NCBI GenBank assembly: GCA_964187785.1
Contig: OZ076409.1
Span: 62,374,001-62,438,000 of the forward strand
Direction: 5' to 3'
Length of the DNA: 64,000 nucleotides
Source of the DNA: Amphiscolops sp. MND2022
Lineage: Eukaryota
Positions within the stretch are counted from its first letter, which is position 1. The number at the start of each line of letters is the position of its first letter. Positions 1 to 64,000 of the stretch are shown here, piece by piece. A program made the position numbers and the translations under genes. Below the pieces are notes generated by a model. That model saw only the letters and a program-made list of their open reading frames with translations. It was not told the origin of the DNA and ran no database searches.

Positions 1-12
1 GAAATCCGCTGC

Positions 13-621
13 TTCAAAAAGCTGCCAGCCTGTTGATCGTTGTGCGACAGAGACGCGTGATAAAAATATCACTGCTCTCGCCTAAAGAACCCTGTACTTC
101 CAAGGCCAACTAGAAAAAGGTTTTCGCCCTTGAAAGTGGGGACCAATATTGAAATCTCAAGGTCAATGAATCTTTTTTTTCTTTATCAGACATCATGGAT
201 TTTTGTCATCAAGTGCCATGAGTATCATCATGTTGGGGAGAGAAGACACACACCAGTGGTCTGCAACGAAGGTAGGGAACCCCATACTAGCCACTATCCC
301 AGTAGACCAGTAACAAAAATACCAACGAACAAACTACTCAAACCAGCCACTATGCAGTCGACCGGTGAAATTTTTTTATAGCTGCTTTGGTATAAAGGTC
401 AAACAAATTAGGCTATATGTAATAATCTTCTTCGAACGCATCTCTGTCGCTCACAGTTCCTAGAACACAGGCCGCAGTACCAATCTGAAGAGCCATTGAA
501 AGCCATTACTTCAAAAAGCTGCCGGCTCGTTGATCGTCGTGCGAAGGACAGAGCATTTTACAGAGACGCGTGATGAAGAATTCACTGCTCTCGCCTCAAG
601 AACCCTGTACTTTCAAGGCCA
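13..621. repeat. Diverged direct repeat (13-108 and 510-621)
   Basis: ttcaaaaagctgcc..gttgatcg..acagagacgcgtga..aaccctgtactt in both. Confidence 0.7.
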
Positions 622-1149
622 TGGTTGAAAAACGTATCCATTGTCTAGTAATTTGCAATACTTCTCGATTTTACGCGCCTCAGCCTCGGTGGCGGTGGTT
701 CCCGGGTTGCATAAGGGGCCTTGATTAGGGCGACTGGGTGCAAGGGCATCCTCAACGTTTCAATCACCAGTAATACGGTCATATTTGCATGTAATTTTAA
801 ATATTGTAGAAAGATCAGTATTGAAGCTGATACATTTATTCATTGACGACTGATTGTCCCAGTCATGATCATATAAATATTCACATGTAGCGAAATTGGA
901 AGCATCATAATAGTGATAAATGTGTTCGACGACTGATTGTGTAAGTTAAATTTACATGTGATGAGCTAACGTGTTGAACGTTACACTGGTAAATATGCAA
1001 TTGACGGCTAGTTAAGTGGTCGTTATTTGTTTGATAGCACGATTTAGTTATTGAATCATGGTATTTTCGGTATATGACAACTTGTTGTTCAATGCATTTG
1101 TTTGAAAGAAAAAGTTTTCGAAATACATAATATCTTCCATGCTGTTAGG

Positions 1150-3800
1150 GTATGAATTACTTTCTTGAGAGAGAACAAGTTGTATGGTGGGTAAACTTGG
1201 TGACTGGTTTGTGCAGGTACCGGATGTAGTGGGTGGAAAAAATCAAGCAGCAATTTGATTGGATAGGAAGACTCCTATTCAGGCAAGGTAGTCGCATATC
1301 GTTTAGGAGCTTCGATGGCCTAATTGGCTTGATGTCCTTAGTAGCCTCTGATGTGACACGCAGTCAAGGCTTTCTGGACATTGCTTTCAGGATTTGTAGT
1401 TGTTGTTGTTTTGTGGATTCCCAGATTAACTGGAGGGATTTCTCCTTATGTTTCATTAAACACATATTCAGGTGTTGCGGCAGTTTTGGCAGTCACACGC
1501 GATTGTCCAAGAGCAAATCAAGCGTTCATTGTAGAAACTTTTTATGTAGCTCCACATATAGTCCAAGAGCCGATTTTTGAGACCATCTGGATTAAAGGAG
1601 TCCCCATAGTGGGGTAGATGATTTACAACACTGCAAGTCCTGAAACAAAATTCAGAACAAGCCCGTTCTGTTTGCAAGGTGGGAAGCTTGAAACTTGTGT
1701 GTCTGCGATTGTTTTTCACTGTTTCATAAAGCTTTATTTTGCCTGTACTTGGATGCCAAACTTTTGAGAGGTAAAGAATATTATTTAGTTGCCAGAACAT
1801 TGGAAGCGGTAAAACATTGAGTTTCAGCATAAGGGAACAATAACACGAGTGAAAATCTGCAGCTATCTATTTCAAGACGCGTTTTTGGAAAGATTTGTAT
1901 ATTTCATCGAAGCTCTGGAGAAAGAAATTGAAGGAGCAGCGAAAGTGACCTTGGGCAGTAGTAGGGATTTAAAAACGGCTAGTTTTGCATCACAATTCAA
2001 GTCGAAAACATTTCGGTGAACACTGTAGAAAGTTTAACTTGCTTTCTTATTTCTCGATATCTATATGAGACATAAAGGTATTCCCAAACCTTAAACAACT
2101 TCCGACGGGATTGAGTTTGGATTGTTTAGGGAAAAAGTCTTTTTACTGCCTCGGAATTGCAAGACCAAACTTTTATCCTCGGCCAGGCGCATTTTGTTAA
2201 CAGTGATCCAGTTTCCCAAAGCTGCAAGATCTTCTGAGATGTTTTCGGTCGACTGCTGAATTGCCAGAAGTTTTAGATCACCAGCATAACGAAAACTACA
2301 TTGTTAAATATACAAATCAGCAGGGGCACCATATTTGAACCCTGTGGTACTCCACTTGTAACGGGAGACATTTAGACTGTGTGTTCCCTGATTTCACATT
2401 ATATGATCTTTCAATCAAATAATCCTTTAATTGGTCAAAAAAACATCCACCGATTCCAATTTCACCAATTTTGACTGCTAACTCAGGATGCGGAACAGTA
2501 TCCAAGGCTTTCGAGAAGTCGTTTTAAAAAGATATTACATTAGCTCGTGGATTGTCATCGAGACCATAATGAATTTCGTGGGTTTCGCGCAAGTAGGCTA
2601 GTATATTTGTTGAAACCGATCTGTTTTTTTACAAAACCATGTTGCTCTTTGGTAGCGGCTTCATCAAAAAGATTGTAAACATCTTCATTCATGCATCTCT
2701 CGAAGACTTTGCTGACAATGTTGGGAAGTGTAATCGGCCTATAATTGGAGACAATTGTTTTATCACCATTTTTATGTTTTGGAGTAATTTGACCAGTTTT
2801 CTACTTTTTTTGAAACTTTTCTCAAACGCTTAACGTTTTTGAAAAACAAATTCAGAGTGACGCTCAGCGGAGCCGCGAGTTGCTTGAAAAAGTTTGGAGG
2901 AATTCCATCCGGACTCCTTGTTTTGGAGATATTCAAATTTTCTTGGTTTGCTTTTTGGTCACTGAAACACTGATTTTTGTAAGAAAGTTTCCGGTAAAAC
3001 ATACACGATCGATGTTTTGTTTTCCATGAGATTATACTGATTGGAAATAGTCGTTCAGCAGATTGACCATTTTTTGTTTGGTGTTTGCAGATATCTCGTC
3101 GAAGTACATAGTTTTGGGTAGGGCTGGGATAATTCTGAGACATTTAAGATGTTTGCTTATGAGGTCAGCATTTCGCTAACTCATTAGTTTGTTTTGATAA
3201 TTAAGTCTGTCAGTTGTACTCGATTCTAATATACAATGTTCAATCTCTTGGAGCACGTGCTTTCGATAGCTAGATGGCTTCGATTGAAAAAGTAAGCGTT
3301 GTGTGTTTAGACGTTTCAATGCGTTTAGATGCGATGAATAGTGGGAAAACCATGTATAGCCGAGTTGCGTTGAACGTGGTATTTCTTGGACGTCGCTTTG
3401 AAATAAACGTGCTTAGGCGTTCAACATACTTTTTGCATAGGCGGAGGGGGAATCGGACATTTAGAAGTGTTTTAGGAACTTTCACGTTTTTCCGCAGTTT
3501 GTTCGGAGAGAAGGTTTTGCCACTCAATTAAAAGACCGTTTGACATAGAAAGGTTTTTCGAGACGTTTTTGGAACATACTATTCTAAACTTCACGTAAAA
3601 GTTGTTGCAGGATTCAATTGTTTAGCTAGTTCTTTGCTAATGTATCTAAAAGACCTTTCGAACAAAACTTTTTTGTCTCTGTTACTTCTGTCAATTGCGA
3701 CATATTTCATTCGCGGTGCAGTTTGTCATGACAGTTCGTTAGTTTGATATCAAACTCTATTGAAAGTATCTCGACTTGGATCTTCGTTATGAAAAACCAC
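1150..3800 (-). mobile_element. Decayed non-LTR retrotransposon (CR1/L2-like) ORF2
   Basis: Frameshifted RT motifs on the minus strand: SPDGIPP, DTVPH, ADDLK, C-terminal FCFRTCSVVNHLP. Bounds approximate. Confidence 0.8.
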
Positions 3801-3879
3801 CTATAATTTCAGCGATGATTCGGTTGATAATTTGCTTAATTATTAGGCTTAGTACCCCCATTGCAAATGTTTGAGAGAG

Positions 3880-5660
3880 AGAGAAAACACTGTATTATTG
3901 TATAGGGACAGCTGATGCCAGCATACAATAAGTGTAGATTGATTCATGCTGAAGCAAAAAAAAATTCAAGTTTTACAGGGCGATAAATCAGGTGAAGCGA
4001 AATCACGCCAAGTATGAGATGTATGGATAGGCATACGACTAAAGATAGATGCTTTCTGAGACGACTTTTGAATGTGTGTAGACTTATACTAGTGTCTCTC
4101 AAGTACAACGGTAATGAGTTCCCCTTCGAAGAAGAATGATGAAAGAAAGTACTGAAGAGAGATACATGACTTCCCACGTATATTAGCTGATTAGTGCGAT
4201 TGTTCCACCAAAAATCACCGCAGAAACTTTTAAAGTGCTCTGGAAGGCTTTTTTTAGTAGTTTTGAGATATTGGAACAGAAATACTAGAGATTTCAACTC
4301 GATAAGTTGCTTTATTCCAAATATTTTCTTTTTTCTCAGATCACTCGACGATTTATTAAAGCTCGAACGGAAGTAGGCCGACTTTAATGACCAATTCATC
4401 TGTTTCTCAAGGGAAAGTAGTAAAGGAGGAGATCGGAACTTTGTGTTGTATAGATTCAATAGTTTTCATTCCATGTTTTTAAAATTCTTTTTTATCTGGG
4501 TTTGGAAAGTCAAGTGTTGATCTAACGTTATTCCAAGATATTTACATTCACATTTCTTTTTGACAACTGAGGAGCACACGACAACTGTTTCGGAGTCTAG
4601 TTGCGTCTTGTCGGAGAAAAAAAATATGAATTCTGTTTTAATGCCATTCAAAATTAGTCGATGGGACTGAAAGTAACTTTCAAGTTTCAAAATATTTGTT
4701 TGCAAACATTGCAAAGCAATGTCAGGGTCCTGGTGACTACAAAAAAGCAAACAGTCATCGGCGTACTGGATAATGCGAGCTTCCTCCGTTATCTGACCAG
4801 TCAGGTCTTTGACAAATAGGTTGAAGAGCAATTGTCCTAAAACTGTGCCCTGGGGAACGCGATGCTTCAGTTCTATCCAATCCTATTTGACACCATTCAA
4901 TGAATCCTGCTGCAGTCTATCACTGGAGAAACTTTTTTATAAAGCTGATGGCCGAATATGAGAAACTAAGAGACTTGAATTTAGTTGAAAGGATTTCATG
5001 TGAAAGTGAGTCAAAAGCTTTTGATAAATCCAGCAAGACTGCATCAACTTTTTTCCATCCTGAGTTTCCTGTTGAACCGTTACGGTGAAAAACGAAACAG
5101 CATCTTTTACTGATACTTTTTTCCTAAAACCAAATTGGAGTGGAGCGAAGGGATTTTTTCTTCAATGTAAGCTGTGATTTGCCTATGAATACATTTTTCA
5201 TGGATTTTGGAGAACGTTGTTGTAATCGAAATGTAACAATAATTTTTGGGATCTAGAGTGTCATCTTTTTTGAAAATGGGGGTTATAGTCGTTCTCTTTA
5301 ACATCGTAGGAAAGACACTTTCATTAATGCACTCATTCAATATGAATGTTATGTCAGAAGTCAAAATTTGCTTTCCATCCATTATAGCCCAAGAGGGCAC
5401 CTTACAAGGACCGGTAGGTTTGTTCGGTTTCAACTCATTGATGATATCGTAACAATCTTTCACTGTGATTGGACTAAAAGAGAACGAAGAATCACCGGGA
5501 AGGAAGGATGGAACTTCATCATTGATATTACCAAAATATTGACCAAGGTTCGAAAAAATCAGGTTGAAATGATCGGCCATTTAATGTCATCAACCATCAT
5601 TTTACCGAATGAATATGTTCAGGCTCCCAACTTAACCATGTGTTTCATTCCGGAGTGATC
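3880..5660 (-). mobile_element. Decayed 5'-truncated LINE (CR1/L2-like RT)
   Basis: ITPIFKKDDTLDPKNY, VPQGTVLG, QYADD, CKYLGITLDQHLTF. Confidence 0.88.
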
Positions 5661-6289
5661 ATGAGTGTTGCTGCCTGGCTGCAACTGTTTGTCTATCAAA
5701 CCGATGTTTGTCCCTATTGTAGAGATGTCGATGATACTGCACTTTTCATATTTTCCTGTGTCTCATCCCAAGAACACTGAAGGAGTTTCATCAAGGAGCT
5801 TAAAAATAAAAAAAATTGACAAAACGCTAGTTAGTTTGCTAAATTGCGAAAACAAGCATGTTATAAGAGCGTTGGTTGGCTTTATTGCAAGCATCGATTG
5901 TTTCTTAGAACCCTGCAATCCTCACTTGCCTTCCTTCTGTGTCATTTATATTATACTATTTTCTTTGTTCTGGAATCACTGATAGAAAGTCATTTGTACT
6001 GCCACATCCCGAAGGTTAATTGATCTCTTCTTCTTCTTTGTCTAAATCGATGTAGCTCCTCGGTCCAGTCGTCTCTTGTTCGTAGTAAATTCACTGTTGA
6101 ACGGAGCGGCCTGAAGGAGTACTGCCTGTGTGATATACCGTCCGATGACAGAAACTGAAATAAGTGTTTCCAGATTATCTTCATGATCGTGTGGATAGCA
6201 GATATGGTTACACATTCCTCGTAAATTGTATTGGTTTGAAGGCATCTCAATAATCAATTTGGGAGCATGTTTTCAGAAAGATCTTGGTA

Positions 6290-7010
6290 TCACTGGTTTT
6301 GTCGATTCTATGGGAGGAAATTCCGGCAATACACAAAAAGGAAGCCGTAGTGATATTCAAAATTACAGACCGATCTCGGTTCTATCCAGGAATTCGTTGA
6401 TATTCGAAAAACTGATTTTGACTTGATTTAGAGGAAGCACCTTTACCAAATAAATTATTGCCAGCATGGTCTCCAACATGGTCAACAACGGTACTCAGCT
6501 GTTCGAATTCTTAGATTAGCTGTGTCAGAATTTTGACATCATTGAGGAGCAAACAAACGTTCACTTGGATATTATAAAAACTTTTGACTCAGTATCTCAT
6601 GCAACCTCACTTGACAAACTCTCAAGACTTGGTTTCGATGACAACCTTCGACTCGCACTCTCATATTTGCCATGTAGGACTCAAGGAGTTAGTATTGACG
6701 ACACATTATCAACTGCTGAAGTAATAAATGGAGTTCCTCAGGGCAGTGTTGTGTGTCCTCTTTTTACTTCATAAAGACAACATGCTCGTTCTCCAGGTTT
6801 CTCTCACTGCTACTGCTGCGCTGATGATGCTAAAATCTGCTCTAGTTTGATCCTGAGAAGCTCCCGTCAGATCTGAGCGCAATGTCTCCTCGGGGCTTAT
6901 GACAACCAAGCGACGTACCACAAAGACAAATGCTGCTATTTGTTTCTTCAGAAAACGAAATGTTGTCATTTAGTCTTGGACATCAAACGTTGCAGCAAGC
7001 CTCAAGGGCG
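6290..7010 (+). mobile_element. LINE RT fragment
   Basis: NYRPISVLS, DIIKTFDSVSH, GVPQGSV, ADDAK across frames. Confidence 0.8.
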
Positions 7011-7529
7011 GTCAATCTAATATTATGTTTTCTAGTATTATATCATTTAATATATATTTTCTAGTATGCTCATTTTGCGAGAGGATTGGTTACGTATAAA
7101 TAGTAAAAGAAAGTATTCATTGTTGGATACAGTTATGTTAGGCTTCAATGATGAGTGATTGAAAAACAGTTGTCAATGGATTATTTCCGAGTTAACACTC
7201 ATCATCAGCAGAACATCTTGAAATACAAAAATCAAACGAGGCTCCTGCGAAAAGAAAAAAACAGCATGATGTGAATTTATCCACATCAATACAATTTTCA
7301 AGATACGCGAAAGTTGAGGCGCTTCAGTTGGATGTTGTTCAATGATCTGATTCACGGTATCACGGATTATGAATCCATAAAAATTTCACGGATTTTGATT
7401 CGTCTCTAGCCTTTTTGCTGTCTCGGGGCCATCATGGAATGCTGTCCAGCTAGACGTAATGTGATGGATCCGATGAACCGTACCCAGAATGTTTCGTTTG
7501 TATTTCGTGAATAGTTTCAAATTTGCTAT

Positions 7530-10470
7530 GATGACTGACGAAACTGGCTAGTCGAGGACAAATTTTGAATCTGGGGTGGGTGGGAAGGACTACTATCCAC
7601 AAGTGGATGAGTTGGTTCAAGCTTCACCACAAGAACTCAAAGCTTTGACAGGAAAATTAAGCAAGACCTGGCTGATGTGTCTACTGAAAGACACTGTAGA
7701 TCATCTTAAAAAGCTGAGTCCTCCATTACAGTGTTTGAATAAATAAACACAAAAATTGATGAAGTTTAGGATGTTTTGGTAAACAAATTCGACAACCCAT
7801 CCCCCCATCCCGAAGCAACGTGCAAAAATGATATCAATATGACCTTTGACTCTATGCTGAGAAAGTCACCAGAAGAGCGTGATCATGACGCTAGTGCTTC
7901 TAAATCTGTTGGTTTCTCTAGTGTAGTGTATAGCAATGATGACAACGAAGTGGTTTCTGATTTGATGACAACTTTAAAGATACCGCAGAGCTATGTTAAA
8001 CGTTCAACTCGTTTCGGAAGGAAAAGCGCTGCTTTTTCTCCTCCTCGTCCACGTCCAATTGAAGTCCTACTAGATTGTGAACATGACAAGAGACTTCTCA
8101 TGGCAAATTCATATTTATTTAAAAAAGAGTCATATTTTTGTGAAACCCAAACTCAAGTGGTTTGACCGGCAGAATAAAAAGTCTTGACTGAAGTTACGCT
8201 ATGATCTTAACCAACATGGCTTTGATCGGAAACTATTCAGAATTAGAGATTTGAAACTATTTTATTAGGGAGTTGAAATCAAGGATCGAGGTTCCTTTGA
8301 AAGTATCTCTGCCAATCTAAGAACAAAATGTATTACCACTGAGGGAAAGCAAACAGATTGACTTATCAGTTCCAAATATCTTTTATTCAACACTTCAACA
8401 ATCGTGGTCTTGATACCATCGCGAAGCAAAGTAAATTATTGGATTTTGTTAGTGTTCATAACTTGGATATCTTACTAATAACCGAAACATGGCGGACTGA
8501 GAATATGAGCTGTTCACGTTTTGACATGTTCAAATCTATTGCAAGAAGTGATAGACAAAATGGTCCTCGTGGAGGTGTTGCTATTCTCAGCAGGCTAACG
8601 TGTAATATTCTTGCAGAAGAAATTAGTTCAGATGATTTCGATTTTGCAGCTGCTGCTGTTATTCAGCTTCCTGGTGGTTGGCGGTGGGCGTTTGGATCGA
8701 ATGAATTTGCGCGAATATGCAGCCTGTCATTGAGATCGAAGTAAAATCGTCAAAGAAAATGAGATCGAATCTATGTTTTCAAATACCTAGTGTTTTTAAA
8801 TAACAATGTTTTTGGCCGTCGGATATGCCCCAATTTCCTCTAGTGCCCCGCGGCCCCTTGGGGCCGCTTTTCTTCCCATCTTGCTAAGCGAGGTCGAACA
8901 GGAGCAAAGACCTAGCGGGAACGGAGATCGCGAAGCGATCGTAGTGGGAGCTGGTCTTTGCGACGGTGAGGGCGAGCGTGCATACACCCTATATGACCCC
9001 ATATTAGGCGGAGAAAAGTACCTAAAATATTTTAAACTCTTTGCAGGAGCAGAAACCTAGCAAAAACGGAAAAATTCGATCTCAAAAGCTTCGATCCATT
9101 TTCGATCTCGCTTTTCGATCACACAAAAATTCGATCCAAAAATACCCCACCCTGGTGGTTGAGCTATTTTGATCATTTTGGTTTATCTACCATATCCTAG
9201 TCCTTACGAAGTTTCTTTTGAAGTTATGGAACGTTTAATCGACTCAATCTTCAGTTCTTTTAAAAAAAAGTCGGTTCAGAATAATACTCTCACTCTGTTT
9301 GGGTCTTAGGAGATTTCAACTTTCCGTCAACTGATTGGAAAGTAATGCAGAGCCACAGTAACCGAGAACACCAGTTTCTTGATCTTTTTTCTTAGTACGG
9401 ATTGTCCCGTCTGTCTTCACACTGTCCCTCTCTCCACCAAGATCAAGGGTACAAATGATATAAGTGATCACTATCCAATAATTCTGAACTTAGAGAATGC
9501 TGTTCAACCCAACTCTTCACGTATGTTTTTCTCCATCAGTGAGGGGAAGGAAGTTTTCGAAAAATCGTGGATTCATTTTACATATGAGCCCTATCTAAGT
9601 AGAGCAAATGTGGTTGATTTCTAAATTATCTTTGGTATAGTATCGAAACTTCATTCAGTAGAAAGAGGAAAAAAAGCTTAGCCAACCCGTTCTACCAATC
9701 TTCCAAAACAATGCATACGCTCAACAAGTTGAACACTGCGAGAAGAAAAACTGTTAAAAATCCTTGTAAAACTAACATTGAATCTGTCGAAAAACTCCAA
9801 GTGGAGTTTTGTAACTCAGCGGAATTTGACCGAATGTTATTCGTTACTGGAAATTCCACGCCTCTGCCTGACTGTTTCAGTCGCTTAAACAGCCTCAACA
9901 CAAATACATACCCTATGGTGATGAGCTATAATGACAACTGCTTGAAGACCGTACCTCAAATAGCAATTGCCTTCAATTATTACTTCTCCAGCAATTTCAA
10001 TCATACAGAAATTCCTGCTACAGTTTATGAATCAGATGGCTCACTCAAACTTGATGATATTCTTCCTCTCCTTAAATCTCTCAATTATTCGTGAGATGAT
10101 ACTCGATATGAAAGACTGCCCGATGATTACAAAATGCTTTCCTCCCCCCTAAGTTACTGAAACTCTGTCCTGATGTTTTTGCAACCCTTCTTCATCCTAT
10201 TTTTTTGTTCGATAATTCTTACGAGATCTTACCCTGAAGTTTAGAAAAGTGCTTTGTTACGACCAATTTTCAAGAATGGGGCTCAAAACCTCATTGTTAA
10301 ATACCGTCCCATTAGTCTCCTACCGAAATGCTTGCTATTGTTTGAGGTGTACAGGCACATTTATAGCCACGTTTGGATGAAAATACACCCTAAACAGTTC
10401 GGCTTTCAGTCAAGAAAAAATTTGTCCCACAGTTAATAGACTACCTAGAATATGCACATAGAATGAAGAC
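7530..10470 (+). mobile_element. Decayed LINE (ORF1 remnant, APE endonuclease, start of RT), 3'-truncated
   Basis: PRPIEV (ORF1-like); ITETW, GGVAI, GDFN, SDHYPI (endonuclease); YRPISLL, QFGF (RT). Confidence 0.82.
8680..9151. mobile_element. MITE with 9-bp TSD (Mutator-like) inserted in the LINE endonuclease
   Basis: ctggtggtt at 8671-8679 and 9152-9160; imperfect TIRs gg..tttggatcgaa / ttcgatccaaa..cc. Confidence 0.8.
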
Positions 10471-10705
10471 CTTTGTGGGTCAGGGACATTTCGTCACCAG
10501 CCATTTGTGCGACAATATGGCGTCGGTCACATGGGCGACAAAAATGTCGACCAAATGGGGTGATCAAATTGATCAATTAACTGATATGTTTAAAGAGGTT
10601 GGCATATTTGTTGTATAGCGCGGTCAACCCAACAAAGAAGATCCATAATATCTATTAGCGGAGAAAATACTTTTAGACATGAATGAAACAAAGCTGTGAT
10701 TAAGA

Positions 10706-10837
10706 ATGACGTCTTTCTTCCGCGGCTTACAATTTGTCCTTGAGTTCGATCCAGGAGACTCATATCAAGTCAAGTCTTCCACAAAGAAACTAATCAAAGA
10801 TCATGGAGGATGCGTATCATACTCTGTCACTAAACAC
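10706..10837 (+). CDS. PARP4: PARP4 exon 1, BRCT N-half (MTSFFRGLQFVLEFD...LIKDHGGCVSYSVTKH)
   Basis: ATG at 10706, BRCT F-x-G and GG motifs, donor gtaagt at 10838, phase 0. Confidence 0.85.
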
Positions 10838-10913
10838 GTAAGTCATTTGGTTTTCTTTTTCAAATGATTTTGAAAACGAGCTTAAACCGGTGGTTTTTTT
10901 TACAATGTTACAG

Positions 10914-11142
10914 GTTTTCGCTTTGTTATCGTCGGAGAAAGTGCTTTCAACTAACACTAGTTCCTCGTTCATCTCTAAATTACACAGCGCAGAACGACTG
11001 AATTGCCCAATCCTCTCTTTTGAATTCATCATAGCTTGTAAGAATGCTGAGCGTCTTGTGGACCCTCGTCCTTTCATTATTGCCACATCCAGTTCTAAAC
11101 TGTCTTTAACTGGGCAGAAATTCCAATCCGGGGTTATAAAAA
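10914..11142 (+). CDS. PARP4: PARP4 exon 2, BRCT C-half (..SAERLNCPILSFEFIIACKNAERLVDPRPF..)
   Basis: ttacag acceptor in frame with exon 1; resembles the BRCT C-terminal helix; donor gttggt, phase 1. Confidence 0.8.
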
Positions 11143-11222
11143 GTTGGTTTTTTCCCTTCATAATTAAATAATGTGGAATACATTTTCCGAGTCGATACGT
11201 TCATGTGTAAAGCATGTTTTAG

Positions 11223-11286
11223 TTCAACAACCTATTTTGAATCACCTGTCTTCTGCGTCGGGTAAAGAAGGAAACATTGAAATCAG
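11223..11286 (+). CDS. PARP4: PARP4 exon 3 (linker)
   Basis: ttttag acceptor, open frame, donor gtattt; phases 1 and 2 bridge exons 2 and 4 exactly. Confidence 0.65.
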
Positions 11287-11384
11287 GTATTTAGAGTCTA
11301 AACTTCTGTAGCTTTGACCAGCACAATGATACTGACAATGAGTTAAACTAGATTTTGACATTCTTTTTATTCAATTTGTTTCAG

Positions 11385-11472
11385 CAAACCAGCACCATTG
11401 AAAATGAAATTTAATGCAATTGAATACGTGGACTCACAGGAGTACAATGTTGTCAAATACAAGCTTCTCAAG
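11385..11472 (+). CDS. PARP4: PARP4 exon 4, start of WGR-like domain (..SQEYNVVKYKLLK)
   Basis: tttcag acceptor, donor gtatgc, phase 0; resembles PARP4 FEVAKYNTLEK. Confidence 0.75.
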
Positions 11473-11544
11473 GTATGCTAGTTTTTTGTGATTTAGATAC
11501 GCACTGTTGTTATGTTCGCTAGGGTACTAAATTTTACAATTTCA

Positions 11545-12137
11545 CTAAGGGACAGAGTGTTGGTTTTTTTTCAAATTATTTTTTGGTCCCCGGGAAGTCG
11601 CATAGTGCCGAAAAATGTAAAAGAGGGCCCTTTGGGAGTTTTGAACATCCATTCTTTTTCCAAATAGAAAAAAAATGAATAGAAAAAAAATGAGAAGGGA
11701 GGAGTCTTTAAAAATAATTTCGAAAAAAAACAAAAATGAGAATTTTGAACAATCTCATAGTGCCGAAAAATCTGAAAGAAGGGACACTTTGGGATTTTTT
11801 AACATTCGTTCTGTTGCAAAATACCAAAAAAATGAAGGGAGGAATCTTTGGAGACAATAAAAAAATTTGCGAAAAAAAAGTCTCACAAAAAACATGCACA
11901 GAAAAATTTTTGGTCAAGGGCGGGACTCGAACCCACGTCCTTCTGCTTGGCACACCTCAAAAAAGCCGTAGCCTCGATGCCAAGTGCCAGTAGAAGTAGT
12001 GTGGCACAGCTTAGTGTTAGTGCAAGTCAGCTTATAAAGTTTATAACACATGACATTATAACATATGTCAGTTCGTTGGTCTTAAAAAAAGTCACTACTA
12101 TAATCTGCTTTTTTCTACGAAAAAGCGCCGACTAAAA
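11545..12137 (-). mobile_element. HINE-like family A copy (partial) carrying a tRNA-like B box
   Basis: agtgccgaaaaa / ccctttggga core repeats; ends gcgccgactaaaa. Confidence 0.65.
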
Positions 12138-15100
12138 TTGAACTATGTCATTGATATAAATTTTATGAACAAACTCATGAAAACTTGAAGTTGACTTCCA
12201 GTTTGAAATGATTTCATATCTAGTTCAGATTTGTTTGAGTGATTATTCCCGCCAGTCGATAAAAACGCTTATAGCTTCTAAAAGCTTCAATTCAAATAAT
12301 CTGAGTCGCCCGTTAAGCACCGGGATATTTTCCGCCCAGTTCGCCTTCACCAATTGAGCCATAGCTATTTGGTAGGGGGAATAGGATCTAAAGAATAACT
12401 AAAATTTAGTGATTTTAGATCTTATTCCTTTTAGATCTTATTCCCGCCCTGAAATTTTAGATCTTATTCCCTTTAGATCTTATTCGCTTTTTTACTTTAG
12501 ATATTATTCCCGCTGTATGGTATTTTAGTTACTTGACTATTTCAGTTACTAGTAGCTATATACAATAGTCAAGTAATCAAAAGGTGGAGATTTGGCAAAA
12601 TTCGGAAAAACGCGTCACAGATCATGATTTTCCTCCCACTTATAAAATGTGGGATCGGAAAATAATAACCTTCTGTTGTTATTGTTGGAAAAAACAACTG
12701 GTCCGCCACAATGACGAAAACTAGAAAACAGAATCGGGAACAATCTCCGAAAATGTCAGACGGAACAAAGAAACTGACAATTGCTCAAAAACTTCAGTCA
12801 AATCAATCTGGAGACTCAGCTTCAGAGATGGCAAGAGCTTCTAAGCCCAAAAGAAAACAAGCTAAGAAGCCTTCAAGAATCGATTGACGTTGCTTTGAAG
12901 AAATTTGATGAGAAAAAGGAAATGGTTTTGGCTCAAGTATCTGATATACAGGTGGAAGAATTCATCAAGGAAAGTTCTGACTTGATGTCAAAGGCTACGT
13001 GGGCCATGTCTGAGATAAACACAGCTTACTGCTTTGACGGTGGTTTCTAAAGCAGCTCCAGATACGACCGTCGAAAACACCAGTCAGTCCAAGCTACCGC
13101 CAATTCTACTTTCTCACTTCAACGGCAATTACGATGGATGGGCGTCATTCAAAGATCAATTCGAAACTGCCGTACATAGTCGGAAGCTCTCCGTGGAAAG
13201 TTAGTGTATCTTCAGTGTAGGACAGTGTGTTCACGGTCCTGCTTATGTTGCACGAAAGATGCTTGAGGATGAGTTTAATGACTATCGCCTGCACCTCAAG
13301 ACATTGTTGACGCGAGTTGTAGACTGCAAGTCAGTTAACGAAGACAATCTGACACATCTACGAGCACATTATTTAACTTCCAATGAAACAAGTCAATCAA
13401 TGACAGCACAGGGATTGGTAGTGGAGAATGATGTGTGGCACCACTCTCTTTTCACGAAAATGGACAAAGAGACTCAAAAAGCTTGGGAACGAAAAAAACC
13501 GTGGCAGTGATGGCTTGGTTTGACGATCTGTTGAAATTTCTAGGCAACAAAATCAGATCAAAAGCAAGTCTCTTGTACGAAATTTCAGAATGAGAAATCT
13601 CTTCTCATCGAAGATAAAAAAAACCAAAAGCCTTCAAATGTTTCTTTGAATCCCGTGAAGAACGTCATGGTCTCATGCAGTGTGAAAAATTCAAGACTGC
13701 ATCAATGAGAGACCACAAAGATTTTGTCGAAGAGTCATCATTGTGTTTCCATTGCTTACGCAAGGGACACGTTATCAACGATTGTTCTTCAATGTCAAGG
13801 TGTAAGCAAAGTGATGGCAAGCATCATACGTTACTTCATGAGACAGAAAAGACTTTAAGTACTGAAATGTGATCGACAAGCCAATTCTTCTGATTCGATA
13901 ACTGTCTTGCCAACTGCTGAAGTAACTGTTCTAGCTGTCCTAGCATCAAATGGTCGAGGAGTGAAACTTCGAGCCCTGATAGACACATGTGCTCGCATGA
14001 ATGTTACCACCGCCAATGCGTAGCTGAAACTTGGGTTGAAGATAACCGCGTTATCAGAACGAATTATTGAAGTGAATCAGAGTTCTTCGATGCCAGTCAA
14101 TGGTGAAATGGAAACCACTATGTATCCAAAGAAAGGAAAACCTCTCACGTTAAACTGCAGTTTTGGAAACTATCACTACATGTTCGAATCCAGAAGCATT
14201 CTCCCACCGAGCGATCTTGATCAATAATTTGATTTGGCCAAAAGTTCGATAAACTAGGGAAAGTGGATCTTCTGCTGGGCCAGGAAATCTACACAAAAAT
14301 AGTTAGTTCCTCGATTCGAAAAAAAAACACAATATTTGCCTCACAAAAACTACTCGGGTGGATGATTGGAGGCATTGTGCCGATGTCAGCACAAAAGTCA
14401 ACTATCAAACCGGCATTCCTGACACGACTGGACAGGAAACAATGAGGGATATTGGCACATTGAAGACAACAACTTTTGGTCAAAATGGTAGGCCAAATGT
14501 GCGACTTCCCTTAGAAAAAACCAAGAAACATTGATCCAAGTAATCAAGAAGTTTTGCCACGACATTGGACATTCTGCTCGAAAGGCTCTTGGTCAATTTC
14601 TTCACAATGAAAGAAAGCTTGCAATTAATGACAGCGCATGTCAGCAATTTGTCTAATTTCCAAGATATTATAGATTTGAAACATATCGAGAGGGTGCCAC
14701 CCAACGAAGAATTTTTACCAGTGGGTTACTATGAGCTTCCACACCATGCAGTATTCAAAAGTTCGAGAACAGCGAAGTGCCGAGCAGTCTTCAACGCGTC
14801 TGCCAAAACGTCGAATGGGAATAGTCTCAACGACTGTCTTCTCCTTGGTCCGAAACAGCAACCGGACTTGTATTCCGCTCTTATTCGTCTCCGATTTCTC
14901 AATGTTGCTTTGAATGGAGATTTTCCATCGAATCTATTGGAGGTCCGACCCGTCAAAACCCTTGAAAAGTGGCCACTCACCAGGGTCATAAGGGGTTGTA
15001 TCCAGCTCGTACCATGCAATAAGAGCTCTGAGATACTCAATTTGCAAAGATTCCATATTGGAGTCACTTTATGTAGATGACTACGTTGGCGGTGCTGCAC

Positions 15101-18100
15101 CTGAGAATGACACCCTGAAATTACCAAGCACGAAACCCTGAAATTACAAGCACGTTGGCATCGGTAGGAAGGCACATTCGGAAGTGGGCAAGTAGTAGTA
15201 AAGCGGTAATGGCAGCCATTCCGCCCGAATTACGCGAAAACAAAAAAATTCCCTTCACGAAGTTGACCAAAATCTCAAGACTCTTTGGGCAACACTGTTT
15301 TCGCTACAAGATCTCATCGCAAATGGATTTGCCGACATCCCTACCGGTGCCCCAACTGATTTCCAGCACGTTTGAAGATGTAAATAGTGATTTTCCAAAA
15401 ACTTCATTTTTGCACCCTTCCTCTCTGACTACCCGTGTGGCCAACTATGGTGTAAAAAAATCTTCAAGAAGAAAGGCCGTAGAACTGCAAAAGTTTCGAT
15501 AAATTGTCTCCATATACTTGCCTCAGTACGTTGAGCACAATTTTGGAAGCACACCTTCCAAAGCAAACGCGCAGTCGAAAACTCGGAAATCTCCCAAAAG
15601 TCATTTTGATCAACTTTGGAGCTCTGAAAAAGCAACGTCTAGTGCTTCTAATCCAGCAAATTTGGTACCTGCATACTCAATATCATTGCCCCAATCGATT
15701 TCAGACTTTTTTGGACAGATCCAAGACTTTCCGAAAATTGACCTATGTCAGACTGCAGCATATTGTGGTCAAATTTGCAATGGTAAAAACATGTCTTCCA
15801 GTGCACCGAGCTCCGTCAAAAAGGTTCCAATGGATTATCTTGAGGTGCCCCATGACATTCCTAGCACTTTGACGACCCGCAGAATCATTTCTTGGAACTT
15901 GGGACGAGTGTTTGTTCCCCTCGTATTGGTCACTCCAGTGACAATTCTGCCAAAGATACTCTTCCAAATGACTTGGGAACCGCACCTTGGGTGGGTCCCG
16001 ACGACGTTGGGGCACACATTGGGAAGCTATTTCACCATTGGTGGTCTTTATTACAGCATCTGGATAGCCCGGAGATACCTCGAAAGATGACCAGAAATGA
16101 TGACATTTTGGTCAACATTGACAAGTCGAAACTCGAGCTTCACATCTTTTGTGATGCCAGTGAAAGTGCCTATGGTTTCAGTATATATGCCCGTACGTCA
16201 TCAGCAACCGGAAGAGCCTCCTCTTTGCTCACAGCAAAACCTCGACTTGCACCGAAGGAATTAGGAACCCTTCTGAGATTGGAGCTGTGTGCTATGGATA
16301 TCGCGTCAAAAACAAAAGTCATTATGGAAGTTCTTGGGAAGTTGGGGCTATATCCACGACTGTATGCCTACAGTTATTCTACGATTTCACAGTCTTGGGC
16401 CAAGTGACATCCATATCGCTTCCAAACCTTTGTCGCAAACAGAGTGGTCACAATATAACAGATTTTATTACCTGAAATTTCGTATCATGTTCCAACAAAG
16501 CAGAATCCTGCTGATCTGGCTACCCGCCTCCATCGACTCTAAACATCTTTTAGACTTGTCCCTTCGATGATACGGCTCCGATTGGCTGAGCTCTACTGGG
16601 TCCTTAGTACTCCCTGATCCACCCTAAATTCTTGATCCAACACTTGAAATCAAGCCTAATTTCTGTCACAAATCAAAAGGGCACCAGCAACGATGAAGGG
16701 GAAGGAAACATGGCAGCTGTATCAGTGGACACTGATCCACAGTCTACTAGTGAAGATGACCAAAAATTGCCAATCATAGATATAGCACGATTAAGTAGTC
16801 TCCAAAAGTTAACGATGACGTGGGTTTTGAAATTCGTCATAAAACTCAGCAGGAAAGTTCATGAGCATAATGCAGCACGTAATGGAGCACTCAAGTTCAA
16901 AAGGAAGCATTTTCTGACGATATCCAGAGCATGAAAATTAACAATTCAGTATCGAAAGCTTCGAAAAATTTACAATTATATCCATTCATCAGTGCGAATG
17001 GAATACCTAGTTGGGGCGTTTACCAAATACCGAGTTGTCAGATGATGTCAAGTATCCTCCAGTTTTGCCGATTAAACGTCCTTTGCCTTTTATAATACTA
17101 CGGAACAGTCACCACGAGGTCAAGCATTGTGGTTTGAATGCAATTCTAGCTCACGCTCGTCAACATTTTTGGATAATCGGTGCCAGACAAATGACACGTC
17201 AAATGATAGCCGAATGTAATACTTGCTTCCGGTTTAACTGCAGAGATACCAAACAGCTGATGGGAGATTTGCAGAAGGAACGAATTACACCATCCCCACC
17301 ATTCTCACACGCTGGAATTGATCTTACTGGTTCAATTTTGATCCAAGAGCAGAAAATTCAATTGAAATGCTACGTGATTGTTTGCTTCGTAACGGAAGCG
17401 ATACACTTGGACATCGTGCTATCACTGAATACTCAAGACTGTTTACAAGCAACCAGACGATTCATTTCGAGAAGAGGACGCCCGAAACAAATCTATTCAG
17501 ACAATGGGAAAATTTTCATTGGCTCACTGGATGAACTAATCAACTGGAAGAAACTTTTCGAGAAAAGTATGCAGGTTCTTTGCCTGAAGCGGTTCTCAAC
17601 ATTGGTGTGAATTGGGTAACGATCCCTGCACGAGCTCCTAGTTTTGGCGGTCTTTGGGAATCCAGCATCAAATCAATGAAATTATTATTGAGGAAAATAA
17701 TTGGCAAATCAACAAGGGTGGTGAATGATATACATTTATTTACCAGATTGAGGGAATTTTGAATTCTGCACACTCACATTTTCAGATGACCCGAAAGATT
17801 CCATGCCACTTACACTTGCTATGTTGGTCAATGGATTCAATATTTCCCAACTACCTTTAGTAGTTGAACCTGTTAATTGTATCCCCAATGAAGAATGTCC
17901 TGAAAAACGCTTCAATTACGTCAGCAAGCTCATTATTGATTTTTGGAAAGTGGTCAAAGGAAGACTTAACAACGCTGTAAATCAAAACGGAACATCCTAA
18001 CATTTCTAGCGGCAATTTAGTTTATATCACAGAGGACAACCTACCTCCCCTACACTGGTCTATTGGAATGATTAAAAATGTATATTCTGGAAATGATCAT

Positions 18101-18797
18101 CTTGTAGGTGTAGCCAAAGTCAAAACATCAGAAAACAAATCTGTCATTAGAGCTATTACAAAGCTATGCAAACTACTTATCAGAAAGAACCAACCGTAAC
18201 CCCCAAGTGCTTCTCCAACGACGAATTCCTCCTCTTCTTGACCCTGCTGCTCCTGAACCCTTCTCCTCGCAACTTCAGTAGCCTGCCAGTCACCCTTCCT
18301 ATCGCGCTTCCCGTCACTCCTCTTGGCACACTTGCGAAGTCGATGCTTTCGAGGAGCTCTGGGCTTTTTTCCGGGCCTTGGAGGTTGATTGTCCTTGCTC
18401 TGCTCTATATCTCTTCGGAGATCTTCAGCCCCCTCTTGCAGCCACTCGGATTCAGCAACAGCAGGAACAAAATTCTCATTATCTTCTGAGGAAGGATTAT
18501 GTCGCGATGCCAGCAATTGCCTCAGAACCGATTCATTCGTCATCTGGAAGTATTTTGAAAAGAGTCAACGGGGGCGACATAATGGACAATCCTAATTGCT
18601 CAAAATTGAATGTCATTGATATAACTGTTATGAACAAACACATGAAAACTTAAAATTGACTTCCTGTTTGAAATGATTTCATATCTAGTTCAGATTTGTT
18701 TGAGTGATTATTCCCGCCAGTCGGTCTAATTAACTGTTTTCTCTCGAGTAAAAACGCTTCTAGCTTCTAACAGCTTCAATTCAAATAATCTGAGTTA
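12134..18797 (+). mobile_element. Decayed BEL/Pao LTR retrotransposon in PARP4 intron 4
   Basis: LTR-like direct repeats 12134-12306 and ~18600-18797; PBS-like tggtcc at 12699; gag CFHCLRKGH; YELPHHAVFK, RAVFNASAK, LNDCLLLGP; RNaseH LHIFCDAS, LELCA; integrase HCG, GIDLTG, YSDNG, GGLWES; many stops and frameshifts. Confidence 0.93.
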
Positions 18798-20399
18798 CGG
18801 CGAAACCAAGCGCAAAAGATCTTAATATTTTGGCACCGAGATTTCCAACATTTTTCTTGAATGCCGCCCCTGTGCTTACTGGAAACGCGTTGCGCTGTTT
18901 GAACCTTTAGCGGGACGCCTACTTAGAGCTGTTCTCAGCTTGTTTTATCCTAAATGTTTGAAATATCCGAAACTTTTTTCACTAACAAGTCTGAAACAGG
19001 AAGTTCTTTTTCACTTTTCCCCACAAATTTAATCACAGTCTAACGAACCTAACTGAAACTGAGCTCTCATGAAGAGCTTCGACGGAGCTTGGGAATCCGT
19101 CTGATCATACGTTCTGAAACATTTTCACAACATAGGGGCTAAGGTGCTTAGCGCAAGGCTTGCGAAGAATACTCGAGATGAAAGTAGGGGCTAGCGAGAA
19201 GAAAGCAGTTTCGCTGACAGGCTCCGAGAGTGAATGGTAAAAAGTATTCACCTATCAAGTAGCCGACTGGCTGGAAATGAGATTTCAAACCCAACCGATC
19301 CACAAAGTTTCTCACAAAATAAGACTGATGGAGCCTGCTTTGGTTGAATACTCGAGCACTGGAACATGGGCAATTGCCTCAGGCAATATTTAGCGGAATT
19401 TCTACTGCATCACATATACCCTCGAAAATATAAGCCTCGGTAAACTGAATAGGCTAAAATGTTTTTTGATCTATAAACATTTTCTGTCAAAAATTGCACC
19501 AAGGAGCAACGTTAGCGGGAAGAAAGTTAATCCACGAGAAGGCCTCCGGAATGCACCATGAAAAATTACATACCCATCATGCCAGTAGTTTGAATGGTTC
19601 CGATGATATCAAGTTTTCTAACGGGAAAAGTCAATGTTGGAACATCCATGGACAAAACTTTTCTACTGGAAGATTGTCCAGAGTCGCGTTGGTTTCTCGA
19701 AAAAAAAACGAAACGCGTACCTCTCACAAAGGACGAGAAATAAGGGCTGAAAGTTGGAAAAGTTGGTCAATATCTTACTTTTCTGACATAACAAAAGTAA
19801 AATTTGCCTTTGAAAATCGGATGGCCCTATGCTTCGCTTCGCCTAAAAACAACCGAGACTGCTTGTTGGCCTTCTGAGTGCGTGAATGCTGGAAGGTCAT
19901 CAAGAAAAAAGGCTGACAATGGCAAAATTGAAGTCATGCTAAATTCGGCAAAACAAGTGAATCTTTTTCCAGGAAAATCAATGTCCATGAACATGAGCTG
20001 TTGGCTACCTAGGATATAGTCTTGACCTTCTTTCCCAATCAGGATTCAATATATGTTTTTTCAAGCTATTATCTGAAAAACAATCTTGTTTAAATGAATA
20101 AAAACTCAGGATTCGGACGGTCAAGCGATTTGCGTCCTCTGATATACGCTAACTTCATTGAGTCAGGCTAATGAGTGCAAACCGAAAATTTTTTCTTCAT
20201 TCTGCAGTTTTTAAATTTGTATACCATAAATGATCTCTTAAGATACAAAAATCCCGAAATATTGAATGTCCTGGTTTGGATTCTCATTGCTAAAATCTGT
20301 CATTCGTCATTGAAGACCAAGTTCATCTGTTAACCAATTAATTAACCAATTGAACTTTTTTCGCCAATAATTACACTTGCGATAAGCAAGTGTTATGGG

Positions 20400-21915
20400 A
20401 AAGTGCGGGCGCTTTTTTTCCGGGCGACAACTCTCGTTTCACGCGGCAAGTCGCACATTTCACGCGTTCGTGGTCCAGTGGTAAGATGTTTGCTTTTCAA
20501 CCCAGAGGTTCCATGTTCTGGGCGTACCCGTGCGTATGCTAATTTCGAAGCAAAAGGTTCTCACTTTTTTCGGCGCTATGAGACTCCTTCCCTTTTTTCG
20601 GCTTTGTGAGACTTTTTTCGGAAATTTTTTAATGTCCCCAAAGTGTCCTCCCTTCAGTTTGTTTGATATTTTGCAACAGAACGAATGTTAGAAAATCCGA
20701 AAGTGTTTTTTTTCAGATTTTTCGGCACTAGGAGACTCAAAATTTCTCATTTTTGTTTTTTTTTGAAAATTGTTCGAAAGACTCCAAACGGTCTCTCCGT
20801 TCAGTTTTTTTGAAATTTTGCAACAGAATGGATGTTAAAAAATCTCAAAGAGCCCCCCTTCTACAGTTTTCGTCATTGTGAGATTTTTCAAAAGGAATAA
20901 TTTTTGTCTTAAAATTAGGTTTTCTCAGACCCAGCGCGCTATATCCGATTTTCGTTTTTACAGACCGGTGTTTTTTCTACGCGACTTTTTAGGAGTCGGA
21001 AAAAATTTTCGACTACTTATGCAATCGTGCTGTTTTTTATTTGTTTTTTCTCCCGACCTTTTCATGAAAATTTCAAATTTCTCAGAAACTGTCCATACGA
21101 TTTCCACAAAATTTTGCACAGTCATTCTACATCCAAAGGGGCCCCTGCGTGTGCAAAGACATCAAAATCGTATGGCTGGGATGTGAGAAACAGCCAAAAT
21201 TAGCCAAAAAATGGCCAAAAAACAGCCATTTTTCGACTTTTTTCGATTTTCTCAAAAACTGTCCATACGATTCGAACGAAATTTTCCACAGTTATTCTAC
21301 ACCATATTAGAGTCCTATATGTGCAATGGAATCAAAATCGTATGGCTGAGATGTGAGAAACATAGCCAAAATTATCCCAAAAATGGCCAAAAAACAGCCA
21401 TTTTTCGACTTTTTTCGATTTTCTCAAAAACTGTCCATACGATTCGAACGAAAGCGAGTCAGAAGGAAAAAGACTTAAGCCGACTCCTTTACCGCATATG
21501 CGGCTCTGGTTTCAAATTCGTTTTCATCGAAGCCCTCCTCAATTTTACAAGAAACGAAACGTCTTGCGAGCGTAAAGAACTCCTCAACGTTTTCGGCACT
21601 ATGCGACTTACCGGAGACCTTCGTCAAAAAAATTATTCGGAAAACTTCGAAAATTTTTTTCCTCAATTTTCTGCTTTTTTCAAAGGTTTTCCGTTGAGAA
21701 AGATGGGTTTTTCAGTTGTTTCCAGTTGGGGAAGAATGGTTTTCGAGACTTATGCGTATCCCTTCGGGTATTTTTTGGGGCTGTAAAATTGATGAAATTT
21801 TAACATTACTGTCCTTTTACCCTTGGTTGTCCGTATGATACTGCTGATTTGGTTTTCTTTTGAAAAGTTCAGAACTTTCTTCGCAAGTGTTTGCGAAGCA
21901 CGGCTTCGCCTCTGT
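20400..21915 (+). mobile_element. Family A repeat with nested family B element
   Basis: Same core repeats, tRNA-like segment near 20467-20520, end gcgaagcacggcttcgc. Confidence 0.6.
20986..21512 (+). mobile_element. HINE-like family B with internal ~150-bp tandem repeats
   Basis: ttttaggagtcgg ... ccgactcct plus hairpin ccgcatatgcgg; second copy at ~47705-48125. Confidence 0.72.
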
Positions 21916-22323
21916 GTACACTAGGGTACCAAAAGGACACTCGATTCGCTAACAAAAAATTTCAGAAGGCAATGAATTTTCTCATATAAGCAATTGACAC
22001 GGAGCCATTGTAAAAAATTATCGGATATAAAAATACTGTTTTGACGGAAATACAACTATTTTTGGTTCATTTATCAATAAACCACTATCGGAAAGTTTTG
22101 AAAATGAAAGTTAAAGAACGGTGTCAAAGCTACAAAAATTCTCATTCAATTTTAAAAAATATATTGTAATTGTGATCAAACTCTGAGAAGCTTTTGCTCC
22201 TTACTTTCTGTCAAATCACTGCCCTTAGAGAAAATGTGTTTTTAAAGTTTACGCCTGTGATATTAGCTGTCTTAGCTTTTTGGTACCATAGTGGATTTCA
22301 AAACGATGTTTTTCTTCGTTTAG

Positions 22324-22555
22324 GCGAGAGATGAATTTGCAGTGATAGAATTGATACAACTGAACGACAAAGTCTCTCTGCCTCTACAAAGTGTCAAATA
22401 TCCAATAGTCGACATAGATACGCCTTTCATTGTCCTTAAATGGCATGCAGTGAAGACCGGAGACAGCAATGTTCTGCGTGACGTTGCCGATTCTGCTGAT
22501 AGCAACTCTAAAGATGTCGCTGATTCTGCTGTTGATGGCGTAACCTTGGCAGCAG
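22324..22555 (+). CDS. PARP4: PARP4 exon 5, WGR-like (ARDEFAVIEL..DTPFIVLKWH..)
   Basis: tttag acceptor phase 0, donor gtactt phase 1; resembles PARP4 EAVVVELQ..CPFLISSH. Confidence 0.8.
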
Positions 22556-23262
22556 GTACTTTAGATATTTTTGAAATTAACTTGAATCTCATGTAAGCAT
22601 AAGTGTGGGATTTTTCGTAGCCAATTTTCAGTCTAGAATTAGAAATTTTCGGTTAGATTCGAAATCAATTAAGCTGTGCATTTCTCTCCCGACAGTGAAT
22701 GGTTCCTAATTTTGCCTCTTATCGCTTAAGGCGCTTTTTTGTAATAAGGCTTGTAGCTCACTGGGCTCCGCTTGCAAAGTTTTTTGCATCTTCAAAATGC
22801 ATGTTTAATATCGACCAAATCGAAGGAATTGGTTCCTATGCTTCACGAATTTTGAATCAGAAAAACTATTCACGCAACTCACGGCTTATATTAGCGTTTA
22901 CGCTGTAAGTGATGATATCACTAATAATGACCCTCAAGGACAGTTTTGTAAAACTGAATCATTGAGGCTACTGAAATAAGGAAAATACAAGCGAATTGTC
23001 TAATACAGACCCGAATCATATAAATTAACCCGCATGGCAAGGGGTGTTTTTAGAATATTTGAACAATTGTATACTCTTTATAGACTATCGTTGTCCTTTT
23101 CACATAAGGCCTTTGAATTACCGAGACTTCTAAAGTTTGTGTGATTTTTCTTCACTTAATGATTACGAGGTCTTTGAATTACCGAGAGTCTTAAAGTTTG
23201 TGTGATTTTTCTACACTTAATGATTAAGGAATCTTGGGTTAATTTTTTGATCTGTTAAACAG

Positions 23263-23465
23263 GTACCAACAACACCATAGAACAGCAAGGTGCCATGGTA
23301 GAATTATTTCCATGCAAAAATGCAGTCACTGCAGTGGAGTGCTATGCGAGTGGTTTGAAAAGCTTTCCTGACAACATGCAAGATGCATTGACAACTACCG
23401 AATCAAAACAACTGCTGGAAAATATTTGTGAGGCAAACTTTCCGGGGTCGGCGAAACTAAGACAG
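23263..23465 (+). CDS. PARP4: PARP4 exon 6, end of WGR-like domain
   Basis: aaacag acceptor phase 1, in frame with ORF 23295; donor gttagg phase 0. Confidence 0.8.
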
Positions 23466-24076
23466 GTTAGGACTAAGAGTTGGAATTTTCGAAATCCTTT
23501 GTGAAAATTCGTGTATACTCAGAGAAACTATTGATTGCCGCTAATTTGAATTGTTAATAACATCGGTGAAACAATTAGCGGTGGCAAAACTTTAGTTCAG
23601 TTTCAATATGAGTTTCCAATGAGGGTTATGCATATATAAACTTTGATAGATGCGTATCGAGATAGTGTCCATGCTCAATAAACGATCAATTCTATTACAA
23701 AAATTATGTTAGGCAATCTTGTTAAGAGTTATTGAATACATGACGCCCGTACTTGAAAAAATTGTACCTTACACGGTTTATTTTGTTAATCGAGATATCG
23801 TAATGTAAACTTGATTGTACAGTCAGTCAATTTTGGTTACAGCGAATAGAATCATAAACAATGAATCACAAACATCGTAATCATTTCTTCATAAACGATA
23901 TTCGTTTCTAACGAAATTGACTGTTTAATGATGGCAAGATTTCACTGGAACGCATATTTAGATTGAATGATCACCTGACAAAGTAATGTTTTTTGTTGAT
24001 TTCGATCGACATATTTCCTTTTCCATCAATCTATCGAGGTGAAAATTGTAAAATGCGACGATTTTTTCTTTTGCAG

Positions 24077-24454
24077 GCGATTCTATTGGATTTGAACTCT
24101 CGAAGTCTTGATCTAGATCCAAGAACAGTGGAGCTCTTACAGACTCTCTACTCAGAAGCGAGAAGTTCTCTGGAAGAACTGAAAAACTTTTCAATTCAAT
24201 CGTGCGATCGCGATACCATCGAAGAGGCTATGGGGTATCTTCTGGAAATCAAACGCTTGAAACAGTTTCTCCTGAAGACCGACCAAAAAGACCCCGAAGC
24301 GAACCAGATATCGAAAACCGAAATGAGGTCCATAATTGACGCCCATTTAAGGTGCAGCGACTTCACTAGGAGGTACCTCGAATGTTTACCTCAAAAGCAG
24401 AATGTAGATGAGTTGTCGTTGCAAGAAGTTGCTCAGAAACTCGATATGTGCCAA
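24077..24454 (+). CDS. PARP4: PARP4 exon 7, helical (regulatory) domain
   Basis: ttgcag acceptor; ends VAQKLDMCQ (PARP4 LAKKADLCQ); donor gttagt. Confidence 0.88.
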
Positions 24455-24751
24455 GTTAGTTCTGTTCGTTTTCATTGTTTCTAACCAAATTAGTGTTTCA
24501 AAAATCGGCTTGAATATATCCCGTGTATACCGTATTTGATCGGAAGATATCCGTGGCTCCCATTTTTTGTCTTGCATTAGGACAAGCTATGAAACTTCAG
24601 GGGGTGTTTTAATTTTGGATGAAAAGCGTAACTCATTTGAGGGTGGCTGCTTAGTCGGCGCTTTTTGTAACTGACCATAATAGTTGCAGTCCTCCACGAG
24701 GGCGACCATCAATGTGACAAAAGGAATCAGGAAAATACGCACCTATCGAAA

Positions 24752-25193
24752 ACAAGCTAGAAACGGCCCAAGCCGGCGCCATATCCAAGGCTCAAAAATA
24801 GCAAAAGGACTTCAAAATTTCCGAGTATTGGTGAAAAAAAGTTTTTTTGAAAAAGTCTCACAATGCCGAAAAAAACTGAAAGGCAGGACCCTTTGGGATT
24901 TTTCAACATCCATTCTGTTGCAAAACTCCAAAAAATTGAAGGGGGAATTTTTTTGAAAAAAGTCGCACAGTGCCGAAAAAATGGACCCTTTGGTCTCGTC
25001 CGGTATTGTATGTTACGCGGGAAACCTTTTTGGTTCAGTTCCTTGGGCCAACAGGTACATTTTGGCGTCTTCTGAAAATTTTGTAGAACTTTTGGTAGAA
25101 CTATTTTGGTCAGTTCAGGTGGTCTTAAAAAAACACTGACGAAAAGCCATGACTATAGTCGACTCTTTTCTGAAGAAAAGCGCCGACTAAAAA
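24752..25193 (-). mobile_element. HINE-like family A copy
   Basis: aagccggcgccatatccaaggctc ... gcgccgactaaaaa. Confidence 0.72.
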
Positions 25194-26626
25194 GAGGTGC
25201 CCCGAGGCATGAAGTCGAGAGAAGGCTGCAAGCGACACACAAATCGCAACGGCCGTTCTTCTGGAGCACGGGGAAAGGGTGGATCTGGGATTGGCATATC
25301 CAGAGGGTTGCATATCCGAACCAAATGTAACTAATCACCAACCATCAGGCGGATAATGGAAAAGAATATCATACCTCTGCGAAAACAGGCGTGGCACCCG
25401 ATAGGTGCACAGGGGTTTACCCCAGTAATCGAAAACGGTGTCCCGGGAGAAACTTGGGGACAGAACCTAGTTTATATATAAGGCCGGAGCTAGAACTCAA
25501 GGACAAAACAGGAAGTATCTTTGGACAAATAACTACTAGAACTGGACAGCCGAACATGAGGGGAGCCACAAGAAGAGGAAGGCAGCCACAGATGCTGAAT
25601 ATCTTCTTAGTTTCTTTCTAGACGAGCTTTGCTAATCCACTCACAGCTAGCTCATCGCCAACAAATTTCGGAAGCAGGGAAACTAGTGTCGAAAAGGATT
25701 CGTAGAGAATTTAGGCACCTAAGGCTCGGTGTTCCATGGGAAAACCTGCTTGAGTTTTCATGAAGCGTTCAAATTAGCCTATCAATCAAGGAGCACTGAG
25801 ATCAATGAATGTAAAGACCGCTCCGTGTGTCAATAATCCTTCACAACAAAACAGGCCTAAGAGTCACATCAGAAGGCACGAAAGAGTGTGGCCATTTCTT
25901 CAAGCAGAAGCTGATCCTGAACACGTAATGAGGACAATACTAGCGGAGGTGCAACCATCTGAGGAAAGAACGTGGAAAGACCGAGAATAACCATAGAAAT
26001 GGACGAAAAATTCCTGGATGAAAGGTACCGTCGATCGCAAGGAATAGAATGTGTGAAAATTTGAAGGCGTCCTTGTGACAGCCTCTCCTTGATAAGAGAC
26101 GAGGCAGAAAAGAACAAAGTTTTCGACTCGCACAATGGCCAGTTTTCTGTCAGACTGCGGACCTCACCTTGAATGATTCATTTTTGAAAGATTTTCGTGG
26201 CAAAGTTCCTCCACTTGGCCTTGTAGTTACGATGCGTGCTTTGCAAGTAGGAGATCATTTGTTGGAATTCCGCGCGGGACTAAGTTTTTTTGTTTGCAAA
26301 TCTAGACCGAACTAGAGGACCCCTTTAGGTTTTTTGGAGCCCTGCTACTTTCGAAAAGTTCCCCCATTTTGCCTGTTTGGTGTGTTCGATAGGTTGTTTC
26401 AACTGATGCTCTTCTTCATTGTGAGATTAATATGAGAATTTCTAAACATATTTAAAATACTTTGCGCTTTTTGAGCCCCAAGTGGAGCGCCGACTTCATG
26501 CTCAATCGAACCTCAAAGGGAGCTCGTATTCGCGAGTTAATATGAATGAATACGATATAGAAAGCAGTTATAGTAGAATGGACAAAGTACTGATTAACTA
26601 GTCACTTAAAAAATAAATTTCTGTAG

Positions 26627-26904
26627 GTTATCAAAGATATGGTCTCTTTGGGAGAAAAAACCAGCTGGAGTCCTAAGCCTGCCGTGAGATCAATGTACGA
26701 GGCTCTAAATTCTCTAATAGTGCCAGTGGATGTCGGAAGCGTTGATCTAGGGGTTCTGGACGCGAAAGGACTAGACGGTGAAATAACTGGCGTGTTTCAA
26801 GTTGCTAGACCCAGTGAATTGTCGGAGTTCAGAGCACACATCGGACATGTTGAAAGGCTACTGCATGGAACTAATACTTCTAGTGTCATTGGAATTTTGT
26901 CAAG
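26627..26904 (+). CDS. PARP4: PARP4 exon 8, ART domain N-part with catalytic His (LLHGT..GILSR)
   Basis: ctgtag acceptor, VIKDMV start, HG motif, donor gtgaga phase 2. Confidence 0.93.
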
Positions 26905-27039
26905 GTGAGACTTTGTATAATGTTATTCTAAATTCAATTGAGAAAACAAAATGCCTTAACCTTCGACTTTTCGATGATACTCACATAAAATGATCATTCA
27001 TATAATTTCATTAGCAATTGCTACTTTGTTGTGTTTCAG

Positions 27040-27491
27040 GGGTCTACTGTTACCGGACGTTGTGACCAATGAGTTCGGAATAAAGCTCACTGACTATGGC
27101 AAGTTAGGCGCTGGTATTTATTTCGGCACCAAAACCCAAACTAGCTTGAAGTACACCTCCAGCTCAAACTGCGGTTTTCGATACCTGCTCGTCTGTGACG
27201 TAGCGTGTGGACGAAAGTTGACTGTCACTGAAGAAAAACCGGACTTGATTAAAGCTCCCGATGGTTATGATAGTGTTCTGTTTACTGGAGGGAACAAAGA
27301 TGGTTCTAACACTCATGACGAGGAAATGGTTGTCTATGACCCGAGTCAAGTCAGCATCAAGTATCTAGTCGAATTGAAACTTAAAGCTGATTCTGTTAAA
27401 CCTTCAACTACGAAAATGCAAAACTTTCTGACTGAGGATAACGATGGAACAGAAAATGAAGACAAATGCGAATCTCAAGCCGAGGATTTAA
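27040..27491 (+). CDS. PARP4: PARP4 exon 9, ART catalytic core (GLLLP..GAGIYF..SLKY..CDVACG..GYDSV..DEEMVVY)
   Basis: PARP catalytic motifs with Tyr and Glu of the H-Y-E triad; donor gtaagt. Confidence 0.96.
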
Positions 27492-27743
27492 GTAAGTTTT
27501 AGTTTTCCAAAATCATAATTGTTTTGATATTGCTCAACTGTTGATATGCGTTCGCGAAAACTTTTCACATCTCGGATTCATAGTTCTGAGTGTTAAGAGA
27601 GGTTTCCGTCATTTTCTGAGACATCACTTTGTCAATATTTTGATTTAGGTGAATTATTTTTCGTTATTGAAATTTTGTTAAGGTTAGTAACAACATGCAT
27701 GGGTTCTTTTTAAAGTTACTATGAATATCAATGTTCATTCTAG

Positions 27744-27917
27744 AATTGGACCAGCTGTCGTCTCTGACGCCGCCCGTAAGCGAAGCAGGTCTTGTGCCTC
27801 AGAGCGGATCCCGGGACTCTATCCCACTACAGGCAGTTCATGTCCGCGCAAAGATGGTTGACCTGGCAGCAAATGTGGTAGTGATGCAGATATACAAGAA
27901 TAACAATTCATCAACAG
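27744..27917 (+). CDS. PARP4: PARP4 exon 10, VIT N-part (IPLQAVHVRAKMVDLAANVVVMQIYKN)
   Basis: VIT domain start; phases 1/1 fit both neighbours. Confidence 0.92.
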
Positions 27918-28203
27918 GTTGCTGATAAAATGGAAACTTTATCTCTGGAAATTTGGCCTGAAAAAACGTAGCTCGTTCCACGTGATACATTTCTGATAAG
28001 AACAGTAGCTTCCCACTAGTGAAAACTTCATTTGTGCTCTGAAATAACTTTTCAACTTGAGTTGTCATTATTCAATTATCAAAGCTCCTAATCGGTTTGA
28101 TTATTATTTGCAGGAAATCTCATCAGTGAACTGTATTGGTCAGAAATAAAAAGTTATGTATAAAATGCTTGCTCATTCGAAATCTATCTTACTTTTTGAA
28201 CAG

Positions 28204-28499
28204 GACGTCAAGGCGGAAACATCGAGGCGAAATACGTTTTCCCATTGGACGAGTTTTGCACAGTTGTCGGATTCGAAGCCTACATAAACGGCAAGCACAT
28301 TGTTGGAACAGTAAAGGAAAAAATGGCTGCTCGAAAGGAGTACAAGAAGGCAATCGAAGAAGGGCACGGTGCCTATCTGATGGAAGAGGAAAAGGAAACA
28401 CCCAATGTGTTCTCAGTAGCGGTTGGCAATCTACCTCCTCAAGCGATTGTGTTGGTGAAAATAACCTACGTAACCGAACTTCAGGTACAGGGTTCGAAG
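28204..28499 (+). CDS. PARP4: PARP4 exon 11, VIT (IEAKYVFPLD..GFEAYINGKHIVG..VGNLPP)
   Basis: Strong VIT signature; donor gtcagt chosen by alignment to PARP4. Confidence 0.95.
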
Positions 28500-28920
28500 G
28501 TCAGTTGAAGGGTGGATTGCGAAATTGTTTCCAGTTTTAAAAATGCCGTTTCCTATGTCTTTGCAAATTTAATGATTCTCAATTTTTGTTTTATGGGTTC
28601 CAGCTTTGTTACCAGCGAGTCCATATAAAGTGAAAATAGTTCCATGTTTTGTGGGCTACCATTTGCCTTCCTGTATACAGACTTGTAGGGAGCCGTAAAT
28701 CATGAGTGGCTATCATGGCTATTGCCATCCCTTTTGGCATATTTGATATTTTAGCCTTTTGTTCTGGGTATTTTGTATAGTTTTAATTACAATTACCAAT
28801 TGGGTTGAGATTAAAATGTATTTTTGATTTTCTCTATACAAGACAATGGAAGAATCGACTTAATAATATTCTGCTTTAGTCATACTTGGAAAAATTGAAT
28901 CAATTGGACTTTTTGCTTAG

Positions 28921-29133
28921 GTCAAGTTTTCGTTACCTTCTGCTGTTGCACCTTGGAATGCGAAGTCTTTTGAAGACACGAAGTTGCAAACAGAGTTGGA
29001 AACCATTCTTGTGAACCCTGGGGGAACAGATGGTGAATTGGGGAAAGAAAAGTTCACGTTCGAGCTTACAGCAGACATGGGATCAGCTATTAAGCAACTC
29101 AGCTCACGAACTCATCCTCAACTAAAAATTAAG
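28921..29133 (+). CDS. PARP4: PARP4 exon 12 (VKFSLPSAVAPW..SSRTHPQLKIK)
   Basis: cttag acceptor, VAPW motif, donor gtttgt. Confidence 0.9.
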
Positions 29134-29357
29134 GTTTGTCATTGTTTCATTTTATTTTTACTGGGAGTTATTTCGGAACATGTTATGGTGTTTTTTGTTG
29201 GGTATAGTAGCTTGAATTAGAAATCAAACCAAAGAGCTAGTTCAAGATTTTAAAAGGAAAATAGAAATTTTTTTGCGCTTCTCGTCTAATGCAAAATTTT
29301 GTTTTTTCTATTTCTGCGTGGCGATTAGAGCTTTTAGTCATATTTTTTTTTCTTCAG

Positions 29358-30269
29358 CGCACAGAAACGCAAGCAGTATGTGCGCTCCCTAATGGAGCCT
29401 CAGAAAACGATCAAGGTCTTGGGAATGACGGCTTCGAACTGCTCATTGAGTTAGAAGAAGCGAACAAGCCTAGAATGTGGGTTGAACGCTTGCCTGATAA
29501 CCCGGACGACGAAGCTGTTATGCTCTCTTTCTATCCTCAATTTGAAATGAGCCAATCAGAATCCTCTGTTCACGTAACCAGTCAGATCATACTTCTCATC
29601 GACCTCTCAAACTCTATGAAACACGACAAAGGCTTTTTTACAGCAATTCAATTAGCATGTCTTACAATTATGAATTTGGAGGAACACCAACTTTTCAATG
29701 TGATACTCTTTGGCACTAATTATCGCGAAATTTTTGATGCTTCTATCAAAGCCAACGAAAATTCGAGGAAAAAAGCGATCGATTTAATGACTAAAGTTGC
29801 CACACACTTTGAAGCTCTAGGTGGAACCGAATTGGGAAAGCCCATTGCAATGTTAGCAACATTGTTTCAAACAAAAGACGATCTGAACCCGATGTTGCGA
29901 TCGAAAAGCGGAAGTAGCATGAAAACTACTTTGATGTTGTTCAGTGACGGACATTTACCACAAAGCGTTCAAAGCTCCATACTGAAAGTTCTCAGCAAAT
30001 CAGAAGACAATAATCAGTTCCGACTGTTCACAAACGGAGTTTCAAGCTCCTGTGACAAGCACACTATGAGGCTAATTGCTAACAGAGGTTGTGGTTTCTT
30101 TGAGTTTTTCGACCCATCCCACAAATCTTCGTGGGCGGAAAAAGTCAAGCGCCAGCTCAAAAAGTGCTTCCAACTTGCGTTGAGCAAAGTTGCAGTTCAG
30201 TGGGTGCGGCATGATGAAGATGATGACCGCCCAACTTTCGATGTCCTTGATGGATCTGGAATGATTCAG
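29358..30269 (+). CDS. PARP4: PARP4 exon 13, vWA domain
   Basis: PRMWVE, MIDAS DLSNS, FNVILFG, GGTEL, FSDG, RLFT motifs. Confidence 0.95.
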
Positions 30270-30547
30270 GTCTGTAATTGGGAATTGAGTTTTATGGAAA
30301 CTCCCAAATTTGGTCTCACGAAATTTTAATAGCATTCACACTCAACGTTTTGTTAGGCATTACAGTTACAAAGTACGACAAATTTTGTAGATGAACGGCG
30401 TTGTTTCGGGTGCATTGGAAAAATAGGCACTAAACTTGATACTGTAGTCTACAGTCTGTAGATATTTGTGTACGATCATTCAGCTAGCGAATATTATGCA
30501 TGCGAAATTATGAACTTTTGTTGGATGAATTTGTCTGTTCATTTTAG

Positions 30548-30698
30548 GCACCTGCAAACTTGTCAGTGTTGTTTGATGGCGAACGAGTTGTTGTGTACGG
30601 GCTGGTGAGACATTGCAGACAAGCCATTCTCAAGGCACAGTTGAATGGCCAAGAAGTTTCAACTGTAGTCTCCTGTCCCGATCTTCAAGTGACTGATG
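30548..30698 (+). CDS. PARP4: PARP4 exon 14 (APANLSVLFDGERVVVYG..)
   Basis: Q|AP junction typical of VIT-vWA proteins; donor gtaaga phase 1. Confidence 0.92.
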
Positions 30699-30884
30699 GT
30701 AAGATTTATGATTTTGTTTGGGAAGCACTAAGTTTCATCAGTTTTTAGTGGGCCAAGTGTTACCCCGCTCAAACCACTTGTGAAATGTTCAACGTAGCTG
30801 TCTTTAATTTGTAAGGCAAGAGATTTCTCGCTGTTATTCAAGTTTCGGCCCTCACGATGCTAAGGTGTAAACCATTTCCAGATC

Positions 30885-32660
30885 AATTTCATTATTATGA
30901 AAAAAACATTTTCATATAAATGCAAATCGAAACATTTTCATATGAGTGCATTCCAATTTCATTGTTGCGCGAAACATTTTCATTTGGACGAAATTCATTT
31001 TCAGTGTTCTGAATTCGTTTTCATTTGCTAAGTAGTATAAAACATTCAGCGCAGATAATTTGTATTATATCATGGAAAGAAAAGAATGAACATGTATACA
31101 TTAAAAGTTACAATTATAACTTCAAACCATTAATCTATTCTGTGCGGTTTTCTCACAAGATTCCAGGATAATATCGTTCAACATGCGCAGCATATGATGC
31201 AAAATGAAACGGCAGACTTTGTTGAATAGATTCTTTCGCAACTGTTTCTATTTTTGCATACGATATTCACCGATTGTCATTATGGCGTTGGTAAGATTGA
31301 ATTGAAATATGCTGGACATCTGATCACGTAATATCATTTCCACTGAAGCCTTGAATCTACTCCAAAAGAGCTCGATGAGAGTAATGAGATACAAGTAAGG
31401 TGCGAGGCGTGTGGTTTAGACCAAGAATGGTTTCTACATTCGAGTGAGCTGGGGCATTATCATTGATGATTGTTGGCTCCTCGATTCCCTCGTCTGTGCA
31501 TGTTTATCAACTCCCTTATCCATGCTCCCTCATTCATGCAACTTTCAGAATCGAACGAACCTTTTTAGCAATGCAAATTGTGTCCTTTCGAAGCAGTTTG
31601 TATCACGGTCGCTCTACATCCGATCTTCGATCTGCCTTCCTTTCGACAGTATAAGTTGAAGTTTGTTTCATTTACCGACACCAGTTTCCTTTCAATTGCC
31701 CGATCTCTCAGTATTTTCTTGTATCGCACTGCTTATTGTTGTTTCCATTCATTGTTCCTGGATGGGGTCGCACATTCTAGACAGAAATAAGTTTTCTCGC
31801 CAATTTCTGACATTATTTACATAGATATTCAGGAAATATACTTGCATGATTCTCTCGCAATTGCTTTAGTGTCAGTTGTTGGTCGTTTTTGAGCCATTCA
31901 ACCAAATCCAGAACAATTCGTTCTTTTTTTGACAACAATTGCACCACAATCAAGTGGTTCCCCCATTTCTTATCCAAGTGATAGCATTGCCTCTTTAATT
32001 CTTCTACGCTTTTGCAGTCATTTTTGTCGTTAAAAGCCTTGATGGTGGCGTCTTTATTGGCCTGAGATTACTGGGGATATTTGTCTCGTTTAATTGATGC
32101 CCTCTCGTAAATTCCTCTTAGCATTTTAAAAGATAGAAAATACTAGACACAATGAAATTGAACGAATAATGGTAGCAATTGTTCCGATTTTGCCAGAACT
32201 GCTATTTTCTAATTTCAAAATTGCAATTGTTGACAGTTTTTTAAAGTTTCATAATTGAACATTTTGGTAATTTTAATCAATTTCATTTTTTGTAAGCTTC
32301 AGTGAGATTATTTGGAATTTTGAATGTTCAAGTTTGCAATTTGAAGTAATTTTACAATTTTATTTTTGTGTCAATTTATCGACAATTTCTGATTCACTGG
32401 GTGAGAATTGTATGCTGAATGTGTAATTTGAAACTGTAGTTGAAAATGTAATTCGGTTGAACAAAAACGTTTTGCATGGAAATGAAATTGTTCATTCAGA
32501 TGAAACGGATGTTCATCGATATGAATATCTTTTTCATGAGTTCGATAAAAATTCTTACATGAATGATATTGGATTTCAACCATATGAAATTATTTTCAAA
32601 TAAAATGAAAATGATTGCTCGATTTAATGAAATAGAATTAGGAATTGAATAGAAAGATGT
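30885..32660 (-). mobile_element. Decayed Tc1/IS630-like DNA transposon with long imperfect TIRs
   Basis: Minus-strand fragments NETNFNLYCRKEGRSKIG, SKGHNLHC, DNAPAHS, LAPY at ~31150-32130; inverted catttt/aaaatg-rich ends. Bounds approximate. Confidence 0.75.
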
Positions 32661-33043
32661 TTATAGACACAAAAAACTTAGATATTCTGAACGTCTCAGT
32701 CAATATGGACTGTCTCTTAGCCTTTTTTCCTATATGGTTACAAAAAGTAGCCCTCATTGAATTAAAAAGACTCGCTAATCGGTATTTTTAAGGTGGAGGG
32801 ACTGAAGAGCCGAGTAGGCTCATCCCCTGTCAAAATTAAAGTTTATATTGAAACAAATGCCATTTTCTTGTTTTTACAACATTCATTTAAATAAACGTTG
32901 CTTTCCTGGTCAATGAATAGCCAGGGTTTTCTCAGTGGATCAACAAGGCTGTTTTTCTGAAGTAAACGTTGAAACCGCCGTTGTATGATTTGGTTATAAT
33001 TAATGCCTGATCGAAAAGTCTTGATGAATGCTTGTTTTGTTAG

Positions 33044-33234
33044 GCAAAATGGTGCACCAACTAGCTGCGAGGGCTATCATCCGGGACTGGGAGACAAATG
33101 CAATCCTGCACACTGACAAGTCCACTAACGAAGTCGTCAAAAAGCAGCTCAAACATACCATCATCCAACTCAGCAAACGTCATCAAGTGATCACGCCTTT
33201 TACCAGTTTTTTGGCTGTTGAAAAGCGAGAAAAG
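33044..33234 (+). CDS. PARP4: PARP4 exon 15, ITIH-like (MVHQLAARAIIRDWE..VITPFTSFLAVEKREK)
   Basis: Conserved PARP4/VWA5 motif; phases 1/0. Confidence 0.94.
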
Positions 33235-33475
33235 GTTGGTAGAAAAAGTCTCCTAGGGCCATCATATAGGAAAATTAATTGTGTAATTGCAGGAACTGCC
33301 AATAGTATTAGGAAGTTACCGAAAGTAATGACATAATAGTTTCTCACGGTTACTTTAATTTCGGGATTTATCGGTAGATTGGCATCATCATTCAATTAGG
33401 TGTAAAATATGCTGTTATAGAACAACGCCGTTTTTATTCATTATATTTCCTCCTCTTTCACTGATGAACCTTTAG

Positions 33476-33580
33476 AATGAAAAAACCAGCATGGATATGA
33501 AGTTCATTCAAGAAGTGGTTGCTAAAGAGGGAGTGGATTCTTTGGAGTATATTGGCTGGGAGAATGAAGTGATAATCAAG
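33476..33580 (+). CDS. PARP4: PARP4 exon 16 (..EVVAKEGVDSLEYIGWE..)
   Basis: Resembles PARP4 ELIAKEDVDFLPYMSW; tttag acceptor, gttagc donor, phase 0. Confidence 0.88.
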
Positions 33581-34709
33581 GTTAGCAGCTCTTATTGTAT
33601 GTACTGCATTACTTGGTTGATCAATTTGTGCAGCTTTTATCAAGTTTGCCGCTACTCAAAAATCTCAAAGGTTGATCTGAACCAGTCGGTAACGGTAGCA
33701 GTCCGCTCAAAGATTAGGATCAGTTCAAAAATAAACGTCGTTAAAGTAAAGAAACTATAGAACTACCAAAGAATATGCATCTCTTTAAGATAATAATAAG
33801 GTCCTGACGTCTTGTGCTTTTTTCATATTTCTTATACATAGAAGACATGAAATGTTAACATTTAGAGTTGCGTTCTTGGCATTAGGTAAGAATGACCCTG
33901 CAAATCTAAACAAGCACTGCTGATGATGCTTTACATGGTTGCTACCTATTTGAAGATAAGGATCATCATAATGTTTATCAGAAATACACCATAAAACAGT
34001 TCAAGTTCATAATAGTCTTAAAAATCGGTGTTGTTTTTTCGAAACCTCGACCTACCAACCTCGTACTCTGACCACAACGCCAAAATTTCTACCTTAGCCA
34101 GAATCCAGGACCTTCTGTTTATAAGTCTCGTCCTCTAACCACTAGATGAACTGGCATCTGAATTAGATCTGTAAAACTTTGTCGGATTCTTGTGAATTCT
34201 ATAAATTGCTAATATAACGGTGCCAAAAATGAAGGATCTTTTTGTGTCATGAAACTTTGTTATCCAAATATACCAAACGTAGAAAAATCATAGGTGAACC
34301 ATTTGTACTCCTTCGGCCGTTTTTAAATCTTGGTTAAAGGTGTATTATAGATCTTTTTTTGTTTTTTTTAGTCAATTCGTGCGGATTAAAAACAAAACGA
34401 AAAGCAACTTCTAGAGTTGGCTTTCATATATCATGGTACTTCAAATTCGCCAACGACTTGTTTTTGCGAAAAGTCCGAGAAATCTCAACCGAACATTTTC
34501 TAAAGACGTGGTGACCCTTTGGTCTCGTGCAGTTTCGTAGTTGACCCAGATATGTGAAATATTGAAAGCAGGCCTTTCAGATACTCTTTAGACCTCAGTC
34601 TAAAAGTCTGAAAAAGTGCACTATTCAGGGTGATGTGTCGTCTGACTAACAATCGGTTTTTTTCACAAATTTTGAAGTTCAATTGTAACCTTTTTCATGA
34701 TACTCTAAT

Positions 34710-35186
34710 AAGAAGCCGCGAACGGCATAAGTCGGCGCTATATCTAAGGCTCAAAAATAGCAATAGAACTTAGTCAAAAGGACTTAGTGTCAAGTATCAA
34801 ACTCACAAAAAAGTATCAAATTCACGAAAAACCCAAACGGCCGGCACGTTAATGGGGGGAAAACCCTTTCGCATTATTTACCATCCATTGTTTCAAAACA
34901 TCAAAAAATTCAAGGCGGGACCCTTCAGTGAATTTTTTTGCGAAAAGTCTCACAATACCGAAAAATCTTGGAAGGGGGACCCTTTCAGTCTCTCCCGGTA
35001 TTGTATGTTACGCGGAAAAAGAGGAAAAACCTTTTTGTTTCACTTCGCGAGGCCAACTGATTCAATTTGGGACCATAAAATTTCGTAGAACTTCTAAGAA
35101 CTATTTGATCGTCAGGTCGCGTGGATTGAAAAAAAAAGAATCACTATAATAGTCGCGTTTCACTTCATGAAGCGCCGACTAAAAAA
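34710..35186 (-). mobile_element. HINE-like family A copy
   Basis: gccgcgaacggc hairpin, agtcggcgc ... gcgccgactaaaaaa. Confidence 0.75.
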
Positions 35187-36957
35187 GTCGAATGAAGGAT
35201 ACAAGTGGCTCTATTTTTTTTCTGAAATTGTAATGAATGTTCCTTCTGGGGAAAGTGTTGACGGTGAGTCTGTGCCGCAGTATGTTGAGGCTGGAATTGA
35301 CGTCGAGGGTATTTTCTGTGAGCCAAAGGTAAATGGAGGCAGAAATGGGAAAACTCGGGGAAAACTTCCTGTTTTGGTGCTTTTCAATGCTCTGAATTGG
35401 GTTCGTGGTTTTCCAAATGTTCCAACTCATTCGTGGACCTCTTGCTGACACGTTGTGCGACTTGAGTCCTCAAGTAAAAGCTTTCTGAAATTGTGACCAT
35501 GTTTTGTTTCATTCATTCAAAAACAAGTTCTATACAATTATCTAATCCATAAGTTCAGGTTTGAATAGCAAAGGTTTCGAAGGTAGTCGAACAATCACGT
35601 TCGAACTCAGTGATGACTGTATTCGAGTCGATGTGTCTTCATACATTTCAGTTGACTCCGAGCCTCTTCTAGCAACAAGGGGTCCTTGGTTCAGCTGTGG
35701 CCTTATAGAAAGTACTGAGGCTGAAAGCATTGCCAAGCTGGAGAATCTTCATGGAATTCAATCATGATGTTTGATGTTTTGATGAAGCGGGCAATATTTG
35801 GCGTCAATGAAAAGCTCTGTCGTGGTCTTTTATCTGGCTAAATCTTGTGACGTTCTGATTCAACCTCCTTGTTTTGCACATTGTGTTCTGACTGGTCGCA
35901 TATCGGCTCCCGACGGTAGCACTTGTTGGTCTCTTGTGAACAGCTGGAAGGGGTTGAACTTGTCTAACAAACTTCGTGATAGTCTTAAATTTGATCGATT
36001 TTGCAGCGGCGTCAAACGGGGCTTCATTCTGCAGTGGCTCGAGGCGATGCTCTTGGGTCATTTGATCAGACTTCTCAGAATAAAGTACTCGAGAAAGGCG
36101 TTGTCTGAATGGAAGAAAGGTTGCCAGAATAATTCTTCCGAAGCTTCTGCAGTCTCTTCACAATAAAAGACTGTCAGGTCATTCCCGGATAGTAAGATGA
36201 TTGAGAGCACTGAAGCTTTCCATCGATACAAGTATAACTTGAAAGTTCGATGTATATCAAACCGAGTGTAGAAGGCCTTGAAGAATCGCCGATTGGCCCA
36301 TTTAGGTGGATTGGTAATGAGGGCAAACATCAAGATTGTCCAAAGTTGACTGATCTTGATTCTAATGACGAGGAACTTCCTATTGCTGCTCGGGTAAAAT
36401 ATTGTAACGCTTGCAGCGACTTGCCGAATGATGATTTCAACATTTCCATATTCAAATAATGACAAACTAACATCCAAAAGCAAATTGATTTTTTCGTTAT
36501 GATTAACGTTATAGTGTTTTAAAGACCACGGATATCACAGCTTGTCAGCTCACGTGAACAACTGCAATGACTGAATAACTTGTAGTAACAGTTCGAACAT
36601 GAATATTATCTCGATGATATCGTACTTTTCCGACGCATGAACTACTTGATTCACTTGGGCCAGTGTGTCGAGAATTATCAATAGAAGGGATAAACAGACT
36701 CGAAAACCACTTTTTCCCCAACTGAGAACAACAAAAACCTGTTTTTTGAACAAGTTCCAAATTTTTCCTTCGGAAAAGTCTCAGTGCCGAAAAACTCAAA
36801 GAGATCCATTAACTTCACAAAATGCTATTTCAAAGTCGAATATTTTAAAAGTGAAGGGGGTACCTTTTTACCAAGAACTGACTTCGGATATAACGTCAAA
36901 AGTTCGGATCTAGCTTGATGGGCCAAATGGGAGCGCTTCTTTGTACTTCCTCCCGAC

Positions 36958-36999
36958 CTCCTCCTTCTTCTTCTTCTTCTTCTTCTTCTTCTCCTCCTC
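36958..36999. repeat. (CTT)n/(CCT)n microsatellite
   Basis: Directly visible. Confidence 0.9.
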
Positions 37000-37999
37000 A
37001 GTAAAATGCAATTTACCTCTGATATAATATCAAAAATTCGGATATGAGGTGCTGGGCCCAATGGGAGCGCTATTTTTCGAATCTCCGCCTTCTTTGATGA
37101 AACGGAACTTACTTCGGAAATAACGCCAAAAGTTCGGATATTGCTCAATAATTTTGAACCTCCGCCTTCTCCCAAGTAAAACGCAATTTACTTCGTATAT
37201 AACGTCAAATATTCGGATATAGCGAGTTAGACAGAATATAGGACAGTATAGAAAGAGAATATAGGAGAGTATAGAAAGAGAATATTGGAGAGTGTTGAAA
37301 GATAATATAGGAGAGCATAGAAACTTATAGAGTGCCTATAAAATCTGTCTGTTCGCCGGTCTTGAAAAAAAGCCACTGCCACTATCTATTTTTTAAAGCA
37401 TGTGCCTGGAATCGAATACCGAATCTTCTGTATTGAAATCTAACGCTCTAGCCTCTGCGCCAACAAAATGTGGAACTGCACCAGAGGAGTATCAAGAAAA
37501 AATATTGAACGTGAACAGTGATTTTGAAATTGAATCACTTCATGCCTGAACCAAATGAAATGGCTAAACCTTCGAGTACTTGAAAGCCTTCGAGGCCTTT
37601 TAGTTAAGTCCTTTGTCTTGAAAGTTTTCTGTTTTCACACAGTCGCATAGCAATCTTTGTGCAGACATCCCCTAATTTCGTTCAAACAAACTAGAATGGT
37701 GGAGAACTTGGAAACTTGACCAAATTACAACGAGCATGGTCTTGTAGTAATGAGATCAGCAGATGCAGTTCAGCAAATGACCGGCAAACGTTTTTCTGTA
37801 CAGACTAAAGAGAAACATTTCCGTAAATCTTAAATTGCGAACACTATTAGTAAGTTTGCAGTAAAAGATATTGGGATTTGAAAGTTGTTGCTGACATTGC
37901 ATGTTGATTCAGTGTATAACATATTTATAATGATAATAATGAAAAAATAATTGAATTTATCCATTCAAAGATGAAATTACGGGAACGAGACAGAACCCA

Positions 38000-38412
38000 A
38001 TTTAAACGGGACAAAACAGCCGATTTTCAAAATGGGACAAAACAGCCGATTTTAAAACAGTACAAAATCGCCGATTGGTAAAAATAAAATTTTGTCAATG
38101 CTTCAGATTAGCAATCATTAAAATTATTATTATAACGTAGTCAGCTATGTTCACATACCCCTAGTGCCCTGAATGCAGGAGCGAAGCGAAGCGGAGCGAC
38201 GTGCCATATGCCCATGCCTCAATGTTGCTACTTGGCGAAGGGAGCGAAGCGACCGTGCCATACAACAAATATGAATCTCTTCAAATAAATCAAGTTCCAT
38301 GGATATTGGCTGTAACCACTCATTTTATTCCGTTTTGAAAATCGGCTGTTTTGTCTCGTTTTGAAAATCTGCTGTTTTGTCTCGTTTTTAAAATCAGCTG
38401 TTTTGTCCCACA
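38000..38412. mobile_element. MITE-like element with tandem sub-repeats in inverted arms
   Basis: gggacaaaacagccgatttt units versus aaaatcggctgttttgtc units. Confidence 0.65.
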
Positions 38413-41100
38413 TCCGAAATTACATCTAATTATTTATACAATACTATACAATAGTAATATATGTGCATTCTTGAATGGAACTAGAGGCAAATGTCCGCTT
38501 AATTGGGACCTCAACAATACGAACAAGGGTGATAAAGGAGTGACAGTAACTTTTCTCTTGTGATTTAGGAGTTTACCTACTTGGGAGCTATTTGTTTAGA
38601 ATAAACATCTTGTGCAAAAACATTAACTTTTGTTTACCAGAGACAAGTCAAGGGTTTCCTGGTTGCCCAGAACATACTTTTGAAAAGAGTTCATGACAAA
38701 CATTTACCATTTTTCACATCGAAACTATGGAAAGATGCATTATCGTAAGACACCCATCGATAAAAGTTTTTATTCTCGAATACATGATGAATCACGTACC
38801 CTTGATTGCAATTACATGTAGTTCGAGTTTCTGTTTCAGACACCATACGAGCTCTTTATCGAGAAATACGAGTCATTCGAGAAAGAAAAGACTTATTCAT
38901 TGTTGACTGCAGCCGAATCAATAACCGAAGCGGCAAATATGTTGCAACAACATTCCAACAAACTCTTGCCTATCGAGAAATTGATCGAGGTTTGTCAACA
39001 TATTGTTCTCACCATTTCCAAATGAAGTTGTTTAACTTGATTGACAAATTCTACAGCAAACAATGATTTGAAAAGGATATCAAGTCAACAATGAAATACT
39101 CGACAACGGATAGATTTAGTGCTTTATGAAATTATGAAACGATGTAAGGAATGCGAAACATAGTGTTTAGAAAACCATGTCATAGCCAAACATGCTTTCT
39201 CATTATCACTCGTGTTATGCAATTTGTACGCTCTTTTTAGAATTCAAACTACGAACATACTCAAGTATTATATTAATTATTGTGCAAAATTTTTGTCGAA
39301 TTCCTCTTGTGTTCCAAAAAGTTCGCGACTTGAAATTTTTATGCTAATAGCTCAGGCAATTCAACGAATCGGGCAAACTGTGTTTAGTTGGTAATACAAC
39401 TGGTAATGTTCAATTCATTAGACAAGGTTACTAAAATCGTGTCATTTTTCTAATTCCAGTAAAAATAGGTTCGAGCAGAAATTCATCAGTAAATTCGAAA
39501 ATCGGTCATAAAACATGCAAAAAGATAACATCTTATTTTTCGCCGAGTTTACTTGCTAATAGATTGAGTTTGACATGCAATATTTTCTACTTTTAGTTTG
39601 GTGCAGATTCGATAGACGTACTTTCGTCTCTGGACAGAACAGATCAAGTTGAAATGATCGGAGACCAAGTTTTACAGGCGATGAATCAGCTCGAAGATTC
39701 CACCTTGAAAGGAATTTCTGAAGAGCATCTGAAACATGCTTCATTCATCTATAACACTGTGAAAACGTTAGTGCTCGCATATTTGGAGGTTTTAGCATCA
39801 ATTGGTAAAATTTTTAAATACAAGTAGCTATACATACTGATTATATAAACGTTTACAAGAATTCTTTCAAACGTCTCCTTCAAGGGTGCAGTTTGCCATA
39901 TACCTCTTGTGGAAGGATAATTAGTGGACGAATTAAATAGCGCTATTTCATCTTTTATAGTGGAATTAGTTTTAAACAAGATAAGGCTTGTAAAATTCAA
40001 TGACATCTACAGCAAATTTGCCTACATGGTGAATTAATGATTGCAAGTTCGATATCTAATGACTAAAATCATATAACCGGAAGTTGAAGATTTGCAAAAC
40101 GACAGTCCAAAGTCAGAACCAATCAGATTAAAAAAAAGAATTCTTTCAATACAAAAAAAAATAAACAAATCTGACATATCGGCTTGCGAGTTTACATATC
40201 AAATTCACGGATTGCTTTATAAAGAGATAAAATTGAGCGGTTGTTATCACAGCCAGAGCATACAGATCTTCTCTTTTCGAAATATTTTTTCCATTGTACC
40301 GTATTAACTCGACAGTTTTCCATCCAATTCATAAGCTCAGTCGTTACGTCAGCTTCTGCAAGAATTCGTTCAATTTCAGATTTCTAAATTGCAGAAACTC
40401 ATTGTTACGTTTTTTAAACGAATCGACTCACTTTCTGCCAATAACTAACAGATGCTGGTGGAAAGCTATCGCTAAAACTTGGTTGGAAAGTACTTATCAC
40501 TTGACCTAGAAGTTAACGCGGGTTTCTTTGCCTGGTCATGAAGTCTGGGGAGCAAAAGTACGTTGTTTCGAATTCCGCTCTCGACCCAAAAATGACAAAC
40601 ATACATATTATTTTCATTGGTATTAGCAGCACCCGCATTGCAGATAATACTGCATAAAACAGAAACGTTATTTAATTGGTCTTATGAAAAGGTTATTTAT
40701 TTATGCTTTCCAAGGTAGTTGGGAAACCAAAGTTTTTTTGCACTGCGAGACTTTTTGAACTTTGTATGTTTCACCAAAAAGTCACCTTTTAATTATTTTA
40801 TCTCTTCAGCAAGTAAAAAGCGTTTTGCGAGACAAGAGGGTCGCTTTTTTAGTTTTTCGGCAATGTGCGACTTTCCGATTTGAAAATTTGGCAAAATCCG
40901 GGTTTTTAAAAGATATATTTTCAGTCAAGGTCTTCCACCCATTAATTTTTTTCGGAATTGTTTATCACTGATTAGTTCCCCAGCGTGTGTGTTCAAAACA
41001 AACCAGTGTCGAGCTTCTGTATCTTCAGTTTGAACTCTTAATACTCATTCTGAACAAGACGGCCGCTAAGCACCAGGTAATTTTCCGCTAAAATGTAACG

Positions 41101-41172
41101 CATCAGCACGGGTTCGAACCCACGACCTCGTGTCTGCCACGCAGACGCACTACCAACTGCGCCTTGGTGACT
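41101..41172 (-). repeat. tRNA-derived SINE-like head
   Basis: Reverse strand has A box aggcgcagttgg and B box ggttcgaaccc; cloverleaf imperfect. Similar remnants near 11920, 20470, 34100, 37410. Confidence 0.6.
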
Positions 41173-41278
41173 AGAATTTACTAACTAAATGAAGTGACAA
41201 GTAACTAAAATAGTCAAGTAACAAATAGTCAAGTGCGTTGAAGGAGATCGTGGAGATTTGGCAGAATTTGACAAAACG

Positions 41279-41825
41279 AGCCGAGAACGGCCAAAGTCGG
41301 CGCCATATCTAAGGTGCAAAATTGAAAAGGGGGGACCCTTCGGGCTTTGTGAAACTCCAGCTGGCTGCAAAAAATGAAAAAAATTGAAGAGGGGACCCTT
41401 TGGGGACATGAAAAAATTTCTCAAAAAATTTTTTTAAATGAGATTTTTGAACAGTGTCACAGTGCCGAAAAATGTAAAAGGGGGGACCCTTTGCAATTTT
41501 TCGACATCCATTGTGTTGCAACATATCGAAACAAATGAAGGGGTGACCCTTTGGGGCAATCCAAGAAGTTTCAAAAAGTCTCATAGTGCCGAAAAAAAAG
41601 TGGGGCTATGTGGGGATTCTTAGTGTGTTTTCGAGGTTCTGGACGTCTGTTTTGTTTTTTCTTTTCGTTTTGGACGCGCTTCTGAGGCTGGAGTTGTTGA
41701 GGTTTGAAGTTGTTGAGGTTTGACGTTGTTGAACAAATAAACAAAAAAGTGGACCTTACGCGTCTAGAAAAACTACCCACTGTAAGAGTCGGGCACATTT
41801 TCTACTAAAATGCGCCGACTAAAAA
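41279..41825 (-). mobile_element. Helentron-type non-autonomous element (HINE/DINE-1-like), family A
   Basis: Subterminal IRs agtcggcgc / gcgccgact, terminal hairpin gccgagaacggc, partial IR agtcgggc, A/T-run ends; empty-site homologue near 12590-12660. Confidence 0.78.
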
Positions 41826-42128
41826 CGCAACATAGATTATGATTTTCCTCCCCCATTATATGTGGGCGGAAAATAATATATTTAGGATAAATCGATGGAA
41901 AAAGCGCTGTATACTTTTTCAAAGTTTTTATTTGTTTTGACTTGTTTAAATTGGGGTTCGAACTGATTCGTTTTCATCTTTCAAATTGTTTTTTTTTCAG
42001 TTTGAACTTTATTACGTTATAATAATTTTGACAATATCCGATACACGTTTCCAGCTGACTGAAATCATTTTTTATTTTGACTTGCAAATTTCGACGCTTA
42101 TGAATTCCCCAAACTATCTTGACTGCAG

Positions 42129-42344
42129 ATTCTACTTCAGTGTCTGTTTAGATTGAAGAATGCCAAATTGAGCGATGGTGAGAAGGCAGAAGATGCTTAT
42201 AAAGACAAATTGGATAAGTATTTAGTGCCAGAGATAGAACGGAATGTGGAGCTGAAAGTGATTCAACTGACTGGCAAACAGACTCACTTTGTGTTTAAAC
42301 GTTATCAAAGTGTGGCTGAAGTCAAGGACACCATCTACGAAGAA
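42129..42344 (+). CDS. Exon: linker plus ubiquitin-like domain N-half (VELKVIQLTGKQ..VAEVKDTIYEE)
   Basis: LTGK and VK motifs of the ubiquitin fold; phase-0 acceptor at 42129 (alternative 42141); donor gttagt. Confidence 0.82.
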
Positions 42345-43181
42345 GTTAGTTTGGCTCTTTTGTTACACCCCCCCCCCCCCCCTCCTCCACCATCAAAATT
42401 TTTTGGGAAAATTAGTGGAAATCTTATAACAAATAGACTTGAATACAAACAGAAAGCTTCAGTTTTAAATTTATTCTCAGGGTGATAGTTTAGGATTGAA
42501 AGTTTAGATACAAACTTTGTTCACACTTTTTCCCTATGTAGTTACGCATTTTTGGTGAAGAAATCAACAGCTTCCTGTTTTGAGTCATCAATAAACACAC
42601 TCAATACGAGAATAATTATAGTCAAAATGCGTGAACAATGTTTTGTTCGAGCGGAAAAACTACTCCAATACAAGTTAACTTCCTGTTATGAAAGAAGGTT
42701 TACTTTTAATTAGGCTAGTCTAAAGTTTTTAAGGAAAGTTTTTCAGAAAATCGTATGTGAGAAACTGTAAAATTAGAAAGTAGCAAGCAATGTGCTTTTA
42801 ATTTTGTTTAGCAAGGTAAAATAAGGAGCATTTTTATCCTTTTGTTGGACAGGGTGTAGATGCAGTTGCTGTAGAAGTTGGGCGCCATTATGAATTCGTA
42901 GGGGTACTTTTTAGCTTTCTTTCGGTAATAGGATTTGTCAAGAATGTAAGCTTATGAACTTTACTTTTGAGTCTTTGCTTGAGTCAACCTTAGGCGGTGA
43001 TTGTTGAAAAACCAATGATTGAGTCAGTCTTGTCAATGAAAAGTCGTAATGCGAAGTAGTAGTAGTAGTGAGCCATTGATTTCTCCATTACATGATTAGT
43101 TTTTTATAAAATTTTCATTATCTCTGCGATAGCAGGAATATTATTGAAACCTCAAGATGCCAACTTTTTTATAATAAATCT

Positions 43182-43592
43182 GAGGGCATAAGTCGGCGCC
43201 CGTCTTAAGGCTGAAAAAGCAAAAATACTTCGAAGCGTCAAGGATTCTCTTTTTATTATTTCTGCGATAGCAGGAATATTATTGAAATCTCAATTTGTCT
43301 ACTTTTTTTTCAGTGTAATTCTTCGCACGATATTGAAAATATCAGATATTTTGTTCGGCAGTGACTATAAGCGTGAGAATTAATTTTCTCAAGCTGCCGA
43401 CAACAATTCAATTCTTATGCGATGGAACGAGCGAGTGATAATTATGCATTCGTACGCTGACGTCATTGAGATGAAACGAGGGAATGTTCGTAATTATGCT
43501 TTCGTACGCCGAGTTATTGAGATGAAGCGAACGAGTGTTAATTATTCTTTCACAGAGAGCTTCGCCTGCATTCAAATGCGAATGCGAAACTT
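43182..43592. repeat. Dispersed repeat, highly similar to 63490-63897
   Basis: agggcataagtcggcgcccgtcttaagg ... gcttcgcctgcattcaaatgcgaatgcgaaact in both copies. Confidence 0.85.
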
Positions 43593-44429
43593 TAAAGCAG
43601 AAATAGCAAAAAGCAAAAACTTTGAAAGATTAAAGCAGAAATAATAGTGTGCCCCGGGCCTATTTGTTATTGTGGTACCCTATTTTAAAAAGGATGTTTT
43701 TCTATAGGATCTCATGTAGGGCTTTTTGCAAAATCCTACGTCCTTTCACCACTGCTTTTAAAAAGCCCTCATTCAAATAGATCTAGCATATCTGAGAAAG
43801 AATTATGCGTCGATCTTACATTGTTCTATCGCTAGAATTTGGAGCATGTGAATGTCGGATAAAACTTACGGACCATGTCATCTATTTCCCCCCAAAACTG
43901 CGGCGGGGGGTAATAAGACAGAAGGTTCAAATACCATTATGTCGACATCATTTGCGTTGAAATTTTGGTCCAATAAAATAATTGATGTTAACATAATCCT
44001 ATCCATTACATTAACTCAGTTACAAGCTTCTCATTAGATTTTATAGCGGTCAAAATTTGCGTTGAAATAGGGGGCTTTTTAAATACATTTTTAGCTTGTT
44101 TCAAACGTAACTTTCTGCTATTTTGGACAGTAATATCAAAAATTATTGTAATTTTTTTGCCTGAAGTGTTCAAACAGTTGTAGAAACAATCCTCTAAGTA
44201 TTTACATTCATATAATATTCTCTTATTAGTGAAATATTTTTATTCAAGAACAAAATGTGTTTTCGTGTTTGGGGGATATTCACAACAAGGTATACCTGGG
44301 GGGGGGGGTAGATGACATGGATCAAACTTACGCGACCTTGTTTAATAACGTTATGAAAATGTCATTGCATTTTTTGTTAATCGGTGGTTGCACATACGAA
44401 AAGCAAAAGCCAAAGTTTCGTTTTTGCAG

Positions 44430-44592
44430 GAAGGAATTCCGCCAAATCAACAGAGGATTGTTTTCAAAGGAAGACAACTACAAGATGAACAAATCCTGAA
44501 TGACCTGGACGTGCAGAATGGCGACACTTTTCACATGGTGATGAGACTCAGAGGTGGATATATTGACCCTACAGCTATTCCAGACAAAAGTG
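44430..44592 (+). CDS. Exon: ubiquitin-like domain C-half (EGIPPNQQRIVFKGRQLQD..HMVMRLRGG-YIDP..)
   Basis: Clear ubiquitin similarity; ttgcag acceptor phase 0; frame continues past GG to donor gtaaga phase 1. Confidence 0.92.
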
Positions 44593-45018
44593 GTAAGATT
44601 TTTTTCGAGATATGAGAACTGTCTAGCGAAACTATGTATTCTTGTTGTTTCAAATTGGTTGGGAGCCATGTCAAAGTTTTTGCTTACAAAAATGTTGCTA
44701 TTAAGAAACTTTCAGAAACATGATTACTTTAAAATGTTAGTTTGTTTAGAGGGGATATTGTTTTCAAGGTTCCGCGTTTTATGAACGTTTTCCCCATCTT
44801 CAGCTTCTGCTGAACTCGCGCTAATCCATGCTTGAACTTTTCTCATTTCTTGTTCATTCTGTTGAGCTAGTACCTCACGAGTTTTGTGCAAAAGTGTGTG
44901 GAGCACTGCTTTGCCTCGGTGTCGAAAATGCAAATTGATATCCGATACCAGTGAGACAACGTAGTACGACAGTAAGAGTTTGCTGACACTGGTAGCATCA
45001 ATGCAGTTTTGTATTCAG

Positions 45019-45159
45019 AATTGGGCCGTACAGTAATGGTAGACGCTGGCTCGTACACTGTGAAAGCTGGACTTGTGTCTGAGGGTGGATCAACTGTGGA
45101 TGCCATGTGCAGTGATATAGTGGAAGTCAGAAATGTCGTTGGCCGGCCCAGACATCAAG
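45019..45159 (+). CDS. Exon: actin N-terminal-like segment ([22 protein letters not shown])
   Basis: Matches actin phosphate-1 loop DxGSxxxKAG and VGRPRHQ; attcag acceptor, gtaaga donor, phase 1/1. Absent from the ORF track. Confidence 0.9.
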
Positions 45160-46450
45160 GTAAGAAGAGCACTTGAGGATGGATAGTCGTCTTTCCCTTG
45201 AGGATAGTAGTGAAGAACTACTAGGGATCGCTTTGCTCGAAGGGCAGGTAGGAGAGGTGCTTACTTGCAATCAGAAAGTCGGACGTTTCGAAAAACTTAC
45301 AAATGCCATTTTTTTGCTCATTAAAAAGCTCTCAGTTGTTTCAAAGTGTCCTGCGATCCATCAAAAGTTTTGGCTGCTTGTTTTCAAATGTTACACATTT
45401 GAAGTCTGAAATTTCTATTTTTTTTGGTTTACTAGTATTAGCATATGACTGTTAGAGGACATATGACATCTCGATTCGACCCTTTTTTTACTATTGGAAA
45501 GTTCTAATTTTCCATTATATTATTTACTCCAACCCATTCACTTCATATGGGAGAAGAAAATTCACCTATCCGCTTGCTTTTTCCTAACAATTATTGCGAA
45601 GGTCCAATTTTATCTTCGTAAAGTAGTCAAAAGACAATGTTCGTAGCGGGCGTATTTTTGAAAATTCGCGTGTCTCGCTTTTCCTTCGAGTTTTTCACTT
45701 TCAAAAAATAGCCTACTAAAATTTGGCGCTATTTGAGAACGACAATGTTGGGGAAACTCAATGACTGAAGAATCGCCATTCGTATGGAAACTACATCAAG
45801 ACAAATTCGGTTGTCGTTTTCAGATTTCGCAAAGCTTTAATGTAACTCGTGGAATAACGTCAACCAATTACCATGACCCAGTTTCTTGTCCCTGCATCTG
45901 ACAAAAGTCCTCAGGGGATGAATTACTTTTACGTCTCGGAGTTTATCCCCGTGCTTGTTGATGGATTTCTTCGATTGAAGTGAAAAATCAGCTGTTTAAT
46001 TATAGAAACTTCGCTCTCATTTTCGCTCGGAATGAACGAGTCTGTTTGCAATAGCTCCAATCATTCGGGGGGGGGGGGGGGGCTTTTTCCGTTCGATACA
46101 TGAAAAGTCTATTCGTCTTGGAAGAGTTGCTTGTGCTAAAAGGTTTTATTCACCCTGAAGTTAGTTTACTCACGAAGAACATTTTCCCCGTCTACTATGC
46201 CAATTGTTACTTTTCTTCCAGTTCTTTATTGTTTTGACCCACTTGACTAAGTAAGTTTTCTGCCTAATCGCAAACTAAATTCCCTAGTTTATCGTTACAG
46301 TTCACCTTCGAGAGGGAATAGGCTTATACAAGGAAGCTGTTGGCCCAACGTTGTAAACCATGTCTAAATTGATAACAATTTAGATGTTCCGAGTCTCGTT
46401 CAAAACTATATCATCATTACTAAGCAACCATTTTTTGACGCTCTTTTCTG

Positions 46451-47010
46451 TCGTATCATCATCGTCGTATCCATCATCAATGTAGAGGTCCACATAGCAC
46501 TGTTTGCCACCTCTCCGCCAGTCTGACAGCTTCATCTGTTACTCTCATCAGATCTCCGGTATGCAATCCACTTGCTTTGACTATGTGTGACGTCGTCTGA
46601 ACTTGTCCGCATTGACATAACTCGTCTTCGCTTACACCCCATTTTTTGAGGTTGTATTTTGATCTTCCATTGAGCGCTCTCAATCTATTGAGGCATTTCC
46701 ACGTGCTCCACTTCAGGTTTCCACCAGGTGGCAGTTCCTCACGACGGCCAGTAGGTTGGTTCTTTGAACGCTCTCTCATTTTCCAGAAACGCTGCTTGTA
46801 CTGTTCTGCTGTCATATCGGGGACGCATGTTTTGTGTAGGAACCTGTACCTCGATTTCAGCCGCCTCTCTGCTGGTTCTCGTCCGTACAGCGGGTGTCTG
46901 GAGTCAGTCTCTTGTTACTTTTCTCCTGTACTAGACAGCTCTTCCGGCGAATCATTGGCGGGGCTATTCCTGCTAGATTGTACACTGTATCTATTGGGGT
47001 GTTTTCTGTG
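46451..47010 (-). mobile_element. 3' fragment of an Ingi/Vingi-like LINE
   Basis: WKCLNRLR..GR..LKKWG..CQCGQVQTTSHIV C-terminal zinc-finger motif; gatacga-repeat tail. Confidence 0.72.
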
Positions 47011-47074
47011 AGACGTGGCCGGTACACTCAGATATGATTTCCATAACAGATTTACTGAACTGATGATATGATTA

Positions 47075-47697
47075 CCAGAAATTTCGTCGTCAGAATATTC
47101 GTCGTCGATAATTAAGATCTATAATCCGTCGCATTTTCTCTAATCTAATAAGAATCATTTCATTAATGAGTCCTGATAATTATCGAGTCTTTGTAATTAT
47201 CTCAATAAGTATCGATAATTGTGCAATTATTGCTATCATTGACTACTTTTACTTGTGGTTTTGAAAGAAAAAGTTTCGGATCATGCTTAGCAACCACCAA
47301 AAAGATACATTTTGTTTCTTAGCCCCCCAACACAAAGTTGTTTCGACACTTAAAGCAAAAATTTCCAGGATTTTTTGATAATTATCTGACAAAAAAGCAA
47401 AAATTCACCCCTGGGACAAGTTTAAATTGTATCGTAAAGCCCTGGTAAGTAGTTGAAACACCGTTAAAATACTTCAGGACTGAAAATTTCTCGTTGCTCC
47501 TGATAAGTTGATTGAATGCAATTAACTTTTTGACTCAATTCCGGTGTCAAAATGAAACTTGTTCTTAAGATCTCATTCTATTAATTAAATAATAGAATAA
47601 TTATAATGGTATCTTTCCGTGAACGCTGTTGATTCTGGATTAGCTAATACGACGAAATTTCTTACGACGAAATTTCTGACGACGAAATTTCCGCCTT
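47075..47697. mobile_element. MITE-like element
   Basis: gaaatttcgtcgtcagaa ... ttctgacgacgaaatttc inverted ends. Confidence 0.6.
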
Positions 47698-47704
47698 CCG
47701 ATGT

Positions 47705-48125
47705 TTAAGAGTCTAAAAAAATTTCGACTACTTTATGCAATCCTTTTTTTCTCCCAACCTTTCAGTGAAAATTTCTTAAAAACTGTCCATACGATTTCCA
47801 TAAAATTTTGCTGTTATTCTACACCCAAAGGTGCCCCTGTGTGCACAATGTTATCAAAATGGTATGACTGGAATGTGAGAAACATAGCCAAATTTCACCC
47901 TAAAATGGCCAAAAAACAGCTGTTTTTGGACTTTTTTCGATTTTCTCAAAAACTGTCCGCACGATTCGAACGATATTTCTATTTCAGGGTCATTCTACAC
48001 TATATTCTACACGCTTCATTCTACACTATCTTAGGGTCATATAAGCGCAATTTCATCAAAATCGTATGACTGGGATTCGAGCGAGTCAGAAGAAGAAAGT
48101 CATTATCCGACACCGGCTCTGGTTT
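47705..48125 (+). mobile_element. HINE-like family B copy
   Basis: Shares aaaactgtccatacgatt / aaaatggccaaaaaacagc units with 20986-21512. Confidence 0.68.
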
Positions 48126-48890
48126 CTATACCTCGACGAAATCATTTATGGCGTGCCTTTTAAAAGTTTCAAAGATGACATTCTCTATTATGGGGTGACT
48201 TCTTACTATTATTCTTTCGTTTCATGGCATCAGAAAGTTTTCCATGTCAACTTAACGATTCCACAACGGAAGAATACACGCTCGATCACGTTTAGTGCAA
48301 TGAGTGCAATATCAAATACCGATACCCTGAGTTGTTTTGTGGCCTACACTTTTTTTAGTTTCCGTGAACCTTTTGTTTTAAAATTTTGATGTTTGATTTT
48401 CTTTTACTAGTTCTATTCCGTAGTTTGAGAATGACTTTTTTGCGTTCAATTGCCTCTTCGAGCTTTCTTCTTATTCTCTTAGGTATTTGAATTTCTCAGT
48501 CAAAAGGAACGAAACTCAAAGACGCAACTTCATGCAAAAAAAAATTGATGACTTCATATTTCATTCTTGAACTACTGAGAAGAACTAATGAAAAAGTAAA
48601 TCAAGTTTTTTCTGACTCGAACTTTTGTATCACTTCATTGTGAAAATGGTGGAACCGTTTTCTGATTATGTTGGATCTTGACGTTGGATGTTTAAGTTGG
48701 ATCTTCACTGCGCCTCTTGACATGCAATCACTTTTTTGACGATAATTTGTCGGTCGCAGATAGATTTTTTTGTTTCTAGTTTATGTGATCATTCATGTGA
48801 TTGGGAATCAGTTTTTTAAATTTCTACCTCTCTTCTTGCTATGGAATTTTTTGAACGCCACTTCTCGAAGTCACTTTTATTTTCTTGCAG

Positions 48891-49025
48891 GCGTGATGGT
48901 TGGCATGGGACAGAAAGATAGCTATGTTGGAGCGGAAATCGACCCTGCATTTCGTTTGACAAAGCTTGCAAAAGTTGAAACAAAACTCCGGAGCGAAGCA
49001 ACAGACTCAGCTGATTCAAACTCAA
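48891..49025 (+). CDS. Exon: actin D-loop ([14 protein letters not shown]) then non-actin sequence
   Basis: Exact actin D-loop sequence directly after a ttgcag acceptor; donor gttagt; phase 1/1. Confidence 0.9.
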
Positions 49026-49754
49026 GTTAGTGACATTCACTTTCATTCGATATTATTCGTCCTAAAATGAGATCATTGAAGATTCATCTTACTGTGTTTC
49101 TCAAGATCGTTCAAGTTTAAAGACAAAAGTTTCATCAGACTAAATTACTTATGTTCAAAATCGATACTTGGGACCTTTCCAAGAATGACACCGATTCAGG
49201 ACTGAGCTGTTCTATACACTGCAAGTTGGAGGGCTATTTTGCATTGTCAATAAGCTTTCCATTTACTGCAATCTCGAAAAATTGCCTGGAAGTTGAATTT
49301 AAAAGCTGTAACAAAAGTGGAAAGTTCACCTGAAAAAGAACAACCAAAATTATCATGCTTATCACTTGGTTTCGCAAATCTACTGGTATATAGAAAAGAT
49401 TTTTTATGGAAGGTATGATGAATGTAACTAGTCGCTCCTCTGTTGATGAAAAACCTGCGATGGTCCGCGGAAGTATCCCTGCATCTAACGTTTTCGAATC
49501 ACCACGTGCTTCGACCCAGTCGACAAAACGACAAAGGTCTTTCAAAGGTTAAATCTAATCTATAAAGAAAACAGTTCGTTTCCGTTGTAATCGTTTCCGT
49601 TTTTTGTCGAAATCTTCTTGACCTGGAACAGAACATAAATGGAGGGCAAAAAGAATATAAAAAGTGCCTCGACGTGGATATTAAATGTGATAATCTATGT
49701 TGAAGATTTTTCAAGGTAACCTTACCTTGTAGAACAACGCTCTTGAAAGCATAA

Positions 49755-50605
49755 ATAACAAACCGGGAACGGCTCCGCTCAAGGTTCAAAAAGTGAAGTT
49801 TTTTGAATATGCAAAAGGACACTATTGTTGAAATTTCATTGATTTTCCCATGCCAAAAAATACCCCAAGGTATACACGGATACAGAAGACTCGAAAACCA
49901 CTTTTTCTCCAACTTGAAACAACAGAAATACTATTTCATGAAGTGAAACGCGACTATTATAGTGACTTTTCTTTTTTTTCAATCCACACGAACTGACCAA
50001 AATAGTTCTTGGAAGTTCTACAAAATATTTTGCACCAAATTGCACCATCTGGCCTAGCGAACTGAACCAACAAAAACTTTTCCTGTTTTCCCGCGTAACA
50101 TACCATACCAGGCGAGACCAAAGGGTCCCCCTTTCAATTTTTTTCGGCACTGCGAGACTTTTTTGCGGAAAAAAAATCCCCAAAGGGTCCCCTTTCAATT
50201 TTTTTGCTGTTTTGCGACAGAATGGATGTTGGAAAATCCCAAAGGGCCCCCTTTCAGTTTTTTCGGCACTGTGAGACTTTTTTTCCAAAATTTTTTTCTC
50301 TCCAAAGGGTCCCTCTTCAATTTCTTTGATATTTTACAACAGATTGGGTGTTTAAAAATCCCAAAGAATCCCTCTCCGTTTTTCGGCATTGTGACACTTT
50401 TTCGAAGTTTTGTTTTTTCTCCAAATGGTTCCCCCATCAATTGCGACAAAAATGTTGACTATTTCGGAAATGTCCTCCTTCTTTTAGCGCGCCAGGGGCT
50501 CGCGCTAGCGGGCCCCGGCGCGCCACTCGGTCCATTTATTTGGTTTTTCGATTTTCGAGTACTGTAAATTGACACTTGGGAGTCCTTTTGCTATTTTTGA
50601 GCCTA
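49755..50605. mobile_element. Nested or compound family A repeat copies
   Basis: Repeated ttttcggcactgtgagact / aaagggtccc cores. Confidence 0.6.
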
Positions 50606-51845
50606 TTAATTTCGCAAAACGTTTTTCAAGCCAGAACTTTTCTGAAAAGTGAAGCGGTGCCATTTCACCGACAGAACTGTTCTCTGAAAATTGCCGAACA
50701 TCTTTTGCACAAGAACACAGAATGATGAAAGCTCATGTTTTTTGTCAGCTTTGCTAAAGGAACTCTTCGAGAACCCTGTCAATGCTCAACAAGCGGGATC
50801 TCTACAAGTCAACAATCCTTCCTAGTGTTCTTTATGCCAGCTGATTTCGAATCCCGTCAAAATCTGACCAGAGAACTTAAATGAATTGGTGAGATGGATT
50901 GTACCCCAGAAGTCTTATTGGCACGCCTTATGCTACTTGAACGTTCTCCGGATTCCTGACTTTCAAGTCCATAAAGATCTACTTACCTTATCCAGTATCC
51001 TGATCGGAAATATAAATTGAGATCAATCCTTCAGACGAGAGGCCTTTCATCTTACCCAGTGTTAGATACGAGTTGCAACTTTCATTTAACTGGTATCGTA
51101 CCTGTCATTTTGCGAATTTGATATGGAATAAAGTGTTTCTGGCAACCAGGACTAAAAGCAAGAATTCTGAATCTAATGTGGATTTTCATCAATAAAACTT
51201 TTAACGACATCTCAACCTGCACCTGGACTTTCATTTGTCCATGTAACTTTTGTCGATTTAGAAATCCTATCTCTGAACTCAAGACGGTGGCATTTTGGGA
51301 GAAATTCCTTCGCTTATGCATAAATCCTTGATAATAATAATTTATATTATCATTGAGAAAACTCTAATCAGTCCTACAGGACTACAAAATAATCAGAGTA
51401 CCCTTAAAACTGGGAAACCGGTTTTGCTAAATCGGAAACTTCTCGAAAAACGAAAATATCAGGAAACGATACTTCGAAAATTGGTGCAATAAAATAAAGA
51501 GGACCCTTCTGTTTTGAAATGCTTTTGTTTTTCATGTTAAAGGCTTTGGATGCGTTCAAACTCACATATTAAGTGCATATCGTGAAAGTGCACAGTGTAC
51601 AAAAAATGGACCTTACAGAGTGAGACTAGTCACTGTAATTGTCGGGCTCTTTTTCTTAAGTTGAAAGCGCCTACTGAAAGTTACATAGCAATAATGAAGC
51701 ATTAAAAATACTTCCACAGACTCGAAATATGCCGACCAGAACAAAATGCTGGAGCCTTTTTTCTCGAATTCCATGCTTGAATCAAATAGACATGTACATC
51801 GCCTCTTAAAACGAAGTCGTCTGTTTAGTTTGATCAGGAAATTAT

Positions 51846-52662
51846 ATTTTTAGTCGGCGCTTTTCTTTAGAAATAAGTGATTTTGGTCATGGTTTTTTCA
51901 TCAGTTTTTTTCGGTACACCTGAACTAGCCGAAATAGTTCTTCCGAAGTTTCTTCAATTTTGGCTAAGTTGGTAACTTCTCACTGCCACTCGGCGTTTAT
52001 AGTAACCCAGATTTCTGAGAAGCAGGGGCACTTGGGTTTGAGTCTCGCACTAAAGCAAAAGTTTTTGTATGTTTGAAAAAGTAAGAGGGAGACCAAATGG
52101 TTCGGTTTTGACCCTATGCAACTTTTTTCAGATTTTTTTCAAACCTAAACTCTCCCTTGATTTCCAGCAGAAACAAAGCGTTTTGCGACTAAGAGCGCTA
52201 TACGACTTACCGAAGTAAAAAATATTCGAAATTTTTACAATTTTTAGTGTTTTGAGACTTTTTGTAAAGGAAACATGTTTCCCGAGTCTTGAGATTGACC
52301 TCTTTTTTACTTTTCGATCATGTGGAACTGATGAGTTTTCTTGATGATTTTCTGAGTTTTCTTTTCGGCTCTGTGCGTCTTTCTTTCGAAACTAATTTTT
52401 CGAAGGGTATCCCCCCTCGCTTTCGTAGCTGATTTCGAGAAAGTAGTTTTGCGAGCTGGAAGCTCTTTTTTGGCACTGAGACTTTTCCGCAAAAATTCGG
52501 AAATTTTTTTTCTAGTTGGGTTTTGCGACTTTTGTGCCTATCCCTTGGGGGCATTTTTTAGGCACTGAGAAATTGAAATGTTTTAAAAAGGTGTCCTTTG
52601 CATATATAAGAAATCTGGTTTTTTGAAACATGAGCGGGGCGCCGACTTGGAGACCCTTGTTT
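51846..52662 (+). mobile_element. HINE-like family A copy (opposite orientation)
   Basis: tttttagtcggcgc ... ggcgccgacttgg; interrupts a duplicated intron segment in a T run. Confidence 0.72.
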
Positions 52663-52721
52663 TCGGACAAAATTTTGTTTCTGTCTTTTTCTGTGCCTCT
52701 AGTATGTTTTCGTTTTTGAAG

Positions 52722-52898
52722 AGCTAATGTTATCTGATGCAGCTTCTTCGCCATCCCGTGTACAAGCGTTTCCCCACCCCGGAGCTGTCATGGCACCCCC
52801 TCCTTTGCTTGGAGCTTGTATGACACTCCCTCCACCACCTGCACCTGTCATGGCACCTCCTCCACCACCTGCAATTGTCATGGCCCGTCGTGCACCAG
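52722..52898 (+). CDS. Putative polyproline exon, copy A (duplicated; may be alternative or non-functional)
   Basis: ttttgaag acceptor, APVMAPPPPP repeats, weak donor gttaca at the duplication junction; phase 1/1. Confidence 0.55.
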
Positions 52899-53165
52899 GT
52901 TACATAGCAACAATGAAGCATAGAAAATACTACTACAATAGACTTGAAATAGACCGACCAGAGCAAAATGAAATGCTGGGGCGTTTTTTTTTCTTGACTC
53001 ATTCCTACATTCTTGAATTAAATAGACGTGTACATTGCCTTTTAAAACAGAGTCGTCTGTTCAATCAGTAGTAATTTTGATCAGGAAATAGTATTTTTCT
53101 CTTCAGACATGATTTTGTTCATGTCTTCCTCTTTCTGTGCCTTTAACATGTTTTCCTTTTTGAAG

Positions 53166-53570
53166 AGCCCATGTCATCGCGTAGAGCTTTCTCGCCACCT
53201 CGTCTACGAGCTTCTTGCCACCCCGGAACTGGCATGGAACCTCCACCACCTGCACCGGTGATGGCACCTCCTCCCCCACCTGCACCTGTCATGGCCCCTC
53301 CTCCGCCACCTGCTGCTGGGAGGGTACCCCCTAGAACTGACATGGCACCCCCTCCACTGCTTGGAGCTTGTATGCCACCCCCTCCACCACCTGGAACTGG
53401 CATGGCGCCCCCTTCACCACCTGCAGCTAGCATGATGTATTCTAGTTTTTCTGTACACTCGAAGCAAGTTGAAGCAGCGTCGCAACCACCACGGCTATTG
53501 GCAAGCGCCGAAAGCTACGATGAAATTGCTTGTCTTGATTCACTCTTGCAGTCAGCCACAGTTGAAAACG
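53166..53570 (+). CDS. Polyproline exon, copy B (MAPPPPPAP repeats)
   Basis: ttttgaag acceptor, open frame, donor gttagc; phase 1/1. Confidence 0.8.
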
Positions 53571-55492
53571 GTTAGCTAAAATCCAGAATTTAACTTGGCG
53601 GCATCACTCAAGTTCAAAATAGAAAACATCAATAGATGGTGACCTTTTTAAAGATATTCCTTCGACGTGGAGTTTTTTGTTGATCAGTTTCGAAATAAGT
53701 AAACTTTATGCCAATTCTAACCATCGTTCAAACGATGGTGAGAAGTCAGAGGCGCCTTAGTTGACCACTTGACAGAGCTGTGAATTTACATACGAGCCTT
53801 GAATGTCTCGAACAACGTACTAAAAGAAAATGTTCGAGTGTTGCCGAGGTTCCGAGTATTGAAACACTGAATTTCTGTTGGACAAAGTTCTATTTCTCGG
53901 AGATGACCATGGGGATGTAACTTGTTAGATTCGGTAGATCTCTTTCGTTAATTTATCGACAATTTGTCAAACAAGTGTCGAATGAACCAACTAGGAATTT
54001 TTGAAAAAGCTAACTACCAATTTTACAGAAATTTTGCATTAATTTATCACCTGCAGCAAAATTCAGCTGCCAAAAAACCACACGAACTTGAAAAGTTCCA
54101 AGTGAGAAGTTTTCAAATTAGAAAGAAGCCTTTAGAAGTAATGAAAGCGTTTTCATCCTTTATCCATAATAAAAGTTAAACTCTTATTGAAAAATAATCT
54201 AGTGGAAGAAAACTTGAAAGCATCGGAAACTCTTTAATTGAACACACAAAGTGGAGAAAAGTTCAGAGAATTGTAGAAGTATTGAGAATGTTCTCGACAT
54301 GTTCAACGAGTACGATATCGCAGCTGTCCGTGTAAGATCCCACCTAAAGGAGTGGGAACAAAAAATATCGCCTTGTACTGTGAGCCAAAGAATCGGAATA
54401 ATTGGGTAATCCCCCCTGACTGTTGCCGCTAATGGTTACTGAAACAATCCAACCTGTCACTGTCTAGTGTTGGTACCCGGCGGAGGAGTCACCAATTGCT
54501 TTCCGAAGAGTACCGAAGTGCAGTATAATCTTGTTTCAGGAAGTTTGGTACTATAACCCTGAATCGGAGCCATTGATCGAAACTGAATTTTTTCATTCGC
54601 ATCCAATCACATGGTTGATTTACCTTCCAATCTTTCCGCGACAGAAATCTGATAGATTGAATGTTGTTTTCTCCTCACAGGTGACGGCATTTGAACATAA
54701 TGATAAATAGTACTCCTTCAATGATCGGAGCTGCCCTTTTTTGCATACTGTGCCTCGAGTATATTTCAAATCAATTGAGGGGCAAAATGATGCTTCTTTG
54801 CTGCGGAAAACGAGTCTTCAAGTGCTAAAATGTCATTAACGAAAGCCTGGACTATCATCATAGCCTTAAAATGCCCTGATTTTTCCTTTATCTTTTTTGC
54901 CAATTTCGAACTTTGTCCCAATTTGATCATAATATTTTTTGGTTAAGTCTATGTTTGTTCCAGCAATCACGCGGAGTTTTTTCAACTTTTTTTCGTTCCG
55001 GTGTTTCTCCCGGTTTTTTTGTAAAAATTTCTAGTTCATAGCCATGGCTAAACAGCAGTCAGAGATTCTCTTCTTGGAACAATGAGTAACTTCTCGATGT
55101 TCATGCTGCTGCATTATATGGGCTGAAATGAGAGCAAGAAACTGTGTTACCGGAGTGATCAGACTTGTAGCAATAAACGGCACTTACTTTGAATAGTATC
55201 GAGCGGTCGAAATGTTTCGTTCACTCTACTTGCGCTGTTGGACTTCTCAAAGAGTAATGATTTCTCCACGGAACGTTGAAGTAACTGCTTTGGGTTTGAT
55301 TTATTTCTGCACCAACTGGAAAGACTGAAGTTTGAATCTCGAAAGCAGAAAAGATATGCTTCATAAAAAAGAAGCGTTCGAATCAACTCATGATTTCAGA
55401 AGCTGACTTCTGCATCAAAAAAACTAACGCTTCGTGGGATTTCCAAATTTTTGCAGCTCTCATAATTTCACAGGGAAAACCAAACGCTTCTC

Positions 55493-55739
55493 ACCCTAAG
55501 CTTTTTGAAAAAGTTTCTTAGTTACTAGAGGTGCACTGGACAGGAAAATTTTCGTCCGGCTGGACAGGACTGATTGAAGTCGAACTTCCGTATCTTTACA
55601 AATTGAGATGACAATGTCGTTTTTGGACAATGTTAAAGATACGGAAGTTCGACTTCAATCAGTCCTGTCCGGCCGGACGAAAATTTTCCTGCCCAGTGCA
55701 CCTCTTGTAACTAAGAAGCTTTTTCAAAAAGCTTAGGGT
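55493..55739. repeat. Near-perfect foldback (MITE-like), ~105-bp arms
   Basis: accctaagc..cttccgtatcttt / aaagatacggaag..gcttagggt. Confidence 0.88.
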
Positions 55740-56472
55740 AGACATTATTTTTTAAAGAATTTTCAGTAATCTGTGGTCTAATTTCGCCTTATTGAGGGAG
55801 AAATTTTGGGAACAAGTTTCTACTTATGAATCCTAAAGTAATTCTCTTTAAATATTGAACTACATCTAATCACAATGATTGTTCGTTCTGGCTTTCTTTG
55901 TTTCCATTACAATGCGAAAATATCAGAGACAATTTACTTACTGCTATGGTAATTGGAAATGGTTTTTTCATTCTACTCTATCTACATATTTAGAAAAGTC
56001 ATCGCTTGAAACTTCTCACTAATTTGTCTCAATTTCCAAAGTTTGCCGTTTTACCTGTAGTAGTTTTCAGAAAGAGCTGATGTCTTGGCGCAGTTTTGCG
56101 GTTTAAGTAAGTAAGTAGCAAACTTTACAATTTCAAAATGATGTGGATTTGATAAATCTCTCGTTGTGTTGGATGTCGGAAGACAATCGGTGAAAACCTG
56201 TTGACGGCGCAATATTCACATCTAGTATACTAAATTGGTCTTAAGTGTGCAAAAATTGCCTTGAGTTTTAATCATGAACCCAAAACATTGTACTAACCGG
56301 CAAGTTTCCATTGCTGACGTCTTAAAATCTCAAAAGAGAGTCGTCAAACTTCGTATTTGGATTGATTCAATGGAGATGAACTTATTCTGTGGACTCTCGG
56401 TTCAAAATTCCTAGATTCGATAAAACGGCATTTCGGATCATTTCTTGGCGTGCTTCACATTGTGTTTTGAAG

Positions 56473-58110
56473 GAGTCGAATTGAACAGTTTACCGGGCAA
56501 CCTCACAGAAAGTGAAGAGGATCTCCCAATAGTTTCTCCCAAAAAACTGCCCGTTTCAATTGCTTGTTCTGACGATGATATATTTAACGAACCTCTAACG
56601 AACCAAATTTTTGGTAAAAAACAACCACGTGGAACCGCCAGTGGCTCAGTTGATGGGCAACCGCTTAGCAACATTCAATTTGGATCGTCATCGGCTCAAC
56701 CAACCAGTGGGGGTTTGTTTGGATCAGCCTCCGCACAACCGGTTACTGCGCAACTGGCTAGAAGCAATCTTTTTGGGTCTTCATCGACCCAACCAGCCAT
56801 TGGGGGATTGTTTGGATCAGCTGCGCAACCGGCTAAAAGCAATCTTTTTGGGTCTTCATCGACCCAACCAGCCAGTGGGGGTTTGTTTGGATCAGCCTCC
56901 GCGCAACCGGTTACTGCGCAACTGGCTAGAAGCAATCTTTTTGGATCTTCATCGACCCAACCAGCCATTGGGGGATTGTTTGGATCAGCTGCGCAACCGG
57001 TTAGCAGTAGTCTCTTCGGATCGTCGTCAGGCCAACCGGCCAGTGGGGGTTTGTTTGAATCAGCCTCCGCGCAACCGGCTAGAAGCAATCTTTTTGGGTC
57101 TTCATCGACCCAACCAGCCAGTGGGGGTTTATTTGGATCAGCTGCCGCGTAACCGGCTAGCAAAAGTCTCTTTGGATCGCCATCGGCCCAACCGGCCAGT
57201 GGGGGTTTATTTGGATCAGCTGCTCCGCAGCCGGCTAGCAAAAGTCTCATCGGATCGTCATCGGCCCAACCGGCCAGTGGGGGTTTATTTGGATCAGCTG
57301 CTGCGCAGCCGGCTAGCAAAAGTCTCTTCGGATCGTCATCGGCTCAACCGGGCAGTGAGGGTTTATTTGGATCAGCTGCTGCGCAACCGGCCAGCAGTAG
57401 TCTCTTCGGATCGTCACCGGCTCAATCGGGCAGTGGGGGTTTATTTGGATCAGCTGCTGCGCAACCGGCTAGCAGTAGTCTTTTTGGATCTTCATTGGCT
57501 CAACCGGCCAGTCGAGGTATGTTTGGATCAGCTGCTGTGCAACCGGCTAGTAAAAGTATCTTCGAATCGTCATCGGCTCAACCGGCCAGTGGCGGTTTGT
57601 TTGGGTCAACTGTTGTGAAACTGGCTAGCGAAAGTCGCTTTGGAACATCAGCTATGCCGCCGGCCAGTAACAGTACATTTGCGGCCGAATCTCATGATAG
57701 TACTTTTGGATCATTTTCGGCTTCATCAACTGGTTCTGGTTTCGCATTTGGATTTGGTTCCTGTGGTGAAGAAAGATTAGCTTCGAATAAAATTTCCAAA
57801 TCTGGTCGAATGAGAAAATCTAAAATGAGTTCTTCGGAATGTTTTCGTGAGCTTGCGATTGGCTCAACTGACGACGTCAATCCCTGGTCAGGATCAACTT
57901 TATTTGGTGGCCCTTTGCGGAGTGGCTCTGTTTTACATAAAATGTCTTTGGAAAGTGCAGAACGTTCACGTGTAAAAAGTATGATGTCTCCTGATTCGTG
58001 TGAACTTGGACAAAAAAAGCCGGAAATGAAAATAGTTTCTGCAGAAAACTGGACTGCCGTATCTGACAATGCTGCTACGCTGAACCGTGAAATGGTTGAC
58101 GAAACCGAAC
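56473..58110 (+). CDS. FG-repeat exon (GGLFGS/SLFGS, nucleoporin-like) with in-frame TAA at 57150-57152
   Basis: ORFs 56445-57152 and 57495-58115 share one frame; 1638 nt, phase 1/1; ttttgaag acceptor, gttagt donor. Confidence 0.78.
56680..57610 (+). repeat. Coding minisatellite, alternating ~36-nt units (QPASGGLFGSAAA / QPASKSLFGSSS)
   Basis: Tandem caaccggc..gggggtttatttggatcagc units directly visible. Confidence 0.95.
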
Positions 58111-58281
58111 GTTAGTTGATAGAAACCCTCTGTTCAGTCAATTTCTAATTGGTGTCGAAGCTTTACAAAAATACGTTTAAATTTGCCTTGTTTTTGCTGA
58201 CCTTGATGAAAAAATTCAATTCACGCATTTTTTTACTGTTGACCAAATACTGAAACAGTTGATTTCTTCTCCAGGAATGCC

Positions 58282-58574
58282 AATTTTTCTAATTAGTAGT
58301 GTTCACTGAACACTACTAATTAGAAAAATTTTCACATATTTTCCTTGCATTTATGTATCATGTGCAACTCACTGGTTGTGCACTAGTCACAACCATCTAT
58401 GACCCTCCTTTTGGCAAATTATTCAAAAGTAGTCAAAGGCAACTCATTCGAAGTTCCAGTAAATTAATGGGTGATGAGCTTGGTTAGTCCAAAAAGAGGG
58501 TCATAGATGGTTGTGACTAGTGGACAACCAGTGAGTTGCACATGATACATGAATGCAAGGAAGATATGTGAAAA
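58282..58574. repeat. Perfect 24-bp-arm palindrome abutting an ~85-bp-arm inverted repeat
   Basis: aatttttctaattagtagtgttca-c-tgaacactactaattagaaaaatt; ttttcacata..gaccctc / gagggtc..tatgtgaaaa. Confidence 0.88.
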
Positions 58575-59243
58575 TGAGGCGAAGTGTAAATGATGGTACA
58601 AGATTCAAGCAGGTTGTTTGAATTGAATGTATACAATAAGTCGTAGCTAGACGTCCCCCAAAATGATACCTGGTCAAAATCTCTGTTGTATTACTCTGTG
58701 TTCATCCTTACGGCACGCTTCTCGCCCCTCCAGGATGACCTTCATCAAGACCAGCCGCTGGAACACTACTAGCACGTCTCTAACGTGTCTAATCACGTTT
58801 TTATCGTTTGACTTTAACTCGGGAGGTTTTGAGCTGACATACCTCCTACTTCCATTGGTTCCATCACCGAAGTTTCCTTTAATGCAATTAATTGAAAACT
58901 TCTGAACAGTTTGAGGATTAGGTTTGCAATGGAATTAACGGATTCCTGACAAGTAGAACGGAATGAATCCAAAAAGTTCCATTTCTATATGATTTTACTC
59001 GAGATCCTACTACATTATCATGAGATACATCATGCATGGAAAAGTGTATATACGTCAATTCTCTGGTTAACAAAAATTCAAAGGTTGCTTCAATTCGAAG
59101 TCTTAAAGTACCGGGGGTTTGAAAAATATGCAAAAATTGATTAACGGGGTTTCTATTTGTGGCAGTAAATCAGCATTCGTGTTTTTATTTTCATACCAGT
59201 CATACCAGACTTCTAAGATGAAACTGTTTCTTTTCTATTACAG

Positions 59244-59515
59244 AAGCTGTCTCAGAACAATTGGATGCCGAATTGACTTCATTAACTCCAACAGAAGCTT
59301 ATGGGGGATTTCATCTTGTCGAGGGAGACTTTTCCAAGCATTTGGAAGCAATGTCTTCAGAACTGGATAGACAATCAAAGCAGCTATCGAGCATTTCGAG
59401 GCACACTTCAAGTATTGGAGGAGGCATTGAGGAGAGTCTGAACAATATTTATGACCCGTCAATAGAAGATACTGTTGATGAAGCAATGGACGAGAGCGAT
59501 AGTGAATGCGAAGAG
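59244..59515 (+). CDS. Acidic exon (..DPSIEDTVDEAMDESDSECEE)
   Basis: ttacag acceptor phase 1 fits the preceding exon; donor gttggt. Confidence 0.72.
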
Positions 59516-59849
59516 GTTGGTTGCTTTTTGTTATTTCTATTTTACATGGAATGCTCTTTTGATTGCTGAGTTCAAAAGTTGCCGAAACGTTGACGCTCTG
59601 TTCAAAATATTCAAATTAAATCTAAGTTGTTGATAAATAACTACAGTAGCATCGATGCTACCAATCAGCTCTTGAGAGAGCATTTTACTGTTATTAGTTC
59701 TGCGTTGGCTGGAGTATTATAATATAAAAAGGAACATTTTATCAGACAAGATCGTCTGTAAAATTGTTCAGTTATTCACGATCTAGCTAATCTAGGGCAG
59801 CAAAATCTGTTGACATAAAACGAACAAGTGTTTACCATATAGTCGTCGT

Positions 59850-60260
59850 TCGCTGAAAGCATAATATCTGCCCCGTTGTCCCAGTCGATTGGGGCTGGCG
59901 GGCGCCCTAAATTAACAAGCGCCAATTGTCTGTCGCAGTCCTGAGCAACTCGTCACTTTGCCCCAGGTCTTTCGTAGTCATCATCCTCCCACTGACAGAT
60001 TGTATTCAATTGAAGTTTGCGTCTCGCTGGAGTATAGTAGTACAGGTCGGATGCACAGTGTAGATAATTCCTCTCTGCCTCAACGAGAAACCTCGCTTAT
60101 CTCGGAATGCTAAATAAGACTTCCTTCTTTATGCAGTCTGCGATGGCTATTTTCATACCATCCTCCGCGCTCAGTCAGTCCCCAAGGTAGTTGAACTTCC
60201 AAATCCCCAAAACGATTAGTGTCAACTTCTGATAGAGGAGATGCTGATCTAGAAAATCGA
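59850..60260 (-). mobile_element. RTE-like LINE RT C-terminal fragment
   Basis: KFNYLG and IRPVLLYSSET on the minus strand. Confidence 0.62.
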
Positions 60261-63200
60261 CTTTCGTTCAACTTACGTTAACTAGACATTTTAATTTGAA
60301 TCTTCCACCGTTTTTGTCTCGGCGAAACCTAATCGAAAAAAGATCCGAAATTCGTTGTTACAGTGGGTCTGAGTGAAACAGGTCAAGAAGGGCCCAAGTC
60401 GGTGTCCTGATAAAGGCTAAAGGCCAACGTTTAACACCAATGACGGAAGATGGCACACTTGAGTCTCGGGAAACGCTTTTTCTCAAGTGAAAACAAACTC
60501 AATTTGTGGTAAAAATTCGGAAAAGTTGCACAAAAAACTTACGTACTCCTGCTTCCAGGCCCATTTAGTCAGACACCGGCAGTAATCACTAGACCAAATG
60601 GCGAGTACTTTTCAATCAATCTAGTAGTTTCAACCAAAATCTGAAAGGAAAAACGAAGTTTTTTTTCTTTTCAAAGTTTAATGCGTCGCTTCTTCCTACA
60701 ATATGGGACAAGTTATACTAATTTTTGTGAGGAAACGAACGTATGGCAGTTCAGTAACTCCTACAACATCGAACGCTGGAATTTCGGATCTTAATCTTAA
60801 TTTCAGGATTATGCTGATTTGTTTGCACCAATAACTGAAGCATCCTATAGACGGTCTGCAAAACCATCAATGTCCTCGGAAACGACACGTTAGTGGCATG
60901 CATTTATATACTGTTACCGAAAAATTATAGTCAACTAATAACTGAAGCGAAAAGTTCGAAATTCATTGATTTTCTGGATGTTTTAGTTAAAATTTTCAGG
61001 AGCAAGTCTCGCTGAATTCGATCTTCATCACAATGATATTTTGTTTAGCTTTTAAACCTAATAATTTAAAATTATTATTCACAAAAAAATTTAATGAAAA
61101 ATAATTCAAAATTAAAATAAGTAAATCACAGCCTACACGAGCTGATGAGATTATTATTTTACTGAATATTCCACAAATATTTTAGTTTAGGTTTTCCAAC
61201 GATGTAAATTGGGTCAACTATTTTCATTGCAGAATTGATTCAATCTGTTTTTTTTTCATTTCTGAAGTCAACTAAGCATTCACGCTGAGCTTCGATTTTT
61301 GATATGGCTAGATTTAGATTTTCAGATTCTAATTGTTCACTGTTTCTCCTAAAGTGAGTAAATCTCAAAGAATGTTTCGACAAGGTGTTCGCTTCAGGTC
61401 CGAAACTGAGATCGCCTGTGCTGAAAGCAGACATATCAGATGCCAGTATGTTATGTAATGTAAAAGTACGTAAGCATTTATTTTCATCGCAATAAGTTGA
61501 GTTTTTGTGTGTTCTCAAGAGGTTGGGTTATCTTTGTGTAATGGATGAAGCATTCGGTCTGTATCGAGGCGGGTGGTATCAGGGTGGAATCTGTCTAATC
61601 ACCGTTGTTGAATCTTGAGCAGGTCCTTCATTCTTAGCTTAGTGGTGTTGCCGTGACGCATTTGGTGAAGGAAAAGCAATTTTTAAACAAGATGGGGGAA
61701 CATCTCAAGTCGGCCCCCACTTAAGGCTCAAAAAGTGCAAAGTTTTTAAAAATGCTCAGGAAATGTTTTACGAAAACTCACATAAAAGCATCGAATCCCC
61801 CGAAGATTTCATGCTGGGACGAATGGGTTCGCTTGTTTTCGAACCTCCGCCTCGATTTCTCCCCTTCAAGAAAACGCAATATAGTTCGGATATAACGTCA
61901 AAAATTCGAATAGTGTTGAAAAAAATTATTGGTCGATATTTATTGAGAATTTCACAAGAAAAATGAGAATTTTGAAACTGTCCCATAAGGCCGAAAATGT
62001 GAAAGGCGGGACCCTTTGGGTTTTTTACTATCCATTTTGTTGCAAAACATCAGAAAGATTAAAGGGTGCAATCCAAAAATTTTCAAAAAGTCTCAGTGTC
62101 GGAAAACTAAGTGGAAAACGCCAAGATAGCAAGTCACGCTGAACTTTTAGCTTTGAGCTGATCTCTGATAAACCACTTGGCTCAATACTCTCGAGTTACT
62201 TTTTCTAATATGAACTCCGTGGCTGAATTGGTTGTGGAAATTTTCTCGAAAAAATGTTTCCCGTAATTCGCATAGTGCCGAAAACCCTAATGGGTCCTCT
62301 ATGCTCGCAAGACGTTTGGTTCCTAGTGAAAATCGAGGGGACGCTTCGACAAAAACAAATTTTGAAAAAGTCGCATAGTACCAAAAACGCCGGTTTTTTT
62401 ATATAGCGCAACCTCCGCCTCCTTCTTAGTAGAACGCAATTTATTTCGTATATAACGTCAAAAGTTCAGATATAGCGTGCTGAGACAAATGTGACCTTTT
62501 TTGGAACTCCCATCTCCTCCTTAGTAAAACGCAATATAGTTCGGTCATAACGTCAACAATTCGAATATAGCGTGCTGGCTAGCCAAATGGTCTTTACCGT
62601 ATAAATAATATTTGCTCCATCTGTTCTCCGTAAACGTGGACGGATCAGAGCTACTGGAGAAAATTACAATCTAGAAGGAGCGAATCGTGGTTATTGAAGA
62701 ACATCTAAAGCACCAAATGATTGGTATCGTGATAAAGGTTATCTCATTTGCGAATATTGAATTTCGCGTTGGAACTTCATATCTTACATTATAGTTTGCA
62801 CCAGAAGCTTACATCTGTTGAAACTGAACAGATACAATTGAGTCTGAACCTCCGTGAGTTTTTGAACAAATATCTCATTCATATTGAAGGGGGAAAGAGG
62901 TCGGGGAAAGAAAAAAGATCCCGAACATGCATTTGATTTCATTGTAGGCATCGTACTATGTTTGTTATTCCTCTTTGATTGCCATCTATGTTGGAAAGCG
63001 AAACAAGGTGTAAATACCGTTATGTCGAGATCATTGTGCAAAATTTTTGACCGATAAATTGATTGATGTCGACTTAATCCAATCTTACATGTTGTTCATT
63101 TTATGGCGGAGAAACTATGTTGAACGTTTTTGAAAGTATAGTCCTTTGATAAAAGCATGTTTCCTCTATTTGAAGAACGCTCCATTTTTTGCTGATATCG

Positions 63201-63489
63201 TAGCACTATTGCTTGTCAAGATTCCATTTTTATCACATGATTATAGAGCCTTTTTCTACAATTGCTCAAAGGTCTTAACAGATGACATTTTGAACGCTCG
63301 GAGACGCGTCTGGCTAGAAATTTCAAAACCTACTTTATATCCACCTTTGCATTTGTAACTTGCTACACTTGAAAGTCAATGTGTTGATGAAGGAACAATT
63401 TGATATGATGATCGAATTGCTTCCCCAATTCAAATTTCATTTTCAATTATGAAGTTTTCGGGTCAGGGTTTGGAAAAATAAGAAATTTA

Positions 63490-63897
63490 AGGGCATAAGT
63501 CGGCGCCCGTCTTAAGGCTGAAAAAGCAAAAATACTTCGAAGCGTCAAGGATTCTCTTTTTATTATTTTTGCGATAGCATAATTATTATTGAAATCTCAA
63601 GATGTCTATTTTTTTCAGTACAATTCTTCACACGATACTGAATAATTCAGATATTTGTTCGACAATGACTGTAAGCGTGAGAATTAAATTTCTCAAGGTG
63701 CCGGCAACTATTCAATTCTAGTGCGATGGAACGAGCGAGTGGTAATTATCCATTCGTATGCTGACGTCATTGAGATGAAGCGGGCGAATGTTCGTAATTG
63801 TGCTTTCGTTGCCCCGAGTTATTGAGATGAAGCGAATGAGTGTTAATTATTCGTTCGTTGCGAGCTTCGCCTGCATTCAAATGCGAATGCGAAACTT
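63490..63897. repeat. Dispersed repeat, highly similar to 43182-43592
   Basis: Direct sequence comparison. Confidence 0.85.
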
Positions 63898-64000
63898 CGT
63901 CTACGCTTAGTAGTTATATTTTCTTTAGTCCGAGAAGAATTAAATGCGGTGTAAACTTGTACAGTGATTACATGTAATTGTGCTCTAAATAATGATTAAA

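Follow-up and report, generated by a model that had tools for sequence, protein, structure and literature searches.

In the protease tripwires NLRP1 and CARD8, and in the bait region of alpha-2-macroglobulin, a disordered stretch with cleavable host-like sites lies beside an effector or a cage. PARP4 (vault PARP, clade 5) has the domain order BRCT-(WGR)-HD-ART-VIT-vWA-ITIHL-linker-MVPID, and the same order was found in the gene described here. Appended domains are already on record: the main text of Perina et al. 2014 (PMC4245714) lists actin or actin-binding domains in an amoeba, Capsaspora and Salpingoeca, ubiquitin-related domains in Acanthamoeba, and 14-3-3 in amoebae, Capsaspora, lancelet and sea urchin, and interprets these additions as connections with signalling, ubiquitination and the cytoskeleton. 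For mammals, Daugherty et al. 2014 (PMC4038475) reported recurrent positive selection in the PARP4 linker region, in agreement with the fast evolution stated in the preliminary description of this locus, and Suskiewicz et al. 2023 (PMC10450202) suggested viral cleavage as a possibility for the human linker.

The linker of the acoel gene lies at the same protein position as mammalian exon 30, which is likewise fast-evolving and a proposed pathogen interface; unlike a bait array, however, exon 30 has been interpreted as a direct binder of viral factors (PMC4038475), and no recognisable copies of host proteins were found in the mammalian PARP4 linkers of our sample. As with plant NLR integrated domains (PMC4759884, PMC4759852), copies of pathogen-targeted host proteins are fused into an enzyme-bearing protein and show lineage-specific turnover. 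In contrast to the plant proteins, neither NB-ARC/NACHT nor LRR Pfam families were found in these exons or in the scanned relatives, the putative output is ADP-ribosylation, and the baits, whose recognition of effectors is putative, are many in series, often short tails and in some cases very old. At most, the array works like an NLR integrated decoy; it is not an NLR. With NLRP1, CARD8 and alpha-2-macroglobulin it shares the disordered stretch of host-like sites in this setting, but it contains no FIIND, CARD or thioester, its putative baits can be recognised as copied from other proteins, and several of them would target not proteases but binders or modifiers. Compared with the main text of Perina et al. 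2014 (PMC4245714), apparently new features are an actin module reduced to a fragment of ~65 residues conserved only around the D-loop, the arrangement of modules in arrays, and the P-stalk, heptad, H3, SNARE, HSP70, Snf7 and FG modules. The earlier supposition that such an architecture was undescribed falls with respect to appended 14-3-3, actin and ubiquitin, which that paper contains, whereas a bait reading of PARP4 modules was not found in the literature searched (mostly open-access main texts).

The PARP4 gene of Amphiscolops

A stretch of 64,000 nucleotides of the Amphiscolops sp. MND2022 genome (contig OZ076409.1, positions 62,374,001 to 62,438,000), here called the window, was analysed; all features placed in it lie on its forward strand. 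PARP4 was detected as a single copy in this genome, and an MVP gene was also found. An initial homologue search had returned solely one rodent PARP4. In the tree, the gene is sister to Convolutriloba PARP4 (54% identity, support 100); this tree was calculated with FastTree only, its deep branches are unresolved, and it leaves undecided whether the modules were acquired once or repeatedly.

The canonical domains named in the preliminary description were recovered. The approximate BRCT exons of the N-terminus are located at 10718-11141 (tblastn with the orthologue, E 1.5e-6 and 1.1e-4; Pfam BRCT, E 1.3e-3), followed by approximate WGR-like and helical-domain exons at 22325-24457, of which the helical-domain exon is clear (E 9e-16) and the WGR-like exons are weak (E 0.19-0.41). 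The ADP-ribosyltransferase domain is encoded by two exons (26627-27491; Pfam PARP, 2.1e-11), in which alignment to mammalian PARP4 showed the His, Tyr and Glu of the catalytic triad. The ITIH-like region with VIT and vWA comprises seven exons (27744-33580; Pfam VIT, 3.3e-27; VWA_3, 2.2e-9), and the spliced frame from 26627 to 33580 is open over 924 aa. A C-terminal MVP-interacting domain is present in degenerate form past the window end.

As proposed earlier, the downstream exons are phase-compatible with PARP4: between 33044 and 59515, each of the 12 exons is bounded by AG and GT, and all join in a compatible phase. Although no transcript was seen for this genome, it is hardly credible that these exons form a separate gene or are unexpressed, since they are in frame on a single strand, between the PARP4 core and the MVP-ID-like end, and since the Convolutriloba orthologue and the transcript-derived TRINITY models of Diplonema have such modules within one protein.

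Linker modules of the acoel gene

Ubiquitin-like, actin, polyproline, FG and acidic exons are situated between the ITIH-like region and the degenerate MVP-binding domain. All five had been named previously, at about the coordinates found here, but the direct join to the ITIH-like core at 42129 was not upheld, because exons 38840-38989 and 39597-39766 intervene. The junction from 33580 to 38840 was fixed by orthologue alignment and, given the two intervening exons, the frame-compatible acceptor of the ubiquitin-like domain is 42152 instead of 42129. The two exons, missed earlier, encode a helical module (38840-39766) that matches the orthologue with a score reached by 0 of 2000 shuffles. At this position many relatives have the C-terminal half of 14-3-3; the acoel module is too diverged to be assigned, with a non-significant profile match (iE 7.2) and no Pfam match.

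The ubiquitin-like domain (42152-44592; exons 42152-42344 and 44430-44592; Pfam ubiquitin, E 6.3e-15 in the second exon's frame) ends in RLRGG, with Tyr as the next residue. It retains Q40, R42, I44, T66 and H68, and is far diverged from the ubiquitin of this genome. The actin N-terminal fragment with an intact D-loop (45019-49025) is divided between exons 45019-45159 and 48891-49025 by an intron inside the Gly42 codon. Singly, these exons are weak, the first having no PDB match and the second an E of 0.12 to actin 43-59; when spliced, they are identical to the genome's own actin at residues 35-55 and match five other PARP4 proteins (E<=3.5e-11). A conventional actin/ubiquitin fusion gene was rejected on the divergence of the ubiquitin-like domain and on the actin matches, none of which extended beyond residue ~85 in 168 linkers.

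Two polyproline exons (52722-53570; exons 52722-52898 and 53166-53570), both of phase 1-1, are tandem duplicates of each other. The acidic exon (59244-59515) shows a weak likeness to the orthologue region before its P-stalk motif; 28 of 2000 shuffles reached this score, the uncertain next exon included. A SNARE likeness of this exon was rejected (103 of 2000 shuffles reached the score, and a genome-wide SNARE scan had no match there), as was a P-stalk likeness of a downstream acidic exon (282 of 2000), although the motif is present in the orthologue.

Modules across the PARP4 family

A search for orthologues with ubiquitin-like and actin inserts, as the preliminary description had suggested, revealed the array in Convolutriloba and a recurrence over animals and amoebae. 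In Convolutriloba PARP4, the core is followed by helical, ubiquitin-like, actin, FG, polyproline, P-stalk and C-terminal domains, so that the Amphiscolops modules reappear there with little change of order, polyproline and FG being swapped; the five RefSeq isoforms of this orthologue diverge only in the late part of the linker. Across sponges to molluscs, and also in amoebae, linkers contained actin residues ~5-70, ubiquitin, 14-3-3, the P-stalk tail and Pol II heptads, and further pieces of the H3 tail, VAMP, HSP70, Snf7 and calmodulin. In an unbiased sample (vWA-only query; PARP+ITIHL proteins with linkers of at least 400 aa, n=60; scored for 14-3-3, Ub, actin, P-stalk and CTD), 21 of 60 linkers were module-bearing: 0/22 in the vertebrate clade and 21/38 outside it. 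Polyproline and FG-like low complexity also occurs in vertebrate PARP4 linkers, and these stretches may be plain linker. Modules were carried by 5 of 27 matches without a detected PARP domain, several of which look like fragments; the array may therefore not need the enzyme.

The P-stalk tail motif, normally a free C-terminus and the docking peptide of ribosome-inactivating proteins (PMC3280276), was internal in 22 of 127 linkers (shuffle mean 0.005). Pol II heptad runs were observed in 10 linkers, and Dreissena and Sinanodonta had pieces of the H3 tail; relatives also gave Pfam matches to VAMP, the HSP70 substrate-binding domain, Snf7, EF-hand, WH2 and PDZ. Module sets vary between close relatives and paralogues, as in the Mytilus copies and between snails and bivalves.

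Conservation of the actin and ubiquitin modules

The preliminary description had made its proposal depend on constraint, and this was found in the actin module: among 29 fragments, identity to actin was 0.94 at residues 35-55 (D-loop), as against 0.48, 0.51 and 0.40 in the flanks. The phosphate loop is decayed, with N12 kept in 1/29 and G15 in 0/29. In an AlphaFold2 model of an oyster orthologue, a small beta-sheet was predicted for the diverged flank (pLDDT 72-84), whereas the invariant D-loop was unstructured (pLDDT <50). The bacterial proteases protealysin and grimelysin cleave actin at Gly42-Val43, within the D-loop (PMC7311988).

An internal C-terminal GG was kept in 22 of 26 ubiquitin modules, and was followed by Pro in 11 of these 22, against a Pro background of 6.8%. 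Ub-Pro withstands ordinary DUBs. Bacterial clippases cleave ubiquitin before GG (bioRxiv 2024.07.24.604956). Independence cannot be assumed for the 29 actin and 26 ubiquitin rows, which include several oysters and two near-identical Macrostomum rows; most actin rows came via a fragment-containing query and only five from the vWA-only search.

The fused modules are homologous to pathogen-targeted host proteins, here the actin D-loop and ubiquitin, with more in relatives. As fragments or tails, they occupy positions in which the parental task could not be performed: actin is truncated at ~70-85 with a decayed phosphate loop, and the C-termini of ubiquitin and the stalk are internal. This loss of parental function is less clear for whole 14-3-3, calmodulin and PDZ modules.

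The tether as a proposed array of baits

Modules recur in distant lineages, are conserved at the exposed recognition surface and not in the fold, and turn over between lineages. We lean towards the reading that the PARP4 tether displays a series of integrated baits, which derive as copies from essential and conserved proteins of the host. Such copies would be engaged by effectors of microbes, among them proteases and deubiquitinases, whose targets include actin, ubiquitin, ribosome stalks, SNAREs and nucleoporins. PARP4 might then ADP-ribosylate the bound effector or hold it, probably at the vault or inside it; alternatively, cutting of the tether might free the BRCT-WGR-catalytic-ITIH part from its anchor. 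The catalytic triad, the MVP gene of this genome and the recurrent positive selection on this region in mammals (PMC4038475) speak for the bait reading. The decoy proposal of the preliminary description has gained comparative support from the shared array of the Convolutriloba orthologue, the recurrence in animals and amoebae, the focus on the D-loop and the additional target-like modules; the engagement of effectors we infer.

Against baits stands that every displayed surface also binds host partners, so that the conservation fits scaffolding too. The modules would in that case be docking mimics that recruit normal machinery to PARP4 or the vault (actin regulators, transport receptors, translation factors, CTD and histone readers, phospho-clients) and steer localisation or substrate choice, close to the reading of Perina 2014. 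Some relatives have complete-looking interaction units (a sponge WH2 with acidic tail, whole 14-3-3, calmodulin-like, PDZ), and Dictyostelium vaults associate with ribosomes, the ER and the nuclear envelope (PMC13100048). The actin fragment, in place from sponges to molluscs, is more stable than many plant integrated decoys, and such long retention suits housekeeping use. We nevertheless regard a host-partner scaffold, the strongest of the rival readings, as rather unlikely: module sets differ among close relatives and paralogues without a shared pathway, conservation lies on the D-loop and ubiquitin tail and not across the fold, and vertebrates have lost nearly all modules, yet rapid adaptive change persists there (PMC4038475).

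The D-loop methionines, the ubiquitin tail, the CTD and the H3 tail are substrates of host enzymes. They could report host proteases, oxidases, kinases and DUBs during stress or cell death, PARP4 being released or activated without a pathogen. The Tyr after GG in the acoel domain, which in lacking Pro there counts against the bait reading, could permit cutting by host DUBs; the frequent Pro elsewhere, however, argues for host-DUB avoidance, and turnover between lineages fits conflict better than stress signalling, which makes an endogenous damage sensor improbable.

The MVP residues binding human PARP4 are reportedly conserved only in vertebrates (PMC12280208), so that vault anchoring in invertebrates is putative. 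As a tentative extension of the bait reading, which may well be wrong, PARP4 could be an ancient eukaryote-wide 'poly-bait' sensor, and the vault a cage that traps effectors or releases the ADP-ribosyltransferase. Its tether would display attack surfaces of the cytoskeleton, ubiquitin, ribosome, Pol II, chromatin, SNAREs, ESCRT, chaperones and nuclear pore, and the linker catalogue would be a readout, lineage by lineage, of the host surfaces attacked by microbes.

The function of the vault and PARP4 has been an open question for decades, for which a bait array offers a specific and cheap test. If true, it would give the vault particle a testable defence role, extend the integrated-decoy principle beyond plant NLRs to an ADP-ribosyltransferase of animals and amoebae, and explain the adaptive evolution of the same tether in mammals. 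If the modules are docking mimics instead, they still name the partners of PARP4.

The FG exon and the 3′ end of the gene

The FG-nucleoporin-like repeat exon (56473-58110; Nucleoporin_FG, 1.8e-22 and 2.4e-24; periods of 39, 78 and 168 bp) has phase 1-1 and can consequently be skipped with the frame kept. Pfam matches to DddA-like and PCF11 were below cut-off and were taken as low-complexity artefacts. An in-frame TAA at 57150-57152, absent from the preliminary description, replaces a Gln codon present in the other five aligned repeat units. The stop suggests decay or truncation in this allele, from which the full array may therefore not be made; its production from this assembly would be possible only if the stop were an assembly or sequence error, or else belonged to a minor allele. 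Skipping of the exon would keep the frame. A search of the assembly for a second haplotype or copy matched solely the window itself, and a protein search for an intact exon yielded one 198-aa ORF beginning with the first Met after the stop, which carries no information because the frame has no earlier Met.

A stop of this kind would be expected in a decaying relic, in which a linker that tolerates insertions, its phase-1 introns being symmetric, picks up pieces of exons from abundant genes and the array is degenerating here. The five consecutive exons of phase 1-1 and the unrecognisable 14-3-3-like and P-stalk-like parts point in the same direction. Such a neutral origin is nonetheless very improbable, since an actin stretch of 21 residues that is nearly invariant from sponges to acoels and molluscs, between divergent flanks, cannot be neutral; changes among the FG repeat units are also mostly at third codon positions (18/35), and the exons and splice sites downstream of the stop are intact.

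The remainder of the window (59516-64000) is intronic, with one possible small exon at 60807-60888. Beyond it, further acidic linker exons (L002:2692-4148) precede the last three exons (L002:4789-4962, L002:5541-5694 and L003:5761-5932), which encode the degenerate MVP-interacting domain and the stop codon. Against a profile of 33 PARP4 C-termini, these three exons gave an E of 2.8e-6 when joined, and the last exon alone an E of 0.004.

Structure of the PARP4 locus

When the vWA exon and rodent PARP4 were used as queries against the 1.07-Gb assembly, VIT/vWA matches were obtained in the window only (G000:C1:62374001-62438000); the remaining matches were PARP catalytic domains. The gene lies on the plus strand, starts with a BRCT exon near 10.7 kb and continues through the catalytic domain, where His, Tyr and Glu of the catalytic triad are present. 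Splicing of 26627-33580 yielded an open frame of 924 residues, and 12 exons from 33044 to 59515 were joined in frame with AG/GT ends. In a tree of 104 proteins the closest relative was PARP4 of Convolutriloba macropyga (54%, support 100), which makes an acoel the probable source of the DNA. The protein of this orthologue runs uninterrupted over the 33580>38840 junction. The window gene is a bona fide PARP4. Three exons beyond the window encode a degenerate MVP-interacting domain (E 2.8e-6; profile of 33 C-termini, 1743 targets), which places the modules within the tether of PARP4. The genome also has an MVP gene, on a different contig.

Degraded retrotransposon remains, with integrase Pfam matches at 17011-17607, were observed in an early PARP4 intron (12700-18000). 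Judged from ORFs only, LINE-like fragments occur at about 2500-10100, and an apparent LTR-retrotransposon-like element lies between the MVP-interacting-domain exons in the last PARP4 intron (positions 500-4800 of L003, a stretch beyond the window). On the minus strand, a PARP4 intron also contains a pair of ORFs (35800-36540), 117 and 158 aa long, neither of which had a Pfam match.

Linker modules

The preliminary description had noted that an array of phase-compatible module exons follows the ITIH-like exon. The array is real, conserved and bigger than was then recognized; the exons are phase-compatible as stated, but those at 38840-38989 and 39597-39766 had been overlooked. Pfam confirmed both the ubiquitin-like domain (UBL; 42152-42344 and 44430-44592) as ubiquitin (6.3e-15) and the FG-nucleoporin repeats (56473-58110). 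The actin fragment is divided between two exons, either of which alone is a weak match; residues 35-55 of the spliced fragment are identical to the genome's own actin. The intron of the fragment (45159/48891) is in phase 1 within the Gly42 codon, 1 base from a phase-0 Gln41/Gly42 intron in one actin gene of the genome (L034); none of the others checked has an intron at this site.

The only stop in the joined frame is a TAA at 57150, which lies within the FG exon at a position occupied by Gln in five aligned repeat units. It might be a sequence error, an allele or a fixed stop; since the exon is of phase 1-1, the frame survives its skipping. The two polyproline exons (52722-52898 and 53166-53570) have acceptor sites and 5' sequence in common (52690-52870 and 53135-53315) and represent a recent tandem exon duplication, possibly subject to alternative splicing. 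Elsewhere in the genome (G000:C11 loci L040, L042-L044, L046 and L056), ubiquitin units and diverged ubiquitin-like units were observed in several tandem arrays.

The Convolutriloba RefSeq protein (2672 aa) comprises the core, a helical module, a UBL terminating in RLRGG-Pro, an actin fragment with a partial duplication, FG-like repeats, polyproline, the P-stalk tail motif and a C-terminal domain. The order of polyproline and FG is reversed between the two genes, and the five isoforms of the orthologue differ by late-linker deletions only.

Modules in other PARP4 proteins

As the preliminary description had suggested, relatives were searched for linker inserts, and actin, ubiquitin and other modules were found in many PARP4 proteins. 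An unbiased sample was drawn from 50%-identity representatives by a vWA-only search, of whose 925 matches the best 150 were used; among these, 60 proteins had both PARP and ITIHL plus another 400 residues or more. At least one module was present in 21 of these 60: a 14-3-3-like half in 12, ubiquitin in 6, actin in 3, the P-stalk motif in 6 and Pol II heptad runs in 5. The clade with four named vertebrates, to which 22 of the 60 proteins from these best 150 matches belonged in the tree, contained no module carrier (0/22); a looser pattern gave a stalk-like motif in 2 of 24 rows of this clade (P0036 and P0073, one a lungfish). Modules were also seen in 5 of 27 matches with no detected PARP domain, several of which look fragmentary.

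Further named carriers came from a second search, biased by the actin fragment in its query. Actin carriers, mainly from this query, were four sponges, five cnidarians, Macrostomum, mussels, oysters, Dreissena, Physella, hemichordates, crinoids and a brittle star. Ubiquitin occurred in many snails, several bivalves, Dysidea and Diplonema, and 14-3-3, stalk and heptads in dictyostelids and a lancelet. Two sets of selected proteins (27, then 8) were analysed with Pfam, which confirmed HSP70, synaptobrevin, Snf7, EF-hand, WH2, PDZ and the Rpb1 repeat; the 60S acidic protein match was below the cut-off. Where several co-occur, the order 14-3-3, ubiquitin, actin is constant, and presence is patchy even between paralogues and close relatives.

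The linker of a Mytilus edulis paralogue (P0197) carries in series a calmodulin-like stretch, Snf7, what by eye resembles SNAP-25, and stalk motifs; actin is absent from it and present in the other Mytilus copy. Two sponge proteins (P0184, P0189) show, in this order, polyproline, WH2 motifs and an acidic Trp-containing tail, an arrangement that resembles a WASP-type C-terminus. Unrelated-looking vWA and actin fusions, one with WW, were seen in protist or environmental records (P0241, P0248, P0266-P0268).

Conservation within the modules

Identity to actin was compared in 29 hand-chosen fragments, one per taxon or record and not independent; it was 0.48 for residues 7-22, 0.51 for 23-34, 0.94 for 35-55 and 0.40 for 56-70. 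N12 was kept in one of the 29 and G15 in none, and no actin match past residue ~85 was found in 168 linkers. The invariant core was also present in five fragments recovered without an actin query. For an oyster orthologue of partial length, AlphaFold2 (28-row alignment, mean pLDDT 68.7) predicted a small beta-sheet in the diverged part and disorder in the invariant loop. Identity focused on residues 35-55, together with this disorder, therefore indicates that an exposed recognition sequence is maintained by selection. In actin, Gly42-Val43 of the D-loop is cut by Serratia grimelysin and protealysin, and the D-loop also touches neighbouring actin subunits (PMC7311988).

GG was retained in 22 of 26 ubiquitin modules and was directly followed by Pro in 11 of these 22, against a background of 6.8%; the window gene has Tyr. 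The stalk motif, which is the terminus of the genome's own P proteins, was internal in 22 of 127 linkers and in at most one in any of 200 local shuffles. The P-stalk tail peptide is the docking site of ribosome-inactivating proteins (PMC3280276).

Possible role of the modules

SNAREs, FG nucleoporins, H3, HSP70 and 14-3-3 are surfaces of a kind targeted by microbial enzymes. The modules have no common pathway, yet each corresponds to an essential, conserved surface of the type that such enzymes attack. An integrated bait array is the most likely reading, with a probability somewhat better than even. Microbial enzymes would engage the copies, and a bound effector might then be modified, or cleavage might cause release. 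This decoy interpretation is a well-motivated proposal. The tether that holds the modules is disordered in humans, where it is anchored at its C-terminal end and extends through the lumen of the vault (PMC12280208), and it is positively selected in mammals (PMC4038475). Vault anchoring in invertebrates is doubtful (cf. PMC12280208), which counts against baits. Polyproline and FG-like stretches are common linker material and likewise count against them, as does the stop codon in the FG exon of the window allele.

That the modules instead scaffold host partners for PARP4 or the vault is rather unlikely. Scaffolding would account for whole-domain modules and for the association of vaults with ribosomes and membranes (PMC13100048), but module turnover fits it less well than it fits a bait array.

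The architecture had been thought undescribed. This is true in part: Perina et al. (2014) describe PARP4-like proteins that bear 14-3-3, actin, actin-binding or ubiquitin-related domains, read as signalling and cytoskeletal links. Within the text passages covered, the literature search found no publication on the array, D-loop-restricted conservation or a decoy role. Suskiewicz et al. (2023) consider that the human linker is possibly cut by viruses, altering vault association.

Follow-up and report, generated by a model that had tools for sequence, protein, structure and literature searches.

The PARP4 gene of the acoel Amphiscolops sp. MND2022, as read in a window of 64,000 nucleotides of its genome (contig OZ076409.1), encodes within itself a copy of ubiquitin, and the larger finding beyond this ubiquitin-like domain (UBL) is the mosaic linker in which it lies. 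Judged from the sequences compared here, the UBL may well be bait, one among several scraps of host proteins that would lure microbial enzymes in the PARP4 linker, and we hold the case for this reading to be about as strong as the case against it.

The domains BRCT, ART, VIT and vWA occur in this order, all on the same strand upstream of the UBL, which identifies the gene as a PARP4 or vault PARP, and a quick tree, in which ENA128 and Macrostomum have long branches, groups the window protein with PARP4 orthologues as sister to that of Convolutriloba macropyga (RefSeq model P0281, SH-aLRT 100). Searching the genome with the VIT exon returned one locus (1 match among 4 candidates); MVP is also present, with PF01505 matches over the cut-off on contig C11. 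Splicing and the link between the UBL and PARP4 were deduced from splice signals, the joined frame and homology to P0281, which extends from exon to exon through the end of the vWA, the helical linker, the UBL and the actin fragment and by which the UBL appears to lie in frame within a single PARP4 gene. Six donor/acceptor combinations into the first UBL exon were tried, with an in-frame and stop-free reading required, and only 39766->42152 gave one, so that the exon begins at 42152 and not at 42129, where the earlier note had started it. The use of acceptor 42129 or 42141, or of donor 39804, shifts the frame, and these sites were discarded. The joined frame is stop-free from 33046 through the UBL and contains, from 33046 to 59515, 1246 modelled codons with a single stop, at 57150. 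The features are as follows.

10715–11141 (edges approximate), + strand: BRCT domain, two exon pieces (PARP4 N-terminus profile, E 4e-14 and 2e-8; tblastn with P0281).
22330–24457 (edges approximate), + strand: WGR-region and helical (HD) exons (weak tblastn matches at 22330–22440 and 23244–23366; 24092–24457 against P0281, E 1e-15).
26627–27499, + strand: ART (PARP catalytic) domain, two exons (PF00644, E 2e-11; alignments), with the motifs LLHGT, GIYF and DEEMVVY, to which we presume the H-Y-E triad can be assigned.
27746–33580, + strand: ITIH-like region, VIT and vWA exons (PF08487, E 3e-27; PF13768, E 2e-9; tblastn), at 27746–27913, 28221–28502, 28921–29133, 29355–30269, 30548–30703, 33044–33234 and 33476–33580.
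38840–38989, + strand: helical linker exon 1 (P0281 homology), where other PARP4s have the C-terminal half of 14-3-3.
39597–39766, + strand: helical linker exon 2 (aligns to P0281; sole donor whose splicing to the UBL exon leaves the frame open).
42152–42344, + strand: linker end and UBL residues 1–33, the latter at 42246–42344 (P0281 homology, junction test, joined frame, ubiquitin alignment).
44430–44592, + strand: UBL residues 34–76 (to 44558) with RLRGG, then Tyr and a short spacer (PF00240, PDB match).
45019–45159, + strand: actin N-terminal fragment, part 1 (PF00022, E 0.083; P0281 homology; frame).
48891–49025, + strand: actin fragment, part 2, the D-loop end, then a low-complexity spacer (comparison with own actins).
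52722–53570, + strand: two proline-rich exons, 52722–52898 and 53166–53570 (gt/ag, frame; weak P0281 homology).
56473–58110, + strand: FG/GLFG nucleoporin-like repeat exon (PF13634, E 2e-22 and 2e-24).
59244–59515, + strand: acidic exon (frame).

The G75 codon contains, at 44554, a weak alternative donor whose phase would allow a join to the next exon and whose use would delete GG; the strong donor at 44593 appears the more likely of the two. The sequence trailing the first proline-rich exon occurs a third time at about 51640–51835, apparently within an intron, which suggests that the proline-rich exons were duplicated locally. The intron after the BRCT exons holds broken LTR-retrotransposon-like frames at about 12600–18200, which we take to be a zinc knuckle, reverse transcriptase, RNase H and integrase-like, and fragments at about 4470–10090 and 46480–46914, on both strands, are presumably LINE-like reverse transcriptase and endonuclease.

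Over all 76 residues the UBL aligns without gaps to the genome's own ubiquitin, with 32/76 positions identical; a phase-0 gt/ag intron parts residues 1–33 from residues 34–76, RLRGG occupies 44544–44558 and the following Tyr 44559–44561. The second exon alone matches Pfam PF00240 (E 6.3e-15, 55 bits against a cut-off of 25.4), a sequence match to the ubiquitin fold, and aligns gap-free to residues 34–76 of ubiquitin in the PDB. These comparisons bear out the earlier claim of a full-length UBL in two exons, ungapped to ubiquitin, and its list of residues was correct throughout: L8, H68, V70, R72, R74, G75 and G76 are kept, V stands at 44, and K48 and K63 are replaced by R and N. K11 and K27 are retained as well. 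Since 20 of the 32 identical residues use other codons than the genome's own ubiquitin, their identity reflects selection rather than recent copying. Diverged tandem ubiquitin-like arrays with intact LRGG junctions (L005, L006 and L007) are found elsewhere in the genome, on contig C11.

Orthologues show how widely the domain is distributed and which part of it is kept. A search scored on VIT–vWA only found the UBL in 28 of 87 non-vertebrate PARP4 hits, the actin D-loop in 35 and both together in 5, and neither piece among the 33 vertebrate hits; in a search of 50% clusters the UBL was present in 11/150 hits, only 81 of which reach at least 150 residues beyond the anchor motif. The UBL is carried by, among others, molluscs, a sponge, a ctenophore, diplonemids, Acanthamoeba and the acoel Convolutriloba. 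After removal of near-duplicates at 80% identity, which reduced the set from 49 to 36, and with a truncated UBL (P0254) and the first unit of two tandem pairs left out of the count, 29/36 PARP4 UBLs end in GG, as against 32/314 background units (identity 0.54 versus 0.58), these being polyubiquitins that had crowded an orthologue search, drawn from only 51 unrelated proteins, mostly tandem arrays, and thus no neutral model; with one background unit per protein, GG ends 18% on average and 31% at most. The seven other PARP4 UBLs have lost G76 or the whole tail (GS, GA, GP or none). Relative to the same background, L8, T9, R42, G47, Q49, H68, V70 and L71–G76 are enriched (p<1e-3), K48 and K63 are not, and K29 and F4 are depleted. 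As far as these alignments go, the UBL keeps the face read by ubiquitin-handling enzymes and the remainder drifts; that face is the one read by host deubiquitinases (DUBs), E1, ubiquitin-binding domains and proteasome receptors. The earlier note had staked its proposal on GG being conserved in orthologues, which it is, together with a selectively kept enzyme-facing surface.

The residue after GG is Pro in 18 of the 29 GG-ending copies, Gly in 6, Leu in 2, and His, Arg and Tyr in one each (Pro in 15/24 within the VIT–vWA-scored set), and Pro follows GG in none of the 26 GG-ending background units at 30–70% identity. GG-Pro is found on diplonemid, ctenophore-like, sponge and acoel branches and on both mollusc paralogue branches; the closest orthologue, Convolutriloba, has GG-PP, where Pro may be no more than the beginning of a duplicated actin piece; in P0281, GG is immediately followed by a decayed copy of the actin fragment (at about 1512–1604), with the intact one after it. 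Tandem pairs of UBLs, the first tail-less and the second ending in GG-Pro, occur in the ctenophore protein P0261 and in P0085, a related PARP4. Four or more branches have acquired another residue than Pro after GG (Tyr, Leu, His, Gly), and heterobranch snails have retained GG-Gly; with 11/29 copies of this kind, cleavability would seem to be tolerated. Three of the 11 (P0012, P0262 and P0128) end no more than 11 residues past GG, which may be intron read-through. From this distribution we infer that GG-Pro is the ancestral state and that Tyr is probably a derived exception, and because Pro is usual and Tyr derived, routine host cleavage is unlikely as the conserved purpose of the UBL, while cleavage may occur in this species.

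The bond between ubiquitin and proline is described as inefficiently cut by most DUBs (PMC4522658), with one USP on record that cleaves it. The earlier note had read GG-Tyr as a sign of cleavage as in ubiquitin precursors; this species does carry GG-Tyr, a residue other than Pro as such fusions require, but the junction is not conserved, Pro taking its place in most copies, the closest orthologue included, and seven of the 36 tails being altered in ways that would block cleavage. We therefore weighed a wider form of the idea, a host-deubiquitinase processing site like those of SDE2 and the ubiquitin precursors, with GG-Pro cut slowly or by few USPs, GG-Tyr cut fast, and the catalytic half thereby parted from the vault anchor. 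Selective retention of the tail and of the enzyme-facing surface would suit it, as would the several branches with GG and no Pro, the recorded USP and the precedent of a cross-reactive USP that can cut diverged GG UBLs, SDE2 being cut by USP5 (PMC13572447). Against this, the UBL is missing from 59/87 non-vertebrate and all 33 vertebrate hits, because of which it is not a required maturation step, and the actin and other pieces are left unexplained; taken with the prolines and altered tails, these points make conserved processing rather unlikely. SDE2 and the ubiquitin precursors likewise encode a ubiquitin fold with a GG end and a downstream extension, but their UBLs are N-terminal and obligatorily cut, whereas that of PARP4 is internal, lies some 1,400 residues into the protein, is present in some species only and in most cases has Pro after it (PMC13572447; PMC4522658).

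For this species taken by itself, analogy with SDE2 and USP5 inclines us slightly towards some host USP cutting GG-Tyr. That the freed fragment would then be conjugated is quite improbable. In the UBL, R72 and R74 are kept, K48 and K63 are lost, and GG is internal. The nearest precedent is avian OASL, an enzyme with a tandem UBL and an intact LRLRGG tail, for which self-conjugation is reported and which has been studied with viral deubiquitinases (PMC8764230); its tail is a free C-terminus, whereas that of PARP4 would need a prior cut.

The earlier account was right about the importance of the tail and overlooked what surrounds it, namely the actin fragment, the proline-rich and FG-like repeats and the mosaic linker as a whole. 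Directly after the UBL, two exons encode roughly residues 5–57 of actin, in which a D-loop stretch of 23 residues matches two of the genome's own actins at 21/23 positions, of which 13 and 15, respectively, are encoded by a different synonymous codon; at the level of codons, the fragment bears the mark of purifying selection. Two further actin paralogues in the genome (L016 and L021) have D-loops with two substitutions, and the PARP4 piece matches the conventional actins. Recent retrocopying or gene conversion from the ubiquitin or actin genes was considered and is excluded by codon divergence.

The UBL–actin order recurs in Convolutriloba PARP4. Among 19 orthologues chosen for extra Pfam labels, the linkers hold pieces of other kinds: the C-half of 14-3-3, synaptobrevin, HSP70, EF-hand, Snf7, PDZ, WH2, BRK, Roc and P-protein, with 14-3-3, P-protein and ubiquitin pieces all present in Acanthamoeba P0270. 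A motif scan of 230 family proteins with the anchor motif, a redundant set, counted the actin D-loop in 44, a P-stalk tail in 25, FG repeats in 18, Pol II heptads in 15 and a histone H3 tail in 2. The H3-tail look-alikes occur in two bivalve PARP4 paralogues (P0037 and P0225), of which P0037 also carries Pol II heptads and an RS-rich stretch. These linker pieces are truncated (actin about 1–57, the C-half of 14-3-3, the SNARE motif alone) and vary among lineages and paralogues. In the present gene, the first 39 residues of the helical linker matched the wider PARP4 linker profile at 78% in HHalign (reversed control, 0.2–0.3%) and clear 14-3-3 seeds at 1%, with an E value of about 5 in an iterated profile, and neither motif scan nor profiles detected a P-stalk tail in the modelled window tail or the downstream frames.

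Well downstream of the UBL, the FG-like repeat exon contains an in-frame TAA at 57150–57152, where neighbouring repeat units have CAA or CAG, and the frame reopens beyond it for 320 codons. No second copy of the stop-bearing stretch was found in the assembly, in which it is single-copy, and the stop may be a real nonsense allele or an assembly error. It precedes a last exon, about 16 kb past the window, that matches the MVP-interacting profile (L012, about 7765–7836, E 4.7e-5); a second MVP-interacting-like C-terminal exon beyond the window matches it at E 0.34 (L011, about 6920–6964). The allele may thus be truncated, with the vault-binding end perhaps already split off.

To account for the linker as a whole, we tentatively propose, at somewhat less than even confidence, that PARP4 outside the vertebrates serves animals and protists as an integrated-decoy sensor, with a linker made up of a series of lineage-specific mimics of host proteins that are targets of microbial toxins, proteases and deubiquitinases (proline-locked ubiquitin, the actin D-loop, a 14-3-3 half, a SNARE motif, the P-stalk tail, the Pol II CTD and FG repeats), whose engagement would trigger ADP-ribosylation or release from the vault. 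GG-Pro would make the bait a poor substrate for host deubiquitinases without spoiling the fit of the tail in an enzyme's active site. Microbial enzymes that target ubiquitin or actin would settle on the linker beside the ART domain and become ADP-ribosylated, or would cut the linker and so detach the catalytic half from the vault anchor. Because Pro became Tyr in this species, host USP enzymes may now be able to cut here too. The pieces are, as in integrated decoys, host-protein parts fused into another protein and varying by lineage; no NB-ARC, NACHT or LRR, and hence no NLR scaffold, was found among the Pfam matches, in 27 window frames or in 19 orthologues. We know of no pathogen enzymes that strike these linker pieces. 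A bacterial protease is reported to cut the Gly42–Val43 bond of actin (PMC7311988), and the P-stalk is described as bound by RIP toxins. Plant NLR integrated decoys such as RRS1-WRKY similarly carry a piece of an effector target in a larger protein, with integrated domains that vary by lineage, but there the scaffold is an NLR, whereas in PARP4 it is an ADP-ribosyltransferase with a vault anchor that carries its pieces in series and is known here from sequence alone (PMC4627273).

The same pieces might instead be handles for host partners with no immune role, the UBL binding proteasome receptors, DUBs or ubiquitin-binding proteins and the actin piece cytoskeletal proteins, to position PARP4 or vault cargo. 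A conserved face fits such a module and bait alike, and the pattern does not separate the two because host DUBs, E1 and proteasome receptors read the same face; strong conservation is expected under host-partner binding too, and the kept L8/I44/V70 face and pieces that are conserved and not fast-evolving agree with it. Yet GG is strongly enriched here and shuttle-type UBLs, which work without GG, do not need it, and truncated pieces that differ by lineage and paralogue fit a fixed housekeeping job poorly. We regard host handles as unlikely, while noting that appended domains of this kind have been taken as links to ubiquitination and the cytoskeleton (PMC4245714). That the pieces are neutral relics of abundant mRNAs captured in a tolerant linker, or that the gene is decaying in this species, is very improbable, and the relic reading is unlikely for the PARP4 family as a whole: the donors are all highly expressed genes, the frame has its one stop at 57150 and the introns contain retroelement remnants, but protein identity persists though codons are largely replaced, conservation is face-specific, the UBL–actin order is shared with Convolutriloba and both pieces co-occur in several hits, and the stop is the only one among the modelled codons. 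Capture bias towards highly expressed genes could explain which pieces appear, not their retention.

Databases automatically label a UBL in many mollusc PARP4s, and ubiquitin, actin and 14-3-3 in protist PARP4 have been known since 2014, when Perina et al. described 14-3-3, actin and ubiquitin-related domains in clade 5 PARPs of amoebae, unicellular animal relatives, lancelet and sea urchin and, in the text available, read them as links to signalling, the cytoskeleton and ubiquitination (PMC4245714). Clade 5 comprises the vault PARPs, so the family and the appended domains are the same as ours; section 3.1.2 of that paper places the ubiquitin-related domain in Acanthamoeba and actin in unicellular relatives and does not discuss animal UBLs, GG or GG-Pro, the mosaic or a decoy. 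The portions of Citarelli et al. (2010) available to us show no such appended domain for clade 5 (PMC2964712). In the literature searched, to which subscription journals mostly did not belong, we found no published report of an animal PARP4 UBL, a GG-Pro tail or a decoy interpretation, and the accessible part of a 2026 vault preprint contains none either. Vertebrate PARP4 has, at the same site between the ITIH-like region and the MVP-interacting domain, an exon-30 linker proposed as a host–pathogen interface, which differs in being disordered, positively selected and, in 33 hits, devoid of a UBL or actin piece (PMC4038475, PMC10450202). Positive selection on it is reported in PMC4038475, and PMC10450202 suggests it as a site of viral cleavage or modification.

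Recent papers continue to describe the function of the vault and of PARP4 as unknown. Conserved mimics of host proteins at the linker position that is positively selected in primates and bats provide a concrete, testable model, and the alternation of GG-Pro with GG-Tyr, GG-Gly and GG-Leu is a natural experiment in which the acoel pair, this gene and that of Convolutriloba, differs at the very residue expected to decide cutting by host DUBs. If the site is cut here, the product would be a 1,400-residue ADP-ribosyltransferase ending in a ubiquitin tail, unusual in itself. If the decoy-sensor reading is true, the vault would gain a testable immune function and PARP4 linkers would become a catalogue of effector targets.

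Follow-up and report, generated by a model that had tools for sequence, protein, structure and literature searches.

A truncated piece of actin with a conserved D-loop in the linker of animal PARP4 proteins, a candidate bait for microbial effectors

PARP4 gene within the window

The window, a stretch of 64,000 nucleotides from Amphiscolops sp. MND2022 (contig OZ076409.1, positions 62,374,001 to 62,438,000), carries the single PARP4 gene of the genome (Table 1). A 19-exon model at 26627-60888 on the plus strand comprises 2040 codons, every intron being GT-AG, and one stop is found further downstream. The PARP catalytic domain is followed by VIT (the sole VIT match in the genome, 1 match among 3 candidates) and then by vWA in the Pfam matches and exon model. 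Both the N-terminal BRCT region, whose exons match the orthologue, and the C-terminal MVP-interacting domain were matched, which identifies the gene as PARP4. The MVP-interacting domain is located about 4.8-15.9 kb past the window end, where a profile match (E 0.01) and an open three-exon tail were found, with two short joining exons being approximate. ADP-ribosyltransferase activity and vault association are predicted for this protein from the catalytic motifs and from an MVP gene found in the genome; the H-Y-E triad was assigned from the PARP signature. The closest named orthologue is the Convolutriloba macropyga RefSeq model P0244.

Table 1. Features of the PARP4 gene within the window
Feature	Position	Strand	Evidence
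PARP4 N-terminal BRCT-region exons, borders approximate	10718..11141	+	tblastn with P0244 residues 3-107, E 2e-6, 4e-5
PARP4 helical (regulatory) domain exon, borders approximate	24074..24457	+	tblastn with P0244 267-378, E 1e-15
Two-exon PARP catalytic domain, including motifs with the H-Y-E triad	26627..27491	+	Pfam PF00644 E 2e-11; exon model
VIT domain, two exons	27744..28499	+	PF08487 E 3e-27
vWA and remainder of ITIH-like core, five exons	28921..33580	+	PF13768 E 2e-9; orthologue alignment, exon model
Two linker exons (38840-38989, 39597-39766), where other PARP4s hold a 14-3-3 half	38840..39766	+	first exon aligns to P0244
Ubiquitin-like domain over two exons (42152-42344, 44430-44592); ends RLRGG then Tyr	42152..44592	+	PF00240 E 6e-15
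First exon of actin fragment: diverged strands 1-3 (residues ~7-34), then the beginning of the D-loop hairpin (35-41)	45019..45159	+	phase 1-1
GT-AG intron, 3.7 kb, within Gly42 codon (phase 1)	45160..48890	+	one base off the phase-0 41/42 intron of host actin L018
Second exon of actin fragment: residues 42-57 followed by unrelated linker	48891..49025	+	phase 1-1
Proline-rich exon	53166..53570	+	phase 1-1
FG-repeat exon	56473..58110	+	phase 1-1; PF13634 E 2e-22, 2e-24
Two linker exons (59244-59515, 60807-60888): weakly SNARE-like coil and acidic stretch	59244..60888	+	exon model, orthologue alignment

Actin fragment of the PARP4 gene

Predicted splicing of two exons brings actin residues ~7-57 in frame into PARP4. 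The first exon has acceptor CAG and donor GTAAGA, the second TTGCAG and GTTAGT, and they join in frame to the end of the ubiquitin-like exon at 44592 and the start of the proline-rich exon at 53166. Both exons are phase 1-1 with GT-AG borders, and spliced they give the reading originally predicted. Residues 35-55, which contain the D-loop sequence of conventional actin, are identical to four host actins at 21/21 positions; in P0244 the same stretch is contiguous and 20/21 identical. Identity to actin is 0.40 over residues 7-21, 0.15 over residues 22-34, where about 8 residues are inserted, and 0.13 over residues 56-70. The earlier descriptions of an unaltered loop, a diverged phosphate-1 loop with an insertion and a likeness that stops after YVG-x-E were thus borne out.

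The DNA encoding the shared peptide differs from the host actins in 13-15 of the 19 degenerate codons, where saturation expects 13. Because synonymous sites are saturated while residues 35-55 are identical, the likeness reflects selection rather than recent capture, which supports purifying selection on the D-loop in PARP4, as judged from codon comparison. Neither near-identical DNA in a host actin gene nor remaining actin exons downstream, either of which would have overturned the prediction, was found. A DNA search with the second exon had itself as its sole match, and a paralogue search with the first likewise returned itself only. In the window with 10 kb upstream and 40 kb downstream, tblastn with host actin found only the two exons (E 0.003, 5.2) and no other plus-strand match better than E 3.8. 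A degenerate pattern for the peptide hit 8 places, being 7 actin genes and the PARP4 fragment (control 0). The first exon alone matches neither Pfam nor PDB sequences. These genomic data confirm the actin fragment as a real part of the predicted PARP4.

The four-subdomain actin fold of about 375 residues is absent, the match ending near residue 57 in this gene, which supports the earlier statement that the fragment is unable to form it. For the Macrostomum orthologue AlphaFold2 gave a meander of three strands followed by a flexible D-loop (pLDDT 55-65) and, in what is a weak model, left the D-loop unplaced (pLDDT about 33). A fold search with the whole model was uninformative on the fragment, giving among the matches listed only PARP, ITIH1 and one trypanosome chain. 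Because D11, G13, K18, A19 and G20 are kept and a meander is modelled, the fragment is probably not purely linear. The proposed selective retention of the D-loop as a linear mimic is therefore upheld as to selection and probably not as to linearity.

Conservation of the fragment among animals

The 89 long-protein matches include 38 PARP4s, which represent 27 named species and 8 phyla, in a search that needs exact 5-residue words, such that fragments with a decayed D-loop would escape it. The carriers range from sponges to sea squirts (tunicates), with no vertebrate among the 38. All 38 PARP4-type matches end at actin residue 56-85, and the remaining 51/51 carry long actin. The database has many mis-fused actin gene models; these carry long actin, not the 56-85 piece. 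The first homologue search gave one match, the third was dominated by such models with P0295 as its one useful addition, and a metagenome scan with P0184 found nothing. In an unbiased set, limited to PARP4 representatives whose linker reaches 100 residues or more, 5 of 75 carry the fragment and none of the 75, a small set, has one with a decayed D-loop.

Mean identity in 27 fragments is 97% over residues 35-55 versus 44-55% in the flanks, and a change within residues 42-50 occurs in only one of them. M44, M47, K50 and Y53 are retained in 27/27, and D11, G13, K18, A19 and G20 in 24-27/27. The phosphate-1 loop (D-N-G-S-G) is not intact, with G15 kept in 0/27 and N12 in 1/27. Divergent host actin-related proteins have the reverse pattern, the D-loop being less conserved than the phosphate loop in 6/6. 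However, a D-loop conserved to 90% or more is also seen in 24/26 divergent actins that are fused at full length, so that retention of the D-loop is by itself not special. Outside the D-loop, distances between fragments track those between PARP4 cores (Mantel 0.44, p 0.0008, n=26; 0.39, p 0.017 in a 21-member set). In a tree with 11 actins the fragments fall on one side (91/90), their grouping being neither shown nor rejected. Every listed isoform of seven carrier species includes the fragment, and alternative splicing of the actin exons was not seen in them. These comparisons show the fragment to be an ancient module of PARP4 that spans sponges to tunicates and is not peculiar to this gene, and its D-loop surface of 21 residues appears to have been frozen in PARP4 since before the sponge/tunicate split.

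Other modules of the PARP4 linker

In other species the same linker holds pieces of 14-3-3, ubiquitin, the ribosomal P-stalk tail, Hsp70 or synaptobrevin. The order core, 14-3-3, ubiquitin, actin, P-stalk and MVP-interacting domain is constant wherever modules co-occur among 33 mapped proteins, a map relied on for the named proteins only. P0295 combines ubiquitin, actin 6-67, a P-stalk-like motif and Hsp70 379-544. Dysidea additionally has synaptobrevin, two sponges have WH2 and Antedon has Rpb1 repeats. The actin fragment is one of several housekeeping-protein pieces in one linker. Calmodulin following the fragment in Pinctada is possibly a fused gene model and was left out of the argument.

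Ubiquitin-like modules end in Gly-Gly followed by Pro in 9/17 cases and in Gly-Ser in 2, ends that should resist host deubiquitinases. In the gene studied here the ubiquitin-like domain precedes the actin fragment and ends Gly-Gly-Tyr, which host enzymes might cut. A 14-3-3 remnant at 38840..39766 is not claimed (BLASTP E 5.4, with a profile score below many of 500 shuffles). The coil of the exon at 59244 is at most weakly like syntaxin-6 (E 1.1), with no Pfam match and no significant host match, and the acidic stretch sits where P0244 has a P-stalk-like motif. The FG exon has an in-frame TAA at 57150-57152 where its sister repeats read CAA; the frame is open if the exon is skipped.

Interpretation of the linker modules

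The fragment and its neighbours look like bait for microbial weapons. We give a probability of roughly one half to the reading that the PARP4 linker is an ancient array of baits aimed at pathogen effectors. PARP4 would have acquired the 5' part of an actin gene, at an early stage of animal evolution or before it, in the flexible linker joining the ITIH-like core to the vault-anchoring (MVP-interacting) domain. Nucleotide-binding function would then have been lost, leaving a small beta-meander that displays an unchanged, exposed D-loop. The linker would string this together with a 14-3-3 C-half, ubiquitin, a P-stalk tail, the substrate-binding part of Hsp70, a synaptobrevin coil, FG and polyproline, and microbial enzymes that read, cut or need such host proteins would engage it. 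A bound effector would be brought to the ADP-ribosyltransferase and the vault, while cutting of the linker would detach the catalytic half from its anchor. The present data establish gene structure, selection, distribution, truncation and module order. We infer both the foreign identity of the D-loop reader and these two outputs, trapping with ADP-ribosylation and release by cleavage.

The 21/21 identity at saturated synonymous sites, the shared truncation, the near-invariance of residues 42-50 with loss of G15 and N12, the reverse pattern of host actin-related proteins, the constant module order, the Gly-Gly-Pro and Gly-Ser ends and the MVP gene in this genome count for the bait reading. Ubiquitin, 14-3-3 and actin are among the listed activators of bacterial effectors (PMC4512716, Table 1), and the P-stalk tail is described in PMC5122897 as the docking site of ribosome-inactivating proteins. 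Serratia proteases cut actin only at Gly42-Val43; on the other side, for grimelysin conformation matters more than sequence (both PMC7311988). The equivalent region in mammalian PARP4 is the positively selected exon 30 (PMC4038475), suggested elsewhere as a viral cleavage site altering vault association (PMC10450202). As to the known cross-linking of the D-loop, ACD links K50 to E270 (PMC3448709), a partner residue the fragment lacks. Against bait count the 5/75 carriers, the lack of vertebrates among the 38, the D-loops of the fused full-length actins, the Gly-Gly-Tyr end and the stop in the FG exon of this gene. An arms-race bait might also be expected to vary, and a frozen D-loop is compatible with bait only if the target is invariant. 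The source proteins have, moreover, the most abundant mRNAs and act as the most heavily used hubs of the host; their capture and retention could therefore serve host functions.

One such function, which we consider rather doubtful, is that of a tether or adaptor: the D-loop would bind a host protein (actin's own hydrophobic cleft, a pointed-end or subdomain-2 binder, or a chaperone) and place PARP4 and vaults on the cytoskeleton or load cargo, the other fragments being further host docking sites. Strict conservation suits an invariant host partner, sponge linkers also hold WH2 motifs and polyproline, and the inclusion of the fragment in all listed isoforms fits as well. Perina et al. (PMC4245714) connect the actin and actin-binding domains of PARP4-like proteins with the organisation of the cytoskeleton. 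Yet a tether does not account for the modules being target pieces (actin, ubiquitin, 14-3-3, P-stalk) instead of ordinary binding domains, for their patchy loss or for mammalian positive selection on the region. It is unlikely that the loop is instead a stress or modification sensor or a cis-acting element, modified as in actin (Met44/Met47 oxidation, Lys50, Tyr53) or docking on PARP4 or the vault wall so as to tune PARP4 activity. These four residues are indeed universal in the fragments, and no activator of PARP4 is known, vault RNA giving no stimulation (PMC10711553). However, their neighbours are all equally frozen, beyond the needs of one modification site, MICAL acts on filamentous actin (PMC10705957), and the unplaced loop of the weak AlphaFold2 model gives no sign of cis contact.

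It is very improbable that a tolerant linker captured abundant mRNAs neutrally or repeatedly, that actin genes supplied the fragment by gene conversion, or that the gene model is an artefact; for the PARP4 family as a whole these explanations are already largely refuted. High expression of the captured proteins, the many mis-fused models and the premature stop in one exon of this gene would fit them, whereas an identical peptide at synonymous saturation against all host actins, the same position and truncation in 38 proteins of 8 phyla, the agreement with PARP4 core distances and the long actin of mis-fusions do not.

The bait reading can be extended, tentatively, to the vault itself as an ancient effector trap. 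PARP4 would show a library of mimics of those host proteins on which toxins most often act or depend (actin D-loop, ubiquitin, 14-3-3, P-stalk, Hsp70, SNAREs, FG nucleoporins). It would trap and ADP-ribosylate effectors, or leave the vault once cut. The vertebrate linker, which evolves fast, would be a worn-down descendant of this library. The vault has been without an agreed function since 1986, and PMC10711553 and bioRxiv 10.64898/2026.05.01.722283 give that function as unknown. If true, the effector trap would give the vault a concrete function and would be an integrated-decoy system spanning the animals, separate from the NLRs. A frozen actin surface and pieces of effector targets in the linker of a vault enzyme are directly testable as small defined baits with known D-loop enzymes, and carriers include the genetically tractable Nematostella, Hydra, Hydractinia and Macrostomum. 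Should the partner prove to be a host protein, it would still be a conserved reader of the D-loop and offer a first point of access to PARP4 regulation.

Comparison with known systems

The gene shares the domain order BRCT, PARP, VIT, vWA and MVP-interacting domain with PARP4/vault PARP (clade 5). Perina et al. (2014, PMC4245714) noted 14-3-3, actin and ubiquitin domains on PARP4-like proteins: amoebae, Capsaspora, lancelet and sea urchin have such proteins with 14-3-3, and Salpingoeca, Capsaspora and Acanthamoeba have them with actin or actin-binding domains. In its section 3.1.2 actin is merely an appended domain, the species named are protists and the reading is cytoskeletal; the section holds neither the piece of about 55-70 residues, nor the invariant D-loop, nor the spread across invertebrate animals. 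Appended actin, 14-3-3 and ubiquitin domains are thus already published, while no publication was found that describes the truncation or the invariant loop or offers the bait reading.

Chlorarachniophytes have ubiquitin-actin fusion proteins, in which, as in PARP4, a ubiquitin-like unit immediately precedes actin sequence. There a true ubiquitin releases full-length actin, whereas in PARP4 a diverged ubiquitin-like domain, often with Gly-Gly-Pro, and a fragment lie within 2000+ residues.

Integrated decoys of plant NLRs, such as RRS1-WRKY and Pik-HMA, are copies of effector targets inside a larger protein. The PARP4 linker likewise has target copies at a variable site in species-specific sets, and the fragment is a copy of a host target built into another protein and selected after loss of its own function. 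The carrier is PARP4, not an NLR or inflammasome sensor, and so it is filed not as an NLR-ID but only as working like one. As a candidate decoy carrier it differs in being a vault-anchored ADP-ribosyltransferase with several truncated pieces in one linker. Amoebal DUF4062-NACHT-TPR proteins with fused actin provide a parallel in receptor-like proteins.

The bait region of alpha-2-macroglobulin is a comparable bait. We know of no cleavage-dependent output for PARP4. NLRP1 and CARD8 are described as protease tripwires (PMC7857732, PMC10249858), and these, alpha-2-macroglobulin and PARP4 have in common an exposed linker whose cutting could switch the protein to another state. In mammals the linker of PARP4 is fast-evolving (PMC4038475). 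However, the baits of NLRP1, CARD8 and alpha-2-macroglobulin imitate cleavage sites and change quickly, whereas the putative PARP4 bait is a frozen host surface on a small folded scaffold.

Gene structure

The two actin exons of the original prediction are correctly positioned, have canonical splice sites and join in one reading frame. Because Pfam matches to PARP, VIT, vWA, ubiquitin and FG repeats lie in the flanking frames, the exons were assigned to the PARP4 gene, of which they are part; the VIT match is the only one in the whole host genome (one of three candidates). All 19 exons of the gene model are GT-AG, with 2040 codons and one stop. The C-terminal MVP-interacting domain is encoded past the end of the window, and an MVP gene was found in the host genome (contig C11). 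The nearest named orthologue is that of the acoel Convolutriloba macropyga, with 47% identity across the vWA exon, which makes an acoel the probable source of the window.

In the linker of the host gene, four exons in a row are phase 1-1 cassettes. This linker clearly contains ubiquitin, actin, polyproline and FG repeats, and likeness to 14-3-3, SNARE and P-stalk remnants there fell below significance. The ubiquitin-like domain occupies two exons, ends in RLRGG and lies immediately upstream of the actin piece. Its Gly-Gly-Tyr end might let host deubiquitinases split host PARP4 in two, with a free Gly-Gly on the catalytic half; ubiquitin-proline resists cleavage. The TAA in the FG-repeat exon may be an allele, an assembly error or a regulated exon, and the proline-rich copy is possibly a dead or alternative cassette. 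In the Convolutriloba linker a coil appears synaptobrevin-like by eye. The frames that we take to be decayed transposable elements presumably include non-LTR reverse transcriptase-like pieces and a Bel/Pao-like LTR element, with a short presumed RT-tail-like frame inside the actin intron.

Features of the host PARP4 locus, in window coordinates
Feature	Position	Observation
PARP4 gene model	26627-60888	
Ubiquitin-like unit	44430-44592	Terminates Gly-Gly-Tyr, versus Gly-Gly-Pro in 9/17 relatives
Actin exons	45019-45159, 48891-49025	
Diverged copy of proline-rich exon	52703-53071	Just upstream of 53166; lacks a good donor ahead of its stop in the needed phase
In-frame TAA, FG-repeat exon	57150-57152	CAA in sister repeats; exon phase 1-1, skippable
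Coil	59244-59515	Weakly resembles Qc-SNARE motif (syntaxin-6, E 1.1)
Presumed decayed transposable-element frames	2555-10094, 12778-18000, 46477-46914	Labelled by eye
Presumed LTR retrotransposon (L034)	~74.5-78.3 kb	Last PARP4 intron; decayed, labelled by eye

Divergence from host actins

Of 54 actin-family matches in the host genome, 30 were cut out for comparison. The 21 residues of the fragment (actin residues 35-55) recur unchanged in four host actins. Compared with these genes, the fragment has 15-17 of 63 bases and 13-15 of 19 degenerate codons altered, whereas the four genes compared with one another show 0-8 differing codons of 19. Under saturation with equal codon use 13.0 differing codons are expected. 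The peptide is thus identical although its degenerate codons differ at saturation level, in agreement with the predicted selective retention of the D-loop. Host actin DNA nearly identical to the fragment, which would have indicated recent capture, was not found, and no remaining actin exons lie between 10 kb before and 40 kb after the window. A pattern for the second half of the peptide hit eight genomic places, the PARP4 exon and seven actin genes, all in the comparison.

The intron of the fragment falls in Gly42, one base off the 41/42 intron of one host actin (L018), and is absent at that place from most other compared host actins; origin by capture of genomic DNA, then intron sliding, is possible. 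Position 41 is the most changeable D-loop site after Ser52. Three host actins (L001, L006, L013) carry Val or His there, PARP4 fragments Met or Lys, and fused protist actins Lys, Thr, Ser or Cys.

Conservation and distribution

With the vWA exon as query, blind to actin, 150 representatives were returned, and the same fragment is present in five (Mytilus, Magallana, Hydra, Nematostella and Macrostomum). These are 5 of the 75 PARP4 representatives with linkers of at least 100 residues; the loop is intact in all five, and none of the 75 has a phosphate-loop remnant without a D-loop. A search with the Nematostella fragment against proteins of 1004-3198 residues, which relies on exact shared words and so favours intact loops, returned 89 proteins. 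In all 38 of PARP4 type the actin match ends at residue 56-85, and the other 51 have long actin. The 38 carriers represent 27 named species (sponges, cnidarians, an acoel, a flatworm, molluscs, hemichordates, a crinoid and a tunicate) and one further contig, with no vertebrate among them.

Across 27 fragments (that of the window and 26 others selected to give roughly one for each species) mean identity to conventional actin is 0.97 over residues 35-55, compared to 0.52 (7-21), 0.55 (22-34) and 0.44 (56-70). Identity is 21/21 in 11 fragments, and residues 42-50 are altered in one. Similarity runs to about residue 70 in sponges and most cnidarians and is lost near 57-66 in bilaterians. A Mantel comparison of distances outside the D-loop with those of the PARP4 core gives 0.44 (p 0.0008), to which shared rate differences could contribute, and a tree of 63 columns neither demonstrates nor rejects a single origin. 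From these comparisons the fragment is an ancient PARP4 module, far older than the original prediction could have known, in a protein that belongs to PARP4 and not to the actin family.

The controls give a mixed picture: all six divergent host actin-related proteins conserve the phosphate loop better than the D-loop, but among 26 divergent full-length actins fused to other proteins and obtained by the same biased search, 24 retain the D-loop at 90% or more. The peculiarity of PARP4 is a D-loop kept without an actin fold. G15 is retained in 0/27 fragments and N12 in 1/27, and nucleotide binding is predicted to be lost because these residues are gone; D11, G13, K18, A19 and G20 are kept in 24-27. 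An AlphaFold2 model of the Macrostomum orthologue P0069 (30-row alignment, mean pLDDT 58) has strands at 951-955, 959-964 and 971-976 (pLDDT 55-65) and an unstructured D-loop (pLDDT ~33), which suggests, with modest confidence, a small scaffold with an exposed D-loop.

Other linker modules

In the linker that connects the ITIH-like core to the MVP-interacting domain the modules, where present, keep a fixed order (33 proteins mapped): C-terminal half of 14-3-3, ubiquitin-like unit, actin piece, P-stalk-like tail motif. The 75 unbiased representatives include 17 with 14-3-3-like, 7 with ubiquitin, 5 with actin and 4 with P-stalk modules (strict pattern for the last). Dictyostelium has 14-3-3 and P-stalk, and diplonemids ubiquitin. 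Pfam also places Hsp70 residues ~380-530 in linkers of Dreissena, Macrostomum, oysters and P0295, synaptobrevin in Dysidea, WH2 in two sponges, 60S acidic protein in Ephydatia and Rpb1 repeats in Antedon. P0295, from an ENA contig, is a compact PARP4 C-half that combines a ubiquitin-like unit lacking Gly-Gly with actin residues 6-67, a motif like that of the P-stalk and residues 379-544 of Hsp70. Its Hsp70 piece, like those of Dreissena and Macrostomum, begins at the interdomain linker.

Relation to published work

The actin match on the PARP4-type carriers is annotated by Pfam. In Perina et al. 2014 (PMC4245714), PARP4-like proteins are listed with 14-3-3, actin and ubiquitin-related domains, and therefore the bare annotation is already in print; the available text of Citarelli et al. 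2010 (PMC2964712), PMC10711553 and PMC10539598 does not mention actin on PARP4. Searches mostly outside subscription journals brought up no published account of the truncation, the invariant D-loop, the invertebrate spread or the bait reading, on which supplements may bear, and 'PARP4' combined with 'actin fragment' gave no literature match.

Interpretation

We give a probability of about 0.5 to the linker fragment being bait for microbial effectors. An effector would engage a mimic in the PARP4 linker and be held close to the transferase or, alternatively, would cut the linker and free the catalytic half. Bacterial effectors are described as activated by ubiquitin, 14-3-3 and actin (PMC4512716), and ribosome-inactivating proteins as recruited by the P-stalk tail (PMC5122897). 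Grimelysin and protealysin are reported to cut actin solely at Gly42-Val43 (PMC7311988), and ACD to link K50 to E270 (PMC3448709). In primates and bats the same linker is reported to evolve under recurrent positive selection, from which the authors inferred recognition of pathogen factors (PMC4038475), and has been proposed as a viral cleavage site altering vault association (PMC10450202). A preprint describes a reconstituted vault lined by ~20 PARP4 molecules and ties vaults to innate immunity (bioRxiv 10.64898/2026.05.01.722283).

That the fragment is instead a host tether is about half as probable as bait, and a role as modification sensor or cis element is unlikely. A neutral piece or an artefact is very improbable. 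The fragment itself is confirmed as real and selected.

Ubiquitin-actin fusions are known. Seven proteins (P0181, P0182, P0194, P0195, P0200, P0206, P0207), one from Balamuthia and others including protist transcriptomes, have a full-length actin fused to NACHT and TPR repeats; DUF4062 is also present in six of them, this domain being a TIR-like NADase that the vault protein TEP1 shares. The D-loops of the seven are 95-100% kept, and in domain content they look like STAND receptors with integrated actin. In P0241, from the foraminiferan Nonionella stella, actin is broken at residue 55 by ~620 residues with a vWA domain, the point where bilaterian PARP4 fragments end. Protist proteins such as P0193, P0208, P0213 and P0226 join divergent full-length actin (53-79% identity, D-loop 90-95% kept) to a vWA-type domain.

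Bait sequences are familiar from plant integrated decoys and from the bait region of alpha-2-macroglobulin. PARP4 most plausibly works like the integrated decoys of NLRs, although it is itself no NLR.

Follow-up and report, generated by a model that had tools for sequence, protein, structure and literature searches.

The function of vaults and of PARP4 is a long-standing open question. Since 2014 the fast-evolving PARP4 linker has been regarded as a possible host-pathogen interface, but no mechanism has been given. In vertebrates, the region of human exon 30 is disordered, length-variable and positively selected (PMC4038475); it has been proposed as a host-pathogen interface or cleavage site (PMC4038475; PMC10450202), the suggested cleavage being viral (PMC10450202). 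The homologous VIT-vWA protein ITIH4 traps a protease after cleavage of its variable bait region, in a vWA-dependent manner (PMC7793589). PARP4-like proteins carrying 14-3-3, actin and ubiquitin-related domains, the same fusions as those considered below, were already seen in 2014 and read as signalling or cytoskeletal links (PMC4245714). The available text of that paper mentions no FG tracts, heptads or P-stalk ends and proposes no bait role, and the actin, ubiquitin and 14-3-3 fusions receive no mention in the available text of PMC2964712 and PMC10539598. Our literature search, covering main texts mostly outside subscription journals, brought up neither FG repeats in PARP4 nor an interpretation of PARP4 fusions as decoys.

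The window analysed here is a stretch of 64,000 nucleotides from Amphiscolops sp. MND2022 (contig OZ076409.1, positions 62,374,001 to 62,438,000), and positions without a contig prefix refer to it. The host gene, which the first-pass annotation had named a vault PARP, proved to be one, with the following features:

10706..11144 (approximate limits), plus strand: BRCT exons of PARP4 (tblastn E=2e-9)
26627..27491, plus strand: ADP-ribosyltransferase (ART) domain, two exons (Pfam PARP E=2.1e-11)
27744..33580, plus strand: ITIH-like region with VIT, vWA and hybrid exons (Pfam VIT E=3.3e-27, VWA_3 E=2.2e-9)
56473..58110, plus strand: FG-repeat exon, predicted symmetric phase 1/1 cassette (splice sites, phase, Pfam PF13634)
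59244..59515, plus strand: next predicted exon, acidic, phase 1/0 (splice phase)
G000:C1:62442789-62453932, beyond the window, where the gene continues: predicted MVP-binding domain (HMM)

The order BRCT, internal ART, VIT plus vWA is that of PARP4 clade 5. His, Tyr and Glu are present at the ADP-ribosyltransferase motif positions, which we take to be the catalytic triad. The ITIH-like exons (27744-33580) form a phase-compatible chain without stops that, together with the ART exons, spans 26627-33580. The best relatives of the vWA exon are named PARP4, and the best named relatives are from invertebrate animals. The last three predicted exons, scored together with an HMM built from the MVP-interaction domains of 34 relatives, reached 17.1 bits, compared with at most 7.9 in 500 shuffles; taken singly, these exons match weakly (best E=0.007). 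An MVP gene is present in the genome, with PF11978 over its cut-off on contig C11. A second PARP4 copy or haplotig was considered and rejected, the vWA search having given one match among 3 candidates. The host gene is a full-architecture PARP4, the splicing of its C-terminal part being predicted, and the FG exon sits in the linker between the ITIH-like region and the predicted MVP-binding domain.

Some introns of this gene contain mobile-element remains, whose types were assigned by eye. A broken LTR-type element lies at ~12500-18200, between the BRCT and the catalytic exons, and broken LINE-like and LTR-like pieces lie in the last intron (G000:C1:62445500-62452800). The same last intron holds near-identical short stretches at G000:C1:62445355 and 62447887 (L002/L003) with weak matches to the MVP-domain HMM (E 0.5-0.9), which are probably an intronic repeat and not exons.

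The limits proposed earlier for the FG exon are exact: an AG precedes 56473 and a GT follows 58110, the length is 1638 nt in phase 1/1, and the donor at 53570 and the acceptor at 59244 are phase-compatible with it. With 545-546 codons, it is the largest predicted exon of the gene. Its 545 codons specify 27 FG dipeptides, whereas shuffling the residues 2000 times gave a mean of 4.0 and no more than 11, and its FG density is 4.95 per 100 residues compared with a mean of 0.95 in the linkers of relatives. Pfam Nucleoporin_FG matches both of its open halves (E=1.8e-22 and 2.4e-24), while DddA-like and PCF11 matches remained below cut-off and were discarded as compositional. Charged residues make up 4.5% of the 335-codon repeat zone. 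The Nup98-type likeness and the uncharged spacers noted earlier are therefore borne out, in the form of dense GLFG/SLFG motifs separated by charge-poor spacers. The exon is not part of a nucleoporin as judged by a GLEBS, autoproteolytic or anchor domain, its host being PARP4. More than twenty GGLFG/SLFG/NLFG motifs had been announced; the FG richness stands, but the named motifs number 18 (9 GGLFG, 5 SLFG and 4 NLFG), or 19 with one EGLFG.

The repetitive part of the exon is a single array:

56697..57650, plus strand: minisatellite, 23 units of 36, 39 or 54 bp, GGLFG (A) alternating with S/NLFG (B) (sequence)

The repeat zone covers about 56697-57650, leaving ~75 codons at the start of the exon and ~150 at its end outside the repeat. 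Tandem periods of 78 bp (9.4 copies, 84% matches) and 168 bp (4.4 copies, 81%) were detected. All 22 unit spacings are multiples of 3, with no frameshift; the FG is intact in 20 of the 23 units and lost in three. The identity of the 33-nt cores is 88% between A units, 80% between B units and 60% between A and B, and some blocks are near-identical (152/168, up to 75/78). Moderate average likeness, with near-identity confined to some blocks, indicates an older array on which recent duplications are superimposed. The earlier description of units very similar at the DNA level thus holds for some blocks and not for the cores in general; likewise, the proposed recent minisatellite expansion is right as to a local tandem array, whereas only the duplications on top of it are recent.

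Between-unit variants, counted against the class consensus, comprise 16 silent and 21 replacement changes over 16.3 and 49.7 sites, respectively, which gives in the FG frame a pN/pS of 0.43 (p=0.011). An alternative count with slightly different columns gave 17 silent and 23 replacement changes (p=0.016). The other two plus frames have pN/pS values of 0.92 and 1.01, so that the FG frame, and not another, is the constrained one, as the first-pass annotation had supposed. The +1 frame, open over 339 codons, was rejected on its pN/pS of 0.92 and a stop just past the acceptor; a minus frame with a pN/pS of 0.43 has its third positions in common with the FG frame and is without gene context. Silent changes are in excess among the unit differences when these are read in the FG frame; the growing tract was therefore under selection as protein, and a loss of the FG exon, if any, is recent.

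We searched the whole genome with Nucleoporin_FG and obtained 20 matches among 33 candidates, in six loci: the PARP4 exon, a Nup98-96-like ORF (C13), a Nup214-like ORF (C2), two further nucleoporin-like genes on C12 and C8, so named from their sequence, and a stand-alone repeat ORF on C7. Nup62 was not identified among these loci, and none of the six holds another copy of the PARP4 FG array. The exon might have been captured from a nucleoporin gene and then homogenised. The best DNA match to Nup98 is a stretch of 38 nt, 82% identical (pairwise E=6e-4), in which both sequences encode a QPA..GGLFG unit, and no longer collinear match was found to Nup98, Nup214 or the two other nucleoporin-like loci. 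No tandem period was detected in the FG DNA of Nup98, the exon flanks have no similarity to Nup98 or Nup214 better than E>=0.2, and the tandem FG tracts of relatives differ in period (9, 10, 13-14 and 24 residues). Such a capture is very improbable. The comparison supports a local tandem expansion as the origin of the exon, in agreement with the preference for a minisatellite over a captured nucleoporin exon expressed earlier, and the exon may still include a short captured nucleoporin seed.

The same search brought up other features of this genome. The C7 locus (G000:C7:52340577-52342790, L019) is an open frame of 738 codons that consists of 39-bp GGGLFGSTTNQSA-type units and encodes 49 FG. 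It starts near an ATG and shows no obvious splice link; a zinc-finger/vWA gene follows ~4.6 kb downstream in the same orientation. The locus is a second, apparently independent GLFG minisatellite. The Nup98-96-like gene (G000:C13:14923151-14928562, L022; 1804 codons) and the Nup214-like gene (G000:C2:54241122-54246398, L025; 1759 codons) each appear to be a single uninterrupted frame, which is unusual in an intron-rich genome; they are perhaps retrocopies that replaced their parents.

The FG frame is interrupted at one codon, a feature absent from the first-pass annotation, so that the exon as assembled has no open frame from acceptor to donor:

57150..57152, plus strand: in-frame TAA where sister units read CAA/CAG (Gln) (sequence)

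This stop leaves 225 codons and 12 FG on its upstream side and 15 FG downstream. Among 24 checked PARP4 exons, a set that leaves out the region 33580-42152 and the junction before the MVP-domain exons, 23 contain no stop codon and the FG exon is the sole exception. Inclusion of the exon would end the protein before the vault-binding domain, and nonsense-mediated decay is expected when a stop-bearing exon is included in an mRNA. A genetic code reading TAA/TAG as Gln was rejected, as two long ORFs contain 191 CAA/CAG beside no TAA or TAG. In-frame GT..AG pairs exist around the stop, and the T at 57150 itself creates a weak GT at 57149; removal of the stop by splicing is unlikely, however, because the internal acceptors are poor, the best of them being G-rich with a T fraction of 0.5 (0.29-0.71 for ten predicted acceptors). 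In view of the stop codon, the exon in this assembly is likely skipped, or this copy broken. In a second assembly, the downstream half of the exon is encoded on a contig of 118,548 bases as a 198-aa protein starting from the ATG at 57519; a protein for the upstream half was not found in the protein collection, and the stop may or may not be present in that assembly. We consider a nonsense allele of one haplotype nearly an even chance, a fixed stop in a skipped exon possible though somewhat doubtful, an assembly error rather unlikely and any other cause highly improbable.

The exon could then be dead, either a once-coding cassette that is always skipped or part of a loss-of-function PARP4 allele, with no present role. 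Besides the TAA and the three units that have lost their FG, this is favoured by the phase 1/1 of the exon, which permits clean skipping from 53570 to 59244 with the frame kept, and by the annotated PARP4 isoforms of four relatives (tunicate, Hydra, snail and sponge), which differ by in-frame linker deletions of 20-77 residues; those of Nematostella differ by truncation instead. Yet there is a single stop, no frameshift among the 22 spacings, intact splice sites and an excess of silent changes, so that any loss must be very recent; the stop may belong to one haplotype or be an assembly error, and human exon 30 is present in all isoforms examined in PMC4038475. We regard a dead exon as rather improbable.

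Upstream of the FG exon, the linker contains other modules:

42152..44592, plus strand: ubiquitin-like domain, two exons (42152-42344, 44430-44592; second exon Pfam ubiquitin E=6.3e-15, first exon read by eye)
45019..49025, plus strand: actin N-terminal fragment with D-loop, two phase 1/1 exons (45019-45159, 48891-49025; Pfam Actin E=0.083)
52722..53570, plus strand: two polyproline phase 1/1 exons, apparent duplicates (52722-52898, 53166-53570) (sequence)

Five consecutive linker exons are in phase 1/1. Across 12 successive residues, the second actin exon matches actin 44-55 of PDB chains exactly (E=0.12), the actin E-values being weak because the fragment is short. In this gene and in the PARP4 of mussel, oyster, Hydra and Nematostella, the actin D-loop is nearly unchanged and both of its flanks have diverged. 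A small predicted exon at G000:C1:62440692-62440768 (L002) encodes an acidic Ser-Asp-Asp-Asp-Met with a weak likeness to P-stalk ends.

We then compared the PARP4 tails of relatives. Out of 153 fetched proteins, 53 were kept, in which the ITIHL end motif lay past residue 900 and was followed by >250 residues; those dropped were short, were other VIT-vWA proteins or had the ITIHL motif unmatched. The 53 tails contain 270 FG for 88.8 expected, a threefold excess (maximum 133 in 300 local shuffles), and 171 for 67.4 expected without the seven richest. In 31 proteins with a bounded linker, the linkers hold 138 FG versus 45, and the cores 69 versus 82. Other aromatic-glycine pairs are also raised in the linkers (WG 8 versus 2.8, YG 29 versus 17), and part of the FG signal may therefore be generic aromatic-glycine; acidic contexts such as the P-stalk motif hold 48 of the 270 FG. 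Dense tails are a minority, with at least 8 FG in 12/53 and at least 20 in 1/53, the richest being that of Lytechinus pictus (XP_054753684, 30 FG). Two proteins outside the 53, the chiton XP_064611003 and one further, exceed the Pfam FG cut-off.

Tandem FG tracts occur in the PARP4 of urchin, chiton and fish, and since their periods differ between species, they point to separate expansions. No orthologous exon was found. FG-rich linkers recur across the family, which does not agree with the exon as a one-off recent novelty.

Fragments of host proteins other than FG repeats were found after the vWA domain in 17 of 42 relatives scanned with Pfam, a hand-picked, not random, set of automatic gene models whose proteins share kinship, so that the counts are not independent. 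The 17 comprise actin in four (mussel, oyster, Hydra and Nematostella), ubiquitin-like domains in six (including molluscs and diplonemids), 14-3-3 in five (of which four are named dictyostelids), Ras in one (Pelomyxa) and EF-hand plus synaptobrevin in one (Bodo). Hsp70, in the oyster protein, and acidic ribosomal protein matches fall within proteins already counted. Matches to zf-C4 (P0040) and reverse transcriptase (P0046) look like gene-model artefacts and were rejected. Motif scans gave Pol II heptads in 5/83 proteins, histone H4 tail-like motifs in 2/83, H3-like motifs in 1/83, and P-stalk ends in 10/153, fish included, one of them with Pfam Ribosomal_60s over cut-off. A single match to motif patterns occurs in the cores of the 53 proteins, which total 62,923 residues.

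The linker of this gene is thus a variable region with host-protein fragments on a VIT-vWA scaffold. Among the functions guessed for the FG tract by the first-pass annotation (karyopherin or capsid binding, phase separation, protease bait), this linker context supports bait as the best candidate. The FG exon also lies in the same position as the positively selected human exon 30. We tentatively favour, as a reading close to evenly balanced, that the exon is a locally expanded module in a bait array of host mimics, in this assembly likely skipped or part of a null allele. A broader proposal is possible but more doubtful: across eukaryotes, PARP4 would be an integrated-decoy sensor with a swappable mimic array, an ITIH-type trap, an ART and a vault anchor, and the FG exon a nuclear-pore decoy caught during gain or loss. 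The pathogen targets imitated in such an array would be FG nucleoporins, the actin D-loop, ubiquitin, 14-3-3, Hsp70, small GTPases, SNAREs, ribosomal P-stalk, Pol II tail and histone tails.

FG nucleoporins are cleaved by pathogen proteases, and toxins, effectors and viruses often target the host proteins whose fragments lie in these linkers or use them as cofactors. The entry of capsids into FG phases has been described (PMC10881386). Under the bait reading, the PARP4 linker would be an intracellular counterpart of the ITIH4 bait, imitating proteins bound or modified by pathogens. The FG tract would be engaged by a pathogen factor that acts on FG nucleoporins through binding or cleavage. Cleavage would free the catalytic half from the vault anchor; binding would place the factor beside the vWA and ADP-ribosyltransferase domains, leading to its trapping or modification. 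Linker modules would be gained and lost as symmetric phase 1/1 exons, the FG module being just lost or polymorphic. Several observations go against such a bait: the modules could serve recruitment or scaffolding, in line with the reading in PMC4245714; the FG exon is broken in this assembly; most tails are FG-poor and acidic contexts account for a share of the FG; and a bait inside a closed vault is hard to reach.

The main rival to the bait reading is a tether in the vault lumen. The FG tract would then be flexible, its weak stickers letting linkers self-associate or hold lumenal cargo, and its copy number would drift by slippage. The chemistry of the units is near that of the engineered phase-forming repeat GGLFGGNTQPAT (PMC8245513), variants with 13 residues or with SLFG also yield phases (PMC9918544), PARP4 is concentrated inside the vault cage (PMC12280208) and the FG enrichment, at low density, is family-wide. 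By comparison with PMC9918544, the tract would be compatible with karyopherin binding as well as with phase separation. However, there are 23 units here compared with 52 in the engineered constructs, lysine or arginine occurs in 8 of the 11 B units, and a tether leaves the actin, ubiquitin, 14-3-3, P-stalk and heptad fragments of PARP4 linkers unexplained. We consider the tether unlikely, but the most serious of the competing roles.

Alternatively, the tract could bind karyopherins or the FG domains of the pore and so link PARP4 or vaults to nuclear transport. Its composition and spacing are Nup98-like, the Nup98 of this genome having 32 FG in its first 480 residues, 12 GLFG and 5.7% charged residues. 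Reports of vaults at pores come from vertebrates. They are cited in PMC13100048 and PMC12547018, and the first-pass annotation had seen in them a link between vaults and nuclear pores worth testing. The link is weakened because PARP4 binds the interior of the cage (PMC12280208); moreover, most PARP4 tails have few FG, the dense tract is patchy across species, the exon is broken, and its flanks show no Nup98 or Nup214 likeness. A docking role at the nuclear pore is unlikely, and a part in nuclear transport quite improbable.

Taken alone, the FG exon is a modest finding, an extreme case of a PARP4 family trait, broken here. If the linker does imitate pathogen targets, the idea is testable module by module, and the linker would list the attackers of each lineage.

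In plant NLR integrated decoys, fragments of effector targets are fused to a defence protein and swapped between lineages. The PARP4 linker would resemble them in carrying target fragments on a putative defence protein, swapped by lineage, and differs in its scaffold and output and in having several short fragments in series within a disordered linker. Like the GLFG domain of Nup98 and the engineered GLFG52x12/x13 (PMC8245513, PMC9918544), the exon combines GLFG and SLFG motifs, a period of ~13 residues and charge-poor Gln-Pro-Ala spacers; unlike them, it has 23 units and perfect DNA periodicity, lacks a GLEBS or pore anchor and lies inside a PARP. PARP4 shares with ITIH4 a VIT-vWA scaffold and a long variable region, which makes the latter a model for bait-and-trap (PMC7793589), and it is by this analogy that we infer trapping by PARP4; ITIH4, in contrast, is a plasma protein without PARP or vault domain, and its bait is not known to copy host proteins. 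Human exon 30, in the linker between ITIHL and MVPID, is likewise the largest exon, in the same position, of low complexity and variable length (PMC4038475; PMC10450202), whereas the FG exon is a regular minisatellite with a silent excess between its units, follows ubiquitin-like and actin modules and carries a stop.
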